A stretch of DNA of 63,599 nucleotides, the filler included, from Hausera hauseri (Eukaryota), in NCBI GenBank assembly GCA_046269625.1. It is 11 parts of 11 records of this genome, joined end to end, with 100 filler letters (N's around TTAATTAATTAA, not from the genome) between each part and the next. Parts side by side here need not be neighbours in the genome. Positions count along the whole stretch, not along the records: positions 58,491 to 63,599 come from JBJURY010332381.1; 10 more parts are not named here. One strand, 5' to 3'. Below, piece by piece: positions 1-63,599 of this stretch. The position numbers were made by a program, and so were the translations under genes. Under the pieces are notes generated by a model, which did no database searches, was not told the origin of the DNA, and saw nothing but the letters and a program-made list of their open reading frames with translations. Every line of letters starts with the position of its first letter. Within the stretch, counting starts at the first letter, position 1.

Positions 1-149
1 GTTAAATACAATTGATCTTCCAATGACTTTGCGCTCTGCTCCTGTCAGTTTGTACAATACATCTGCACAAATTTGAATTTTGGGCTCTCGCCTGGTTAAC
101 AGGTTTCATCCAGTATGTTACCTAAATCTCCAATTCGATATACATGGGT

Positions 150-3100
150 TTTGCCTTCTTATAATATTGATCCTTGTAGTTTTCTTGGTGATATTTAATT
201 TTTCATCCTGCTCTGATCCATGCTTCTTGTAATCTTTCCTGTAGAATTGTTGCATTATCCGGTTCTTTCATCAGTTGGGATTGCGGTGGTCTACATTCCA
301 GATCAGTTGGCATAATATCTCGTTTACCATAAAATAAAAAGAATGGTGACTCTTCAGCTGTAGTATGGGGACTTTGTCGGTAGGCATATACACAAAGTTT
401 TATATATAAATCCCAATCAGATAAGTGATCATATGCGTAACTGGATATCATAATTGAAAATTGTTTATTAAATGCTTCGACTGCGCCATGGCTTGAGAAT
501 GATAAGGTGAAGTAAATTTGTGATTGACTCCCAATATTGCTAGTACTTTTTTCATAAGTTCTCTGCAAAAATTGCTTCCTCTGTCAGATATCTGTATTGG
601 CATTCGTATTCATTGGCACTGCGTATTTAAATATTACCTCATCTACTAATCTTCTGGCCATAACTTCCGTGGTTTGATTTACCATTGGCATTGCTATTGG
701 AAATTTTGAGTGGTAATCTATTGCTGTAGGTACACATGTATTTCCTCTGGCGGTTGTCGGTAATGGACCCGCTATATCTACGCCTATGCAAACAAATGGT
801 GATGCTAAATCTGATACTGGTTTTAGTGGTGTTTTTCTTGCTTAAAAATTTCCTCTTCGTTTTGAATATACTTGACAATTTGTACACCAATCTTTCACGT
901 CATCTGCTATCTTTGGCCAATAATATTGTTGTTTAAGTCTGCCTAGCGTAGCCGTATAACTTAGGTGTCCGCCGAGTTGTCCGTCATGGTAATGTAGTAA
1001 AAGTTTTGCGCACGTGTTTTGGCACAACCATGAGTAAGCCTTCACTTTCCTAATAATAGATATTTCCCTTATCCATTTTATATTTATTTTTGCTCCCTTC
1101 TTTGTTCAGACTATTACGGATTTTACGAATTTCTTCATCCTTTGTTTGTACTTTGGCTATAGCTTCATGTGTAATTGCTATGGTCAGGAATATATTCAAC
1201 TCTTCGTTGACCTCTGCATTATCTACTTCGTCGATCATGGTCTGAATTAGGTCAATCATTTCGTAATACTCATATAGGATGTATTCGACAAACGGATACT
1301 TGTAGTCACTCTGTCTTGCATTATGCTGACTATCTCTGTTCGGTGTTTGAATAATCATACTTATTAGTTGGTCTGTATCCTTTGCGCGTTTTATTTGTGT
1401 TGCTTGGAATACATCTGGATGAACTTTCTGCGAAAAATATTCTTTTAAATCTTTCATGTCGTCATAATCGGGGTTGATGCGATCGTTATAGTCTTGATCG
1501 ATGTCATTTTCTTGAAGTCTTAATAAAAAGTCTGCATTAGCGTTTGCTTTCCCTTGTCGATATTTTATTGTCATTTCCAAATCTTAGATTTCTGCAGCCC
1601 ATTTCATTAACTTTCGACTGGTATCTCGTTGTTTCTGGTCGGTTTATAGGATTATTTCTGGTCCAGTTATGTAATATCTAAAATATTACAATGCATATAC
1701 TATTGCATAGCATTCTCGCTTCATTTTAGCCCAACTACGTTGTGTTTTGCTTAGTGTTTTGCTAAGGCATGCTATTATTCCTTCACGCGGTCTGTCAGGG
1801 ACGCATTGTCCTAAGACTGCTCATATAGCGTAACCGCTGGCATCTGTCATTAGTATATAGGGATATTTGGGGTCAGGAAATTGTAGTATTGATGATGAAT
1901 TTAGAAATTGTTTCAGAACCTCAAATGCTCGTTGGTGTGATTCCTCCCAGCTCCATGTTGTCCCTTCTTTGTTAATGCTACTAGTGGTTTAACTATACAT
2001 GCAAAATTATATACAAATTTCCTGTAATAATTGGCCATTCCTAATAGTCTTTATAACTCCTTAAGATATTTGGGTTATTTTAATTTTTTAAGTTTCTCTA
2101 CATTTCTGGAATCAGGTTATATTCCTTTACTCGACACTATGTGTCCGAGAAAGGTGACAGCTTTTTTAGCAAATTCACATATTTTCAACTTGATTTTTAA
2201 ATGAGCTTGTTTTATTCTATCAAATACTTGAGAAATATCTTTTAAGTGTTGTTCAAAGTTTTCAGAAAATATTATTACATCATCTATATACACCATACAA
2301 CATGTTACTCCTTGCAATACAAAATTCATACATCTTTGAAATATGGCAGGTCCTGCTGTCAAGCCGAAGGGCATAACGTTAAATTCCCGTAGTCCAGTTC
2401 TGGTAGAGAAGGCTGTTTTTTGCTTATCTTCTGCGACTTCGACTTGCCAAAATCCACATTGTAAATCCAAGATGGTGAATATGGCGGCATTTCTCAAGGC
2501 TGTAAGCATCTCATTTATCTTTGGTAATGGATAATTTTCCTTCTTTGTAACATTATTTACTGCTCTAAAATCTACAAAAAGTCGTTGTGCTCCGTCTTTC
2601 TTCTGTACTACTTCTACTGGGATGTCCATGTTGAGAAACTTAGTCTGATAGTACCAAGTTTCACCATTTATGATATTTGCCTATCACATTCTTTCTTCTT
2701 AACTTCGGCCATTCTATACGGATTCTGTTTAATGCGGTCGGTGTACTTTGTGATTATATGATGTTGACTAACGTTAGTTATGCCGATGTCATTATCATTC
2801 ATAGCTATAATGTCTCTATAATTGCGCGAATAATTGAAATAATTTTTTATTTGATATGGAGTTAAATCTCCGTCTTTGAATTTAATATTTTCGACTTCAA
2901 CTAAGAACGTGGCTGAGCATACCTTAGCTGGTTGTAATTGTCCTAAGTTGAGATTTTGTCGTTATCTAATTGCTTTTTATTGATACTTTCAATTAGAAAT
3001 TCTAAACATTTTATTCCTCTTGGTCCAAATAAGACATATTGCAGAATGTTATAATTTTCATTGTTATATAAATTCTGTTCAAACATGCAAGTTTGCTTAT

Positions 3101-3930
3101 GGTATTGTGGTGGTATCATTTACATCACCATCACTTTTTGTTGTGGTTCTATAATAACATCATGAGTTAACGTCATACTAATATCCTAATTTGGCAAGTT
3201 AGTCAGTTTATATCTAAGTGTTTGGTTAATAAATCCATTGAGAGACCTGAAATTTGAGACAGTACATCCATTCCTATCACCAGAGGTACTAGCAATATTT
3301 TATCGTCCACCACAAACAAGGTGATCGTGTGTAGATTACCATCAACTCTTATTTGATGTCTATTTTTCCTAAAAATTGTACTTGAGTGAAATTTGCTGTT
3401 TCTATTACAATATCACTTGGCATAATTGCTCCTTTTTGATGGTCAGTTAGGTATGAGTGTCGAATCATTGACACTGATGCACCGGTATCTAGTGGTGCCA
3501 TGGTATTTAATCCATTAAATTGTACACGGATATAGGAGTTATTTCCCCTTGTAATGGTGGTTTGTATCATAAAAATGTATTTTGTATTATTCCATGGAGT
3601 ATCCGTGGTATTATATTGTCGGAGTACGTTTGGTGGGTATGCAGTACTTGGTAAGCAGGTGTATTCATCCAAATCTCTTGCCATAGGAAGATCATGCATG
3701 AATGTGACCTTCATTTCTTTATAATCATGGTATTCCGGGAATTCATCAATAGGTTCGGACTTATAGTATGTTGGTGCTTCCGGTTCGAAGTGTTGTCGAG
3801 CTTTCTTCCTTAATAGTTTGTATTTAACTAGATACTCTTCCACTGTTAACTTAATAAAGGCTTGTAACTGTTGCTCTAATTCTGGAGTTAAACGTAATTC
3901 CTTTCTTAATTTATTAAGTTCTTTCGCATG
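150..3930 (-). pseudogene. pol: Gypsy pol: protease, reverse transcriptase, RNase H, integrase (frameshifted)
   Basis: PR LDTGASVSMI (~3490); RT VDFRAVNNVTKKENYPLP, LDLQCGFWQV, MPFGL, YIDDVIIFS (2117-2629); RNase H TDASGYAI (~1840) and YRQGKANANAD; integrase Zn finger HDGQLGGH..YYWP..CTNC (842-1045); core GAVEAFN, ESPFFLFYG. Confidence 0.93.
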
Positions 3931-5808
3931 TCAGTACATTAATACTCATTGATCCATTGAAGGCGAAGCATCTCAACATAATTTGCCATGTACAATCACG
4001 TACTTTCTTTATATTTTTTGCAGCTCCTATTTGTCTTAAATGACCACTATGGTGGTAATTAAAACATATTCCAAAAGCTCCAGATATAACATGACAAAAA
4101 ATAAGGAATTTATTCCAGAAGTCATAAAGGACCATTTTAGCTGTTCTTTCTAAATGATCAATTGGCAATAATATTCTATAATTAGGTACGGCGTCTAATC
4201 CTTTCGTAACAATATATACAAATTCTGTAATGACTTTGTCTCGGATATTCTGAAATAATACTTCTTTTATTACTGCTTCCAGGTATATCAATGAATATAA
4301 TCCACTGGTGGGAAGTTCTCTATTTATTTTAAACGTCATACTTTTATCCAGTGGTAATAATCCAATCATATGTGGTATGTTCATCATTGTTAGTTGGCGT
4401 GTTTAGTCCATCTTCCATCGTTGAGTTTAAAGGCAGGATAAAAGTCTTTATAACATGGTGCAAAGCTGATTTCAGTAGTTAAAAATAACGTTCGGGTAAT
4501 AGGGTCCACAAATCCTATTTTAATTATGTTTATATCGTTGTATTGGACCATTAATTCGTTCATGAAATTTGCTTTTGGTGATGTTACGGGAGCTACCTCT
4601 ATCGGTGAGCATTGGTGCACATGGAGTATTTTACCTTGTACTCCACCAAGTGTTCCAGGGCGATATTCCATAATTAAGGCAATATGTTCGCGGAACTGTA
4701 TAGCTAGTATCAAATCATACTGGTTCGATCTTTAAGTGATTTTACAATCTCTCAGTACCATCACGTTACAAAATTCAACTAAATCCATTTTTGCGGTGTG
4801 ATAGATATAGTCCATCTTGTTATTTGTATATAGGTACCACTTTATGTTTTCAGTTGGTAATTTTCCTGTATTTTCAAGAGTTATGTTTGTTACAAATAAA
4901 TCTTCATAAGATGTAGAGTAAACTGCATTCGATTCACAAGTCGATACTGCTCCTTTACGTGCCAGTACGATTCCATCTTTGTCACTGGATGACATTAGAG
5001 CTTTTAGGGAAATGGTTTGTTTTAAGGTTCGTGGGGTGGGTAAACTTAAATTATGGTAATATACAGGTTCTTGGTATTCGCCGTCATAATATAAATGACC
5101 TTATATATTCATACATAGATACTTTTTTAAGAAAAGCTAGTGGACATATTAAGATCGTTTTTTCCCAGACTAGTGTAGATTCTCCTAGGGTGCACACTTT
5201 GTCTGAATATGTACAGGATGGTGCAGTTAACATTTTCCCTCTGATTGCATCGAAATTTACTTTATATTCTTTAATGGTAAAGGTAATCTTTTATTTGTAC
5301 TACAGCAGATTCCGTTTCTCCATTTGTCATCATATTTTCTCCGTTACAAGCTCCACCGTATCCGGGCCATATTTTTCCGGCTGTAACTATACGTGAATAA
5401 ACTCGTTTCTCTATGCCTGCATGTATTGGCTGTTGAAAAACTACATGAAATGAATCCGTAGCTTTTCTACAATTTTCATCTGTTATTGTCACGGGTTTAG
5501 GTAGTGCTAGTGGAATAATTACTGAATTCAACGAATTATGACCGCAATTATAAGCGAATACAACTTTATTAACTTGACATTCCTTTACTTGCACTTGTTG
5601 ATAGCTGATTCTTTGATACAGGTTATAGTTGTAGGGACTTTCTTTCTTTACTGATATTGGATTTGCATTTTGCAATTTGCCTATATCCACTAGTGAAAGT
5701 CTGGCTGTTATTTCCGGTTTGGAGCAATCATAGGCTTCTAAGGCTTTTGTAGTTTTTAAGCTGCTAATAGCCATCAAATATAGTAGCAGGTGAATAATTT
5801 GTACTACC
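3914..5808 (-). pseudogene. Chuvirus-like / herpes gB-type (class III) fusion glycoprotein, env analogue, fragmented
   Basis: Signal-like VVQIIHLLLYLMAISSLKTTKA then AYDC..LSLVDIG, LYQ..VKECQV...YNCGHNS, CTYSDKVCTLGESTLVW, YTNNKMDY, PGTLGGVQGKILHVHQCSPIEV, FVDPITRTL, TSGLYS, and a C-terminal hydrophobic FWNKFLIFCHVISGAFGI/YVLITTIVVI. These motifs are colinear with chuviral glycoproteins as I recall them. Confidence 0.8.
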
Positions 5809-7156
5809 TAATCTGAGACATTGGTATCTTTGGAGTATATTAGTGTTGTAGGGTTAAATTTCTTAAGGATTTCATCTTAGCCTTCTTGTTTGGTTACCCA
5901 TTTTTTCGTTAGTTTATCCATGTGATGAGCTAAATCTCCTACTATGTGATGTAACTTGGTATCAGCCTCTGTTTGGCTTTTAAAGCTAATGCTATCAGTA
6001 GTCGGTTTTGATCACATTCCTCTAATAACTGTGTCAATGCTTTATTTAGGCCCCTTTCAGTTTATATTTCTGCAGCAATTTTGTGATTTGCGATGAGAAG
6101 TTTCTAGCGGTTTCTATTATAAACTGAAATGGTATCGTTGTAATTGTTGGTATCTTCTTGAGTTGATTTGGGTTAGATTTCTTAATTAATTGTTCAAGAA
6201 GTTTATGAATTGTTAATGTTACCTTAGGTATATCTATTTCATTTTGATACGATGTTCCTGTAGCAGAATCCTTTGTTTGTTCATTTTCATCATCACTAAT
6301 AATAAATAGTTGGAAGTTATCGTATAATATATCTTCTAATGTTTCTCGTTGTTCCTGACGCTTTTTAGACAGAGGTATTTTCTTGCTTTGTGTTTCTAGT
6401 TTTTTTTCTTCGGAATTTTCTTCATCATCACTTATGGGGTTAAATTCTCATTTTCGTGATCTTCCTCCCTTTTTCTTAGTACCAATCTGCATGGTAATCT
6501 GATGAATCTTTCTGCTAAGGAGCCAATAATCCACAATGTAGTCATTGTCAACGGCTAATCTCCCATACGGCTATCATATTACTTTCTAGATCTAATTCAT
6601 CTAACACTTTCCTTCGGAGATCGGTAAACTTAGTGAACATTCCTGCTGTTACTTCGATTACTTGTTCCCGCTTATTGGTTTTAATTTTCATACTTATAAT
6701 ATATGGTTGTTTCGACTGTGTTTTTGTCCTAGGTCTCTTACAAGAGTTTTAAGTAACTTTCTTGCTGCTGAAAAGCAGAATACGTCATCCTTTGTTAGTG
6801 GTAAGAGTAATGGTGCATATTTAGTTCGACTAGCTAGTGGTAGAGGCTCATATTGTCGTAGGGCATTCCATACTTCATTTGTCATTTGTAATTTAGTTTT
6901 AATTATTTCAGTTACGGATTCTGGAGGTTCACCGTACACTGTGAAACCAGGGGAATGTTCATTTCCGGGATATTTCTTGGTTTTTCCATTGGTAATAGCG
7001 TGAGAATGAGTTCGTCGTCTTCTAATATTTCAAACACTTCATCTTTGTCGACTACTTGTGGTTCCTTTTTGGATGTACCTGGCTGTATTGAATCCCAAAT
7101 ACTTTCGAGTAATGTCGGTCGTTGGTGTGGAATCTTAGATTGGGGAAGTGGTGCGA

Positions 7157-7880
7157 CTAATCTGTTCTTATAAGGTTCCATCCATTCTCCAGTTGGCCCT
7201 GTTCTGACGAAATCATGTGAATATTCATAAGAATCCATATTCGGATATCTTTGAGCAATTGGTTCGATTTCCGGGATCGCTCTTGCTTCAGATATTTTTC
7301 GAGTTTCCAATTTGCTTGGAAGGCTATTCGTAGTGTCCTCTGACTTTCTATTATCCATGGTATATTGTATTCCACTCGCGCAGTTTTTAAGTATTCGACT
7401 AGATATCTTTGCGTCATAATTTCTGAGTTATGACCATGATATAGATCCAATCATTTGTAAGTTCCGTTGATTTGTTCAAGATCATAAATGGCGTTTAGAT
7501 TTGTTGGATTTATTTTCAATGTATTCAATATTTCTGGCCATTGGCGTCCGATGATTACCTTTCCTGGTAAATATTTATTCATAAATTCATTTACTTATTC
7601 TTGTCCTTCAGGATTTGACCATCTACTATATTCGGTATATTTTGTGGCATCTGGTATGTTCGGATACACATAGATATTGAGAATGGTCTTTCCATCTAAG
7701 TTTCTAGCAGTGACTTGAGTAATTGCTTTCTGATCTCCTTTAGTTATGCATCTACCTGTGAATATTATTTCTCTATCCTGTGTTACAGGCTCATCTACAA
7801 ATAATATTGATGTTTCCTTAAGCAATTGTATTAAGCATAAAGGGTAGTTATTTAGGGGTTGAATTTGACAATCTCATTCG
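7157..7880 (-). pseudogene. REX4/ISG20-like DEDDh exonuclease-fold domain lacking catalytic acidic residues
   Basis: ORFs 7595-7825 and 7157-7450 share one frame with two internal stops: IIFTGRC..AITQVTARNLDGKTILNIYVYP..VNEFMNKYLPGKVIIGRQWPEILNTLKI..NAIYDL. This parallels REX4-type ALDCE..ARVSIVN..G..YDKYVKP..VAEMLKGRILVGHAL. Confidence 0.55.
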
Positions 7881-8058
7881 TAGGGATAATTAGGAAGTAT
7901 CATAGGCTCTTTGGAAACAATTACCGTTTTATTACTGATTTGTAACCGGGCTTCTCCTTGATTAATAAATATAGCACATGGCGTGTCGTTTCTTTTAATC
8001 TGAATATCGGTATTCTTTAAATAAATTTTATCAATACCTTCCATACAAATTTATCCTT

Positions 8059-8158
8059 NNNNNNNNNNNNNNNNNNNNNNNNNNNNNNNNNNNNNNNNNN
8101 NNTTAATTAATTAANNNNNNNNNNNNNNNNNNNNNNNNNNNNNNNNNNNNNNNNNNNN
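8059..8158. other. Artificial contig linker (44N-TTAATTAATTAA-44N); repeated at 13549, 19409, 24347, 29191, 34658, 38886, 43468, 53179, 58391
   Basis: Identical 100-nt spacer ten times; TTAATTAATTAA places stop codons in all six frames. Confidence 0.99.
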
Positions 8159-9070
8159 AGGACATGTGACCGGGTGCATTCGAACACAAACATGGTGCAG
8201 TATATGAATGTGTAGTTAGAATTTAAATTTATCGAGCCGATTTCGAATAATATCGATGCAAAGTGCAACTGGGACAGACTCCCCATAGGTTTTTAGGTCC
8301 AAAGGAGTCAAAATTCGATAATATAATTAGCGGAGACAGATATGAAGTTGAATATGGCGATATTGAATATCTAGTCGAATATTCGAAATTCGAATATTTT
8401 CGAGCTCGAATATCGAAGTTCGAACTATTCGAAAAATCTAAAAACGGCAATCGATTCCTCATATATGAAAACCTCCTCATGCATAAAAATTATTCCATGA
8501 AAATGATCTATATAGGTACAAAATCAATATTTCGAATTAAGCAAAATGTGCATTTAAAGCCCAGTGAAGCAAAAATCAATAAATCTAATAGTGGAATTGG
8601 ATAGGAAGCCATGTATGTTGAATTAGAATATGACATCAGATATTATAATTCAAGCTCTCAAGTCACATATTTAGCTATTCGAACTCGAATATTCGATCAA
8701 GAATGCATCATTTTAAGAATCTAATGACGTCACTCAAATCCTCATTGGTGAAAATCTATAGTAAAATCTATAGTAAATCTATAGTAAAATTACATAATAA
8801 ATGCTAAGTAATTCTTATATTGATTAAGCAATTGAGGTGAATTTGAAGGTGAAGCACGCTAAAATCGATAAATGTTTAAGAACACATAGATAGGAAAGCA
8901 TATGTGGAGAATCGGAATATAATGTTAGATATTCGAATTCGAGCTTTCAAATCGAATATTTAGCTATTCGAACTCGAATATTCGGTCAAAATTGCATCAT
9001 TCGAAGAATTTAATGATGTCATTGGATTTCTCATATACGAAAACCTATGTGTAAATCGAATTTGGTGCCG
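8159..9070 (+). repeat. Polinton/Maverick terminal/subterminal repeat (left-end orientation) with internal ~290-bp tandem duplication
   Basis: Reverse-complement homolog of 41620-42670, which runs on to a ...CTACT terminus. TTAGCTATTCGAACTCGAATATTCG occurs at 8671 and 8960. Lies ~500 bp upstream of pPolB. Confidence 0.7.
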
Positions 9071-9584
9071 CTATGTATTTCATTTATTTGATGCATTAAA
9101 ACAAATGCACAAAATACAACACGTTGACAAATAAAATGCATCACGTTGGCAAGTTGTAAGGCTTCATATGTAATTGTGTGTGTATTAATATTGGAAATAG
9201 GGCGGCGTGATAACTCCTATACTAAATTAACTTTTAAAATTAGTGGGTAAAAGAAATTTATACATATGATGCATTTAAAACAAAATATAGTCAAATTAGA
9301 CAATAAATGCATTTAAACAAAATAAAGTGCCGAACTTACCTTACCATTAAAATATTTATTTTGCTTACATGTGTTTTGTTTTACTGTATCAATTATCAAA
9401 TTAAACTTAGAAAATATCTAACCGAGTTTTAAAATAGTATAAACAAAAAGAAAAAAGTGAAATATATAATATTGACTTTAATCGAAAATCATTATTTCAG
9501 AAAACTTTTTAACAAATGGTGAGTTTTGTTAATTCTGTTCTCATGAAAATTAACTATCTATTTAGAATTGTGAATATGAACTGA

Positions 9585-12508
9585 TAAAACGAGGCTCTTA
9601 TATTCAGCTTCCTGATTGGATTGAACGGAAAAAGGCATGTATCAATGTGAAAAATAATGACAACAAGTGTTTCATGAATGCCATTCTATCAAAACTCGTA
9701 CGAGATTAACATAATGCTTCTCGAGTTTATGTATATCAGAACATGAAGCATAATTATTATTTTAGTTGCATTGAATTCCGACAAGAAATAGATGACATAA
9801 AAAGATTTGATCGTATTAATCATATATCCATCAATATTTTCAGAGTGGATAAAACAGATAAATTTTATTCTTTACATATATGCAAAGAGGAATTGAAGAA
9901 CCATAGGAATCTGTTCCTACTAAATGATGGGAAAAAGAAACATTATGTTTGGCGCAAGAACTTAAGTCGTTTAGTAACTTCCCAAATAACAAAAAATGAG
10001 CAGAATTGAGATCTGCAAAAGATGTTTTTTACATTTCAATGGTGAATTTGCTGTGGAGAAGTTAAAGGAGTATAAAATTTATTGCAATAGCAATAACTGT
10101 ATAAGAACTGAATTTCCTAAGAAAGACAATATAGAATTCGAAGAGGTTGAAAAACATCAGAAAGTACCAATTGTTGTTTATTGTGACTTTGGGGCTATTC
10201 TCAGACCAGTACGGAGCTGCAATCAGAATCAACAACAGAGTAGTACGACAGCATACCAAGATCATGAGCTGTCGTCATATTGCATGTATGCCAAAGGACT
10301 GGATAGTAAACCATTTTTATTCAGAGGTTCAGGTGCAGCAGCTCATTTTATGAAACGACTTAAAGACATGGCTCGTAGGATTAGAGATATGTTGTAACAG
10401 CATAAGGATACAATGAGCATGTCGAGGAAACAAGAAAATAAATGGCGCAAGGCAGCAGCATGTTACTTGTGCTCCAAATCATTCACCAAGGAGAATCAAA
10501 AAGTTAGGGGTCACTGCCATTTTACAGACACATATCCGGGGACGGCATGCAACAATTACAATCTACGTTGCAAAACATGCACATATGTGACTGTAGTGTT
10601 CCATAATCTCAGTGGATATAACAGCCACTTCATAATCCAAGAAATAGGCAGCACTGATGGCAGTACTGAAGTGATCCCTGATAGTGAGGAAAAATACATC
10701 ACTTTCACTAAGCATGTTGGTAAAGTCCGACTTTGCTTCATAGACTACTTTCGTTTCATGTCGTCTTCACTGGATAGTTTAGTGAAAAACATCCATGTAG
10801 AAGAAATCAAGGAGACGAAGCGGTTCTTTCCCACTACATTTGACCTAGTCAAGATGAAAAGAGTATTTCCTTATGACTACATAACTTCATGGAAAACACT
10901 GGATAAGGCCTCATTACCACCCAATTATGGCTTTTACAGCCAGTTGTCGGACTGCGATATCAGTGATGAGGCCTGCCACATGCTCAAAACGTCTTGAGTG
11001 CATTCCAATGCAAAACAATAGGGGAATACAGTGATATTTACCTCAAGACGAATGTGTTGTTGCTGATGGATATCTTTAAGAGTTTCAGGGATGTTACAAT
11101 GAAGAGCCATGCATTGGATCCGGCTTATTTCTTTACAGATTCAGGAATGAGTTGGCCTGCAATGCTACGCTATACTGATATTAGGCTGCAGATCATTAAG
11201 GATTATGATATGATTTTTATAATCGAGAGAGGCATTAGAGGCAAAATATGCCAGGCTATTCATAGTTATGGTGAGGCCAACAACAAGTATATAGCAGATT
11301 ATAACTCATCGAAAAAATCCTCGTATATCATATACCTGGATGCAAACAATCCATTGCCATGTAATAACTTCAAGTGGGTTGAGCATCCTGAAAACATTCC
11401 TATACTGGACCTGGATCCTACTGGAGATACGGGATATATACTGGAGGTGGATATGAAATATCCGGCTTCCATCTACACAATGCATGAACAGCTGCCTTTC
11501 CTTCCGGAGAACAAAAAGCCGTCGAATGGACATGTCAAAAAGTTACTATGCCATCTTGAAAATCGGGAAAGATATGTCGTCCATTACATAAATCTACAAC
11601 AGGCTACCAGAAATGGGCTCAGAGTCATCAAGATCCGTAGGGCCCTGCAGTTCAGTCAGTTCATATGGTTGCAGCTATACATCGACTTCAACAGAAAGTT
11701 GAGGGCTGAGGCTAAAAACGACATTGAGAAGGATCAATTTAAGCTGTATAATAACAGCGTTTTTGGCAAGACCATGGAGAATATTTGTAACAGGATTGAC
11801 ATTGGGTTGGTCTCTGACTGGAAGCGAGCAAAGAAGTTCATTGCCAAGCCTAACATTCGCAGCAGCACCATATATTCAGAGAATTTGGTAGGTATCCATA
11901 TGCTGAAAACAACATTATTATTCAATAAGTCCATATATGCGGGTATGGCAATACTAGACCTGTCAAAGAACTTGATGTATGACTTCCACTACAACATCAT
12001 GGTCCCTAAGTTCAAGTCCATGCAACTGATGCATACTGATACTGATAGTTTCATCTATCAGATCCATACAGATAATATTTATGAGGACTTTGCCAAATTG
12101 GCCCAACACATGGATACTTCAGACTATCCGAAGGATCATTCCAACTATTCAATTGCCAACAAAAAAGTCCTAGGGAAATTCAAAGACAAGGTGAATGGAG
12201 CAATAATTTCACGATTTCTGGCTCTTAGGTCTAAAATGTACGCCTTAGATGTATGTGGCCAGATCAAAAAGAGAGCCAAGGGAGTTCAAAGGACTACCTT
12301 GGCCAAGAATATCAGCTTTGAGGATTATTCTAAAGTGCTGCATGTGCAGACTCACATGATATTATAGATGCGAATAATCCACTCTAGGAATCATAAGATA
12401 CAAACAGTAACATTGCAGAAAAACAGCCCAGATTGGATGGATGACAAGAGACGGATCTTAGAAGATGGAATCAGCACACTGCCTCATGGACATGTTTCAT
12501 TACTGTAA
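9585..12508 (+). pseudogene. Polinton/Maverick protein-primed DNA polymerase B (frameshifted)
   Basis: INVKNNDNKCF; HYVWRKNLSRL; VYCDF; CYLC..VRGHCHFT..GTACNNYNL; FHNLSGYNSH (ExoII); FPYDY; YLDANN (motif A, partly deleted); KLYNNSVFGKT (B); HTDTDS (C); KRAKGV; DDKR..TLPHGH. Confidence 0.93.
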
Positions 12509-14467
12509 ATATGTACATATTGTTATTCATTGTTAATAATTGTTATATAAAAATATCGTGTTGTTCTCTTGATCAAGTAATGTGGATATAGGATAAGACC
12601 AAGTAAAACTAAGTAACTACTATATAGTATAAGGCAAACTAATTTCATAACACATTTATTTTATAACAACATTGACATAACGCTAAACACTTTTTATAAT
12701 GTGTGTGCTTGTGTGCATGTCTGTGTTTGTAAAATGTAAGTGACCTGAGAAAATGTATAGTTCAGATATATGTCTGTGTTTGCCTGTGTGGGTGTATGTA
12801 AAATGTTATTAACTTGGGAAAGGAATTGTCTAAAATATCTGTGTGTGCGTGTCTGTGCTTTTGTCTGTTTTGCGTGTGTTTATGAATGGGTTTGACTGTA
12901 TGTGCGCGTAAAATGCAAGTAATATGGTAAATGCATGACCATAACATACAGTAATATATGGTACAAGTCAATGTATTAATCAATACATTAGAAAATATAC
13001 TGGTAACATGTGTAATATGGGTAATTTGCGGAGGCTAATTATGGCGAATTATAAGTAACATACATCCTATCAATGTAATGCATGTGAAACTAATCAGTAC
13101 ACTAATCAATACATAAATCAATACAATGCATCAATGCAATAATCAATACACTTATCAATAAATCAGTGCAATGCAGCAATACATTATATATACTTTGGTC
13201 TTATTTACTTAACTCTATTCACCTATATATTTAAGCCTATATACCTATATAGCTAACTCCATATGCCTATATAGTTAATCCTATACATGTATTTAGTTTA
13301 TTCTACGCACCTATATAGCTAGCCCTATTGAACTGTCCAAACATATACCATAGAGTGTATCACTTGAAAGGGTTAGGTATAAAAAAAAGTACGTAACATT
13401 ACATTATCATGTTTAAAATATGCAAAATCAAGTTGAACGTATGCATCCAGAATAATTTATAAGGAATATTAAATATTTCAAAACTATACTCCAAGCACCG
13501 AAACGACTCAGATGGAAACTCATTCATATGCTGCCATCTCATGTAATTNNNNNNNNNNNNNNNNNNNNNNNNNNNNNNNNNNNNNNNNNNNNTTAATTAA
13601 TTAANNNNNNNNNNNNNNNNNNNNNNNNNNNNNNNNNNNNNNNNNNNNAGCATGTGAACTCCAGGATTTCGATCCTCCGACTTGGCCGAGCAAAGTCTTC
13701 TTTACTACTTTAGTAAATTAGTAATATGTGAATCAGTGGTGCTGTTATAACTGAAATATCCATTCCATTCTGAATTTGTAATTCCTGCTGAATTATAGTT
13801 CATTGACTGAGATCTGTGATAAATTGATGGACGAATAGCAGAGTGTGGAGTAGTCGACAGATCTCCTGAACCATCACAGAATCCCGAATGCACATTCTTC
13901 CAGGAATGTGATCCGTGAAATGACTGGGAATTAATATCGGTATGGGCCATCAGACCACTGCCATTAGAATAACTGAAGTCACTCTGATAGCTGTTACCAG
14001 GAACCTGACATAAACAACGATGGTGTGAATTCATACCAAAGGCAGTGAGATAAATGGGATGATTTGATTTCTTATTTGAACATTATTCACAATGGTAACT
14101 GGACAGAACGACGTGGGACAAAACAACGCATTGACAAAGCGATGGGGTGACAAAACGACGTCGTTACAAGTATAATTTAATGAAATATTTATAAATGTAT
14201 TATATATTATTAGGTTAGGTTAAGAGGCAAGATTAGACTAGGGTTATGGATATGGATAGGGTTAGTAAACATCATTGATTTTTGACTTTCGGAGTGTGAA
14301 TCGTTTATTTATGATAACGATTTTTCAATATTTTATATTTATTTCATTTTACATTGCTTGTTTCAACCAATGTTGGATAAACTCCTAAACCTAACCAACA
14401 TAAAATGAAATATTTATTAAACACAATCATTATTAAATCATGTTTCACTGCACACCATCCCTATAGG

Positions 14468-14810
14468 CAGAGGTCCTCAAACCGTGACCCCCGCCCAGGT
14501 CACGAATTAGGGAAGGTGTACTGAAGAGTAATGTCAAGAAATCAACATCTGAAATTTGGATTACGAATGGTTATATTATTAAATGTTTCTACGTTTGGTA
14601 GACTTACATTTGTGAACAAACAATTTCAAAAATGAATTTAATCAAATCAAAACAACGATCAAGATTGACTGAGTCTCACCTTGAGGATTTATTACGAATT
14701 GATCTCACAAATTTTGAAACCAATTTTAAAGAATTAATAATACTTTCATTTTGCCCGCGAAAAATTTTGAAACATTTTGGCTCGTGACAAAATTGTTGTG
14801 ATTACCCTAT
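14468..14810 (+). mobile_element. Internally deleted hAT (Buster/Charlie-type) element
   Basis: 5' CAGAGGTCCTCAAAC TIR-like end; dimerization-domain remnant TYICEQTISKMNLIKSKQRSRLTESHLEDLLRI at ~14602-14700. Confidence 0.7.
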
Positions 14811-15091
14811 GTGTGCGTTTCTTGAATTTTTGTTACAAGATAACTCAAATTTCCAACTTCTACTCAAACAAAACAAGTCTATTAAATCTATAAAACAAAA
14901 ATCGATGAAGGAGGTGAGTCCACGTCGATAAGTGTTATCAACAAATTTCGGATAGTTTTCCAGCAGAAAAACATTACTCGAAAATTTCCAGATTTTGACT
15001 TCAGATCTCGGTTTAACATTTTCAGAACATTCACCGTTCTATCTCGAATTTACCTGGTAGCAGTCCATTCATTTTGAGACTGTAGCATGGC

Positions 15092-15349
15092 AAAGTCCAG
15101 GTAATCGAAATTTTATAAATCTTGGACACCCGAAAAACATTACTGTGTAATTTTTTACTTAGAAAATAATAATATACATTGGATATAATAGTCAATTTTA
15201 GAAGTAACTACTAGAAGTTAATTCAGAAAATTAACCAACACTGTAATTACTTCTAAATTGTCTATGATATATCATTATTTTCTAATTAAGAAAATTATAC
15301 ATGTTTTTGGGGTGTCCAAGATTTATGAAATTTCGACGACCACGACTTT
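15092..15349. repeat. Foldback MITE-like element with long imperfect inverted arms
   Basis: CGAAATTTTATAAATCTTGGACACCCGAAAAACAT...TTTAGAAGTAACTAC mirrored by GTAATTACTTCTAAA...ATGTTTTTGGGGTGTCCAAGATTTATGAAATTTCG. Confidence 0.7.
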
Positions 15350-15492
15350 CTTCCGCACTTGTACCTCTGCATACTTTCAGTTTTGAGCGCTCACGGATCA
15401 AGATTATTTTTTATAAAAAAACAATTACAGTAAAATGCGTTTCCTTGACTGCCTGCATTCATTCAAATCATTGCGAAACTGATAAAATATTA

Positions 15493-16672
15493 TTAGGTTG
15501 GCAAGGATGACATTATATAACCAACTTTAATAGGTTATTTAACATTGGCTTAATTTTTGGCAATTATTTTTGTTGGAAAGTTACATATCTGGCCTATTTA
15601 AAGAAATCATTGTAAGATCTAAAAAATATTAAAAACTTTTTTTAAAATTAGTTTTGTAGAGAATGGAACGGTCGGAAATTTGCCATATTATGATGTATGA
15701 GTTCTTACGTGCAACTACGGTATCCCAGATTACGCGAAATATTAATAATGTATTTAGCTCGCGTTACTACGCAGCAGACAGTATTAAATTGGTTTGCCAA
15801 ATTTCGTACAGGTAACTTTGACCTCAGAATCAAAAGTCAATAATGACAAATTGAACGTCACCGTTGAGTCTGATCCATCTCAGAGTGCCTATCAATTATC
15901 GTTGAAGTTATTGTTGAATAAACAATATTAAATCATTCAGCTCAAATCGGTAAAGTGAAAAAGTTGAATAAGTGGGTTCCACATGAACTGAATGAACAAC
16001 AAACGATTTTGAAAATTGCTTGACGTTGCTTTCTCGTCACAAATCTGATCCGTTTTTGAATCGAATCGTCACTTGTGATGAGAAATGGATCCAATATGAC
16101 AATCGGAAACGTTCAGCAGTGGTTGGATAAGAATGAATCACCAAAACACACTCCAAAGCGCAATATTCATCAAAAGAAACTGATGGTGTGTTAGGTGGTT
16201 TAGCACAGGCTCATCGATCACAGCAGAAATATAGCGCAACCAACTGGACGAAATGACGTAAAAACTTAAAGAACTGCCTACATTGGTCAAACAGATCTTA
16301 CTGCATAACAGCGTTAGACCACATTCTGCACAAATCACTGGCAAAATTACAGGAATTGGAGTTGGAACTTCTTCATCATCCCCCATACTCACCAGACTTA
16401 GCCCTCACTGACTATCACTTCTTCCGCAATTTGGAAAACTTTTTAATAGGAAAACAATTTAATTCCGACAATGCTGTAAAACTGGCCTTCCAGGAATTCA
16501 TTGACCGTCGTCTGCCAGGATTTTATACCACCGTTCTGAACAACCTGTCGCTTAAATTGCAAAAGTGTATAGACAATATGGGTGCATACTTTAATGAATA
16601 AAATAATTGCTTATATTTGTAAGTTATCAATAAACTTTGCCTTTTTTACAAATTTCATTCTTGACGACATGA
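15493..16672 (+). mobile_element. Mariner (Mos1-like) transposon with degraded transposase
   Basis: Left TIR TA|TTAGGTTGGCAAGGATGA, degenerate right TIR ATTTCATTCTTGACGACATGA; motifs KWVPHEL, IVTCDEKWIQYDN, LLHNSVRPH, HPPYSPDLALTDYHFF. Confidence 0.9.
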
Positions 16673-16728
16673 AATTATCAATCATAATACGCGAAATAGA
16701 TCATTGTTTATGAAATTAAAATAAACAA

Positions 16729-18020
16729 TTAAAATGGCAATTTAACGAAATACAATCCACACAAACACACCTGGCTAGGACAGTTGTAATTAACTGGATA
16801 CTGGTTGTTATAATGACTGCCACCGTGATTAAGACCCATTTGAATGTCGGGATTAGAATGTTGAGTTTGATACCTGGAAAGCAGATCGACACAGTTGGTA
16901 CCCATCATTAAATTGACGATGTCTTGGGGACTTGCATCGGGATGAGTAGTACCGGTTAATTCGAATCCCGGTGGAGGAGTGGAAAACCCAAACAAATTTA
17001 TCGATACCATTTGTTGTGTGAGCCGTTTTCGGTCGGTCGTTGACGATTTGCCTTGCATGTACGACATATGAGAATTTTAATTGTAATAATCACTACCAGA
17101 CGGAACCATGGACTAGTGAGAATTTGGTCGGAGAATTGATCGTGGTGCGGAAGCAAACAATGTATCGTTGGATACCAATTTGTTAGACATGTAACTGTTC
17201 ATGCCTTGGCTGATTTTCAGACGGTTCTCATTTGCAATGAGCTCTGCCAATCCCTGTCGAGACATACTGATCGAATCAAAGTCAATATCGGCAGTGTCTT
17301 TCCGTTTATGATAAACATTAGCGTTAGATCGATCAGATCGAAAATTTCGTGAATAATCCATAGAGTTCCGGAACGGAAACTGCGGGTATGATGAAACACA
17401 GTTGTTGTTTGCTTGTTGATTGATTCTCTGATCGTATTGATGCCCGACGGAAATGGAACTCTGCGAATTGAGATGATAGAAACTTTCGAGAAGGGCCGGG
17501 GGAGTAGAAGCGATATCTGAATTGATACTGTGTAAAAACGGCGAATCTGAACTTAAGAAGAGTGGCGAATTGGGACCACCGCTTACATCTTCCTTCGTCA
17601 CTGGAGTGTTTGCTTGATATGGATCTGGTGATTCCGATGATGGTTTGATGGTTTCTTTCATCTGACTCAAACTTGGGAAATCTGGTTTGGAAATGGTGAC
17701 TTTTGAAATAAAACTGTTGTCCCCAGATACTGAGTAGATTTTGGTCGCATCTATCGGATCAGTACATATTGGGGTCATGTGAGCACCAAATTTACGAGTC
17801 GTTTTGGTGGTTGAAGATACTGTGATGGAATTCGTGGTAACAGCAGTTGCGGATGAATGACCGGTTGCGCTGGTTTTCCCCTGTGCAGTTTGTATAGAAT
17901 CACTTGATGGTAATTATGGATTGGACGACGTCACAGCCACCGTCGGTGCTGGAGTGCGTTGTGATTCGATGAATTCCTGGATTATTTGAGATTCGAGTAA
18001 TCTTACATTGTTGATGCAGA
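16729..18020 (-). pseudogene. Unassigned interrupted Ser/Thr/Pro-rich reading frame
   Basis: Consecutive minus-strand ORFs (221 aa, 112 aa and an upstream extension) with higher GC than the flanks; no recognised domain. Confidence 0.3.
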
Positions 18021-20994
18021 TTCAAACATAGTAAAATAAATTTTAGAAGTGGAAGTTTGATGCCCGACTATGGGCCCGACGCGACGGCAACGGACGTCCG
18101 GTCACGCCAAACCAAATAGGCCAAAGGGCGCCGGCCGGTGTGGGCACCACACACTGATGCACAGCAACAAAAAAATCAGTGACGTCCCTTCCAGACAGTC
18201 AGTGCCCCAACAGCAGTGTCAATCAGACCTATCTGTTGTGCTCATATTAGCCCATATACAAAAGTTGGACGAACTAAATAATGATATAATTTTGTTGTTT
18301 TGTTTAAATATTAAATAAATTATGGGCCTATTTGAATAATCTTATAATTCTACAGTAATCTGCGTCAGATATATAATTTTAACATATTGTTGAGGCATCA
18401 CAGTATACCGAAAGAAAAGGCTTTGGTTTTGCTATTCGTTAATAATTCATGACTAAGAAAGGAAATTCGATATTAGGTAAATTCTTGTGATATACGATTC
18501 TGATATGAAAGCGTCAACTGAATCGTCGAATCTCTTAATATTATTTTGGCTCCAAATTATTTCGAAACAGATAATGAAAATTATGTAACAAACTAAGTGT
18601 CGCATAGTGGAAGTTTCCATCTCTCTGAAGATTCGAATCAAACGAGCAATTCAATTTTCTAGTGATCAAAACAATATGGATTATTCGACAGTGAATTTCG
18701 TCACAGATTTATCGACACTGAACGACAATTTCTATTCGATCCAAAACTTCCAAGCTCCTCTCACGAAATATTCTCATAATTCAAATTAATCTACAGTGAC
18801 ATTAAAACATTTAACAGGAAAACAAAAACGGTTATTTTAGAGTATAAAAATGACCCACGAAATTATTGAAAGTATAAAAAATGATGAGAAGTTTTATAAA
18901 AAAAACATTAAAGACGAATACACCAAAGTTAAAAATTATCTATTATAAATAAAGCTGAATTAGGTCCGAAATTATACATGAAATTTTAACAATCTGAAAT
19001 TGATAATGCAATAACCTTTAAGAAAACAAATTCTATTAACGATGCAAAATATAATGTAATATTCAGCCACTTACGAAAAACATTAGAAAAATCAAAAATG
19101 ATAAATTAATTTTAGAATGTTTATATTTTATAGTTTCAAAAATTTTATTAAATTCCTATATTACATTTTGAGTGTATGATGTATCTAGTATAACTGTCAT
19201 TTTTATTCGAATTGTTTTCGCATCTCATTTATCTACACGTCTCCATCCAACACCTATCATTTTCATGTTTTTTTAATAAATCTTATTTTTGTGTTGGTTT
19301 TTTCGATTGTTTGTGCTTCTCCTCCAGTGGAGGTGGTTCTACTTCATTGTTTCTTTTTTAGTGTTATTCACGAATTTTATGCCTGTATCGACTTTGAACT
19401 TCAACATCNNNNNNNNNNNNNNNNNNNNNNNNNNNNNNNNNNNNNNNNNNNNTTAATTAATTAANNNNNNNNNNNNNNNNNNNNNNNNNNNNNNNNNNNN
19501 NNNNNNNNCACTTATGTACTATTCTTTCTTTTTATTATGTTTTTATCATGCAAAATAAAGGGAATGACGCTACTCAATTTTCTTAGGGAAATTTATTTAG
19601 AGGGAGGGAAGATGTTGCGAAATCACGATGCGAAATCAACATAACAATTTAAAATCAATAATTAACAAAAAGAGTGATACAGTTTGATGATCAATTAATG
19701 TTACCGACGGTGAAACACCACAAATGCTACAAAAAGCAATGATTTCAGTCCGATTGAGAGCTAAAAAACTTTTGTTACAAAAATCAGTAATTTCAGTCTG
19801 ATTGAAAGTTAAAATTGTAAGTTGCAAACTAGTGAATAATTAACCATTACAATGCAAACTACTATACAGAAAAAGTTAAAATTAATCACAGCAAAACAGT
19901 GAATAATTAAACACAGCATTAATGATTTTAGATACTATTCTAGTTTACGAAGAATATGATATTGTATGACTGAAAAAAATTTAAAAAGATAATTTTAATT
20001 TTGACGATAAAAATTCGTCATATGGTTAAATGCTGTTGTAAATAACCATTAGTCATGCAGTGTGTTGAAAAGTGCAAAATTAACAGATAAAACCACCTCC
20101 AGATCATATGTAACACCTACAGAACAATAAAAGACACCCCTAAATTAATAGGATGCCTCCCACAAAAATAAAATAAGTATGAAAAGAAATTAAAATCTTA
20201 AAACGAACGAACAAAAAATTAACACAAAAATAAACTCAATCTTGAGTTTTCGTCATTCTCTTTATCGCTTGTTTGAACATTGTACGTCTACTCCGGGTTC
20301 AACTCCTGGTCCGATTTGTACATTGCCAAAAATATGTTTGATTACCAGTTCCATTCTATTTGGATTTCGGTAAATTTTTTATTTATTTTGTTTTTTAAAA
20401 CATTATTTGTTGTTTTTCTTACGCTTTTTTCAAAATAATTTTAAACTTATTCCCACATATTAACAGCGGGAACGGCCGAAACCATAGTAGGCCAACGTTC
20501 ATTACAAATAAATTAAATTAAATAATCTACCTTAAGGGTAATTAATTCTTTCCTTTTGATATAAATATCATTCCTTTATATCCATTTATTTTGGATCAGA
20601 TTAATTCATACAAGGGAATCAAAAACAAAGCTAATTAGAATTCATTAACTATTCATGTGCATAAAAATCTTTTTAAAACGTTTGAAAAATAGGATTGAAA
20701 ATCTAATTTGAATTATCCAAGAAAGATTGGAATTTTTCTTCGCAAGAGAAGCCATTGAGAAGAAAATAAAACATCAACAAGAGTGAAAACATCAACAAAA
20801 CTTTTATAATCAACAAAAGTTAAAGCAGAAACGAAGCTTTTTTAAAAGAGACAAGAAGCCGAATTTTTAAACTCTCACATATAGGTTGAAATTTTGGACA
20901 GTGAACCAACATCTCTATACTTAATGGATCTTTATTTGGATTTAGTTTTGGACAATTATCTGATCATAGAGTTGTCCAGAAAAACTTAAATTAC

Positions 20995-23717
20995 TAGCGT
21001 GCCTCCAAATTGAAAATTTTCCAATTGATATGTTAGCATTTAATGAGAAAACATTTTGGTCTCATTTTTGTGAAGGGTATTGAAGTCCCTCAAAGCTCCA
21101 GATCATGTATATCCCCAAAATCACGAAAATGCATACATTTACTTATGGCAATTTAAAGTGTTTACACAATCAGAGTTGCTTTATGAGCGTCACCGTATTT
21201 TTCACAACCTTCAACGAATAGACGAAATCCCGGACAGTACAGAAACCAGGATCGCTGTTCCACTGACTAACTGGTTTAGTGAGTCATGTGGTGGTTACAT
21301 TAAAACTTTGAAACAAAATATGGGACTCTGGTCCTACTAAATCTTCAAATGTTGTGTCTCCTTCAGTTCTGGGAATACCGGTCGCCCCAATGGGAAATAT
21401 TCTGGAATTGGAATATCGTCAACCCTGGATGCTATGCCCTGTTTGGCACTGTCGGTAATTGATGGTTGCTTACTGAAAAGCACAAAAGGTTCGATCTCTT
21501 GTGTCAAGGATCAACACTGCTTGAAGAGCTTATTCAGGGCAATTTTGGCAACAGCATGGTCAGTCCGCTTGTAGTCTATCATGTCACAAATCATCAGTAT
21601 ATCAAAAGCACGGGCATCAGAAGCACAGCCGATTTTCATCCATAATGACACGTAGAATAGTCTGAGAAATGTGTTCAATTTGCGCAGCTTGTCGACATTT
21701 GTGACGTCATACTCCATCTGTTTGGCAAACATAAACATTTTCATACCGTATAAGTTTCAAACCATCCACCTTGCTTGATAAATATCACTGGGTTTCATAA
21801 AACGATTTCCCCATGTCTGTGTTGCCCCCAATATCATCAAACCGTTCTCAGCACATTCATGATAGCCATCTCGTAAATTTTTTCATAGAACTGCCTGACA
21901 GAAGTGTAGTAAGTTCTTTGATTACGTGTGCTTTCAGTTCAGTCAGCCAATGATCGCCAAACTGTACCATTTCAACAGGAGCTTGAAGATCAAAATATTT
22001 CCAGGCTTTTTTCATTTGGCAAACTGGTTGTTATCTGGTCCAGTTAACTTGCCAAACAGAAATTTTCATACAGCATTTATGAGAAGTTCCAGAGTCTGGT
22101 GCCGACAAGGTAAGTATAACAGTTTTTTTCCTATTTTATCTTCATGTAGCTTTGCTGACCCTCTCTTTACACCAATGTTGCTGTGTGTAGTGTCATACAC
22201 TAGCGCTGTAATGTTGGATAAAATTTTCCACAACTCGAGCAAATGAAATGTTGCATCAGCCTGTGACTGACCTGTAAAGTCCGACAGAGTTGATATGCAT
22301 AACAATTTTCCTTCAGTGTAATGAGGATCTCCTGTCACAATAATGGCAAGACGTTCACTGGCTGCGCCAAGGTGATCCTTTATCAGTTTTCCATCCCATT
22401 GGAGGGCAGTAAAGAGGTGGATTTTCTCTGAAAAAGTTCGATTTGTAGCTTGTCAGCCATTCGTTTCTGACAAGTGGTTTGCCGTGATATGTCAAAGTCT
22501 TTGACATCGACATTACCAGCTTCAATTACTGCAGAAACCAGCATCGTTGTCTGCTGCACTTGTGATTGCCTTGCACTGCATTATCTTTCTTTGTAGGTTG
22601 ATCTTTACATATTCCGTTTTTCTAATCTTACACGCTGTGGGAATGAACTCGACATCATCTTGTGTTTTACTTTTCACCTCTGATTCTTTCACGTCATGAC
22701 AGTCCGTGACTATTCCCAATCTTTGTATTTCCATCTCTTTGACAGGCTGCGTGTACAAAGCTTTCTGTCTCATTTCTTTACCTTCAGCCTTATTTTGAAA
22801 TGTTTTGTCATGACCGGACACCGTTGCTGCCATTTCACTCTTCTGATCCAAGCAGAAGTTTACGTCTTTTTTTCTTCTCTTCTAACAGCAACTGACATTT
22901 CATTATTTCTTCTATAGTATCCGGTGCACGTATATTAAAAATTTTATCCAGTTTTAAAAAGAAACTTGTTCTTTTCCAACCGGGATCTCCATCCCTTTTT
23001 ATATTCTTTGTCAAACTCGCCAAAGATTCATTACAGATATCATACAGTATTGTCGTTTTTTCATTTTGATACGCCTCATGTGCCAAAATACAGTAACTCT
23101 GTCCACGACTTCATATGCCAGTCATTGATCTGGTTTGTGACTGACGAGATGTTGATGCTGATGATGAAGGACCAGACATTTCTTCTGTAGTATCCAACTT
23201 TGTTAAAGCCGTAACAACTGAAGTTGTATTACGTTACGAACGCCTGCTTCTGATTGCCATTATTTCTACTTTAATTCATTGGCAACATAAATTCAAGTCA
23301 ACTGATTTCAACCCACTAATAATTTTATCATCGTCATGTCTCACTGCACAGGGTTTTACCTGCAGGCACAGTAACGGAACAGCAGCAAGCAGTTGCTACA
23401 ACAGTCGCTGTCGCTATCATGTGCGACTGTGCCACTGCAATGAGCTGTGTGACGTGAACTTGCTGACCTGAATTATGGCAACCAAATGGTATTAGCAAAC
23501 AATCTTCAACCTAGTTGCCAATGAAAATAAAAAATAAAGAAGTGAAAATAACTGAAACAAATGTGTTGGGTGTTTGTAGTGAGTTTGGGACTTAAAAACT
23601 TTGGAAGATGACTGATTCGACTGAAGGTAATCCCCAACATGTAAAATTTACTACATAGATATGTGAGTCCATTGGTGGTTTGACAATGATGCTGTCTGCA
23701 CCTATTATTCAATCCTA
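20995..23717 (-). mobile_element. Degenerate DNA transposon, hAT-like (probably hATm-type) transposase
   Basis: Motifs LQWDGKLIKD..SERLAIIVTG..EGKLL, LVYDTTHSNIG, LYLPCRHQTLEL, RDGYHECAE, WNSDPGF..SLKVV. One end reads TAGCGTGCCTCC; the other boundary is approximate. Confidence 0.7.
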
Positions 23718-24448
23718 GCATTTCTTCGTTTCGTTAAAGGGGTAAAAATATTCATTAACATGAAAGTAATTAAACATTTCTGCAATTAGCGTCTAGTGAC
23801 AACTTAATGAAATCTAAATTCATTCATGATATCATAAACTGATCGAAGTCACAAATATAATTCATTATTTATGCTATCCAAACGGGAACCTTTGAGGATT
23901 TATGTTCATTACTATTGGTATTTTGGATGTGGATAAGCAAACGCGCATTTGTATGTGTTGATGTCGATAATAAGTCAAAATTTAAAATCAATTGAAGGTT
24001 CCAATTTAATCTAGCAAGGCGAAAACCGTCGGACAATAACTTGATTCGGATTACCTCCTCTCACACTGCAATATTTTGTAAGGCCGAGATCCATCGGGTA
24101 ATGACTATACAACTAGACCCATTATATTGATCATCAACAGCTCCAATAAAATCGTATACTCCGATTACATCTAATAGATTGTTTCCAATGCTATTAATAA
24201 TTATACCGCAAGCGCAACGTGTTTAGTGATACAGGTGCGCTCGAATACAATTGATTATCCACTTAATGGCTCTCTTATCAAGTCAGATATAGATATAATT
24301 ACGTAAATTTATTATTTGACCCGTTCTACAAAATATACACCGAAATNNNNNNNNNNNNNNNNNNNNNNNNNNNNNNNNNNNNNNNNNNNNTTAATTAATT
24401 AANNNNNNNNNNNNNNNNNNNNNNNNNNNNNNNNNNNNNNNNNNNNCA

Positions 24449-26800
24449 TCATGAACAACAATATACGTCATGCCAGTCAAAAAGGAGGTGAGATTCAGTG
24501 ACCGGTCTAAACAGACATTCCGGCATATGTGGTACATGCCGATATAGAGGCAATCCTACCGAGGCACAACGTATACGACTAAAAGCACATACCAATCGCC
24601 GTTGATATGTTGGTTGTTCCAATAAAAGCCGCCGAACAACTGCAATATTACGTTTTTCATGGCTGGAACTGTATACGCCATTTCCTGCAACAGTTGGAAA
24701 CGATAGCAGAAACGGAAATCGCACCGTGGTACAGTAACAATAGCACTAACTCTTGACATGGACAGACGAATATGAACCGCTGCTTTTCGCTGCCATCGAC
24801 AAATGTTACCTCTGCCATAAAATATTGCCTTTTGATGCACAGGAACGGATCGTACAGGACAACGATCATTTTACCGGTCGATTCCTAGGAGCAGCATGCA
24901 ATTCATGCAATTTGGCAATGCGTGTGCGGCCATTTCTACCGGTGATCTTTCATAATTTCCAAGCTTATGATTGTCATCATATACTCAAATGGGACGTCAA
25001 CGGATTTTTGCACTAGGAACTGTTTATAATCCCAACAACAATGGAGAAGTACCTGTCCCTATCAGCAGGCATAAACCGGTTCCAGGTACGCTTCCTTGAT
25101 TCATTGTAATTTTTCAATGAATCACTGGCGAAGCTGGTAAATGCCTTGCCAGATGTGTTAATAGCCTCAATGCAGTTCCCCACAGCAGAAGAATTACCGC
25201 CGCGATTGACAGGTATAGCAGAGGATGAATACCGGAAAGCACAGAGGCGTTGGACAGAACTCGGCTGTAGAAATATGTTGGAGTACATGCTCTAGTATCT
25301 CAAAGTGGACGTGTACTTATTGGCCGATGTGTTCCAAGCGTTTCGGGCGAAAGCATTGGTTGAAGATAGACTGGAGCCACTCAACTTTTATTCCATACCG
25401 GGAATAAGTTGGGCGTCAGCTCTAATGTCACTGGATCGAGACATTGAGCTGCTGTAAGACTCGGAAATGTACCGGCGGTTTGATGTTGGTATTCGCGGTG
25501 GAATGACATTTGTCAACAAGCATTAGGTAAGTGCTACCGATAAAAACATCACTGCTGTATATTGATATTAATAACTTGTACGGCTGGGCGCTTTCGCAAC
25601 CCCTGCCGTACGATTCATTCGAATGGGTTGTCGATGGACAAGATATGGACGACATAATAGTCAACCTACCACGAGCAGACATGGCAGGCTCAGTCAGATA
25701 CCTGATGGAGGTCGATCTCGTGGTACCAGATAAGCTGCATGACGTTTTGTACAATTTACTGGTCGCACCATTTAACCAATATCCGCCAGGCTCATAAGTG
25801 AAAAAACTGCTCATGACGCATGGACTGAAGCTGAATTATGTGGTCCATTGGCGTCTGCTACAGTTCTACATACAGCTCTGTGTACGCGTCACACAGCTGC
25901 ATCGTGCAATCCGATTTGCTCAGGCTCCCATATTCAAGACGTACATAAATGGAAATTCGGAGAAACGAGCCGCAGCTTGGACAAAGTTCGAAAATGACTA
26001 CTACAAAATGAAAAAAAATTCTCTCTACCGAGAAAATTGTGGAGAATCTGAAAAAGCGGCTCAATATACGCCTATACAATAGCGAAAAGCGGTTGGTCAT
26101 GTACACGAGCAAGGCAGAGTTCAGGCGGTCAATGCACATTGCCGATGGATTGGTTGCGGTGCTGTTAAACAGAGAAGTCGTCCTGGACCGGCCAAGTTAC
26201 ATCGGACAAGTGGCATCAGACTTAAGCAAGTTGCGGATGTATGAGCTACAGTATCGCGATTTGGCACGTTACCGACAAATGTTTGACGGCTGTGACATTA
26301 GTATAATTGCCGGTGACACAGATAGTTTTTTCCTGTGGCTGAAGAAAGTCAATCGCGAACAGCTACTGCAGAAAATGAAGTCAGATAGATTACTGGATAC
26401 GTCCAACTAACCACGGGATCATCTGTTGTACAGCAGCGCGGTCACAAACAAAATCGGCTGCTTCAAGAATGGAAGTGAAAGCATGGTTAAGTATCGGAAA
26501 TAGATGTTCCTAAGCCCAAGGTGCTACAATCTTCTGATGGACTGTGGACCGAAAATGCTGGAAAAAGGAGTCCAGCTAAGACACGGAAATCGACCACGGT
26601 GATTATCGCCGTATATATGAAGAAGCGGCAGAAGGAGGACAATCAGTGGCTGTTGTGTCTCAAACGATCATCCGACCAATTGAACACCAGCTGTACACAA
26701 TAACTAGTGCGAAAGTCGCTTTGTCATGTAACGATGATAAGCTCAAGTGGGTGGGGCGAAATAATAGTTTGACGTATGGACATTGGCGGCTGAAAGAAAC
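24449..26800 (+). pseudogene. Second Polinton/Maverick protein-primed DNA polymerase B (frameshifted, different family)
   Basis: CYLCHK..DNDHFTGRFLGAACNSCNL; FHNFQAYDCH; RFLDS; YLKVDVYLLADVF; YIDINNLYGWALSQPLP (A); YYKMKKNSLY (B); AGDTDS (C); LDTSN; NDDK..TYGHW. Confidence 0.93.
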
Positions 26801-27072
26801 GCCCGTCCAAACAATAGGCGCTCTATCAGTTCAGCTCAGTTCGGTTACTCTAACAATCATTGACAATTATCCCATGTTTATTGTTTTTTATATTTCAATA
26901 ACGTATTTTGTTCAATATCTTTTGTGTTTTGGTTTCGGTTACTTACTTAACCTATTATTATTAAGTAAGTAAAAATAAAACAAAAACGTTGCACGAGAAA
27001 ACAAAATATGAAACACGAATACAATTATCTATTGATCGGGGACACTAAAATCACAAAAACACACAAAGTAAG

Positions 27073-27513
27073 TTAAATAATACTAAACTTTCCCATTTTC
27101 CACATTGGAGATTTGACGCCGCTCATTTCCTTGAATCCCTTGAACTTCAGTGTCAGGTAGCCTTTAGCTCCTTCCGGCGGCAAAACCGCCGTTTCGCCTT
27201 CACGTGAACTGACAATTTTCTTTAGATTCCCTTTCAGGAAAATGGACGATGTGTCCCAAATATCATTAGACAGCACCAAATCACTGTCAACCTTTTTAAT
27301 TGTGTCTTCCATTGAGTCCAAATCACTGTCGTTCATCTTCGGTTGTATCATTTTGACCGACTGCGACAATGCCAATTGAATAGGGGTTCGTAGATAGTGA
27401 AAGTTGTATTCATTGTACAACCCGGGATTTTCTGAGCGAATACGGGGTGTACGGAATCGTGGAACTTTCACTTGCTCGAAGGAATTGTTGTTGTTGTGGT
27501 TTACTGAAAACAT
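27073..27513 (-). CDS. Intact Polinton-associated hypothetical protein, possibly an OB-fold ssDNA-binding protein
   Basis: 146-aa ORF convergent with pPolB; its C-terminal beta-rich GYLTLKFKGFKEMSGVKSPMWKM pattern resembles viral SSBs (inference only). Confidence 0.45.
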   Translation of the reverse strand: MFSVNHNNNNSFEQVKVPRFRTPRIRSENPGLYNEYNFHYLRTPIQLALSQSVKMIQPKMNDSDLDSMEDTIKKVDSDLVLSNDIWDTSSIFLKGNLKKIVSSREGETAVLPPEGAKGYLTLKFKGFKEMSGVKSPMWKMGKFSII

Positions 27514-27767
27514 TTTTCTAATGGACAGAAATGAATTTAATTACACCTCTATATATGTGCATATATCAATTGTTTTGTTTATATTACACAAGTGTAACCA
27601 TAGATGTTTACTTTATAAAACGTAAGTCTAAGAAGAGGACACTAAAGAGTACAAATATTTATTAATGTATGACATTACAAATATTCGTCTACAACCTCAC
27701 GCATAGCAGCAGTAACATGCATTTAACGAGTGTTTAAATCATGGAACTGTTGTATAAGACTCAAAAG

Positions 27768-28248
27768 TTATTGTTTCGGTGCTTTTTCCGGTCGTTTGAT
27801 TACTGTTTCTGACTGCTTCCGTGGCGGTAGAATATCCAATAAGTCAAATTTTATGACGAACGTGTCATAATTAACCGGGAGAAGTAATTCCAATTTTGAT
27901 AGTGGAATAAATTTCGGAAATCCACTTACAATGTTGCGTTCGTCTTGTGGTTTCATGAAACATGTTGATCGTAAATCAGTTTTCAATTTATCCGAGCAGA
28001 CAACTTCACATCGTTTATTCAGCAGAGACATTTGAATCGCTGTACCAAAAGGCCGCTGCAACGTATCATCATGTTCACCTTTGACAATTGCAAAGAAAAT
28101 GATAATTGAGTACTTCGTCCAACACCATCACCATGAGATAATTTCGAATACAGAAATTGTACTGTCGGAAACTGAATGAATCACTGGTTACCGTAACACT
28201 GTTCTTTTAGTGTGTAAATTTTTCCAATGTCCAAGTGAAGGTAATCAT
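27768..28248 (-). pseudogene. Stand-alone TRAF-family MATH (TRAF-C) domain
   Basis: MITFTWTLEKF..SDSF..YNFCIRNY/HGDGVGRSTQLS/FFAIVKGEHDDTLQRPF..MSLLN..CFMKPQDERNIVSGFPKFIPLSKL..DTFVIKF. This matches TRAF2/3 GYKMCLRLYLNGDGxGRGTHLSLFFVxMxGExDxLLxWPF..SSSFxRP..MNIASGCP. Intronless, one stop and frameshifts. Confidence 0.85.
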
Positions 28249-28365
28249 AATTATGAAAATAAATGCAAATGTCAACTTTATTTATACTTTTTTTCGGTAT
28301 TGGAAAACTGACATCATCCTCATCATGTTCACATTACATCCAAGTCAGTTAAAATTGATTTTTAT

Positions 28366-28824
28366 TTATTCATAATAAACGTGTACAATTTCCGTTATAG
28401 CGCATTTACATTCTGGGCACTGGGTTACGTTGGAACATTTTTGACATAAAACGACATTCCCACACATTAGAAATGCAGTATCCACTTTTCTTTCTTTACA
28501 TTACACACGTATAAACTGAGAGTTTTGTACTTTGTTCGCTATTTTTTCTTTCATGTTTTTTAATTCACCGCCTAACCGTTCCACTGTATTAAAGTACTTT
28601 GCATCACACAATCGGTGAATGTACATTTGATTTATCGCAGAAATTAGATTTTCTATAGAGTTACAGTCTGCTGCTGCTGATTTTGTTGTCATCAATGCTA
28701 TTGACACTAAATCTTCTTTAAATCCAAAATCCGCTGCTGCTCGTACAACTAAATCACTGTTCCGATGACTCCATATTATCCAAAAATGTTTAGACTGCAT
28801 TAATGATTTCACCAGTTTTAGCAC
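28366..28824 (-). pseudogene. IAP-like UBA + C-terminal RING protein (no BIR seen)
   Basis: VVRAAADFGFKEDLV (UBA MGF-like loop), a coiled segment, then in the same frame past the 28501 stop: CKERKVDTAFLMCGNVVLCQKCSNVTQCPECKCAITEIVHVYYE*, an IAP-type C-terminal RING. Confidence 0.75.
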
Positions 28825-29290
28825 ATTTCACTCGTGCTTTTCAATTGTATTAATTCCGAAAGTGATAATTCATTAAAATTTTGCAGTTGTTTCAATTGAT
28901 CTACATTTTCTATTATTATTTACATTTAAAACCTACCTGTATTTTTAGTTTTAAACAAATCAACCAATCATTCAAATTGCGTCTGAAACATGTTTAAATA
29001 AATGAAAAACAAAATACACACGTACATATGCATTTATTTAATTGAAACAGTTTATACAAATCGCTAAACATTTTTTGTAGGCACAATGCGGTCCATGTTC
29101 ACGATATGGACACGTAATATTGTCAGGTACCATCATTATTTTAGAGTTGGTCGATGTTAAATACGTCGTCATTCGCAAGTCGGGAAATTGNNNNNNNNNN
29201 NNNNNNNNNNNNNNNNNNNNNNNNNNNNNNNNNNTTAATTAATTAANNNNNNNNNNNNNNNNNNNNNNNNNNNNNNNNNNNNNNNNNNNN

Positions 29291-29454
29291 TCTCTGATTG
29301 GTCCTCTACTCCTATTGGCTTACTTCCTTCCCCCCGATGACGTGTCCTCTTCCCATTCGCCAGTTTCACTTCCCCTCGATGACGTGTTCTCCTCCTATTG
29401 GCTTCCTTCCTGCCCTGGGGGGGGGTTGGAGAGAACTTCTCCCTTCCAACTACT
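29291..29454 (+). repeat. Polinton/Maverick right terminus (TIR end)
   Basis: GC-rich stretch with duplicated CCTATTGGCTT and CGATGACGTGT motifs, a G9 run, ending ...CCAACTACT (reverse complement AGTAGT, the typical Polinton terminal motif). Confidence 0.6.
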
Positions 29455-29533
29455 TTCCGCCAAATATGAATTCAGCTCAACGAGCTAAATATATTAGGAC
29501 TTATTGTGTTATAACCTTTATATATTACTGTCA

Positions 29534-29605
29534 TGTCCGAAAATAAGAGTCCCAATTTTGGAGAAATTTTTGTGAAATGGGACTCTTATTTTCGGATAGA
29601 GGGAG
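29534..29605. mobile_element. Stowaway/Tc1-mariner-type mini-MITE
   Basis: TCCGAAAATAAGAGTCCCA ... TGGGACTCTTATTTTCGGA inverted arms; right end GAGGGAG|TA. Confidence 0.65.
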
Positions 29606-29694
29606 TAATTTTTATTAACGTTATGTTAACAGTTATCTATTATAAATCATCGTTAATTATTGTTATAAGTTGCTTTATGTGAAAAAATCTTTAG

Positions 29695-29805
<111 letters not shown>

Positions 29806-30153
29806 TAATTAGTTATTTTAAATGATTATTATCCGAGTAGAATGGTACATAAAATGACAACGCTTTCCTTTGTGGTAATGTTGGTTTAAAATTTCATAAC
29901 ACTTGTAAATCACGCAATTATTTTCAAACAAACTGCATTGAAAATGTGAACATTTGGATTAAGAATTGTTATTCATTTACATGGCTAACAGTGGAACTAT
30001 CATTATAATAATCAACTTCTATTCATGAAAATATTCATGTACATAGATAATATCATTAGAATTTCGTATCTACAATCATAACGTACTGAGGGCGAAAATT
30101 TGAAGAATGGCGAAGCAATAAAAAATTCACATTCACTATTTTGAAGTACTATA

Positions 30154-31453
30154 CACAGTATGGCAATAAAGTTCCCCAACTTGTTTTATTATTTCACAAG
30201 GAAAAATAACACAATAATGCTAACTGCAGTGAATAAATCTAGGATGTCTTGTGCATGTCATGAAAAAATGTTATCTTTGCATCATTAGTCATGCATGAGT
30301 TAATCATAATTTCATTTATTGTGATTTTGTGTTATGTTTAGCTTGTAATATGGAACAAAAAGCAGTAATAAAATTTTGTTTTAATGTACAAAAATCGGCC
30401 ACACAAACTTTTGACATGCTGGAGGAAGCATATGAAGATAAAGCTATGTCCAGATCAAGTACTTTTGAATGGTATAAAAGATTCCAAAATGATCGAGAAT
30501 CTTTAGAGGATGATGAAAGATCTGGCGGTCCTTCAACTAATCTAGATGATATGGCGAACTCTGTGCGTGCTTTTCTTGCAGAAGACACCATTTTGACATT
30601 CCGTGAAATGAGTGAATGTTTGAAAATGAACAAGGGAAGCATTCTATTAATAATTCATGAGGATTTGAACAAACGGAAGACTTTTTCTCGGCTTGTTCCT
30701 CACTTTTCAACCATGAAACAAAAGAATCCGTGAGTGTCCTACTGCTGCGATTTGGTGGAAACAACTGACACTTCAGCGAATTTTTTGAATTCAATCGTTA
30801 CTGGTGATGCATCTTGGTGTTTCAAATACGATCCACAGACAAAGCGTCAATCATAAGCCTGGCTTAGTCATGACGAGTCACGACTACAAAGGTTCGAATA
30901 CAAAAATCGCGAGTCAAAATGATGCATATTGCTTTCTTGATGGAAAAGGAATTATGCATCATGAATTTGTTCCAGAGTGGCAAACGGTGAACGGACAGTT
31001 CCAGTAATGAAGCGTCTAATGCAGCACATCACATGTGCCAGATCTGATTTCATCCGTTCTGATGAATGGTTTTTACTTCATGATAACAGACCGGCGCACA
31101 CACCCACATATGTATTGCATTATTTAGCAAAAAAAAACAAGTTACCGTACTTAATCATCCTCTTTATTCACTAGAATTGGCACCAGCCGTTTTTTTATAT
31201 TTCCAAAGTTGAAACTCCATCTTAAATTTCGAATGTTTGATGATGTTGATGCCATTAAAACAACTGTGACAAGGGAATTAAAGGAAATTTCGGAAAACTA
31301 GTTTTCTGATAGCCTTCGGTCGGTGTAACGTCGTGAAAAGTTGTGTATGGAACGAGGAGGGGAGTATGCAGAAATTTAAGTAAATTAAGATTTCGGAATG
31401 TAATTGTTTCATGTTTCATTCACACAGACCGGGAACTTTATTGCCATACTGTG
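30154..31453 (+). mobile_element. Full-length mariner (1300 bp), defective transposase
   Basis: Perfect TIRs CACAGTATGGCAATAAAGTTCCC / GGGAACTTTATTGCCATACTGTG, TA duplication on both sides; KAVIKFCF..EWYKRF..RLVPH, IVTGDASWCFKYDP, LLHDNRPAH, YSLELAP. Confidence 0.95.
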
Positions 31454-31719
31454 TATGTAGAAATCGACTAAGAAAGTCGAATACCTAATGGATTAAAATG
31501 GGGCTTAAAAAACCGGATAGGTCGTATATATGCGATGAGAAACTCAAAGGATGCATGAGCATAGTTGTCGAGAGATTTGATGTCATACGAACCGAGACAT
31601 CAGCAAATGTACATACATGTCGTTGATAGTGAAATCCAGTACATAATCGTAGGACAGCCCTGGAGCACTCAAAAGAGCCAACAATGGAAATTTAGTACCA
31701 TGAGCTACGTTGCTATAGT

Positions 31720-34657
31720 CTCGTGGATTATGCTTTAGAGATCAGATATGCCGAAATTCCAACGAAAATCATGTTCGAACTAATATTACACACCGAGGTA
31801 ATGAAACCCCTGCCATCAATCTTATATCTACTGAAGTCTTCGGAAGATGAAACAGAGCATAGTGGAGAATCGTATATACTAGTTCCAGATGGCAGGAATG
31901 TTAGAATTTTAGCGGTGAACTGTGAAGAGAAAGAAGATATATCGTATACACTAATAAAAATCTCCATCAGAAATCTAAACGGAGAAGAAGTGATAAACAA
32001 AATAATTGCACCTAGAACTAAATTAAAAGACATTTTTCTCGATGTTACCTCAACAACAAATCACAGCTTGAAAAGGGTAAGAATTTCCTTGAAATTCAAG
32101 AGTACGTAAGCTATCGCCTTTATGGATTCATCGTTGCAGGATACAAAGTGCGTGAGACACTAGAAAAACTAGGAATCCGACAAGAACACATAAATGGAAT
32201 TTGCAAATTGAGCCGTAATCCGACAGTTATAAGCCAAACAGAGAACGTTTTAATGAAGAAGAGAGAATGTTTACTTCCCACAACTTCACAGGAATCCAAA
32301 TTCAAAATGTCAGAAGCCATGAATGGCGATTACTTCCGTTTCCCTAAGCCATTAACAGCAAGCCAGAGGACAAAACTCGTAAGAGATACTTATGTTTCTC
32401 TACGATGGAAAAATGAATGGAAGCCACGAAATCCCATGCAGAATTTGATGACCGAAAAGAATCCCAGGATTCTGAGACAGACATTTTGAAGAGGATTCAG
32501 GGAATACCCCATATATAGACAGATTGGCCCACAGAAAGATAACAATTTTCAAATCACTATTAAAACACCACCTGTCGAACTGCCAAGATAGACATAATTG
32601 AGTCAATAAAAATACGCAAGAAGTCCCATCAACCAGTCAAGATCGAATGGAACAACCAACTCCTTCTATAAGGCTGCAAATCCATAAGAATTAATATCAG
32701 TCCAGTATCATGCATACACAAATTCCCTAGCAGAAAGCAACAGAAGCTAAACCTACAAAAGTTAGAATCCGAGAAAAACAAATGCACAGAAAACAAAACT
32801 GTCGCTTTTCGAATATATAAAAAGAAAAATAACACTAGTAATAATTGTGCAGAAGGAATAAACCAACCTAGTAACAGTCTCGCACCTGATATTCAAAAGT
32901 ATCAAGCTCCAAGGTTAAACCAAAACGGCGAAGCCGAAGAACCCAACGAATAGAGAATGAAAGCCTCTTGTTATGAACCGCCGAGTAATCATCAGAAAAA
33001 GAAGTGAAGAAGTCCAGAAGGACCAAAGTAAATATTCTCTGGAAAAACTGGGAAAAACCAGAATCTACAGTAGCAATGGAGTTTGGTCAAATTAAAGAGT
33101 ATACCAGAATGTCGTCATGGAAAGATAAAGGAAACGATGTTTTATTTTTCCGCTGTCCCAAGAAGAATAGTAAGCGAAAACGGCTATGCCCTAGAAGGCA
33201 CAAAAATTTATAAGTATTTGGCCCCAATAATTCAATCAAAATGATACCAAACAACTAACTACCCCAGTGGACACTAAAGTCCCTATTCAGGTGAAGAAAC
33301 AATACAAGAAAACAGCAATACTAGATTTGGAAACAAAAAATCGTTGAGTAGACGTTCGTAATTGTATTGGACGACTCCAAGAGAAGTTTCATAGACTAAA
33401 CAGAAACAATTATATGACTATTTATAGAAGGACGAACAAGGACTTGTGTTCGAACTAAATGAAGTTGACCAGGATATTGTAGATCCAGATGGAGGTGAAA
33501 AGGAAGAGTGTCCCGTATGACGCAGACCTCTACCAAGGATTCGCGGTATTAGATAATAAGGACTTAACCAATAAATATTGTCGGAACTACTTACAAACGT
33601 GGACCCTAAAAAATGGAAAAACGACCTGTCCAGTATGCCGGGCCGAGTGTACGAGACTACTATATTTCTTCAAGGAAAAAAATAAAATATTAGAAATATG
33701 GATATAAGAGAAATCAAAAGAAAATTCAATGAGCAGCTCAAAAGGCAAAGCAGTTCTTATCAGAAAAGAGCGAGAAGATTGTGAATATCTGGCATTTTAA
33801 TTTCCTTGAATTGTGATGAAATATGTACTTTTACCGGTACCATATATTTCAAAATGAAAACAAATTTTTAAAATTTCACAAATTTAAAACAAAACTTTAA
33901 AAATTACGCACAATTGTTATTTTTTGGTGGGTCAATGTGACCACAACAAAGAACTTGCACTGACGCAGTCGGATTCGGATACGATTATTTGTCGGACGCT
34001 AGTTCGACTATTATCAAAAGGAAGGCTGCAAAAACATAAACTATACCGGTGAAGAAGAATAATATGTAGCTAAACGCTGTCAAAAGGCCACTAATATCGG
34101 ACATTGTCAAGCCCAGAAAAACAAAGTGTCGGCTGGAGCAATTAGCTTAAGCCTTAGAAGATGGGATCAATATTTAGGAGCCTATTGTTATTACGGACAG
34201 GATAAAAGGCAAGTAGCAAAAGGACTATGACCGACGGAAGCGAAGTCGGATAAACCTGAATATTAAGGTTGGAACAACTGTTGAATCAATTTAGTTGTAC
34301 GACCAAAGATATCCTGAATTCCGCGTAAATCTCGACAAGAGGTTTAAAATATAAGCAAAGCCTAGGGTAAGTGAGGATCCAAAGGAAGTCCGCCAATTGA
34401 AATCACAGCTGGCCCAAGCTCAAAAGCAGATGAAAGAAAGAGACCTTTACGTCGAAGGTTTAAAGGCGAAAGTTGAAGAGCAGGAGAAAATAATATTTAG
34501 CATGCGCAAAGGGACTGAGAAAATTACTAGGCCTGAATATGGAGCAGTGAATATGGAGCAGCCTGTAGGGAAAAAAGAAACAGAAATGAAGGATAAAGTG
34601 ATGAAAGTTGGTGGTGATGAAAGGGTAAATATGTACCACAACTGCACCATCTACTAC
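31720..34657 (+). pseudogene. Decayed accessory polyprotein: inactive DEDDh exonuclease-like domain, RING remnant, coiled coil (probable retroelement 5' region)
   Basis: ILAVNCEE..LIKISIRNLNGEEVINKIIAP / QLEKGKNFLEIQEYVSYRLYGFIVAGYKVRETLEKLGI (31900-32400); KYCRNYLQTWTLKNGKTTCPVCR (~33570-33640); coiled coil 34397-34500. Homologous to 7157-7880. Confidence 0.55.
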
Positions 34658-34757
34658 NNNNNNNNNNNNNNNNNNNNNNNNNNNNNNNNNNNNNNNNNNN
34701 NTTAATTAATTAANNNNNNNNNNNNNNNNNNNNNNNNNNNNNNNNNNNNNNNNNNNN

Positions 34758-35494
34758 AACAGCACAGCTGCATACTATTCGTTAGTCACTCCCAGGGAAT
34801 CTAATGCTCTCAACTGGGCCTCAAGACTATCATATAACTGAGCAGCAGTCTGTATTTTATCATTCTTCAAAACTAAATTCAATAGTTCACGAACATAATA
34901 TTCAATTAAAAATTCATCTTTACCAAATCTAGATTTTAAAAGCTCAATCGCTTTCTCATAGTTTTCTTTTGAAGGTGGAAACCCTTCTAATAATTTATAA
35001 GCCGGAGAATCTGGCTTCATACTTTGAAACAGATAATCAAATTTATCCTCTGGGGTAAGGCTGTCATCTTCGTGAATTTTAGAAAACTGCGCCCAAAATC
35101 CAATCCAGCCTTTAAAATCCCCATCGTATTTTTTGAGCTCAATTTTTGGTAAACGAACTTGTAATTTACGAGCGTTAACCACAACGTGATTTGTTGAAGT
35201 TTCAGGATTCTTCTCTAGATTATTTATTAGATCCCTTATCTTATAAAATTTAATGGAGTAGTCACCAGCTTTAATCATCTCATCCTCTATTTCTTCATCT
35301 GGTATATCTTTCGTGACAAGCAGCTCCGAATAAATCTTCTCATCAACAGCCTTTAATTTTTCATATTTATCTGTTAACGATGCAAATGGTACTGATATTT
35401 CAGCTCTATCTTTTATTTCCTTGCCCAAGAATTCAGTCAAATTATTACATTCTCGGGTGAAAACCGAACGTAGAATACGTCGATCCATAATCAC
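34758..35494 (-). pseudogene. gag: BEL/Pao gag, 5' part (DUF1759-type)
   Basis: VRLPKIELKKYDGDFKGWIGFWAQFSKIHED..EDKFDYLFQS..NYEKAIELLKSRFG; premature stop at 34775; starts just after the PBS. Confidence 0.9.
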
Positions 35495-35548
35495 GTTTTA
35501 CTTCTAAATCGAAACTAAAAGAAACAATTTACTTCTAATATAAACAGG

Positions 35549-35566
35549 GTCCTGTCGCGGACGCCA
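35549..35566 (-). promoter_or_regulatory. Primer-binding site, tRNA-Arg-like
   Basis: TGGCGTCCGCGACAGGAC begins 2 nt after the LTR-terminal CA and is close to the complement of the tRNA-Arg(UCG) 3' end. Confidence 0.75.
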
Positions 35567-35568
35567 GA

Positions 35569-35792
35569 TGTGGCGAACTGGTTCCAAATGAATTAATACC
35601 AATTCGAGAAAAACATAATCATATTTATTTAGCTGAAAATAATTCACAATTTAACATCGTTCTTTTTAACAGAATCTGCCGATGAGTCGTAGCTCGTTCT
35701 AAAATCAAAACATTAAGAGTGTTGCCATTCGGCGGGAAACAAATATGTGGCAATTCAGATACATGGGGAATAAATAAACAGTATTTCCAACA
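35569..35792 (-). repeat. BEL/Pao LTR (224 bp) between pol of one copy and gag of the next
   Basis: On the minus strand: PPT GGTGGGGAGAA, then TGTTGG...AATAAA...GCCACA, then the PBS. Confidence 0.85.
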
Positions 35793-35878
35793 TTCTCCCC
35801 ACCTTGCAAAATTCTAATTTTGCAATACTTACCAAAATCTTTAAAAATTGTAAAAATAAAATTTAAAAGTCACAGAGT

Positions 35879-38656
35879 CTATAAAGTCAGTTTTCTGGGA
35901 GGACGAACTTCTCTGCCTACACGAGTCTTATAAGTGGTCTTTGTACTAGGCTCGTTACGTCGTGAAGACTTCATAACTCGATTCATCTGCGGTGTTGACT
36001 TTTCTTCCCCAGGTTTCTTGAGATCAAAAGGAATTGTGGTTGATTTAGGATCCAGTTCAATCGGAAATAAACGCTGGACAGGTCTCAGTAGATATCCTGA
36101 TGATGTTTTTAATTTTGCAAGACGTACAATATCATCTTTGCCAGGAAAGAGTTCAACTACTCTAGCTAACATCCAGTCTATACGTTTCTTATCTTCAGAT
36201 CCGATTAACACGATGTCATTCACCTTCACTGATTTCGTTTGATCCCTGGGAGTGCTACGAAGAAAGCCCAAATATTCTCTTTTGAATCGACTTCTAAGTC
36301 CATCCCTAACTCGTTGTAAGTATTTCCATCTTTCTACTAAACTGAAATTTTGAATTTCATCAAGATCGGATACATCGTTATTAGTTAAACTTTGGAGAAA
36401 CATAGATGGTTGCAAAGGTGTTAAATCACTTCCATCTTCTGAAATGTATGTCAAGGGTCTGTTATTCATCAAACTTTCACATTCGCAGAGAAGCGTTAAA
36501 AACTCTTCATAATCTAAACAGGCATGGCCTAAGTTCTTTCGAAGGAGATCTTTCAATATTCTTATTAACCTCTCCCAAAAACCTCCCCACCATGACGCCG
36601 TAGGAGGATTAAATTTCCATTTCAATTTTTTCAAACTACATTTCTTCTCAATTTCAGTCCAGTCTAGTTGATTCATGGCTTTATTCAGACCAACAAAATT
36701 AGTTCCATTGTCCGAATAGATAACATCGACACGACCTCTTCTGGCAACAAATCTCCTAAGAGCTTCCAAGAATGATCCAGAGGTCAGAGAAGTAACTAAT
36801 TCCAAATGAACTGCCCTAAAAACGGCACATGTAAAAATTACAATCCAGGCCTTCTTTCTTTCCTTTAAATAAACTGGGCCTGCTAGATCTACGCCGGTAA
36901 TTTGGAATGTGTTGGACATTTTAACTCTATCTTCAGGGAGAGGAGGAAAAGGAACTTCAAAAGCCTTCGCTCTGCTTCGCTGACACGTAACACACCTTTT
37001 CACAATAGATCGTACAGTCTTTCTCCCCTGAAGAATCCAAATTCTTTCTCTAATGATCATCAAAAGCGTTTGAGTTCCAACATGATTATATTTCAGATGA
37101 AGTTGTTCGATCATTCGTTCCACAATTACATTTTTAGAAGGTAGTATTATAGGAAATGTATATTCATGTGTATCTTCATTATCCACAACTCGAGATTTCA
37201 TGCGCAAAATATCATCTTTGTCTGTAAAAATTTGAAGATTTTTCAGATCAATCTTTCTTTGCGTGTCAGTAAAAGCATCCTTTTGAATTAAGCAAAATAA
37301 ATTTTTCTCCGCCTTCTCAAACTCTTCAACTGATATATCAGGGTAATTTTTACTTCGGCGGCAAGCAGGTCTAAATCTTAACATCCAAGCAACAGTTCTT
37401 ACAATCATTGTATATTTAGAAAATCTTGAAGCAAGTTTAGTGAGGATCTCTTCACCTACTGTAGTAATTGCTGACACAACTGTACGCCGTCTCTCCTTGT
37501 TAATTTCTTCCAAGTCAGAAATAGAGTCGTTCGAAGGCCAGTTTTCGGGAGGCTCTTTCAAGAAAGTTGGACCTGTCCACCAATGAGACTTCAAAAGTTG
37601 TAATGGTGAACATCCTCTCGACAGTATATCAGCTGGATTTAGAATACTTGGAACGTGTTTCCAACATCCGGTCTTGCTGTGATCTTGTATTTCCCTTACT
37701 CTATTTTCAACAAACACGGACCAGCTATTTCTCTTTTTCAACCATGCTAAAACTACAGAAGAGTCTGACCAAAAGTATTTAGTCAGTTCTACACTCTTTA
37801 AACATTTAAGTGCCAATTGATGTAGTCTAACTCCAAGAAGTGCGGCCATCAGTTCGAGCCGAGGTAAAGTAATCTCTTTCAGAGGTGCAACTCGTGATTT
37901 AGCCAATATAAGATCTAAATATACTTCATCATTTTCCTCTGTTCTTAAAAATATGCAAGCACCATACGCAGATTTGCTGGCATCACAGAAGACGTGTAAA
38001 GAGCTTGTAGAATTAAGGTGAATTCTTCTGGGAATTCGGCAATCATTCAAATGGTGTATTTCAGCAGACCATTTTCTAAATTTTCTTTGTATCTCTTCGG
38101 GCAGCTCGTCGTCCCAGTCAGATTTCAACTTCCATGATTTCTGTAAAATGATCTTAGGAATTAAAACGGCAGGCGCAGTGAAACCCACTGGATCAAATAT
38201 TCTCTCAATACGAGAGAGCACCATGCGTCTGGTACAAGGTTCACTCAGGGGTATTATTTTACATCCAAATTCATCTGATGGGCGATACCATTGAAGACCC
38301 AAAATATTGTCTGCACATTCATTAGCATCTAGGCTACTTATCCAACCTCTAAGGTTAAATCCGGCTGAAGACATTAAAATTGTAGCTTCTTTAATAAAAC
38401 TCTCCACCTCTTTGTCATGAGATACACCAGTTAGACAATTATCCATATAAAATGTACCCTTCAGTTTTTGGAGATTTTAACTGTATGTTCAGGAGGATTT
38501 TCAATTAAGTGGTTCAAGCAAGATGAGAGTAAAAATGGACTGCTACAAACTCCGAAAACTACTCTGCAATGGCGTAATTCGATCACCTTTTCCCTTTTCC
38601 ACCACAGGAAACGAAGAAAATCTCTGTCATTGGGATCTACCTCGATCTGCAAAAAG
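35879..38656 (-). pseudogene. pol: BEL/Pao pol (RT C-part, RNase H, integrase), one frameshift near 38465, 5' truncated
   Basis: AFLQIEV..RDFLRFLW..RVVFGVCSSPFLL, FYMDNC; HVFCDASKSAYG, LPRLEL, WSDS, NPADILSRG; HLKYNH..CVTC; GVDLAGP, YSDNGTNF, WGGFWERL. The 855-aa part is open. Confidence 0.95.
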
Positions 38657-38838
38657 GTTTAGTTTGATTTGGTTTGTCGCACTACGGTCTTATGTCATCA
38701 CACATGGGATATGAAGATCGGGACCTACTGCTTAAAGTGAATTCCGAACCACTACGAACACCCATGCCTAACTGGGACTCGAACCCGGGACCTCTGGCAT
38801 TAGAAAGCAGTGCACTACCAACTACGCCATCGGTCGGC
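38657..38838 (-). mobile_element. tRNA-derived SINE (~182 bp)
   Basis: Minus strand GCCGACCGATGGCGTAGTTGGTAGTG (A box)...GGTTCGAGTCCC (B box), a non-tRNA body, and an AAACCAAATCAAACTAAAC tail abutting the BEL RT. Confidence 0.85.
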
Positions 38839-39010
38839 AAAAAAAAAAAAAAAAAAAAAAAAAAAGAAAAAAATTGAATGAATTTNNNNNNNNNNNNNNN
38901 NNNNNNNNNNNNNNNNNNNNNNNNNNNNNTTAATTAATTAANNNNNNNNNNNNNNNNNNNNNNNNNNNNNNNNNNNNNNNNNNNNCAATTTTTGCTTTAT
39001 TTCAATGCAG

Positions 39011-39215
39011 ACACTGTGGAATACCCATAAGCAACATACATTATATAGCAGGAAAGTTGGATCATTTGTTGCATCTGACACTGATGCCAAAGGATGGAGC
39101 AAACAGTTATGGTACAGGAGAAGAACAAAGCTTGGCTGCAATCAGGGCATATGATCACGTAAATCGGGCAGTGAGATCACTAACCACACTTCCACTTAGT
39201 ATTCATTCTGTCCGA
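39011..39215 (+). CDS. NOL6: Internal exon of nucleolar protein 6 (Nrap/Utp22)
   Basis: TGCAG|...|GTAAGT exon encoding HCGIPISNIHYIAGKLDHLL..YGTGEEQSLAAIRAYDHVNRAVRSLTTLPLSIHSVR, similar to NOL6 ..HYVGGPLDAL..STGEEALVAAVRCYDDLSRLLWGLEGLPLTVSAVQ. Confidence 0.78.
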
Positions 39216-39980
39216 GTAAGTCCCAAAAATGACCCATACTACATTCATAGCAATAATATTATACTCGTAATTTTATAAAACACGTTTTAAAATGTTTTTC
39301 AATTCGTTTTCACTCTGCTCTTACACGGTAGATATGTTCGTCAGAAATTTTTGTAGATAAAAGACGCATAAAATGAAACCATATTCCTAAAGTAAAATTG
39401 GGGATACGTTCCATGAGTAGTAGAAAAGGAGCACAAAGCCCCAATATAAATTTCCCATCTCGAAGACCCCCCTGTAGTGCCACGGTCTAGGATATGGCCG
39501 TCCATGTTTGGCAATAGTCACCGTTTGATACAGCTAGGCCAGCACGGTTTTTGTCCTGCCTTTTACCTTTTGGCCTATGTTTGTTTGGCAGCCGAACAGT
39601 GCATGTTAATGTCAAATAAAATCAATATTCTTATTTGGCTGTTTATCAGTATACCTATTATTCCATATTTGAATTTTGACCGTTTGTTTTATAATCGTCG
39701 TTGAAAAGCCTGGATTGAAGTCGGAAGTAAAGAATGACAATACAAGCCCAAATAAAGCATGTAGAGCACATAAAAATACCCACTGAATTCATCGGTTTTG
39801 TATAGTCCTGCAAAAAAATACGGAAGCTAAATTAAGTTTCGTAAAATTTCTGGATTTTTACGGAAAGGGTTTGACATGTGTCATTATCACGATTTCATTA
39901 CCACAATATTTTAATGCTCATCACCAATTGTTATATCTGACGTAAAACATAGCTCAACAACATTACGTTAGAAAGAATTA

Positions 39981-40175
39981 CTTTCCAATTCGGAATCTAA
40001 TCTAAAATATTGTGGATATCATGATGAAGCCCGTACAGTTCAATTAAATCGTAGCAAAAATGCCGGATACATCAAATGCAAAATTTGCCTCGAAGATCAT
40101 CAAACAACAATAAATTGTTTAAGTCAGGAAGTCGATGTATATAATGACTGAATAAACGCCTGTGAAGGAGTAAGT
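39981..40175 (+). pseudogene. ELOF1: Intronless transcription elongation factor 1 (ELOF1/Elf1) relic
   Basis: KYCGYHDEARTVQLNRSKNAGYIKCKICLEDHQTTINCLSQEVDVYND*INACEGVS versus ELOF1 [57 protein letters not shown]; W to stop at 40149. Confidence 0.8.
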
Positions 40176-41269
40176 AGCAGAAAGCAATTAATTTTCATTG
40201 AATATATTTTTGTACAGTTTCCGTTAGGATTTAGTATTATTTTCCCAATAATTTAAAAATTGAAGTAACAGAGATTGATGTAAATTATTCAGTATCATTT
40301 GTACATTCAAACTAAAAAAGAATATTTTTTCAAATTTGGGAAGTGTCTTATTCTCAAAATTCTTCAAAACGGCATACCACATCAAAAATAACGGAGTCGT
40401 GGGGGATTAGGGCATGATTGTCTGATTCATCCGAATTTTTTAATTGTTGTTCTAGTATTCATAAAAAACGCACTTATTATACATTGTATCAGACGGACAT
40501 ATTTCTTTGTTGTTACGTTAATACATTTTCAGGCATCCCTTCATTTTCTAATGCGTAATCCAAAAAGAGCAACCGATACATTTTATTTTTACGATTACGA
40601 GAGTCTCACAACTAAAGTCGATGGTAAGTTGGAGCTCCCAAATATTCCTGGTAATGATTTAACATCGTTCGAGAATAAAATTGTTCCAAAACCATCGTCT
40701 CCGATAAATTCAAATACGATAACACTGTTGCGAATTATGTGCTTTGGATGTGCAATAAACATATGAACCGCACATCTGACTTGCTTTTGGGACACTTGTT
40801 GTCATTGGCATATTACCGTTGAATATTTCTTTCTTCGATTTTGTGAACGAATCCAGATGCTGTTTATGTTGGTTGTAAAATTCCTCGTAACCAGTCCGGC
40901 ACACTACCTCACATGCAGGACATACACAGTATTGAGTCCTATTGTGTTGGTATCCAAAGTAATGCTGCATTACACTGTAGCAATTCTGCTCCTTGTGTTT
41001 CTGCGCCATGCAAAATTTGCAGAAGTTGCAAATCTAAACAAACCAAATTATTTGAGGAGCACAAATAACAAAACTCACCATTTTTGGAAGTGAATTTGGA
41101 AATAATGAAATACGTAGCCATTTCAACGCATACTGCCTCGTTTATTGATTTTTCCGAACATTCTAGAACACTTTGTTTTAATGCATCATTTACATGAACT
41201 TGTTTACATGATGCACTTGATTTGTCAATGTCATGCATAGATGTACCAAAATTTGTTTTAATGCATCAA

Positions 41270-42988
41270 ATACATAAATTTCTCCGCGCCAAATTTGAAA
41301 TCTCATTAAGGTTTTCATATATGGGAAATCTATTGAGCTCGTCAGGTTCTTCGAATAACGTACGCTTTATCGATTTTTTCACTTTAGATCGATAATTATT
41401 CGATTTTAAATAATGTATTCGAATATGTAACACCAGATTCAGATTCACCATATATTGTTTCCTATCTAGATGCACTATTAGATTTATTGATTTCAGTGTG
41501 CTTAACCTCCAATTTCACTGTCAATTGCACAATGGAAATAAGCACCGTTTATTTACGTAGTATTTTTTATGTACTTCTTACTTGTCATTAAACCTTGTTT
41601 TAATACACCACAGTGCACTGTATCGCGCCAATATTGATTGCCCTATAGGTTTTCGCACATGGAGAATCGATTAAGGCAATTAGATTCTTCGAATAATTCA
41701 TCCTTGACCGAATATTCGAGTTCGAATAGCTAAATATTCGACTTGGAAGCTTGAATTCGAATATCTAAATTCATATTCCAATTCCGCACATACGCTTTTC
41801 TATCCATGTACGCTTAAATATTTATTGATTTCCGCTTCATTGCACTTTAAATTCGCATTTTGCTTAATTAGAAATATTGATTTTGAATCTATATAGTACA
41901 TTTTAATGACATACTTTTTATGCACATTGGGATTTTTGAATACGAGGAATCGATTTCCGCTGTTAAATTTTTCGAATAGTTCGAACTTCGATTTTTGAGT
42001 TCAAAAATCTTCGAATTTCGAACTTTTGACTCGATATTCGAGTTCGGCATGCTCTATTTCCTATCTGTCTCCGCTCAATGTTAGGTCGAATTTTGCTTCC
42101 CTACGCTTAAATAACATGTCAAATATATAGCCCATTTGCACTTTGGATAGATACGAATCAATAACTAATCAATAAATTAAAATTCTAACTGCACATTCAT
42201 ATACTACATCATGTTTCCTTCCTATTGCTCCAGATCATATATCCCAATCGTCCATATTGGAAATATCTGAAATTCGATATTATTGATTTTTTTACATTTG
42301 CACACATGTTTTTGCACTGCACGCCATATATGAGGATGGATCTCGATGTGCTCCATCTAACTGCACTTGACCCAGATCAATTCCATCAATCCTACGCTGC
42401 ACAATTCAAAAAGTGTGTAAAGTAAAAAGTGCTCCTGCACACCGATCAATAAACACGACACAATCGAATGGTGCACTGATTGAAAGCACATTGTCTACTG
42501 TACACACCAGTATATGTGCCATTTTGAGATTATTGATTTAAAATTTATAGCGGAAAGGCCTGTGGCGGTTCTGTCCCACTTCGAATTATTCGAAACCCAA
42601 TTAATCGATTTAAATTCTAACTACACATTCACATACAACATCAAGTGCACTACCGATTGCACCCGGTGCCGTTCCCCAATAATCAATATTGGGAATATCT
42701 GAAATCCGACATTATTGATTTTTGCACACTTGCACATGTGCTGCGCACCTGTACTGTGTACCAATCGATGCACTATCAATAAGCAGTTTGTCCCGATCGA
42801 TTCGACAAACACTGCACTGTGCAGCGATCGATTTGTGAAATGTGCAAAAGAGCCCTTAGTAACGGTGACTAGCGGCATCGTCGCCTAGCACTCTACCGAT
42901 CGATAGTGCTCCGTGTGCACTATCGATATATGGATGCGCACGCCACCCGGGGAGAGGGGTGAGGGAGAATCCGCAATTTTCCCCTACT
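41270..42988 (+). repeat. Polinton/Maverick right terminal inverted repeat with internal duplications
   Basis: Reverse-complement homolog of 8159-9070; internal duplication AATTCTAACT(A/G)CACATTCA at ~42180 and ~42613; GC-rich tip ending TTTTCCCCTACT (AGTAG terminus). Confidence 0.7.
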
Positions 42989-43396
42989 AACAAAGTAGCT
43001 TATCAGTTTACTGCCGATTTCAGATTTTATGTTTAACTGTTGATGATACCACAGAGAATTTGTTCTTCTCGGCCACTGATTCTTTAATCACACCATGTCA
43101 TGACGAAATGACTAGCGAATTCTGATTGTTGAAAGCAAGCGTCTTTCAACGTCATTGGCAAAGCTTTATCTAAATTATTTTTTACGTCAATTTTCTGTCT
43201 GACGTATGGCAATAAATATGATTCTAAATAGTGTTCAATATTAATGGAACTTCGACCTTTTATTAAGATTGTAAAAGCATTAATTGCCGCAATTGACCAT
43301 GATGGAAAATCCAACTTTTGCAAAACAGTCGGCCAAATTTTCACTTCTGGATAAATTTTAACGGATAGATTCTGAATATTCTGATATATGTTTTAA

Positions 43397-43467
<71 letters not shown>
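43397..43467. repeat. (CAT)n microsatellite
   Basis: About 23 perfect CAT units running into the linker. Confidence 0.95.
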
Positions 43468-43570
43468 NNNNNNNNNNNNNNNNNNNNNNNNNNNNNNNNN
43501 NNNNNNNNNNNTTAATTAATTAANNNNNNNNNNNNNNNNNNNNNNNNNNNNNNNNNNNNNNNNNNNNCCA

Positions 43571-43572
43571 TC

Positions 43573-43624
<52 letters not shown>

Positions 43625-44056
43625 CCCTTTCTCTCTGTGTCTATTTTTCACACACACAGCCACCTACACAAACCCACACACTACACAACACACCAAAAGC
43701 ACGCATGACCAATCACACAACACACCACCACACCGCACACACAAACCACACACAGCACACACACAAACAACACACACTCACCACAGTTAACACATATACC
43801 CTACATGCTAACGACACATACAGACACCACAAACGCTATACTACACCACACCACATACACAACACACACACACCACACTATACACACACATATATATGTG
43901 TGTGTAGTGTGTGATGTGTTTTTGGTTTGTGTGTTTAATGTGTGTGGTGAATGTGGTGTAGTGTGCGCTGTTGTGGTGTGGTATGATGCGGTGTTTGTGT
44001 GTGTGGTTGTGTGGGTATGTGTGGGTGATTGTATGTGTGGTGTTTGTGTGTGTCTG
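43571..44056. repeat. (CT)n tract followed by degenerate CA-rich / TG-rich mirror microsatellite
   Basis: CA-rich half 43649-43890 switches at CACACATATATATGTGTGTG to a TG-rich half. Confidence 0.85.
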
Positions 44057-44209
44057 CGTGAACTTGTGTCTTCATTTGAACTCACTTAACATTACACGAC
44101 TCTTAACCTTAGTGAGGATCTGGGGCTCACTTTAAAGTGTCAGGACCTTGAATAAATGTATTTGATAGCCATAAGTTTAGATCTACAGTGATGACCCTGT
44201 GTTTCGCCA

Positions 44210-46420
44210 CGGAATAAACAACAAACAATTGTAGTAAATAAGCCAGAATAAGGAAACAGGAGCAGGATTGACTAAGTTAAAGAAAACAGATAAAAGCTTT
44301 TACATAAACGAGAACGAAAACGTTGAGTAAAAACCAAGATGGGTGTCTCCCGTTCCACTTATGTATCGATGCTAACATGCGGATGTGAGTCTTGACGTTA
44401 AACTCAGCTAACAAAAGTCAACTGAAGAAATTTGAAATTGGGTAGGTACATGAGGAAAGTATATAATGCTCATACTGCTTTGAACAATGAACATAGAACG
44501 TAGACGCTAAGGAAGAATCGTTTTATATAAAAAATGTTGAAGTCGTTACTGAAGACGAAGAATATGACTAACTTACTAGAAACATAAGAACACGATATTA
44601 ACGTTCTTTGAGCAAATAGTGAGAAAATATGAGATGGAAAGTTTGAATCGAAGAGAGTGTAAGACAATCAGGCAAGGAAATACCTATCCTTGGGAAGAGG
44701 ATGAACATTGTACTGTTTGGAGAAACTGAACATCGCACATAGTGGAAAAGCATGATCGCCTATAAATCATGAAACTGCACCTGAGAAGATCATGCTATTT
44801 TAGGCCTACTGACGAGTTATTACCAGACCTAGTCGCCAAATGAAAAAAAAAGCCCGAAGACATTAAACATTTTAAGGAAATAACATAAATAGGAAATAAC
44901 ATAAACATTTAAAGAAAAACATTAGTTTGCAATCAATAGATGATACTCTCAGAAGAATACGGTTTCACGACAATAAAATATCATGACATTTAAAAAATAA
45001 CTGTAATAGTTCTCATCTATGAATAAAATCAAAATTTCCATATTTGGGTTAGCCGTTCAGACAGCAGGTTGTCAAGAAAACCATCAACTCAAGCTTGCTT
45101 GACGAAATCAAACTCAGTGTTTCTAGGGAGAAACAGACATGTCTCTTTGGCCCATTATTTTTTAAACCAGGAGTGATTGATCGTAATAAATGTATAATTG
45201 ATTATACAAAATAAAATTGATTGAACCTACGAAATAGTCTTAGTCACATAACATAATGTTAATTGGTCCCACCGACAGGCAATGCTTGGTCATACAAAAT
45301 AAATCTGACTCCTACCAACGAAAAAGCATGCTTGATTGTACAAAATAATGTACAATCATCCTACCAGCTTGCGCTGTTAGTCATACTAGACCGGTCTACA
45401 CCACTAAGACTGCTTGGCCACACTAAGTGACATTACTTGTTTGTACCAAGTCACTTTGACCCTACAAAATGACGTTATTTAGTTGTATGGAATCACTTTA
45501 CTCGATCTCATTAAACGCCGTTACTAGATGATATAGACTGGCCAACTAAACGACGTTTTCGTTAGAAGAGTTAACATATGCACGGATCTCCACGAATAGT
45601 GATAATCAACAAGATCTCACTACTTTGTAAACGCTGCCGAACACCTTGACGAAATGCTGTTTGCTTCAATTTTTGAGAGAACGTAAGCAGTAAATCTATT
45701 GTTGCCAGCAGAATTTGGAATCTGCAGGTGAAAGAATGCTCAAAAATATCCTGGCCAGAGATAAAGTCAGATGAATATATATTGAAAGAAGCTAACGAGA
45801 AAGGAAGAATAATTTCGGATATAAGAAAACGACAATCAAATTTTTTTTTTTTTTTTTTTTTGGAAATGTAAAGAGAAAGAGGGGATTGGAGAATTTAATA
45901 ACAACAGGCAAAATAGACGTGAAGAGTGCCATAGGGAGACAGAGGCAGAAAATTATAGAAGGTTTGACAACATATCATGGTCAAAAAACATCGACAGGTT
46001 TGATATCGAGCGCAAGAGATAGACATATGTGGAGAGACATGAACGCCATTATGCAAGGCATATAATGATGATGACGCATTCAGTCAGAGTACACACAAAT
46101 TAAACATCTCTAGTACTAGATCCCCTGCCTGAAAGGGAATGAGCCAATTTGTTTAATAAGAAAACAAGAAGAAACGAGGTTTTGCTAAAAGAAACATGAA
46201 TGGGGACATTGTCAATAATGATAGCGCAAAGACGGTGGTGCTGGACAGAAGACATCATGTGCATGAGAAAGACACATGACTTGCTGCCAAGGTTAGCATT
46301 ACAATGGTCAATTTAATGTAAGAGAGGACCACCTAAGGAAACATGAATGAACATTGCAACAAAAATCATGCCTGCTGTGGTTCTGACTTGGGATGCATCT
46401 GAAATAAGAGTACAGGGTCA
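44210..46420 (+). mobile_element. Cluster of degraded RTE-clade LINE 3' fragments
   Basis: LTCGCES*TLNSANKSQLKKFE (~44370); GLENLITTGKIDVKSAIGRQR followed by a (GAT)n tail (~45880-46070). Confidence 0.65.
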
Positions 46421-46964
46421 ACAGTTGTAGAAGAGTTTTCTCAAAAGCAGCCCTGTGTGTTCNNNNNNNNNNNNNNNNNNNNNNNNNNNNNNNNNNNNNN
46501 NNNNNNNNNNNNNNNNNNNNNNNNNNNNNNNNNNNNNNNNNNNNNNNNNNNNNNNNNNNNNNNNNNNNNNNNNNNNNNNNNNNNNNNNNNNNNNNNNNNN
46601 NNNNNNNNNNNNNNNNNNNNNNCGATTCAATAACTTTTCACGTCTATTCAATACAACGTGAAGCTGCAAAGTGAAAAGAAATAAAAATACTATAAAACAT
46701 ATTGATACACGTAGTTGGAGAAAAAAATAGGTTCGTTTTATTTTAAACCGACAGGTCTATGGGTGATTGAATTGTTTTCAATACAAAATTAAGTTTTTAT
46801 TAATAGCTACCTCTTTTGTCATTATATATTCCCAGGAGATTGCTTAATTTGTTGGGGAAAAAACCTACATAATCATGACCTTCATCCTTGAGGAAACAAG
46901 TTTAACTAGACCTGGAAATATTAACAAATCAAAGTTTAAAAACACCAGGTTATAAATCTCTGCA

Positions 46965-47815
46965 GTGCATCTTCCCATGTTGTCCTCTGACCTTGCTGCA
47001 CGGCCTTTTGCACTCTTTTTGCATTCTCGGCCTCGCGAATTTCCTGGACAACGATGTCTCTTCGTCCTCTTTTCGATGCTTTAGACCAGTAATTCACGTC
47101 ATCATGACTGAACCCTCGCCTGTTCGTGTGTGCATACCCAATGACTTTTTTTTAGCTTAAGGGCTGTACTCTACAGCTTTGCTCACTTTCCATTTCCTGC
47201 CTGTTTTCAAGGTAGGCTGGACGGTCCAGAGTACCTCGACCTGTGAATCCAATAACATCATCGCCAATTTTGTTTCCCAACTTTATACTCCTCTAAAACA
47301 GACATGAACGGAAGTTTGAGCTTTGCTTTCTTGCAGTACAGTGCTACGTCCGATAGACCTGGTGGTACACCTAGCCATTTCCTCGTGACCTTGTTGATTT
47401 TCCGCTCCATGATCTCCACCGTACTGACACTTATTTCGCGTATCAGAAGTGGCCACATAATCTCAGGAATCAACACAAATTGGAGGCATCAGATCTTGAA
47501 TTTCCCTATAAGCCTGCATCGGTCAATGGTTTTCAGGCCGCTCTCGACCATGTCTTTTACCTGTTGAACTACCTTCTGGTCTTTTAGTGTGGCATCGTAT
47601 ACTCTGCGGAGACTTTAACAGGTTCTTCGATTACATTCGGCATCCGCTGGTTTGACACAATAAATTCCATCCCAGTCGCTTCCATTTTTATGTCAGACAG
47701 GCTTCTCGACTTTTTGGGTTTGAAGGTCATCCTGCACCAAGAGATGAGCTCGTCAAGCCGGGCTAGCATAATCCGGGCTTGGGTTTCGTCTTGCGTTACA
47801 ATTGTTGTGCCATGC
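46965..47815 (-). mobile_element. R2/NeSL (Hero-like) non-LTR retrotransposon RT-thumb fragment
   Basis: LARLDELISWCRMTFKPKKSRSLS; LIPEIMWPLLIREISVSTVEIMERKINKVTRKWLGVPPGLSDVALY..LKLPFMSVLEEYK. Confidence 0.8.
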
Positions 47816-49100
47816 AATATACAACAATGGAGATTGCTCAAAGAATGAAAATAAGACTAGCGATAGCAATGCAGAGGTTAACCAGCATGAAGAACCTATG
47901 GCACAACACCAGCAACTGAACCAAAATAAAGATTCTAAGAATACAAACTTCCCCGTTGCGATCTATGGACGAAAATCATGAACTATTACACAAGCCGAAA
48001 ACTGAAATATTTTGGCCACGTTAAACGTCATGATGGTCTGGAGAGAATAGTAATGGAAGGTGTTGTGTTTGAAAATAAAGTTTGTTTGTGCCTGACACAA
48101 AAGGCAAGTTAAGACCAAGACGACACTGGACGCAAGAGATCAAGGAGACTAAATATGAACTTGAGAGAGCCAGATGAGATGACTCGCTACAAAAATCTAT
48201 CAGAGAGGATGTGTTTGCGGGCAACATTCTGCAAAGGATAGATAACATAATGATAAGTACACATTGAAGAACAGGCTGAATGAGACCCGACACATTCACT
48301 AAAATAATCACAAATTTTATACTAAACTGTATCATTGAAGGGACAGAGTTAGAAAGAAATGATACGAGGACTATTTGGAATACGGCGCAGAAATGAAGTA
48401 CGTGATTTAGAAAATAATCTCTGCAATAGAAAAGCTATCTTTCAACAAAGCCCAGAAAACTACTTACTTGGACCCCAACAGATGGTAACACCAGCAATGT
48501 AACACGAGATAATTCTAACATAACAAAGCTGAAGGACAAGCATAACAGCCACAAGACATTGCCAGGAGCAGATTCAAACTCAGATCATACGCTACTCGTA
48601 TGAGGTCATGTTCTATTCGCAAAACTTAAAAAATAATCGCAAAAATAACTGTCCAACATGATAGGGATATAATGGGACAAAAATTACGTCTCAGAATAAA
48701 GACAGAAGAGATGTATAGAGGAAAGAAGAAAACTATAGCGAACAGGGGAGCAACGTAACAGCCACGACTACAGAACGTAATAAGATAAATAAAAATAAAT
48801 AAGGCCAAACAAGAAACAGTATGTAACAAAATCATGCCACAGAAGATCTACTGGGAAATTAAAGAACTGACTGTGTATACACACCACATTCACAGGTAAA
48901 AGCAAATAGCAGAGGAAACAAGATAACAGAAAGTGAAGGTATACTTAGAAGGACGACGGCAAAGTGTACAAGATACCAAAATATAATCCAAAAGTAATGA
49001 TGGCAGGTAACTTATGCTAGACGAAGTACGCTCAACAATCAAAAGCTGGAGGAAAGGGAAATCAGCAAGTTGTGACGACATACCATCATCAATATCGAGC
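47816..49100 (+). mobile_element. Degraded RTE LINE fragments
   Basis: YFGHVKRHDGLERIVMEG..RPRRHW (~48010-48130); endonuclease-end PGADSNSDHTLL (~48560); EVRSTIKSWRKGKSASCDDIP (~49020). Confidence 0.65.
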
Positions 49101-49293
49101 ATAAGATTGTATGAAACTGGAAGAAGCAGACGAGCTATCAAAAGGCACATAATTTTTGGGGCAGACTGTAATATGCACGACATTACTCAAAGGTTATTTT
49201 ACATGATGACGATTAACCTGAACAGTCAAGTTACGTTTGCGAGGCCACCATGTCCTTTCTCTGACTTTAGTTTCAGATTGTTTGGAATTGTAA

Positions 49294-49329
<36 letters not shown>

Positions 49330-50674
49330 CAGGGCCAAATATTTTTATTGACGTGTATTCTCTTGATAGCAACATGGAACTCGATGGTGATGTTCTAGCT
49401 ATTGGTTATTACAGTATATTCGGCGGAAAGATGGTGGCGTCCCTGCTCACAAAGCCGAAGCCTAGAAAAATGAAGGCACTTAACACTTCATTCCCCTACG
49501 GCATTCATAATACTACGGGACTAAAAAAAAATTGGTGACTGACTTTAGAACTACATCATAGTGAAAGGTTCCCACATATTTAAAACAGTGCTGCACACCT
49601 TGTCTAAATTTTAAACCTTGTGGGTCGAGATAAGGATCATTTCACCAGCATTAACACACTGGTCAAGATCTCTCAGCACTTCCACGCACTGAGCCACGGA
49701 AACAGAAGAGATTTTCGCAGACGCTGGAAGAATCGCCAGTCCTTTGTCGTAGTAGAGCCGTGATTATCACTGTACAGCCCACATTTCTCCCAGGAGGGAA
49801 GGAAAGCGCAGTGAATCCTCGCAATAGTGGGAGCCATGCTCTTACATGGGGACCGCGATGCGTCAAAGCTACTGAAACCACGTTTCACTATCCACAGCGA
49901 GATTGTGTCATCTGCACAAGTACATAAAGATTACGATAGAGCCTGCTGCTCGCAGAAACAGAAACATTAAGCAACCAACAAACCAAAAAAAAAAAAAAAA
50001 AAACCAGATAACCATAAAAACCAACCAACCAATGAGAATTACTGTCTGAAGCTCAAAGTTCCCGAATATCTGTAAAATTTAATTAAGTAGCACGCACAAA
50101 TGCAATAAACAATTATTTAATGGACACACAAAACAGTTAGAAACACGTTCAGGTGTCACATTTTGTGAGATTTAATGACAACGCAGCGACTCTTACATGT
50201 GTAAAAAAAAAAAAAATCACAGTAGAGATCTTCTGCAAGAGGCTTTGATGACATCATTTATGGACGGTTCTTCAATAGAATCCTTTACCTGCGTAAAACG
50301 GTAAATATTAAAACATTAGTAGAGCATCGCATAAACCATGTTACAAATGTTAATAAAGCAAGACCTTACAAACGCCTGGTCCGGAGATTGGCCGAATAGA
50401 CTGTCATGTCAAAAATCGGGTGTTCAGATCTAGAACCTTGCGCCCTAATTCATTCTACTGTATAAGGATACGGGAAACATTTTTTCTTGGAGTTATTTTA
50501 AAGGCGGCAATTGTGGTTTTAACCACATCACAGTTTCTTGTTTCTACAAGAAATTACCGTCAGACAGTTAAATGGTTTGATTTTCTTTTTAAATACAAAA
50601 CCTGCTGTCAATAGTTAAAACATTCAAACAGTAGTGGTATGGTGACGTGCACTCAGCAGCTTCACTGTCTAAAG

Positions 50675-51360
50675 CAGTGGTTCCGGACCCCTGGGATCGT
50701 AACTTCAAAAGGGCCGAAAACTGTTTTCACTGGGGTCGCGCGGTTACTTTGTATTATTCAGAATTTTTAGTGTAAACTTTACCGAAAGGGTTTACAACAT
50801 TTAAACCGCTTTTATCAATGACAGATTTTGTAGACAAGTTGCGGTGACAAATCCGAAGAGCAAATCCGGCTGTTTTGCTGGCGTCATTCTGTGTGCAATC
50901 AAATTGTGGCCAAAAGTAAATATTTGAAGCGTTGCCAAGTTTTAAAACATTTGCACTGTGGTGTAAGAGTTGGAATGTGCTCTGAATGAGAAAATGAAGG
51001 AGGAGAATTTTTGTCAGAATATAAATCCTTTGAACAGCAATCGTATGTGAACGCCGCTGATACGAAACACGTTCTATTCCTTCCATGTAGCCAGCAATAA
51101 AGTAGGGGACGAATTCTTTGATCTGAGAAAAAATTCCTCAGTACAAAACGTGTTTTACCAACAGTTTCAGGCTCAGTTCTGGAGTGTCATGTATCAATCA
51201 CCATGACTGTCCTTCGAGTTTTACTTCCATTTCTCTGCGAGCCTCGATATTTGATTCTTCTTCGTCTGACAAGAGAGGCAAGAAATGCAGTGAACATTTA
51301 GGATGACAAGAAATTGCTTTAACAAACACTACGCCGTGCGTTTTGAATTTGGTTGTCTGC
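50675..51360 (+). mobile_element. Degraded hAT (Buster/ZBED8-like) element
   Basis: GTCTAAAG|CAGTGGTTCC end (nnnTAnnn target); remnant LRVLLPFLCE..REARN dimerization motif near 51210-51290. Confidence 0.55.
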
Positions 51361-51642
51361 CCAAAGTACTGCAACGGATTTCAGTATTTGTTTCAATAAA
51401 TATAAGGTTAGAATTTCATTGTGCAAGCCAAAAGCTATATTTTATATATTTCCCTTATCCCATTAAAAGAGATTTAGCTCCTTGATGTACTATACAGATC
51501 TAAGAGTGAACAGCAAATACAATTAACGAACTGCAAAGGCTCTGTCAAAATATACAAACGTGCAAAGTACATAATGAATTCCATATGTGATATCTCAATG
51601 ACCGCAAAGCTCAGCAGTTTCAGTGCACAATTAATATGTTAA

Positions 51643-51918
51643 CTAAATTAGTGACTTACCAATAAATTTTCCGTAGCCACCAAAGCCAGGGAAACCAAAA
51701 CCACCGAAAGCTCCAAGCCCATAACCGAATCCAAGACCTCCGAGCCCATAACCACCAAATCCATAACCACCAAGTCCATAACCACCAAGTCCATAACCAA
51801 GTCCATAACCGCCAAGTCCATAACCACCAATACCATATCCAATTCCAGGGAAAGCAATGGCATCGGAACTCAAGGACAAAGTGGCAACAATAAGTGCAAC
51901 AAGAACGAGTTTGTACAT
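51643..51918 (-). CDS. Small secreted Gly/Tyr-rich protein (GGYGL repeats)
   Basis: ATG 4 nt after a pyrimidine-rich acceptor TTCCTCTTCCAG|; signal peptide MYKLVLVALIVATLSLSSDA; GGYGL/GGYGF repeats. A GGTAAGT donor at GKFIG suggests the true C-terminus may be spliced. Confidence 0.85.
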   Translation of the reverse strand: MYKLVLVALIVATLSLSSDAIAFPGIGYGIGGYGLGGYGLGYGLGGYGLGGYGFGGYGLGGLGFGYGLGAFGGFGFPGFGGYGKFIGKSLI

Positions 51919-53278
51919 GATCTGGAAGAGGAAACACAATATAATTGAAAAATAAAGACATTTTCTGCCTACGTCATTTTTTGTGTGTTAATTCTGTTTT
52001 GTAATTCCTCTCTGCATTTATTTTTAATGTTTATACGCTTCTTTCTTTCATTCAGTTTTCTCGGCTCAGGTTTGTTTTTTTATTTGTACACGTTCCTTGT
52101 CTTCTGTCATCGTTTTCTTCAGCTTTTCTTTATTCATTTTTATTTTCTGTCTTTCCTTTTTTCTCTTCTCCCTTTCCATCCACGATTGTTCCATGGTCTT
52201 TTATTCTTCTTCGTGGGGAGTAAGGGCTGACAGTTTTTGGATGTCTCAGTCAAGGGAATCCTACCTTCACGAAGTCCTTCGTGTACTTTTGGTGCTTCCC
52301 TTTAGGAACATATAGGGCTCTGCTGACTCATCTGGTACTTGAGCAGGATGAGGTGTCCATCGGCCGCTCCTACTTATTGTCCATATCCTACTGAATGCAA
52401 AGTTCAGACGATGATTCAGTTACAAGAACCTAGACTGTGCCGTAGACAGCTGCTCGAGGACTGTGTGCTACATGGATGACGGGCAGTACTCGATCCCATG
52501 TTTCATGTGTACAAAAACTGCCCTGCAGCGCATGGGCCTGACCACTCAAGGGGATGCTCCGTGATTTGCCTTGTATCTCGGAAAACGCCCATCACGGAGT
52601 GGACCTGTCAGAACGCAGATCAGACTCTTCTTTCTCGTACATTCTTTGCCTTTTTACTTTTTCTCCATTCTTATCTTTAAATATCTTTCTTTTTCCCCAT
52701 TTTTCTTTATTTCCTCGCGTACTCTCTTTCTGTTTAACCAAAGTTCGTCTTGTTTTTTTTTCTTTGTTCTATTATTTTCTTTTAAATCTCATTAATATTT
52801 TCACTTGTCTTCTTCCTTTTGATCTTGTTCCCATTCACAGCTTATTTATTATACAACTTAAACTTTGTCACATACAATTATGAATGCCGTAGGAAAATGA
52901 AGTGTTAGTGCCTTAATTTTTATAGGCTTGGCTTTGTGAGTAGGCACGCCACAACCTTTCTCGCTGCATTTATTTCCCATGTTTTTATCCTCGTACCCAT
53001 TTCAGGCTGGGCAAACCTAATATCCGGCGGCCGGAATATTTATTATAAATATTAACAAAAACGCCAACACTACCACCACCACGAACAACAGCAATGATAA
53101 TATCATATTATGATTATTTTTATTATTATTAATAATTTTTTATTATGGACTCAAGGAACGAAAAAAAAATGTGTACACNNNNNNNNNNNNNNNNNNNNNN
53201 NNNNNNNNNNNNNNNNNNNNNNTTAATTAATTAANNNNNNNNNNNNNNNNNNNNNNNNNNNNNNNNNNNNNNNNNNNN

Positions 53279-53773
53279 TTTTTGCACTGTATTCAATGCA
53301 CAGTGAATTTCTTCTTCTTTCAACTGTATCAATACTGAAGCAGCATTCATTCGCATTTTGAAATTAGACAATGTTTTTGTGTCAATTGCCTGAGACATTT
53401 TACATTCAACTGATTTTTAAGGCCTATATTTATACCCAACCACCAAAATTAAAACAAAAATTTTTGGCACAAACCGACCAATCAGATTACACCAATTGGG
53501 GGTGGGAATAGTGAAACCACGACCAGATCAGAAAATGCTTTGTTAAAAATTTATACAAAAATTTTTTTGCGCGAAATTCAAAATTTTACACGTATTAAAA
53601 ATCCATACAGTACGCCCGCCTGTGTTTACCCACTTTGTGACTGTCTCCTATCTCCGCCCTATTAACCGTGCGTATATGTATGATTTTTTCAACCCCATGA
53701 CTCATCCGCGAACCAAACCTTTTTTTCCTTCCCAGAGGGGGGGGTTGATCTGGAGTCCTCACATCCTCCTACT
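53279..53773 (+). repeat. Probable Polinton/Maverick right terminus
   Basis: CCAATCAGA boxes, GCGCGAAATTCAAA, a G-run, and end ...TCCTCCTACT; same layout as 29291-29454. Confidence 0.5.
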
Positions 53774-56653
53774 TTTAGTATTAGGATCTCGTACTTGATT
53801 CCCAATTACATACATGTTACCAATATTTAGTCCCCTTCTTTATTCGAATTCTGCTGTTACTCGTTCATTATGTGGCATCATAATTATCCTGTCTACAAGA
53901 TAAATCGCATGGTTAGTATTCGTCATTTACTAACTTTCGAATGATTATGTAGGGATTTCACATATCCGTATTTATCACAATCAATGTTTCCTATCGTAGT
54001 GACCCAATCAAATCATTGCATTTGCATATTGCGAATTACTGGATTGATTGGCAACTTTTTGATACGTTCTTCATTTTAAGCGTGATTGTCAGCATGACGG
54101 CACAATTCTATAAAACATTTAACGCATAAGCGGACCAGATCATTGAATAACAAATTTTGGATCATTTCAGCCGGACAGACAATATATACTTTTCGTATAC
54201 ACTTTCATGACATTTTCATCAAATTTAGATACGCAACTACATTCAGATTCTGATGTTGATTGATTTGATAACCCAAATATTTCATTCTACTGTGGATAAT
54301 TAGTAAAAATTGTTTTTTACCAACCACCACTAAGCAAGATGGTATTTCGATAGCATTCTTTTATTAATAGGACAAACAATATATACATAATTCAAAAGCG
54401 GCATAACAATAATTATTAACAAAATTAGTTTAACGGAATCATTAATCAAGAATTTACCAGAATGTTTTTCAGTTCTTTGTGGCGTCTTATTTCCCTCTTG
54501 ATGGCCCATCTTTATCTAAGTAGAATAGTAAGCGAATATTTATATTGTAAAGTAAAGGTAGCGGAATAAATTATTTCTTGTTTCGGATACTGTTAGTACT
54601 ATTGCTTTTCTTGATTGTAGGTGAATTTAATTCTAACTAATATACTTTTCAACAAATATTGGCCGTAACAATACTTACCAATACTCACGATCAAATTTTA
54701 GGTTAGTAATAACTATGGTTATGGTTATGTATTTCGGTTCGAATGTTTACAATTCTAAATTGTGATTATTTACGATTATAGAAATCGGATATGACAGGCA
54801 CTTGATTTCCGAAATAGTGTTGTTTATATTTCAAATTCCAAATTCCTATTTCGGTAATCTAATTATAAATAACTATCTATTTTCAAAAACTCGTGATTGA
54901 TGATTTTGTATATTCTTACCCTCTATTGTAAACAATCGTGATTAATGGTTCCCATTATTCTCATTGTTCAATATAAACAACTGCTAATTATTTTAATACC
55001 ACAATCAGTGGTTCCAGACATTCTCAGCATATCAGATCGCATAAACAGTTTCTTTCCATATTGAAATTTTCCAAAGCAAAGGTTATTTAAGTTTGACTAA
55101 GTGTAGTAATTGAATTGTTCTTCACGGGAATTTTATTATTTTATTATAAAGATTTATTATTAGTAAAATGCAACACTTAAATTGGTTTGACATAATTTTG
55201 TCTGATTTTTTATAAATTATTAATTGGCCGCTCTGGTCAACAAATCATGTACACAAAACAAATGGCGATGATACCCATCAGCGGTTTAACAATAGCGAAA
55301 GGATCGACATCTATATACAATCAAGTTTATTAATTATAACAATGATGTTTATACTGTCATAGTTCTGTCATAGATTTTGATACCCAACAGTATATGCTGC
55401 TTACTTAGGTAGTAGGTAATATGTACTTAGCTTTAATCACTTACTGTTTAATATCCTATAGTAAGTTATGGTTAAGCAGGCTGCTGTCAGATAGGGTTAA
55501 CCTGGTTGACAAGGTTCAAAAATTACTTTTACCGCTTATTTAATTTATTGATTTAATCAAGGATAAAACCAAAGACAAAACTGCGCGTAAATAGAACAAA
55601 AAATTGGTTATTTATGAAAAGACAAATGCAAACATTAGCCACAAAAGGAAAACAAGGTATAAAAAACTTACTTGATGTCATTATGATCATGCAAAAACTT
55701 AAAGAATCTTAAGAAATTGTTAAAATGTTACTGCTTAAATACTCCTTTGGTGAGGACACACCGATTAAAATAAATGTTTATACGTGTATAATTATCACAA
55801 AATATACAATGATTATACAACCAGATAAGTCAGAAATGTCAGTTACAGAATAAAATTTTACAGAATAATTCAATACGGAAAGAGAAATATGTGGAACTTG
55901 ATATTGTTAATGCCAAAATAAGTCAATATGTCTATTATTATGCATAACGTCTACATATTGTCATTTGTGTATCTATTATTAGACATTACGTCACTCGTGT
56001 TTTCACAGAATCGACGGGGTCCGAAGAAATTGTCCCAAATTTGTTATTGATGGAGAGGAAGCGGCATGTGTATAAACTTTTCGGTTCATGTACATCGCCA
56101 TCGAGCACAGTAGTTTCGTGCAATTGAACTTCCTTTTGTGCTACATAACGATGTGGTTGGTGCTGTGCGCACCCTATCAGAGGCCGAATTTTGCGACATG
56201 TATTCGTCGTTCCATTTTATTTGGTGGTTGATTGATTGGCAACACTGCATCAGAGCGGTGCTGCGAAGGGGGAAACCTTACCTACCTATCCTACAGGTAT
56301 TATGTCAGAGGATAAAGTTTGGGTTATTAGAAACTTTAATATCTTAATGATTAATTGGCAGTACGGGACCATTTCGAATTACTTGCCAGCTCATAATTGA
56401 TTACTTAACTTAAGAGAAAAAACAATTAACAATATTAAATAAGAAAAACAAAAATAATAGTATATGCTACCTTAGTAAGATCGAAATATTAGAACGTTAA
56501 ACAAATAACGTTAGACAACATCGTTGTCCTCTAGAAGACATGTATGACAGTTCATAACCTAATATGTTGCTCCTAAGGAACCCTATTGTTAACTTATAAT
56601 AAAAAGAACTATTACATGTGTTAGAGTTGAGATATGGGCCAAAATTCGGAGTC

Positions 56654-58265
56654 TGTGAAACCATTTATTTCAACATCATGTTGTACATTAAAACAGGGTT
56701 CTCCTTCGAGTTGGTGATTTGACCGTTTGATGATTTCTTTGGATTGCATTGTTTGTTTAGTCTAAATAAAAAATATCTACCGCCTTTATTTTATAAAAAG
56801 AAACAAGTTTTTAATTCATAATTTTATTTTGATTTTTTGTTGGCGTTTATTTAACGGAAACGCCCTTTTTATAAAATTTAAAATGTTTTACGAAAGTTAA
56901 TAATTAATATACAATTTAAATTTTATCAATCGAGTTTCCCCTTCACATCCTCCCTCCAAGGCGAATGCCTGAGCCTAACATTTCTAGCGTATCATTTGTA
57001 GTTTTCTGAAATTTTGAGTTTCTGTGTTTACGTCCGTCTGTTGGTTAAATATCCGCAGCCATTTTATATTTCTGATTAGTGTCGTACCATTATCTCTTTA
57101 TAACGTATAACTTCTGTCGTGGCGTTTTTCTATTATTTTCATTGGGCCTTCATATTTTGCTTCATTTTTTTCCTGTTTTCTTTACTAATACCCAGTGTCC
57201 GATTTTGAATTCGCGCACTATGGTGTTCTCGCTGGCGTATATCTTGGCATTTGGACGTTCAGTGACTTTTCCCCAACAGTCTCGACGTGACGTTGGTGAC
57301 GGAACATACCATTCTTTACTTATCTTCCTGCCAAAGACAGCTTTTGCTGGGCTAACCCGTTGTTTTTGTTCAGTAGAGTTGAGCGCGAATTCTACTTCAG
57401 GGACTAGGTGAACCCAGTTGTTTTTCCGGCTATCTGCCAGCATAGTGCCCTTATCGTTCTGAAATGCCTCGACAATTCCATTTGCTGAGTGATGGTAAGG
57501 ACTTGAAAACTGGAGCGTGATGTTGTGTCTCTTGGCAATTTCAGGATTCATTTCCTTTCTAGTACTTCTAATGTTGTGGCTTTATCCTGCTTAGCGACGG
57601 TTGCTAGTGATACGTATTTGCTGAAATGATCTACGATCGTAGTATATATCTCTGATTCTTAACTGGTGGGTCGAACGGCCTACAGAAGTCCTTGAATATT
57701 TCTTCAAATATGCCTTCTTTTTTATCTGCGATGATTGGTGCCTTCGTCTTTGTGGTTAACGTTTTCATTGTCTGACAGCTCTTACATCTTTGTATCACTG
57801 CCTTGCACATTGTGGCGAAACTACCCATATCAAAAGTGTCTTTCAGGTATCGGTACGTCTTGTTCCCCGCGTGACACAACGACTTGTGTATCTCTTCGAC
57901 GAACTTTTCTCTTTGCCTGTTGGGTATCCATATTTTACCTTCGAGTGTGACGATCTTTTTGTCCTTGATTTTGCAATGGCTTCTTTGATACGGTGTATTT
58001 CGTCATCCTTCGTTTGCCAGATGGAGTCGTCTGAATTTGAGAGTACAGACAGAAGCTTTGTTTTTATTTTCCCTTTCTTAGCGTCCTCGTGAGTCAGCTT
58101 GCATTAGGCGCATTCGCTACATTCGTTTCGTGCCATTGCGTCCGCATTTCCGTGGAGCAGACTTTTCTTATACTCCATCTTGATATCCAGACTGCTCAGG
58201 AAGTTAATCCACATCTGAAATTGTGGTGTGATTGCCTTCGTTGTCAGTATAAAGTGGTCGGTTCG
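56654..58265 (-). mobile_element. 5'-truncated Ty3/Gypsy element: RNase H end, integrase remnants, PPT and 3' LTR (56654-56947)
   Basis: FQMWINFLSSLDIKMEYKKSLLHGNADAMAR; CHAG..CKSC; FSSPYHHSANGIVE..VEFALNST..SPAKAVFG; PPT GGAGGGAGGA, then a 294-bp LTR TGTGAA...AATAAA..TTCACA. Confidence 0.88.
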
Positions 58266-58318
58266 GAGTGAGATCTTCATCGGAGAGCATCGGTCGTGTC
58301 GAAATATCTGCCGAACCG

Positions 58319-58363
58319 ATGCTCTCTGATGAAGATCTTAGTAAGATCGAAATATTAGAACGT
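58319..58363 (+). ncRNA. Minimal type I hammerhead ribozyme motif (Penelope-like-element type)
   Basis: ATGCTCT-CTGATGA-A-GATCTT AGT AAGATC-GAAA-TATT-AGAACGT: catalytic core, 6-bp stem II, vestigial palindromic stem III, and stem I with one mismatch. Confidence 0.65.
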
Positions 58364-58490
58364 TCGAATCCTGCAACATTATTGTCCTCTNNNNNNNNNN
58401 NNNNNNNNNNNNNNNNNNNNNNNNNNNNNNNNNNTTAATTAATTAANNNNNNNNNNNNNNNNNNNNNNNNNNNNNNNNNNNNNNNNNNNN

Positions 58491-58905
58491 ATCACTAAGT
58501 TTTTCAAGGCTTTATAAATTTTTCTCACAACACTCAAATGGTTGTCGTTGAATGTCATCCGTAAGAAATCGTGGCACAAATCGTGAACACAATTTCCTGA
58601 TGCCCATTTCACTGAGTAAGTTATGCAACATACCTTTGGCGATATTTAGACGTTGAGCCAGATCTCTTGTCACAATACGACTGTCTGTAATGATGGTTTC
58701 CTGCAGCATTTCTTCTCATTTCCAATTTCCACTGGTCTTGCAGACTTTTCCAAATCAAAGACACTTAAAATCTCGAATCCAGTTGTAAATGGTTGCTTTA
58801 CAAGGGCACTCACTTTTGTAAACGTCCTGCAGTTGTACAATAATTTCTTGGCTGCTTGTTTTTTTCAAAAGCAGAAACTTTATGACGCTTCAAAACTGAA
58901 CATTA
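58491..58905 (-). mobile_element. Mariner transposase N-terminal fragment
   Basis: IKFCF; VFDLEKSARPVEI; DSRIVTRDLAQRLNI..MGIRKLCSRFVPRFLT (WVPxxL motif). Confidence 0.8.
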
Positions 58906-59224
58906 TCTGACATTTTATGACGAAATATTGAAATAGCACAATTTTTTGACAAAACAAAAGTAGCTTATGTATGTATGTGTGTGTTAAGAAGGAATTCATT
59001 CTTGTACCGTGATGTTCTTTATTCTAGCACTATGACACTGAGCAAGGACGTACTGAAAATTTTTTATCATAAATAATTTCAGAAACCAATTTAAGGGGAA
59101 TTTGTTTCTCTGAATTGTTTCGTTTATGGAGTTAATCGATTTGGCAAATGAACGACTCCAATACATATTTGTAGTTTTAGATAATGTATTGTGTGAAAAT
59201 GAGTAACTTTCGGAAACTTATCCC

Positions 59225-59530
59225 CATTCGATTTTCAAATGGTTCATGCAAGTACACTAATTTACTTTTAAGAACAGATTTGATCGAACATTTGCATTCT
59301 GATGATATTTGTTACGCTGATTTCAAATATATAAATTATTTTTGCTCTTTTCAAAATCTCCTTAACTATTAACAATATAAGTTTATTGTCAATATTTAAG
59401 GAAATTTTGGATAAGAACAAAAATAAGTTAGATATTTGAAATCAGCTTAATAGTAAACGTCAGCATTCAAATTTTCAGTCAAATCTGTTCTTAGGAGCAA
59501 ATTTGTGTCCGTTGTGAGGTTGAAAAATGT
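59225..59530. repeat. Foldback MITE-like palindrome (~300 bp)
   Basis: AAGAACAGATTTGA..GCTGATTTCAAATAT..ATTTTTGCTCTT mirrored by AAGAACAAAAAT..ATATTTGAAATCAGC..TCAAATCTGTTCTT around a centre near 59380. Confidence 0.75.
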
Positions 59531-60209
59531 CATCCTTGTCCTAACATTTGAAGACTTAGTCCTGATTGCATAGAAGAAAATATTCGTGGAACCATGAACG
59601 GTCTTAAATATATTGACATTCTCAAGAATGTTCTTTAATTTATCTTCCTGCGCAATGGAACTCGAAACCCTACTGCAAAATCGACTATGAAGTTTCTGAC
59701 AGATTAAGCAAACCTTAATGTTTTCCCATGATATGAATCCCATCAATGAATTCGGTAAGTTATTAGGACAAGTATGTCAAATGTTGAAAAATAAGATTTT
59801 CAGAATATAATTTGCTTTTACTCTATTTAATTCCCAAATTATTTTTTCATATATTTATGCATTTATTGTATTCCCATCATGGAAATATTCATTATGGCTA
59901 TTTTATATCATTCTTTTTTTTATAAATTTTCGGTTGAAAGTTTCACCATTAATATTCTATTGATATTCCTTGGAACTATATAACATAAGCTGTAGAGTGT
60001 AGAGTGTCAACGGAATATTATATTTCTGATTTCTGAAGGAAGAGTAACATTAGATTACGAAGTAAAAAATCGAGTATTAGCAGAAAAGTGACGATAAAAA
60101 GGAAGCATTCCTGTAAAATTCTCAAAAATGCCTAGCAAAGTATTTAGTGGGAGTATAAATGTCTGCAAGAAAATATTGGGACACCCAGTATAAAATACAA
60201 ATATAATAC

Positions 60210-63200
60210 ATGATAAATAGGGTCGTGAATAGTTTACCAGTCATCCATTTTCGTCTTTTGTGGAGATGGCTTACCACAATTCCTATTTCAGCATTCCTCG
60301 AAGATATTGTAATAGCCGAACAGAAGATGTACATAATCCAGGTGATAAAGCAATGGATTGCGAAGGTTACAGCTGATGAGCACTGCAATTCTCGAGCGAA
60401 GTTAATCGCATGGCAAGATGAACTGGACATGTACTTACAGCGATTGCGGGTATTGGAAGTGTTGTACAAGAACAATTTGTTAGAAGAATGTGATGACACA
60501 TACATAACTAATCACCTTCCATTGATTCTGAAAATGATTGTCGAACAGTCGAATGAGTTACCTAGCGATAGACTCAGTAATGTATTTAATGCAGTATTTC
60601 AAATCATGACAATAACCGGCATCGATCCTATCGCGTTCTGCACGGACTTTATTAAAGCTGTCCTTAAATTAGACAATACCCATAATGGAGATTTATCCAT
60701 GTCCATGGATCAAGACTCGATACTTTGCAATAGTATCTTAGACTCATCTGCAGAAGATGTTAAGAGTTCATTTGACGAAGAAATCAATCTGACTCGTTCA
60801 CTGTTACTCATGTCCGACACCGATGTCAAACAACAGGTCGCCAGCAAATTATTTCAATTCGCTAGTGAAAATTGCCTAACAATGAGTCAGCTAAATACCT
60901 TATTCCAACTGTTGTTCCAGAGTTTTTTGACTGGAGCTGATGTATTACTCGTTATTGAGATGTCAAGTACCGGTGATGTTGCATGTTTTGGTGAGGACCG
61001 TTATGAAGCTTCCTTGAAGGCTCAGTTGGCACAGGGTCTTAAGTTTCCAAAACAAAGGGGAACTATTTTGTTATTCGTTGGTAGCTATAAACACAAAATG
61101 GAACTACTCGAAAGAGTAAAAAAATTTCCCAAGTTAGGATATCAATTAGTGGGCAGCATGGGTATGGCTGAATTTTACATCGAAAATGGAATAAAAATGA
61201 TTCCCGTTGATTGGGCAAACGGCGAAGAAAGTCAAGGCGATATCGATTCTAGATTGAAAACTGTAAATGATTATATTCGAGAAAATAAAATTGAATTGCT
61301 TATCAATTTACCAAAACGAAGTTCTGGATTAAGAAAAGCTTCATGTACTTCTACACAGAGTTACAAAAGTCGACTATTGGCTGTTGTTCATGGCGTCCCT
61401 TTACTTACAAAGGTAAAATGTGTGAAAATGTTTGTGACTGCAGTCGCCAAGACTATTTATCGTAACAAAACTTTTACAGCAGATCCAAACATCGTTGGCG
61501 AGATCGATTACGAAACGAGACTATTGTTGGATAGCTATGCAAAATATTTTGATATTCCTTTTATTACTTGGAGTAGTCCGTTTGAAATTCCAAATTCGTC
61601 ATTTTTTACGAAACGACCGTGTCAAATCTTTATTGTTCAACCGGATCTAACAATTCCGTTGATCAGCTTTCTAAAAAAATGGGAATGGACTAGATTTATT
61701 TACGTTTATCGTAGTGAATATAGTTTTTATCGAATGAATAAAGTACTTCAGCAGTTGTTCGATGAAGAAGGTGTTAATAGTAGTTTCGATATATTGCCGG
61801 TACATTTACCGATTGATGAAAAAGGGATGTTCCGTAATTTGAGACTGTTAGACAAACGCATATCTCATCTCAGTAACAGACGACTTGTAATTGACATTGA
61901 CGGACGGGAAGAATTGGAGGATCTGTTGCGGTGCCTAAAATTATTGGGAATGATGAGACACGAGTATCATTATTTGATGGTTAATTTTCGAATTATGCAG
62001 CTACCACTGAGTTCTTTCAAATCGAGTCGAGTTAATATTACCGGATTTCATATTTTAAATTATCTTGATCAAGACACGAGAGGGTTCATTACCAAATGGA
62101 CGAGATTGTTGGGTGATGAAGAATTATCGACAGTGTCGTTCATTTTAGACGTTTTCAGAGTGATTCAAAGTCTCTTTACCAATAGACGGTTTCGTTATCC
62201 TCATCAGGTTCAATATGATTTCGATTGTAATTCGTTTAAATTCATATCCAAAGAATCAAATACCCAACAATCCGAAGACTTTTTGTCTTATCGCAAATCA
62301 ATCAATACTGTTGGACAGACGGGATCCATCGCCTTCGACAACAAAACCTGTAGTCGAACGAATGTCACAAGTTTGTTAACGAAATTTAATGGTCAAGGAG
62401 GTGGTGAGTTGGTAGCCCATACAAATACTGATAACGCATGGAAACTGTTTTCCGGATCAGAGAAATTTCGAGACGGACAAACGTCAGTTTCAAAAAACAC
62501 AAGCCAAGTACTTCGAGTTGTAACAATCATGCAAACACCGTTTGTGATGTACGCTCCAAATGTAGTTGGAAAACCGAAATCTGGTAAAGCAAACTTTCAA
62601 GGGTTCTGTATCGAATTGGCCGAACATATTTTTCGATTAATCAATCGGTCGTATGAAATACATCTCGTGAAAGATGAATCATGTGGTGCATTCCCCAAGG
62701 AAAACCAAACTTGGAACGGAATGGTTGGAGAGTTAATCCGTGGTGAAGCCGATGTGGTTATTGCACCGTTGACTGTAATTCCCGAACCTTTCATGACATT
62801 TGGCTTATCTCTTATAATGAAAAAACCGGTCGAAACCAAACCGGGATTTTTCAGTTCCATGAAACCGTTATCGGATTATGTAGGGATTGGAACCGGAAGT
62901 GCATGTTTACTAATTGCTACTGGTCTTAGAATTATTGCCCACATAAGTCCATACGAATGGAAACGAGAGAATCCGTATAATAGAATTTATCAAATTATGG
63001 GAAAAGACCCGTCTGTGTATACGAATACCATTGATGAAGGTGTTGATAGAGTCCGAAGGGAACCTGGAAAATATGTGTTCATCTTGGAGTCAAAGATGAA
63101 TGAATATAAAAATAACATAAAGCCGTGTGATACAATAGTGGTTGGCTCGTCATTTGGCAGTAAAGCGTATGCTGTTGCAACAAGGTCAAATGACAAGGAA

Positions 63201-63599
63201 ATAATCAGAAATCCAAAACTATTTGTTATTCAGGTCGAACAGGATGTTTTTCTGTTAGCTTTAAAATGGTTGTATCTTAATATGTTTCCGAACGAAACGA
63301 AATTTACTAACTATCTTACACAGGTTGCTCAAAACTATCTTAGATCAGATGATTGCTTATCGGAAATCTACCAAGCAACTATCAGTTGTCAGAAACTTTT
63401 TGAGGTTGTTCGGTGGGATAATATTATTTCTTCTTATAATACTGCTTCGTCTTTGACGAAATTCCACGTCATTCAAAAACATATTCTAGTGAACGCTTTC
63501 AAAAATCAGTGGCTCATTTTACTTAAGTATCGCGGACCTCCTGCCAATTTAGATTCTTTATTATTTTGGAAATTCAGTAAACGTTGTAATCGTCTTTTT
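60210..63599 (+). CDS. Chimeric intronless ORF of at least 1130 codons, open at window end: unknown N-part + CAD/CPS MGS-like domain + iGluR ATD/S1/M1/S2 pieces + germ cell-less BACK-region piece
   Basis: Manual translation from ATG 60210 shows no stop to 63599. GADVLLVIEMSSTGDVACFGEDRYEA..GSYKHK..INLP..KCVKMFV (CAD, ~60930-61450); RVVTIMQTPFVM..GFCIEL..WNGMVGELIRGEADVVIAPLT..SPYEW, EGVDRVR..YVFILES..KPCDT (iGluR, ~61490-63185); LFVIQVEQDVF..LKWLYL..NQW (GCL, ~63195-63535). Confidence 0.8.
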   Translation, partial: MINRVVNSLPVIHFRLLWRWLTTIPISAFLEDIVIAEQKMYIIQVIKQWIAKVTADEHCNSRAKLIAWQDELDMYLQRLRVLEVLYKNNLLEECDDTYITNHLPLILKMIVEQSNELPSDRLSNVFNAVFQIMTITGIDPIAFCTDFIKAVLKLDNTHNGDLSMSMDQDSILCNSILDSSAEDVKSSFDEEINLTRSLLLMSDTDVKQQVASKLFQFASENCLTMSQLNTLFQLLFQSFLTGADVLLVIEMSSTGDVACFGEDRYEASLKAQLAQGLKFPKQRGTILLFVGSYKHKMELLERVKKFPKLGYQLVGSMGMAEFYIENGIKMIPVDWANGEESQGDIDSRLKTVNDYIRENKIELLINLPKRSSGLRKASCTSTQSYKSRLLAVVHGVPLLTKVKCVKMFVTAVAKTIYRNKTFTADPNIVGEIDYETRLLLDSYAKYFDIPFITWSSPFEIPNSSFFTKRPCQIFIVQPDLTIPLISFLKKWEWTRFIYVYRSEYSFYRMNKVLQQLFDEEGVNSSFDILPVHLPIDEKGMFRNLRLLDKRISHLSNRRLVIDIDGREELEDLLRCLKLLGMMRHEYHYLMVNFRIMQLPLSSFKSSRVNITGFHILNYLDQDTRGFITKWTRLLGDEELSTVSFILDVFRVIQSLFTNRRFRYPHQVQYDFDCNSFKFISKESNTQQSEDFLSYRKSINTVGQTGSIAFDNKTCSRTNVTSLLTKFNGQGGGELVAHTNTDNAWKLFSGSEKFRDGQTSVSKNTSQVLRVVTIMQTPFVMYAPNVVGKPKSGKANFQGFCIELAEHIFRLINRSYEIHLVKDESCGAFPKENQTWNGMVGELIRGEADVVIAPLTVIPEPFMTFGLSLIMKKPVETKPGFFSSMKPLSDYVGIGTGSACLLIATGLRIIAHISPYEWKRENPYNRIYQIMGKDPSVYTNTIDEGVDRVRREPGKYVFILESKMNEYKNNIKPCDTIVVGSSFGSKAYAVATRSNDKEIIRNPKLFVIQVEQDVFLLALKWLYLNMFPNETKFTNYLTQVAQNYLRSDDCLSEIYQATISCQKLFEVVRWDNIISSYNTASSLTKFHVIQKHILVNAFKNQWLILLKYRGPPANLDSLLFWKFSKRCNRLF

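Follow-up and report, generated by a model that had tools for sequence, protein, structure and literature searches.

We identified a Ty3/gypsy element with a gB-type envelope gene located ahead of pol, which likely belongs to the Burro-like group. The active family of this element likely made one polyprotein with the order Gag-accessory-Ubl-Bcl-2-like-signal-G-tail-PR-RT-RH-IN, a reading to which we assign a probability of roughly 85%. The window, by which we mean the whole 63,599-nucleotide stretch of Hausera hauseri DNA that was analysed, is a string of short contigs joined with spacers, and the element sits on the minus strand of the first contig (1-8058). The contig ends inside the element, which runs on past the window start. 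Read along the minus strand, an accessory/Ubl/Bcl-2-like region is followed by G, protease, RT, RNase H and integrase (Table 1), and G leads to the protease without a spacer or LTR between them. No repeat of LTR size was found in contig 1-8058, nor was any repeat or spacer found at the G-pol junction. The copy is decayed, carrying many stops and frameshifts and no continuous frame of its own. The env-before-pol gypsy layout in the window is genuine and well supported.

An earlier note on this DNA had placed the glycoprotein 5' of protease-RT-RNase H-integrase on the same strand, and we found the same arrangement, with pieces of the PF24664 family followed by the pol domains on the minus strand. 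Its range for the element (2100..7900) does not reach RNase H and integrase, which lie at about 130-1955. Similarly, G is present where the note had put it (3914-5808), but the G-like reading ends near 3934-3941 rather than at 3914.

Table 1. Features of the element in the window, in their order along the minus strand.
Feature	Position	Strand	Evidence and remarks
Accessory domain, possibly a degenerate DEDDh/RNase T-like exonuclease	7300..7790	minus	59% identical to P0001 561-813; lead only
Ubiquitin-like domain (broken)	6511..6712	minus	P0001/P0016 profile match
Bcl-2-like domain (broken), directly upstream of G signal segment	5853..6135	minus	position by profile
Internal signal-like hydrophobic segment of G	5742..5807	minus	no initiator Met; read in frame from upstream in P0001
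gB/chuvirus-type (class III) envelope glycoprotein	3934..5741	minus	PF24664; 52-66% identity to P0001; broken by stops and frameshifts
Membrane anchor of G	near 4040-4120	minus	
Open linker from G to protease, likely the cytoplasmic tail of G	3529..3930	minus	no stop; first Met at codon 72
Aspartic protease	3250..3528	minus	Pfam Asp_protease_2 E 0.015 (weak); tblastn to L001 protease E 5e-5; frameshift near 3351
Pre-RT linker and reverse transcriptase	1955..2955	minus	RVT_1 E 2e-30
RNase H (broken)	1500..1955	minus	tblastn to RNase H region of P0008, P0013, P0151
Integrase (broken)	130..1105	minus	Integrase_H2C2 E 4e-17, rve E 0.03; tblastn

The Monjiviricetes fusion family PF24664 is matched colinearly by four ORF pieces located between 5807 and 3917, which cover profile positions 5-172 (E 9e-17), 251-340 (E 0.002), 349-442 (E 3e-6) and 453-562 (E 2e-5). 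Between 8056 and 3941 the window aligns colinearly with its closest relative, P0001 (1963 aa, 67% identical). The G part retrieved 797 matches in a full HMMER search, 150 of which were listed; a word-index search that used the G part of P0001 as query found nothing beyond P0001 itself, and a viral-contig scan found no relatives. The G of P0003, which is 28% identical to P0001, was modelled from a 100-row alignment with a mean pLDDT of 82.5. This model matches herpesvirus gB in the PDB (best E 2e-13) and, among viral models, Monjiviricetes glycoproteins including chu-like ones (best E 3e-43). HSV gB is also recovered by sequence with the G family profile (E 0.001). The fold of P0016, obtained from a four-row alignment, is poor outside G (mean pLDDT 43.8), and its listed matches are class III fusogens only. 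The window G is thus predicted to be a class III fusogen by family, as the earlier note had proposed, with the fold taken from the model of a relative.

A stop at 5808-5810 stands directly before the signal-like segment. The peptides quoted for this segment in the earlier note, and the missing Met in front of it, were found again. A hydrophobic peak lies at the corresponding place in five intact proteins, and in intact relatives G begins with a hydrophobic peak and ends with a strong one.

The pol domains follow the order PR-RT-RH-IN, as in Ty3/gypsy (Metaviridae), and the RT matches are gypsy-type pol proteins, one of them named Ty3 Gag-Pol. No Peptidase_A17 or DUF5641 (Pao-type) domain was found in the element, and its RT-RNaseH and H2C2 integrase are of the gypsy type. 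The eight best matches to the window RT among 129 fetched RT proteins are all from elements in which G comes first (53-58% identity). An RT phylogeny, suggested in the earlier note, was built on a longer stretch from 45 of the 129 rows, namely all 10 G-first rows, the window, and 34 of 56 thinned others; P0152 was called G-first from its cluster and not from its own sequence. In this tree all 11 G-first rows, the window included, form one group (98/92), within which the window RT has a long branch and is sister to eight G-first rows (98/87). The window had no resolved position in the initial, larger tree, a quick search of 126 rows on a shorter stretch.

Several intact relatives (L001:2-10282, L002:97-11208, P0151, P0007 and P0005) have 2 to 7 tandem protease domains. 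The same set carries extra hydrophobic signal-plus-anchor modules after the integrase, and L001 has one more inside the protease region. P0038, perhaps an internally deleted element, is a 797-aa ORF in which an RNase H domain directly follows G. A full G-PR-RT-RH-IN polyprotein, P0008, is annotated in a Flavobacteriaceae metagenome-assembled genome and likely derives from a mis-binned animal contig.

The region upstream of G holds three candidate domains. For the accessory domain, residues 650-815 of P0001 have an atlas score of 0.90 to RNase_T and arenavirus nucleoprotein clusters. However, a pairwise comparison of this domain with a related exonuclease did not rise above 200 shuffles, and the exonuclease likeness is consequently a lead only. 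In L002 and L001 an RNase T-type exonuclease (E 0.001 in L002) is encoded by its own ORF further downstream (L002:12085-13473 and L001:10617-11264), whereas the window family may carry a degenerate exonuclease inside the polyprotein. Further upstream, at 7800-8056 (minus), is a seemingly beta-rich stretch that is conserved with P0001 and that by eye may be cupin/AlkB-like.

The Pfam ubiquitin family is matched in P0016 (E 0.031) and L002 (E 0.018), in both cases below the curated cut-off. P0001 is a close relative, so the P0001/P0016 profile match only maps the position of the Ubl in the window. A profile of four relatives matches Bcl-xL over the BH1-BH2 region (best E 0.0086), and 59 of the 60 PDB rows listed are Bcl-2 family members. 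Pfam Bcl-2 is found in three of the four profile members, weakly (best E 0.00096, below cut-off), and the Bcl-2-like domain is also present in L001 (E 2e-19) and L002 (E 2e-6), both of which lie outside the four-relative profile. The BH1 motif of the domain is altered. In P0016 the region upstream of G folded poorly (pLDDT under 60). An atlas search for the Bcl-2-like part gave nothing useful (best 0.76), and P0001 alone retrieved from the PDB a single weak match to a death-domain protein (E 1.1). A Ubi/SUMO-like domain followed by a BCL-2-like domain is accordingly predicted upstream of env from matches that are below Pfam cut-offs but agree across relatives. The "accessory" part that the earlier note had proposed ahead of G is in frame in relatives, but the note had overlooked the Ubl and Bcl-2-like domains within that region.

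The earlier note had considered this architecture unusual; as a discovery it is not, since it has already been described for planarian Burro (PMC6431247) and, in the main text of PMC13524379, for GAG-ENV-POL elements in three phyla. Burro and GYPSM1 are giant gypsy-like LTR retrotransposons of planarians with one ORF of about 4900-5100 aa, which encodes gag, a Ubi/SUMO-like domain, a BCL-2-like domain, an env related to mononegavirus fusion proteins, and then PR-RT-RH-IN (PMC6431247). The in-frame env between gag and pol has been in print since 2019, and decayed Burro copies with stops and frameshifts are also known (PMC6431247). The window element has the same order of Ubl, Bcl-2-like domain, env and PR-RT-RH-IN, a likeness that we draw by layout and description. 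As in Burro, relatives (L002, P0013 and others) carry env within one ORF, in frame with gag before it and pol after it. The MATH/TRAF, BIR, ankyrin and Smc-like extra domains vary between Burro elements (PMC6431247). MATH/TRAF, BIR and ankyrin domains were not found in P0001, ankyrin repeats occur in P0151, and the far 5' part of the element lies outside the window, which has instead a possible degenerate exonuclease in frame. Burro also has a dUTPase-like domain between PR and RT; the corresponding linker of the window element is conserved with relatives and has no Pfam or PDB dUTPase match. One protease is seen in the window element, in contrast to the 2-7 of several relatives.

Certain endogenous retroviruses of nematodes reportedly have a continuous gag-env-pro-pol. 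These elements (Sacco et al. 2022, cited in the main text of PMC13524379) represent a metavirus with env before pol, a feature that they share with the window element, and were reported from nematodes. The main text of PMC13524379 describes GAG-ENV-POL errantiviruses with an HSV/gB-type ENV in Nematoda, Bryozoa and Platyhelminthes, which, like the window element, combine a gypsy pol with a gB-type class III env before pol. That set comprises intact copies only, as described there, whereas the window copy has many stops and frameshifts. The words 'Bcl', 'ubiquitin', 'polyprotein' and 'fused' are absent from the main text of that paper, the supplements of which may list ORF fusions, and in the literature searched only PMC6431247 links Bcl-2 with such elements. 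Mosquito BEL/Pao elements with a chuvirus-like glycoprotein (Dezordi 2020, cited in the main text of PMC13524379) share with the window G the broad family PF24664 but have a BEL/Pao pol. In P0117, the one BEL-type G match that we found, G follows the BEL C-terminal domain. We file the window element as Burro-like by layout, and it is a divergent, decayed addition to an already described arrangement.

It is conceivable that this lineage had one ORF but acquired env before pol, and similar accessory domains, independently of planarian Burro. GAG-ENV-POL elements are reported not to be monophyletic in the main text of PMC13524379, the window RT has a long branch and is placed as sister to the other eight, and the MATH, BIR and ankyrin domains of Burro were not seen in P0001. 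However, the same unusual order of Ubl, Bcl-2, mononegavirus-like env and protease occurs in Burro (PMC6431247), and P0151, a member of the group, has ankyrin repeats and a 4844-aa ORF that is close to the 4873 aa of Burro. We consider a separate gain unlikely.

Evidence for a single polyprotein comes mainly from the relatives. P0001 has no stop from its RS-rich N-terminal part through the accessory region into G, so that G is in this protein an internal part of a longer chain. Eleven of the 16 best G relatives (one of them weakly) continue in frame into the protease, five of these 11 reaching RT and four the integrase. Of the other five, three break off within G, P0001 finishes where G does and P0003 soon afterwards; like P0003, P0017 ends shortly after G without a protease. 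The window is also colinear by tblastn with L001 and L002, two loci from a metagenome scan. L002 is one 3703-aa ORF that extends from a gag with two CCHC zinc knuckles through G to the integrase, and L001 is a 3426-aa ORF from upstream of G through the integrase, open at its 5' end. P0013 runs from gag knuckle to integrase with env in frame between them.

In the window the pol frame is open from 3930, as the earlier note had stated, and extends for 147 codons to the DTG motif of the protease, a length matched by 1 in 20000 random sequences of equal composition. A spacer similar to the 3529-3930 linker is present in relatives. A junction test scored the pol frame best for only nine of 14 relatives, with low scores, which speaks less clearly for one ORF. 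The note had also joined the tail of G to pol by a single 1-nt shift. The last step, near 3964, is indeed one base, but further local frame changes occur in the tail at 4039-4065 and two in-frame stops (3946-3948 and 3931-3933) lie between this last shift and 3930. Because the window copy is itself broken, we infer its former continuity from these relatives.

Such features could also reflect recoding, in which the gene order is the same but a programmed stop or shift at the junction terminates G, with readthrough or frameshift yielding Pol at a lower rate. Recoding via a conserved readthrough stop was our initial reading of the junction. The one-base final step from G to pol fits this explanation, as does P0001, which ends exactly at the codon of the window stop 3931-3933, where a stop and a contig end are both possible. 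In addition, Gag, Env and Pol would necessarily be made in equal amounts from a single ORF. Against recoding, the frame continues uninterrupted through the junction in 11 of the 16 best relatives and in both loci, and related copies mostly lack the stop. The latter come from a single run, X1, which may be the source sample and contributes 8151 contig pieces on 3300-6100; most pieces are 80-95% alike, which indicates many copies. Within stop 3931-3933, another letter is present in 6425 of 6487 of the X1 depth (~99%), which lowered the initial reading, and within stop 5808-5810 in 9737 of 9874 (~99%). The X1 indels listed coincide with the frame changes of the window against P0001, plus those at 3964 and 3351. 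Less favourably for one ORF, stop 3946-3948 is not among the 40 of 755 X1 rows listed, and the indel at 3964 has only 17 of 148 depth on three contigs, though the other known frameshifts are similarly low. Recoding is accordingly a minor rival of low probability, and one ORF is the best and a well-supported prediction for the downstream junction.

That an endogenised chuvirus glycoprotein or a BEL/Pao env landed by chance in front of an unrelated gypsy pol is extremely improbable: invertebrate genomes and BEL/Pao elements often contain chuvirus-like G fragments, according to the main text of PMC13524379, and a BEL/Pao element lies elsewhere in the window, but G and RT independently point to the same proteins, no spacer or repeat is present at the junction, and colinearity with single-ORF relatives from G to integrase largely refutes it. 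The findings that the earlier note had named as contrary to its proposal (G lacking or located after the integrase, an LTR at the junction, a conserved stop, no class III match) were not encountered. Its accessory-signal-G-TM-PR-RT-RH-IN polyprotein is supported by the intact relatives, the RT tree and the fold search.

Other mobile elements are present in the window. In a BEL/Pao retrotransposon at 34775-38476 (minus), a pol piece with Peptidase_A17 and DUF5641 stays open for 865 aa. Fragments of a broken DNA polymerase B at 9700-12400 (plus) likely represent a Polinton-type element (DNA_pol_B_2, E 0.0002), and a mariner-type transposase fragment (HTH_48) is found at 30299-30733 (plus). A dispersed repeat is common to 8304-9068 and 41309-42100, on two contigs, in opposite orientations and 72-77% alike.

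The hydrophobic peaks at the start and end of G in intact relatives would fit a cytosolic Gag-accessory part, a lumenal G and a cytosolic Pol. Translation of the polyprotein would begin beyond the contig end, in gag. G would be directed into the ER lumen by the internal hydrophobic segment, with a signal peptidase cut behind the segment, and the anchor of G would bring the chain back to the cytosol, where the element protease could free itself, RT-RH and IN from the tail of G. The leftover signal segment may keep the upstream piece membrane-bound until Gag is released by the protease. G might serve in cell entry or cell-to-cell spread, and the Bcl-2-like and Ubl domains might modulate host cell death or ubiquitin signalling.

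In P0001 the signal segment is located about 20 residues behind the Bcl-2-like domain. Cellular Bcl-2 proteins have a tail anchor at the corresponding place behind the domain, and the leftover segment could act as such an anchor for the Bcl-2-like domain of the element. We put forward, tentatively and as a doubtful extension of the polyprotein reading, that the element represents a high-copy, deeply branching lineage of Burro-like elements, possibly one outside flatworms, whose envelope signal peptide also serves as tail anchor for a captured Bcl-2-like protein. If true, one polyprotein would deliver a fusogen and a membrane-bound cell-death regulator together, and the retroelement would have its own anti-apoptotic gene.

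Neither PMC6431247 nor the main text of PMC13524379 contains a test of polyprotein processing, of membrane fusion by G or of a Bcl-2-like role, and the intact natural relatives L002, L001 and P0008 make such questions easier to approach than the broken window copy does. The element adds a divergent member, together with a set of intact relatives, to the little-studied envelope-bearing retroelements whose whole gene set would be expressed as one membrane-spanning polyprotein.

Follow-up and report, generated by a model that had tools for sequence, protein, structure and literature searches.

A TRAF-C/MATH-only gene and a BIR-less RING gene lie side by side in a fragment of a pPolB element from Hausera hauseri (assembly GCA_046269625.1). 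The pair is a real feature, and the preferred reading takes it as accessory cargo of a multi-copy family of Polinton type, of which the copy described here is dead. Both truncated designs recur in unbroken relatives about 65% identical to them, P0005 for the TRAF gene and P0006 for the RING gene. The attribution to the element is supported by the compact, virus-like form of the genes, by the virus-like orfX that lies between them and pPolB, by the finding of no terminus motif or long inverted repeat in between, and by the adjacency of the TRAF and RING genes in public sequencing runs.

Setting of the genes

The window, that is, the whole stretch of 63,599 nucleotides that was analysed, is made of joined contigs (12 were counted) with N spacers between them, and its DNA is discontinuous. 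The contig that bears the two genes is flanked by 100-nt N/TTAATTAATTAA spacers (24347-24446 and 29191-29290), and since these form both of its limits, nothing outside 24447-29190 is counted as linked to the genes. The row of genes on this contig (Table 1) begins with pPolB on the plus strand and continues on the minus strand with orfX, the TRAF-C/MATH gene, the RING gene and the 3′ part of a fourth gene. The pPolB, TRAF and RING genes are broken, and orfX is the sole unbroken one.

Table 1. Features of the contig carrying the TRAF and RING genes (positions in the window)
Feature	Position	Strand	Description
Feature-bearing contig	24447-29190		4,744 bp; internal element fragment, assembly breaks at both ends
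pPolB, decayed	24447-26795	+	tblastn, Pfam
orfX	27073-27513	-	intact ORF, 146 aa, between pPolB and TRAF
TRAF-C/MATH-only gene, TRAF1/2/3/5 type	27768-28248	-	Pfam, PDB, six-frame translation
TATA box	28279-28286	-	38 nt upstream of the TRAF ATG, in the 117-nt spacer; consensus match only
BIR-less RING gene	28366 to ~28913-28925	-	helical N-terminal part, heptad-like stretch, C-terminal IAP/MYLIP-type RING
Cys/His-rich frame, 3′ end, cut by contig end	29047-29190	-	47 open codons, then stop and AATAAA

As the first-pass annotation had described, the TRAF and RING genes are co-oriented and convergent with pPolB, and both are decayed in this copy. They lie 1.0-2.1 kb from the C-terminus of pPolB and contain stops and frameshifts. 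The intergenic spacers are 117-277 nt long and contain 26-31% GC, the genes 33-45%. An AATAAA signal overlaps the stop codon of the RING gene, one is found about 100 nt past the TRAF stop, and the 277-nt spacer between pPolB and orfX contains the signal on both strands. A scan placed TATA boxes upstream of TRAF and of orfX.

The polymerase and the nature of the element

The decayed pPolB was aligned with that of L001, an IMG/VR contig (1-11050) with an intact pPolB of 1313 aa. Residues 564-1205 of this polymerase match 24786-26485 (+) by tblastn in three frames (E 4e-62, with 7 stops), and its C-terminus matches approximately 26646-26783 (E 3e-7). The pPolB contains an endonuclease VII-like insert recognised by Pfam (PF02945, E 3.7e-6). 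Judged by the L001 match, by this insert and by section 3.1 of Starrett et al. 2021 (PMC8502044), the polymerase would be of the Alpha/group 2 type. In a scan with pPolB, a single one of 384 pattern matches was a relative, namely L001 at 29% identity. Inspection by eye of the 8 ORFs of L001 revealed neither TRAF nor RING; some of them resemble what are presumably genes for capsid, penton, PLA2-like and tail-fibre-like proteins. Three L001 ORFs, presumably capsid, penton and PLA2-like, gave no match in the window at E<=0.1 when used as queries, a 4.7-kb contig being too small for virion genes.

The element had been called a Polinton at first pass. The pPolB behind this call is confirmed, while the other hallmarks, namely capsid, packaging ATPase, protease, rve integrase and termini, would lie outside the 4.7-kb contig; because the contig stops at 24447 and 29190, it is pPolB that carries the assignment by itself. 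According to excerpts of PMC8097293, Polintons/Mavericks are marked by terminal inverted repeats, which end in (AG)3 or (AGT)2, and by a 6-bp target duplication. A scan of the contig for terminus motifs returned motif-like matches solely within pPolB, at 25997-26026, and the longest inverted repeat in the contig measures 25 nt at 72%. A terminus between pPolB and the two genes, which the first-pass annotation had named as the finding that would detach them from the element, did not appear: neither a motif nor a long inverted repeat nor a tandem array was found there, a negative of little weight in decayed DNA.

A second and less decayed pPolB is located at 9596-12493 (+), in the contig 8159-13548. 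It is about 30% identical to the first, so that the assembly contains at least two distinct families of pPolB elements. Upstream of this second pPolB lies a repeat of up to 469 nt with 72-77% identity between 8304-8772 and 41632-42100, the latter in another contig, and the repeat is also duplicated at the same site (8548-8768 and 8837-9057). The decayed ORFs in the window at 1-8058, 30299-31400 and 34775-38476 are taken to represent a gypsy-type retroelement that includes an envelope-like ORF, a transposase of mariner and a BEL/Pao-type retroelement. Such retrotransposon- and mariner-like ORFs, along with the genes of TRAF1/2/3/5 and IAP type, suggest an animal host.

The TRAF-C/MATH gene

A Pfam search for MATH, proposed as a check at first pass, gave PF21355 at E 3.4e-12 and 47.2 bits against a cut-off of 27.4, and PF22486 was matched as well. 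The PDB matches of the gene are TRAF1/2/3/5. Its decay consists of one in-frame stop in the first 20 codons and two frameshifts between approximately 28140 and 28100. The ATG is at 28248, 117 nt from the stop codon of the RING gene, which is the next gene.

The search for relatives covered proteins of 65-209 aa, and one of the four candidates, P0005, is an unbroken relative of 170 aa with 65% identity. It shares the start Met with the TRAF gene, is collinear with it without any intron-sized gap, and reaches 88.5 bits with PF21355. Against the PDB it scores 77-84 bits with TRAF1/2/3, 58-78 bits with TRAF5 and at most 38 bits with chains named TRAF4 or TRAF6. The TRAF-N coiled coil is missing both from P0005 and from this copy, the MATH match starting at residue 3-5 after the start Met, and no TRAF zinc-finger motif occurs in the six frames beyond 27000. 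Since P0005 is unbroken, collinear and identical in its start Met, the MATH-only form is the true design of the gene and not a product of decay. Pfam, the PDB, the TATA box and the shared Met of P0005 all agree with the original description of a TRAF-C domain that has its own ATG and neither RING nor zinc fingers. The term “intronless”, which had been applied to both genes, suits the TRAF gene given the collinearity of P0005 and is less secure for the RING gene, where about 68 nt are extra in the 5′ part. The predicted protein is not a full member of the TRAF family: it possesses the MATH domain and lacks the coiled coil, the N-terminal RING and the zinc fingers, of which the RING and zinc fingers are missing or reduced in TRAF1 as well.

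The hot-spot positions of the MATH groove were assigned by mapping TRAF2 numbers by motif to TRAF3/TRAF1 alignments, a correspondence that is assumed to hold. The Arg and Tyr of TRAF1/2/3/5 hot spot 3 are kept in P0005. In this copy and in P0005 alike, hot spot 2 retains one of its three serines, and another residue stands in place of the Cys of hot spot 1. With a partly changed groove, binding of the canonical motifs is not assured at the receptor-binding hot spots, which are described for TRAF1/2/3/5 in excerpts of PMC6125299. The specificity of this MATH domain may differ from that of TRAF2/3, or it may mirror that of an invertebrate donor.

The RING gene

The RING gene has a broken 5′ end and a frameshift located between 28851 and 28773, and a stop codon interrupts it where the RING begins. 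In this copy the RING is matched by PF13920 at E 3.8e-5 and 23.8 bits, below the cut-off of 27. The search for relatives covered proteins of 80-258 aa and yielded one unbroken relative among seven candidates, P0006 (154 aa, 64-65% identical), the RING of which scores 32.2 bits with PF13920, above that cut-off. The PDB matches of the RING are cIAP1/cIAP2/XIAP/MYLIP (3EB5, 6HPR, 3T6P, 2YHN), the best ones for P0006 being cIAP2 and cIAP1; these matches leave IAP and MYLIP ancestry unseparated (35.6 vs 31.2 bits). Like the RINGs of cIAP1, cIAP2, XIAP and MYLIP, this one is C-terminal, of the zf-C3HC4_3 kind, and followed by a short tail whose end is close to an aromatic residue, but the gene has neither BIR nor CARD, and its UBA is unproven.

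Pfam detects no BIR in P0001 and P0006. No full BIR motif exists in the six frames beyond 27000, where one loose BIR-tail pattern falls into a spacer, at 27732. Having no BIR, the gene is not an IAP by the defining feature of that family, and the family label “IAP” was rejected for it.

The first-pass annotation had described this gene as a UBA-like region plus an IAP-type RING without a BIR, and had suggested Pfam searches for UBA and zf-C3HC4_3. The RING is upheld, with a score above the cut-off in P0006 only, and so is the absence of a BIR. The UBA part gained no statistical support: there was no Pfam match, alignment to the UBA region of cIAP1 gave 3.6, -2.7 and 1.3 bits, of which 3.6 is non-significant, and the UBA-like stretch alone had no PDB match at E<=10. 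A UBA is plausible by position. The gene had been ended at 28824, and this limit has to be moved, as alignment with P0006 places the beginning of the gene about 100 nt further (Table 1).

Near the 5′ end of the gene, at 28774-28850, approximately 68 nt are extra relative to P0006, which may represent an insertion, a small intron or a deletion in P0006. The AlphaFold model of the RING gene product is unusable (pLDDT 37). A cluster of look-alikes in the ESM Atlas at 0.89 has PF21290 on 14% of its members, which serves only as a lead toward a UBA. The Atlas also contains clusters of BIR-less RING proteins at 0.89-0.91, with lengths of 146-201 aa; molluscan members prevail in two of these clusters, a lead toward a wider occurrence of the BIR-less design.

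orfX and the fourth frame

The intact orfX had been overlooked at first pass. Two of its four HMMER matches are credible relatives, P0007 with 53% identity (E 3.6e-31) and P0010 with 27% (E 7e-5), and the pairwise scores were reached by 0 of 300 shuffles. P0008 and P0009 were dropped as relatives; they are repetitive proteins matched over about 30 residues. A word-index search brought no related sequence among 55 candidates, Pfam gave no match, and PHROGs gave none better than E 0.1.

In the ESM Atlas, the look-alikes of orfX fall in clusters that are 83-100% viral, with scores of 0.90-0.94 and a recognition of 2017, under the bar of 2300. Taken together with this shortfall, the clusters weakly suggest that orfX resembles viral proteins. 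Minority labels in these clusters are DUF5871, Pox_I3 and DUF2738, found on 10-15% of the members in rows at 0.90-0.91. The Pfam families Pox_I3 and DUF2738 are presumably ssDNA-binding proteins, and an OB-fold ssDNA-binding protein is only a lead for orfX. The AlphaFold model (pLDDT 43) is unusable, and with it no BFVD match was obtained at E<=0.001.

The Cys/His-rich frame at the end of the contig has no Pfam match, and its best PDB match is at E 0.62.

Copies in public runs

Related contigs were collected at 80% likeness from two public runs of two studies, X1 and X2, with word shares of 0.35 and 0.05. They number 17,114 in X1 and 831 in X2 and are mostly 80-95% alike, and in either run all 30 bins are covered. 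None of the runs listed with such sequence is of RNA, a listing that has no bearing on expression. With regard to an interspersed family, the contigs establish multiple copies, that is, copy multiplicity and not genome-wide dispersal. One X1 contig, which differs in 44 letters, spans 28169-28656 and thereby runs from the 5′ end of TRAF into the RING gene, and a second one, of depth 242, joins 28252 to 28370. A TRAF contig of X1 has a depth of 144, the other seven of the eight X1 pieces listed having 4.5-9.8. The pieces 27338-27702 and 27671-28054 chain orfX to TRAF. In X2, the TRAF-RING joint has a side of 18 letters and was not counted as a bridge, and the bin 28899-29057 is almost uncovered (0.28). 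The suggestion that the genes might be single-copy host retrocopies, raised along with the first-pass annotation, fails, since the contigs cover the whole stretch and X1 bridges TRAF to RING.

These data also bear on whether the genes belong with pPolB at all, or whether they derive from a second mobile element, or from host tandem retrocopies, lying beside a pPolB remnant. The contig is too short to contain termini, and no bridge from the end of pPolB to orfX is present among the matches listed (16 of 18,038 pieces); intronless IAP retrocopies occur in molluscs (excerpts of PMC8917759), and MATH and BIR cargo is possible in LTR retroelements (excerpts of PMC6431247), all of which would fit such a secondary adjacency. 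However, the region between pPolB and the genes shows neither motifs of a terminus nor any long inverted repeat or tandem array, the spacer between pPolB and orfX is itself multi-copy, with the variant at 26932 present in 65 X1 contigs, the AATAAA signals within its 277 nt are convergent, and orfX looks viral. A secondary adjacency is accordingly regarded as very unlikely, and cargo of the pPolB element remains the preferred reading.

Summed depth at 28263-28739, the core of the RING gene, and at 29058-29190, the end of the contig, is about that of pPolB and far greater than that of TRAF and of the 5′ end of the RING gene, in both runs. Depth cannot rank genes, and a presence of the RING gene in more subfamilies or non-autonomous derivatives than TRAF is no more than hinted at. 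In searches of viral contigs, no relatives of the cargo genes or orfX were present among 23, 2, 14, 194, 134 and 45 pattern matches, and in metagenomes there were none among 441 and 201.

Possible function

The two genes are probably independent decoy or effector cargo genes of a Polinton/adintovirus-type family with an Alpha PolB. They belong to a row of compact, single-ORF accessory genes located downstream of pPolB and facing it, each with a short promoter and a poly(A) signal, and would be shortened versions of signalling genes captured from the host. The lone MATH of an active copy might serve as a decoy or adaptor in monomeric form, sitting on the TRAF-binding motifs of receptors or adaptors and passing no signal. 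The BIR-less RING might act through E2 binding or through RING-RING pairing with host IAP-type ligases, which would either poison these ligases or redirect ubiquitination. The MATH and RING proteins would most likely act separately on the same innate-immune/cell-death pathway, with no complex of the TRAF2-cIAP type, and their effect would be to favour survival of the cells in which the element replicates.

This division of labour is consistent with the behaviour of the host proteins as given in excerpts of two papers. TRAF domains trimerise with the coiled coil as the stalk (PMC6125299), so a lone MATH would be a weak and probably monomeric binder. The RINGs of cIAPs need dimerisation and E2 binding, and heterodimers have been proposed (PMC3172091), so a BIR-less RING could act alone on host ligases. 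The same source describes binding of cIAP1 to TRAF2 via BIR1 and the trimeric TRAF2 coiled coil. Both BIR1 and the TRAF coiled coil are absent from the two genes and from their unbroken relatives, and joint action in the known TRAF2-cIAP form, proposed at first pass, is contradicted; a canonical TRAF2-cIAP complex was rejected for this reason. Of the captured immune/apoptosis cassette envisaged there, the part that stands is multi-copy cargo of a pPolB element, and the part that falls is joint action in the manner of TRAF2/3 and cIAP1/2. The comparison with RING-less dominant-negative TRAFs is likewise not sustained, since such TRAFs keep the trimerising coiled coil that the gene here is without.

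A different way for the two proteins to cooperate would be a split ligase, with the MATH as substrate receptor and the BIR-less RING as catalytic half, giving a TRAF/cIAP-like E3 under control of the element. The losses are complementary, the TRAF gene having no RING and the RING gene no BIR, the adjacency of the two is kept in other copies, and the RING is intact in P0006. Yet the known BIR1-coiled coil interface is absent, and the TRAF-binding motif patterns scanned were found in none of 6 proteins, both RING proteins included, which makes a split ligase rather improbable. The fuller statement, that an animal Polinton family rewires innate-immune/cell-death signalling during replication with a split ligase built from a TRAF2/3-type MATH with a re-tuned groove and a BIR-less RING, is a long shot. 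Were a split ligase real, it would be functional evidence for virus-like behaviour of these elements in animals, and planarian retroelements and Polintons would have converged on TRAF-plus-IAP cargo.

The genes could also be passive cargo, that is, host fragments that the element or one of its non-autonomous derivatives acquired and spread with no advantage gained; their likeness to immune genes would then reflect only that TRAF and IAP are large and capture-prone donor families. Both genes are broken here, the binding-groove residues of the MATH have diverged, and one unbroken relative is available for each gene (from four and seven candidates). Nevertheless, relatives that are 35% diverged keep full frames, with unchanged start and end points and with the core residues of the domains, and the genes have promoter and poly(A) signals of their own. 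Passive carriage is therefore seen as unlikely, and the reading as two independent effectors is retained.

Comparison with known systems

IAP cargo and TRAF-like genes have already been published for related elements, and the pairing is apparently new: no description of a Polinton that pairs a MATH-only TRAF with a BIR-less RING was found among the top-ranked matches of literature searches that included few subscription papers. TRAF or IAP terms are absent from the main texts on coral polintoviruses (PMC11131425), vertebrate Mavericks (PMC8097293) and spider EVEs (PMC12219104), and from that of a 2026 preprint on small DNA virus mosaicism. Animal Polintons may be real viruses that have to handle host defences, and if they are, cargo directed at TRAF and IAP is to be expected. 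The genes are best read as putative host-signalling mimics of the viral kind. The family adds a design of MATH-only TRAF plus BIR-less RING, which its natural unbroken relatives make testable; the value of the finding is limited by the published precedents and by the dead copy, the genes being known here from sequence alone.

The published systems are compared below as they stand in excerpts of the cited papers. IAP and Bcl2 homologues have been reported in adintoviruses (Starrett et al. 2021, PMC8502044), and the labels of supplementary Fig. S2 of that work include two IAP and two SSDBP. In the extracted text both IAP labels sit above the maps of Mytilus and Pinctada, which may be an effect of layout (PMC8502044). 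The element described here is similar to these adintoviruses/Polintons in being an animal pPolB element with cargo of the anti-apoptosis type, but here the IAP-like gene has no BIR and stands beside a MATH-only TRAF. The label TRAF does not occur in the part of the supplement text of PMC8502044 examined, and a TRAF of an animal element may appear in its Fig. S1.

A TRAF3-like ORF is indicated for MELD viruses in the section on non-animal datasets (PMC8502044, Fig. 5 legend; 10.1101/697771, Fig. 6 legend). In both cases a virus-like element of linear dsDNA and of midsize contains a gene resembling TRAF. That ORF was assigned by predicted structural similarity and appears in a figure cited for non-animal hosts, whereas the gene here has clear sequence similarity to TRAF1/2/3/5 and its host looks animal.

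The planarian Burro elements are giant LTR retrotransposons with MATH_TRAF_C, BIR, RING-type and BCL2-like parts (PMC6431247). Like the element described here, they are mobile elements that combine MATH with IAP-derived parts, and the MATH of the Dugesia elements forms an accessory ORF by itself. Burro is, however, a retroelement with a BIR, and the present one is a pPolB element from which the BIR is missing.

The TRAF homologue of a megalocytivirus, ISKNV ORF111L, is a protein of 296 aa composed of RING, coiled coil and MATH (PMC3352826), whereas the gene here consists of MATH only. ORF111L is comparable as a virus-encoded TRAF2-like protein and acts on death-receptor signalling, promoting apoptosis via TRADD and caspase 8. 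A viral TRAF therefore need not be a suppressor, and for the MATH gene either direction of effect is possible.

Follow-up and report, generated by a model that had tools for sequence, protein, structure and literature searches.

An open reading frame (ORF) in DNA from Hausera hauseri raises the question of whether fragments of several genes are truly joined in one frame in this genome and, if so, what joined them and what keeps the frame open. The ORF starts with an ATG at position 60210 and extends for 1130 codons to position 63599, where it is still open at the end of the window, by which we mean the whole stretch of 63,599 nucleotides analysed. The window is a concatenation with 10 N44-linker-N44 spacers, and its last contig begins at 58491. 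The stop-free frame spans 60207 to the window end, and the chance of such an open frame, given the base composition of the region, is about 1e-36; an unannotated ORF of at least 1130 codons with no stop, as claimed in an earlier note on this DNA, is thereby borne out. TATA-like words lie close upstream of the ATG. The ORF fuses a helical protein of about 212 aa from an unknown donor, the MGS domain of CAD, an AMPA-type glutamate receptor, and a fragment of Germ cell-less (GCL), and it is a real genomic stretch, not a spliced gene model. Evidence on the joins comes from contigs of public runs of separate studies, here called X1 to X4. The features are collected in Table 1.

Table 1. Features of the ORF and of the contig that carries it, in window coordinates.
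Feature	Position	Strand	Basis
Decayed mariner-like remnant, separate high-copy repeat	58560..58904	-	tblastn
MITE-like element, separate high-copy repeat	59254..59508	.	103-nt arms, 80% complementary
Low-depth flank	59517..60200	.	X1 depth 2.7-7
First 27 codons	60210..60290	+	low-depth sequence
All-helical segment of ~212 aa, donor unknown, HEAT or solenoid-like at best	60291..60926	+	predicted model, Atlas
CAD fragment: end of CPS ATP-grasp region and MGS-like allosteric domain	60927..61490	+	Pfam, identity
AMPA-type receptor fragment: most of ATD, S1, M1, late S2	61491..63197	+	identity, tree
In-frame loss of 9 codons after APLTV (nt 62778)	62775..62783	+	comparison with P0002 and GluA1
Residual M1 helix, sole receptor membrane segment left	62880..62936	+	hydropathy
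In-frame loss of ~97-98 codons after SPYEWKR (nt ~62973)	62964..62975	+	comparison with P0002
GCL (GMCL1) fragment, region past the BTB domain, leaving the window	63198..63599	+	match to 9ijj_4C
Polymorphic 15-nt in-frame indel	63522..63523	+	contigs of X1, X2 and X3

Composition of the open frame

Pieces of three or more host genes that can be named, and of one that cannot, make up the ORF in one frame. Pfam and structure matches agree with the proposal that CAD, glutamate receptor, and germ cell-less fragments are fused in frame. The CAD piece is, as had been suggested, the allosteric MGS-like end of the carbamoyl-phosphate synthetase: Pfam places the MGS domain at ORF residues 298-400 (E 5e-11), and the fragment is 35-45% identical to all 23 of the 23 CAD-type matches. 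The set of glutaminase, two ATP-grasp, DHOase, and ATCase domains is not present, the CAD part being 188 codons with MGS alone.

In the receptor piece, Pfam recognizes ANF_receptor at residues 440-712 (E 2e-14) and Lig_chan-Glu_bd at residues 767-873 (E 7e-23), and the best solved structure is GluA1, with aligned stretches 435-920 and 930-1022. The nearest intact relative, P0002, is 64% identical over the matched stretches and serves as the reference for all losses. Judged from the receptor tree, the piece nests in flatworm receptors and is apparently of flatworm type, with supports of 0.984 for the grouping with P0002, 0.997 when Anoplocephala is added, and 0.984 when Macrostomum is added. 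The host is a flatworm, probably a planarian, and we infer a triclad. Both this flatworm type and the multi-copy nature of the ORF had been missed in the earlier note.

Relative to P0002, the first 79 aa are missing and the piece ends at residue 996, with all beyond it gone, M4 included. The larger internal loss covers M2, M3 with the YTANLAAF motif, and early S2 with the GSTKE motif, and Pfam Lig_chan, present in P0002, is absent from the ORF. With the smaller loss goes the Arg through which AMPA receptors bind glutamate. Of the M1-M2-M3-M4 arrangement with its YTANLAAF gate, M2, M3, and M4 are gone; the M1 hydropathy peak is 1.65, against 1.98 in P0002. The S1-S2 ligand site is not intact, owing to the 9-aa and 98-aa losses, and hydropathy gives no hydrophobic peak of a signal peptide at the ORF N-terminus. 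Each of the earlier particulars (no signal peptide, about 9 aa gone after APLT, and a jump from SPYEW to S2) was found again, and with the M2-M3 and M4 losses confirmed against P0002, the prediction that the ORF product cannot be a channel holds. Over 569 receptor codons just 1 residue stands opposite a gap in P0002, so that no retained intron is apparent in this piece, in accordance with the receptor part of the earlier claim that introns are absent.

The last piece was correctly assigned to germ cell-less: over residues 998-1107 the sole match up to E 10 is to Germ cell-less protein-like 1 (9ijj_4C, E 4.9e-4). The piece matched 0 of 70 candidates in the large protein set and nothing in the Atlas. 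Within it, the 15-nt insert is present in X1 (depth 403 of 419) and X2 (20 of 20) and missing from X3 record 24, which has 0 differences to the window. We do not treat the junction at 63347 as a further deletion, as the loose end there may belong to a diverged low-depth contig.

The part before CAD, described earlier as about 240 aa of helical sequence, is helical and about 212 aa long without the first 27 codons, which may be flank read in frame and not part of the repeated unit. The multi-copy deep part begins near 60292 and thus downstream of the ATG. As far as 60200 the depth in X1 stays at 3-7, to climb beyond, and an X1 loose end before 60292 carries the frame onward with different letters. 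None of the 31 listed of 948 pieces bridges 60292. The predicted model of the helical segment has ten helices at low confidence (pLDDT 50.5), and in the Atlas its features match several unrelated HEAT families at 0.88-0.91. Residues 28-239 may resemble Dopey/DOP1, a likeness echoed by one Atlas row at 0.88. The search for a donor of these residues gave no match in Pfam, 0 of 1476 candidates among proteins of 430-2000 aa, 0 of 468 among those of 30-620 aa, a single chance match to PDB sequences (E 0.038), nothing at E <= 0.001 by Foldseek with the model, and a best Z of 7.4, none reaching 8, in a wide VIA search with the pLDDT-50 model. The N-terminal piece had no match in viral contigs and the whole ORF none among metagenome contigs. 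A chimeric relative of the ORF is absent among the best 150 of 2602 matches in the 50% library, and a literature search, whose coverage mostly excludes subscription journals, found no description of such a fusion.

Joins, copy number, and sister forms

Joins 60926, 61492, 62778, 62970, and 63198 are all bridged: for each, a contig from one or more of the runs X2, X3, and X4 extends over at least 31 letters on either side. X1, too, has a contig across the 27-nt gap left by the 9-codon loss (record 6, depth 219, 0 differences), besides X2 record 13; the larger loss is bridged by X3 record 23 (62792-63096, 2 differences) and the join at 63198 by X2 record 14. The junctions placed earlier near 60925, 61470, 62970, and 63190 are corrected to 60926, 61492, about 62964-62975, and 63198. 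At each join, the sequences show one parent side. None of the listed joints leaves out a part of the ORF or looks like an intron within it, and none of the listed pieces spans all of it.

The ORF is multi-copy in the genome. X1 contigs within it have a depth of 209-250, whereas low-depth contigs lie at 3.8-4.3. In the resulting ratio of 51-66, contig depth is a proxy and not a true copy number. X1 record 1 (59885-60142), in the flank, has a depth of 3.8 and 0 differences. Loose ends of sister forms sit exactly at the joins, where other forms run into further CAD or GCL sequence. Compared by eye with P0046 and P0054, X1 loose ends run on as CAD coding sequence on both sides of the CAD fragment, and X3 also holds, by eye, a CAD continuation at its 3' side. 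At 61492 the depth is 272 in the stem and 209 in the receptor branch, so that about 64 remain for the CAD-continuing branch, which occurs also in X3, whose coverage consists of 2-5x fragments. An X1 loose end before 63198 reads by eye as upstream GCL-like sequence. Branch depths of 154 of 224 and 209 of 272 mean that some copies hold both the N-terminal piece and the receptor. Frameshifted contigs are present as well: -2 nt at 60496 in X1 (depth 18 of 162), and in X2 +1 at 62491 (7.3 of 7.3) and +1 at 63426 (10 of 23). Seven runs with seven organism labels contain part of the stretch, two of the seven with at least half of the words, and four of the seven were compared with the window. No RNA data set is listed among those that contain the stretch, which carries no information on expression. 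A host range read from these labels was rejected: X3 and X4 hold 2-5x fragments, the two long listed contigs of X4 are at 35-38x, all the runs are from one year, and X1 may be the source of the window itself.

The neighbouring repeats are separate from the ORF. The MITE-like element, at an X1 depth of hundreds to thousands, is the sole long inverted repeat (255 bp), and no TIR pair lies around the ORF start. The mariner-like remnant (X1 depth ~1200-1400) weakly matches, by tblastn, the mariner ORF of positions 30299-30730 (E 0.001, 22%). The 5.1 kb of contig show no long direct repeat and no LTR, primer site, gag, or pol, the 3' end lying beyond the window, and the six frames of 58491-60300 contain no Pfam family. 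Elsewhere in the same assembly, a decayed gypsy element has a mononegavirus-type env ahead of its PR-RT-RH-IN; this Burro-like contig is set off by spacers and has no sequence in common with the ORF. Further contigs carry PolB of Polinton type, and one of these has RING and MATH genes on its opposite strand.

An open frame over eroding proteins

Five joins or indels have a known frame on both sides, and all are in frame ((1/3)^5 = 0.004), a statistic biased by the choice of the ORF for its length. At a drift of 5-10%, taken from two X1 contigs that are maybe not parent genes (43 differences in 439 nt and 32 in ~280 nt), 5-18 stops are expected and none is seen. The 12 copy variants listed in the ORF comprise 4 synonymous and 8 non-synonymous changes and 0 stops, with a neutral expectation of 21-34% synonymous, and are near-neutral.

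The CAD piece is changed at 14 of 49 near-invariant columns, one of the 14 lying at the join, where the 23 references, none of them a labelled flatworm CAD, are changed at 4% in the median and at 19% at most; part of this erosion may reflect lineage rate. The receptor piece is changed at 12 of 37 such columns, P0002 being changed at 7 and P0003 at 5 of these 37, and radical changes are commoner on the ORF branch with all six outgroups. Relative-rate counts, which are weak tests, are 34 vs 26 (p 0.37), 21 vs 19, 28 vs 29, 29 vs 17 (p 0.10), and, with two outgroups, 32 vs 17 (p 0.044); with four of six outgroups, the rate of the piece does not significantly exceed that of P0002. Conserved residues are apparently eroding while the frame stays open, and what selection maintains seems to be the open frame, not the proteins. 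The product would be without channel, glutamate-binding, or carbamoyl-phosphate synthetase activity.

Origin and known systems

The reading towards which we lean is that host mRNA fragments were template-switched into a multi-copy LTR retrotransposon, with selection on the frame. The identified pieces are all intronless, on the sense strand, and in one frame; the donor genes (CAD, receptor, and GCL) presumably contain introns. Capture through RNA is suggested by the lack of any intron-sized insert in 569 receptor codons together with the sense orientation of all identified pieces. Since LTR, gag, and pol are not seen adjoining the ORF, the carrier is one that we infer: it is fairly probably of LTR type, and a specifically Burro-like carrier is conceivable though doubtful. 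Spliced host mRNAs would be co-packaged in the particles of the retrotransposon, and reverse transcriptase would switch template between them, adding fragments singly and making internal deletions. Sister elements would carry longer CAD or GCL pieces, and the present form would be one recombinant among them. The open frame could be selected because ribosomes must traverse the cargo to reach the downstream gag/pol of a polyprotein, as in Burro ORF1; alternatively, PIWI/NMD surveillance in stem cells might destroy poorly translated RNAs.

A DNA carrier (Helitron, Pack-TIR, or a Polinton-like or other DNA virus, integrated or episomal) that captured processed cDNAs or intron-poor pieces and amplified the fusion is rather unlikely. 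High depth suits any mobile carrier, the assembly holds Polinton-type PolB contigs, and Pack-TIR capture is described in animals in the available text of PMC8277862; however, none of the identified pieces has an intron or departs from the sense strand and the frame, the ORF has no terminal repeat at its borders, and the N-terminal piece is unmatched in viral contigs. Capture of genomic exons by a Helitron or Pack-type element is hard to reconcile with 569 receptor codons that have a single residue opposite a gap in P0002; its 5'-TC and hairpin-CTRR-3' ends or TIRs would lie beyond the window. It is unlikely that the ORF is a host chimeric retrogene. On that reading, tandem or segmental duplication would have multiplied it and selection would have favoured a new function of its protein, such as that of a decoy binding receptor subunits via the ATD or touching the GCL ubiquitin-ligase pathway. 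The 1130 stop-free codons, the ATG with TATA-like words upstream, the unexceptional receptor rate with four of six outgroups, and the reported benefit to the host of an anti-apoptotic domain captured by Burro1 (cited in PMC13465017) suit a retrogene, but the near-neutral copy variants, eroded invariant residues, N-terminus without a signal-peptide-like hydrophobic stretch, frameshifted forms, and sister forms with other breakpoints do not.

LINE-driven retroposition with template switches or 3' transduction, leaving a copy 5'-truncated at ~60292 with its poly(A) beyond the window, would explain the intronless pieces and a 5' side that adjoins low-depth flank, other forms extending in frame upstream. 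We regard it as quite improbable: mid-exon switches with repeated amplification are the LTR-mediated pattern (PMC5131818, available text), and neither poly(A) nor TSD is visible in the window, which excludes the 3' end. Read-through transcription of neighbouring genes is unlikely because the joins lie inside coding sequence and sister forms extend CAD or GCL there. The earlier note had left open a real multi-gene chimera or a computationally spliced gene model, and held that the in-frame deletions made an artefact a serious possibility. The window does consist of concatenated short contigs, no listed contig covers the whole ORF, and 60292 is unbridged among the listed pieces. Yet the check which that note had proposed, genomic sequence across the junctions, came out for the chimera: runs of other studies have contigs across every inter-gene join and across both large deletions, the joints listed within the ORF include no intron-like one, and branch depths imply copies with the N-terminal piece and the receptor together. 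For the internal joins the artefact reading is already largely refuted, and it is highly improbable that the ORF is an over-merged model of spliced genes or a mosaic that assembly made from variants of a repeat.

If host mRNA fragments did enter an LTR retrotransposon, a wider and more tentative possibility is that giant retroelements of planarians have a modular polyprotein cargo lane, in which mRNAs are sampled and frame-keepers are amplified tens of times regardless of function. This would represent the raw, pre-selection stage behind useful captures like the Burro1 anti-apoptotic domain, and would keep supplying both new multi-gene fusions and small RNAs directed against donor genes. A frame-open, drifting fusion amplified about 50-fold separates selection for translation from selection for protein function, and would make testable both domain gain by giant Burro-type polyproteins and frame-based cargo filtering by RNA surveillance in planarian stem cells. 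Annotators of flatworm genes should be aware that such repeats can be mistaken for additional paralogues of glutamate receptors, CAD, or GCL.

Each ORF piece with an identified donor has clear homology to it (AMPA-type receptor, CAD, and germ cell-less), but unlike the donors, the ORF lacks the pore, M3, and M4, has a broken ligand site, keeps the CAD allosteric end alone, and, in the part within the window, is without the BTB domain of GCL. Multi-gene capture by retroelements is known, animal cases being mostly single or decaying copies. In maize, the LTR retrotransposon Bs1 carries a hybrid ORF from partial segments of three unrelated host genes (PMC13317346, PMC5131818, available text). The present ORF likewise consists of partial, intronless coding pieces of several parents, but it is from an animal, has four segments and at least 1130 codons, and is amplified ~50-fold, with a putative LTR carrier. 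LTR-mediated retrocopies of animals, such as the mouse 'Super' retrocopy derived from four genes (PMC5131818), share with it partial, intronless, sense, multi-gene pieces and secondary rounds of retroposition. Whereas 14 of 21 older retrocopies of this kind gained loss-of-function changes (PMC5131818), the ORF holds one frame over all joins while its amino acids drift.

Burro/GYPSM1 elements are described as giant gypsy-like LTR retrotransposons of planarians with an internal region of up to 25 kb and env upstream of PR-RT-RH-IN (PMC6431247, available text), a layout shared by the decayed gypsy element of the same assembly. Their cargo includes MATH, BIR, BCL2, ankyrin, Smc, midasin, and SUMO-like domains (PMC6431247, PMC13465017). 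Pfam finds none of these in the part of the ORF within the window, residues 28-239 matching no Pfam family, and its 1130 codons contain no gag, env, or PR-RT-RH-IN, the ORF being open 3' and extending 5' in other forms. Common to Burro and the ORF are a flatworm host, many copies (~51-66x flank depth in X1, with depth as proxy), host-like domains fused in frame within a single very long ORF, and element-variable cargo; the ORF differs in that its cargo of CAD, glutamate receptor, and GCL is visibly crippled. The known captures that come closest to the ORF are those of maize Bs1, multi-parent LTR retrocopies, and the cargo of Burro.

Composition of the fused reading frame

No stop interrupts the frame between 60207 and the window's end, which gives 1130 codons with the ATG at 60210 as the first, in keeping with an earlier note that had described an unannotated ORF of at least this length. 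The computed chance of such an open ORF at the local composition is about 1e-36. Because the window consists of short contigs chained by 10 linker spacers, the last contig beginning at 58491, neighbouring contigs are unlinked to the ORF. Domain, structure, and sequence matches bear out the fusion proposed in that note, in which about 240 aa of unassigned helical sequence are joined to the MGS end of CAD, an AMPA-type receptor, and germ cell-less. For residues 28-239, no relative was found in Pfam, the Atlas, the protein sets, PDB sequences, viral contigs, or structure searches.

Pieces of the ORF, bridged junctions, and other elements in the window
Feature	Position	Evidence or description
Helical piece	residues 28-239	weak structure model
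CAD fragment with MGS domain	residues 240-427	Pfam; 35-45% identity to 23 CAD-type matches
AMPA-type receptor piece	residues 428-996	Pfam and solved-structure match
GMCL1-matching piece	residues 997-1130	sole match, E 4.9e-4
Helical piece/CAD join	60926	bridged by X2
CAD/receptor join	61492	bridged by X2 and X4
Deletion	62778	bridged by X1 and X2
Deletion	62970	bridged by X3
Receptor/GCL join	63198	bridged by X2
15-nt-shorter form	63522	bridged by X3
Another Polinton-type DNA polymerase B region, broken	9990-12367 (+)	weak DNA_pol_B_2 match, E 2e-4
Ser/Asn/His-rich open frames	13708-14082 and 16732-17913 (-)	longest without Pfam match; resemble host regulatory-gene exons
Polinton-like remnant	24447-29190	+: endonuclease VII match, PolB-like frames; -: RING (C3HC4_3) and MATH domain frames, 155-aa ORF without assignment
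Pao/BEL retrotransposon	34775-38476 (-)	865-aa open stretch (Peptidase_A17, integrase zinc finger, DUF5641) and DUF1759 ORF
Small protein	51646-51987 (-)	hydrophobic N-terminus, GYGLGG repeats
MITE-like element	59254-59508	103-nt arms; very deep in X1, also in X2 and X4

The nearest intact receptor, the library protein P0002, is 64% identical to the receptor piece. Compared with P0002, the piece has lost the N-terminal 79 aa, the 9 aa that follow APLTV, a 98-aa stretch that takes in M2, M3, and the beginning of S2, and everything past residue 996. These missing stretches contain the Arg and GST motif, which bind glutamate in AMPA receptors. By hydropathy, one weak receptor membrane helix is left in the ORF and its N-terminus is not signal-like. 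The earlier statements that the receptor part lacks a signal peptide and cannot be a channel both hold. The product does not qualify as a channel, nor as a synthetase.

In a 226-column tree of the ORF and 71 receptor matches of 800-1000 aa (72 rows in all, with shorter, longer, and CAD matches left out), the receptor piece pairs with P0002 (support 0.984), followed by P0003 of Anoplocephala (0.997) and then by P0004 of Macrostomum together with the protein P0006 (0.984). Judged from this tree, the receptor donor is a flatworm. Taken with the AT richness of the DNA and a Burro-type contig at 1-8058, the tree suggests a planarian. The small protein with GYGLGG repeats appears arthropod cuticle-like, and the assembly may contain DNA of more than one animal.

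Genomic joins, copy number, and sister forms

Seven public sequencing runs contain part of the stretch, and four from separate studies (X1-X4) were compared in detail. With 0.6-1.6 Gb of contigs, the longest of 43-109 kb, and with the flank and the repeats also covered, they are probably DNA libraries. A record was counted as a bridge only with at least 31 letters on either side of a join; at 61492 and 63198, X1 misses this limit by a single letter. None of the joints listed skips any of the ORF, and among the pieces listed (31 of 948), none covers the ORF in full or crosses 60292, the 5' join. As the internal joins are bridged and no ORF-skipping joint is listed, a spliced-gene-model artefact is rejected there. 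The computationally spliced, over-merged gene model considered earlier thus fails for the internal joins, and the real multi-gene chimera stands, with 60926, 61492, 62778, 62970, and 63198 each bridged in at least one run.

In X1, ORF-internal contigs have a depth of 209-250 and low-depth contigs 3.8-4.3, a ratio of 51-66 that is a proxy for copies rather than a count. Loose ends at 60292, 60926, 61492, 63198, and 63347 are among the 24 of 220 listed. By eye, those at 60926 and 61492 read on in frame into CAD on its upstream and downstream sides (against the CAD proteins P0046 and P0054), that at 63198 continues in frame as GCL-like sequence, and that at 60292 as further open frame. The stem at 61492 lies at a depth of 272, of which the receptor branch takes 209, so that about 64 remain; the corresponding figures at 60926 are 224, 154, and about 70. 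The CAD-continuing form also occurs in X3, where the stretch exists only as 2-5x fragments. Given these residual depths and the X3 form, longer-CAD forms appear to be multi-copy as well, with the ORF one recombinant within a family of forms. Low-depth X1 contigs at 60341-60779 (depth 4.3) and 63313-63594 (7.1) differ from the ORF by about 10% and are candidate parent genes of the helical piece and GCL, or old copies.

Constraint on the frame and rival explanations

The frame is preserved across five joins or indels for which it is known on either side (p 0.004; the way in which the ORF was chosen biases this value). No stops were found where 5-18 would be expected at 5-10% drift from the parents, a drift assumption resting on two low-depth X1 contigs. 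Near-invariant CAD columns are changed at 14 of 49 positions (one at a join), whereas among 23 references, none labelled as flatworm CAD, the changed share has a median of 4% and a maximum of 19%; in the receptor, 12 of 37 are changed in the ORF versus 7 in P0002 and 5 in P0003. The 12 variant sites in the ORF (among 40 of 143 rows listed) comprise 4 synonymous, 8 non-synonymous, and 0 stops, in agreement with the neutral expectation of 21-34% synonymous. Weighing against this reading, relative-rate tests of the receptor piece were significant with only two of six outgroups (p 0.044 each), even though radical changes were commoner on the ORF branch with all six. Also on the opposing side, at least three frameshifting indels lie inside the ORF in some contigs (among 12 of 19 indel rows listed). 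An open frame under relaxed protein constraint is moderately supported.

LTR-mediated retroposition is the reading we favor. A DNA carrier of the fused pieces is unlikely, and an amplified host retrogene with a function of its own is slightly less probable still. Formation of the intronless chimera by LINE activity is improbable, and an artefact, with the internal joins bridged in several runs, is very improbable.

Carrier and related systems

Neither an LTR nor gag or pol turned up next to the ORF in the part of its contig within the window, and for this reason membership in Burro, the giant gypsy-like LTR retrotransposons of planarians, is not claimed. We propose that the ORF may work like the cargo of Burro or of the maize LTR retrotransposon Bs1. 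Should pol sit downstream of the cargo, the frame would have to stay open; alternatively, an open frame might be needed to escape SMEDWI-1, which, according to excerpts of one study, converts poorly translated transcripts into piRNAs in planarian stem cells (PMC10954484).

Contig 1-8058, unlinked to the ORF and with no sequence in common with it, carries on the minus strand a decayed gypsy element interrupted by stops and frameshifts. A mononegavirus-type fusion glycoprotein (Pfam Monjiviricetes_fusion, in three pieces at 3917-5807) precedes protease-like, RT, RNase H, and integrase segments. This layout is that described for Burro, whose ORF1 (about 4900-5100 aa) combines host-like domains with an env placed between gag and pol (PMC6431247). 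Burro elements are reportedly expanded in land and freshwater planarians (excerpts of PMC13465017) and are mentioned in passing in part of PMC11410931.

No description of the four-gene fusion was found in the literature searched, which lay mostly outside subscription journals, and no chimeric relative occurs among the best 150 of 2602 protein matches. The partial, intronless, sense pieces of several genes in the ORF, together with repeated copying, fit what portions of PMC5131818 outline for template switching in LTR-mediated retroposition and what portions of PMC13317346 describe for maize Bs1. Multi-gene capture of this kind is already known, while the variant seen here, in which an animal carries four pieces sharing a single frame at about 50-fold amplification and with protein-level drift, appears to be new.
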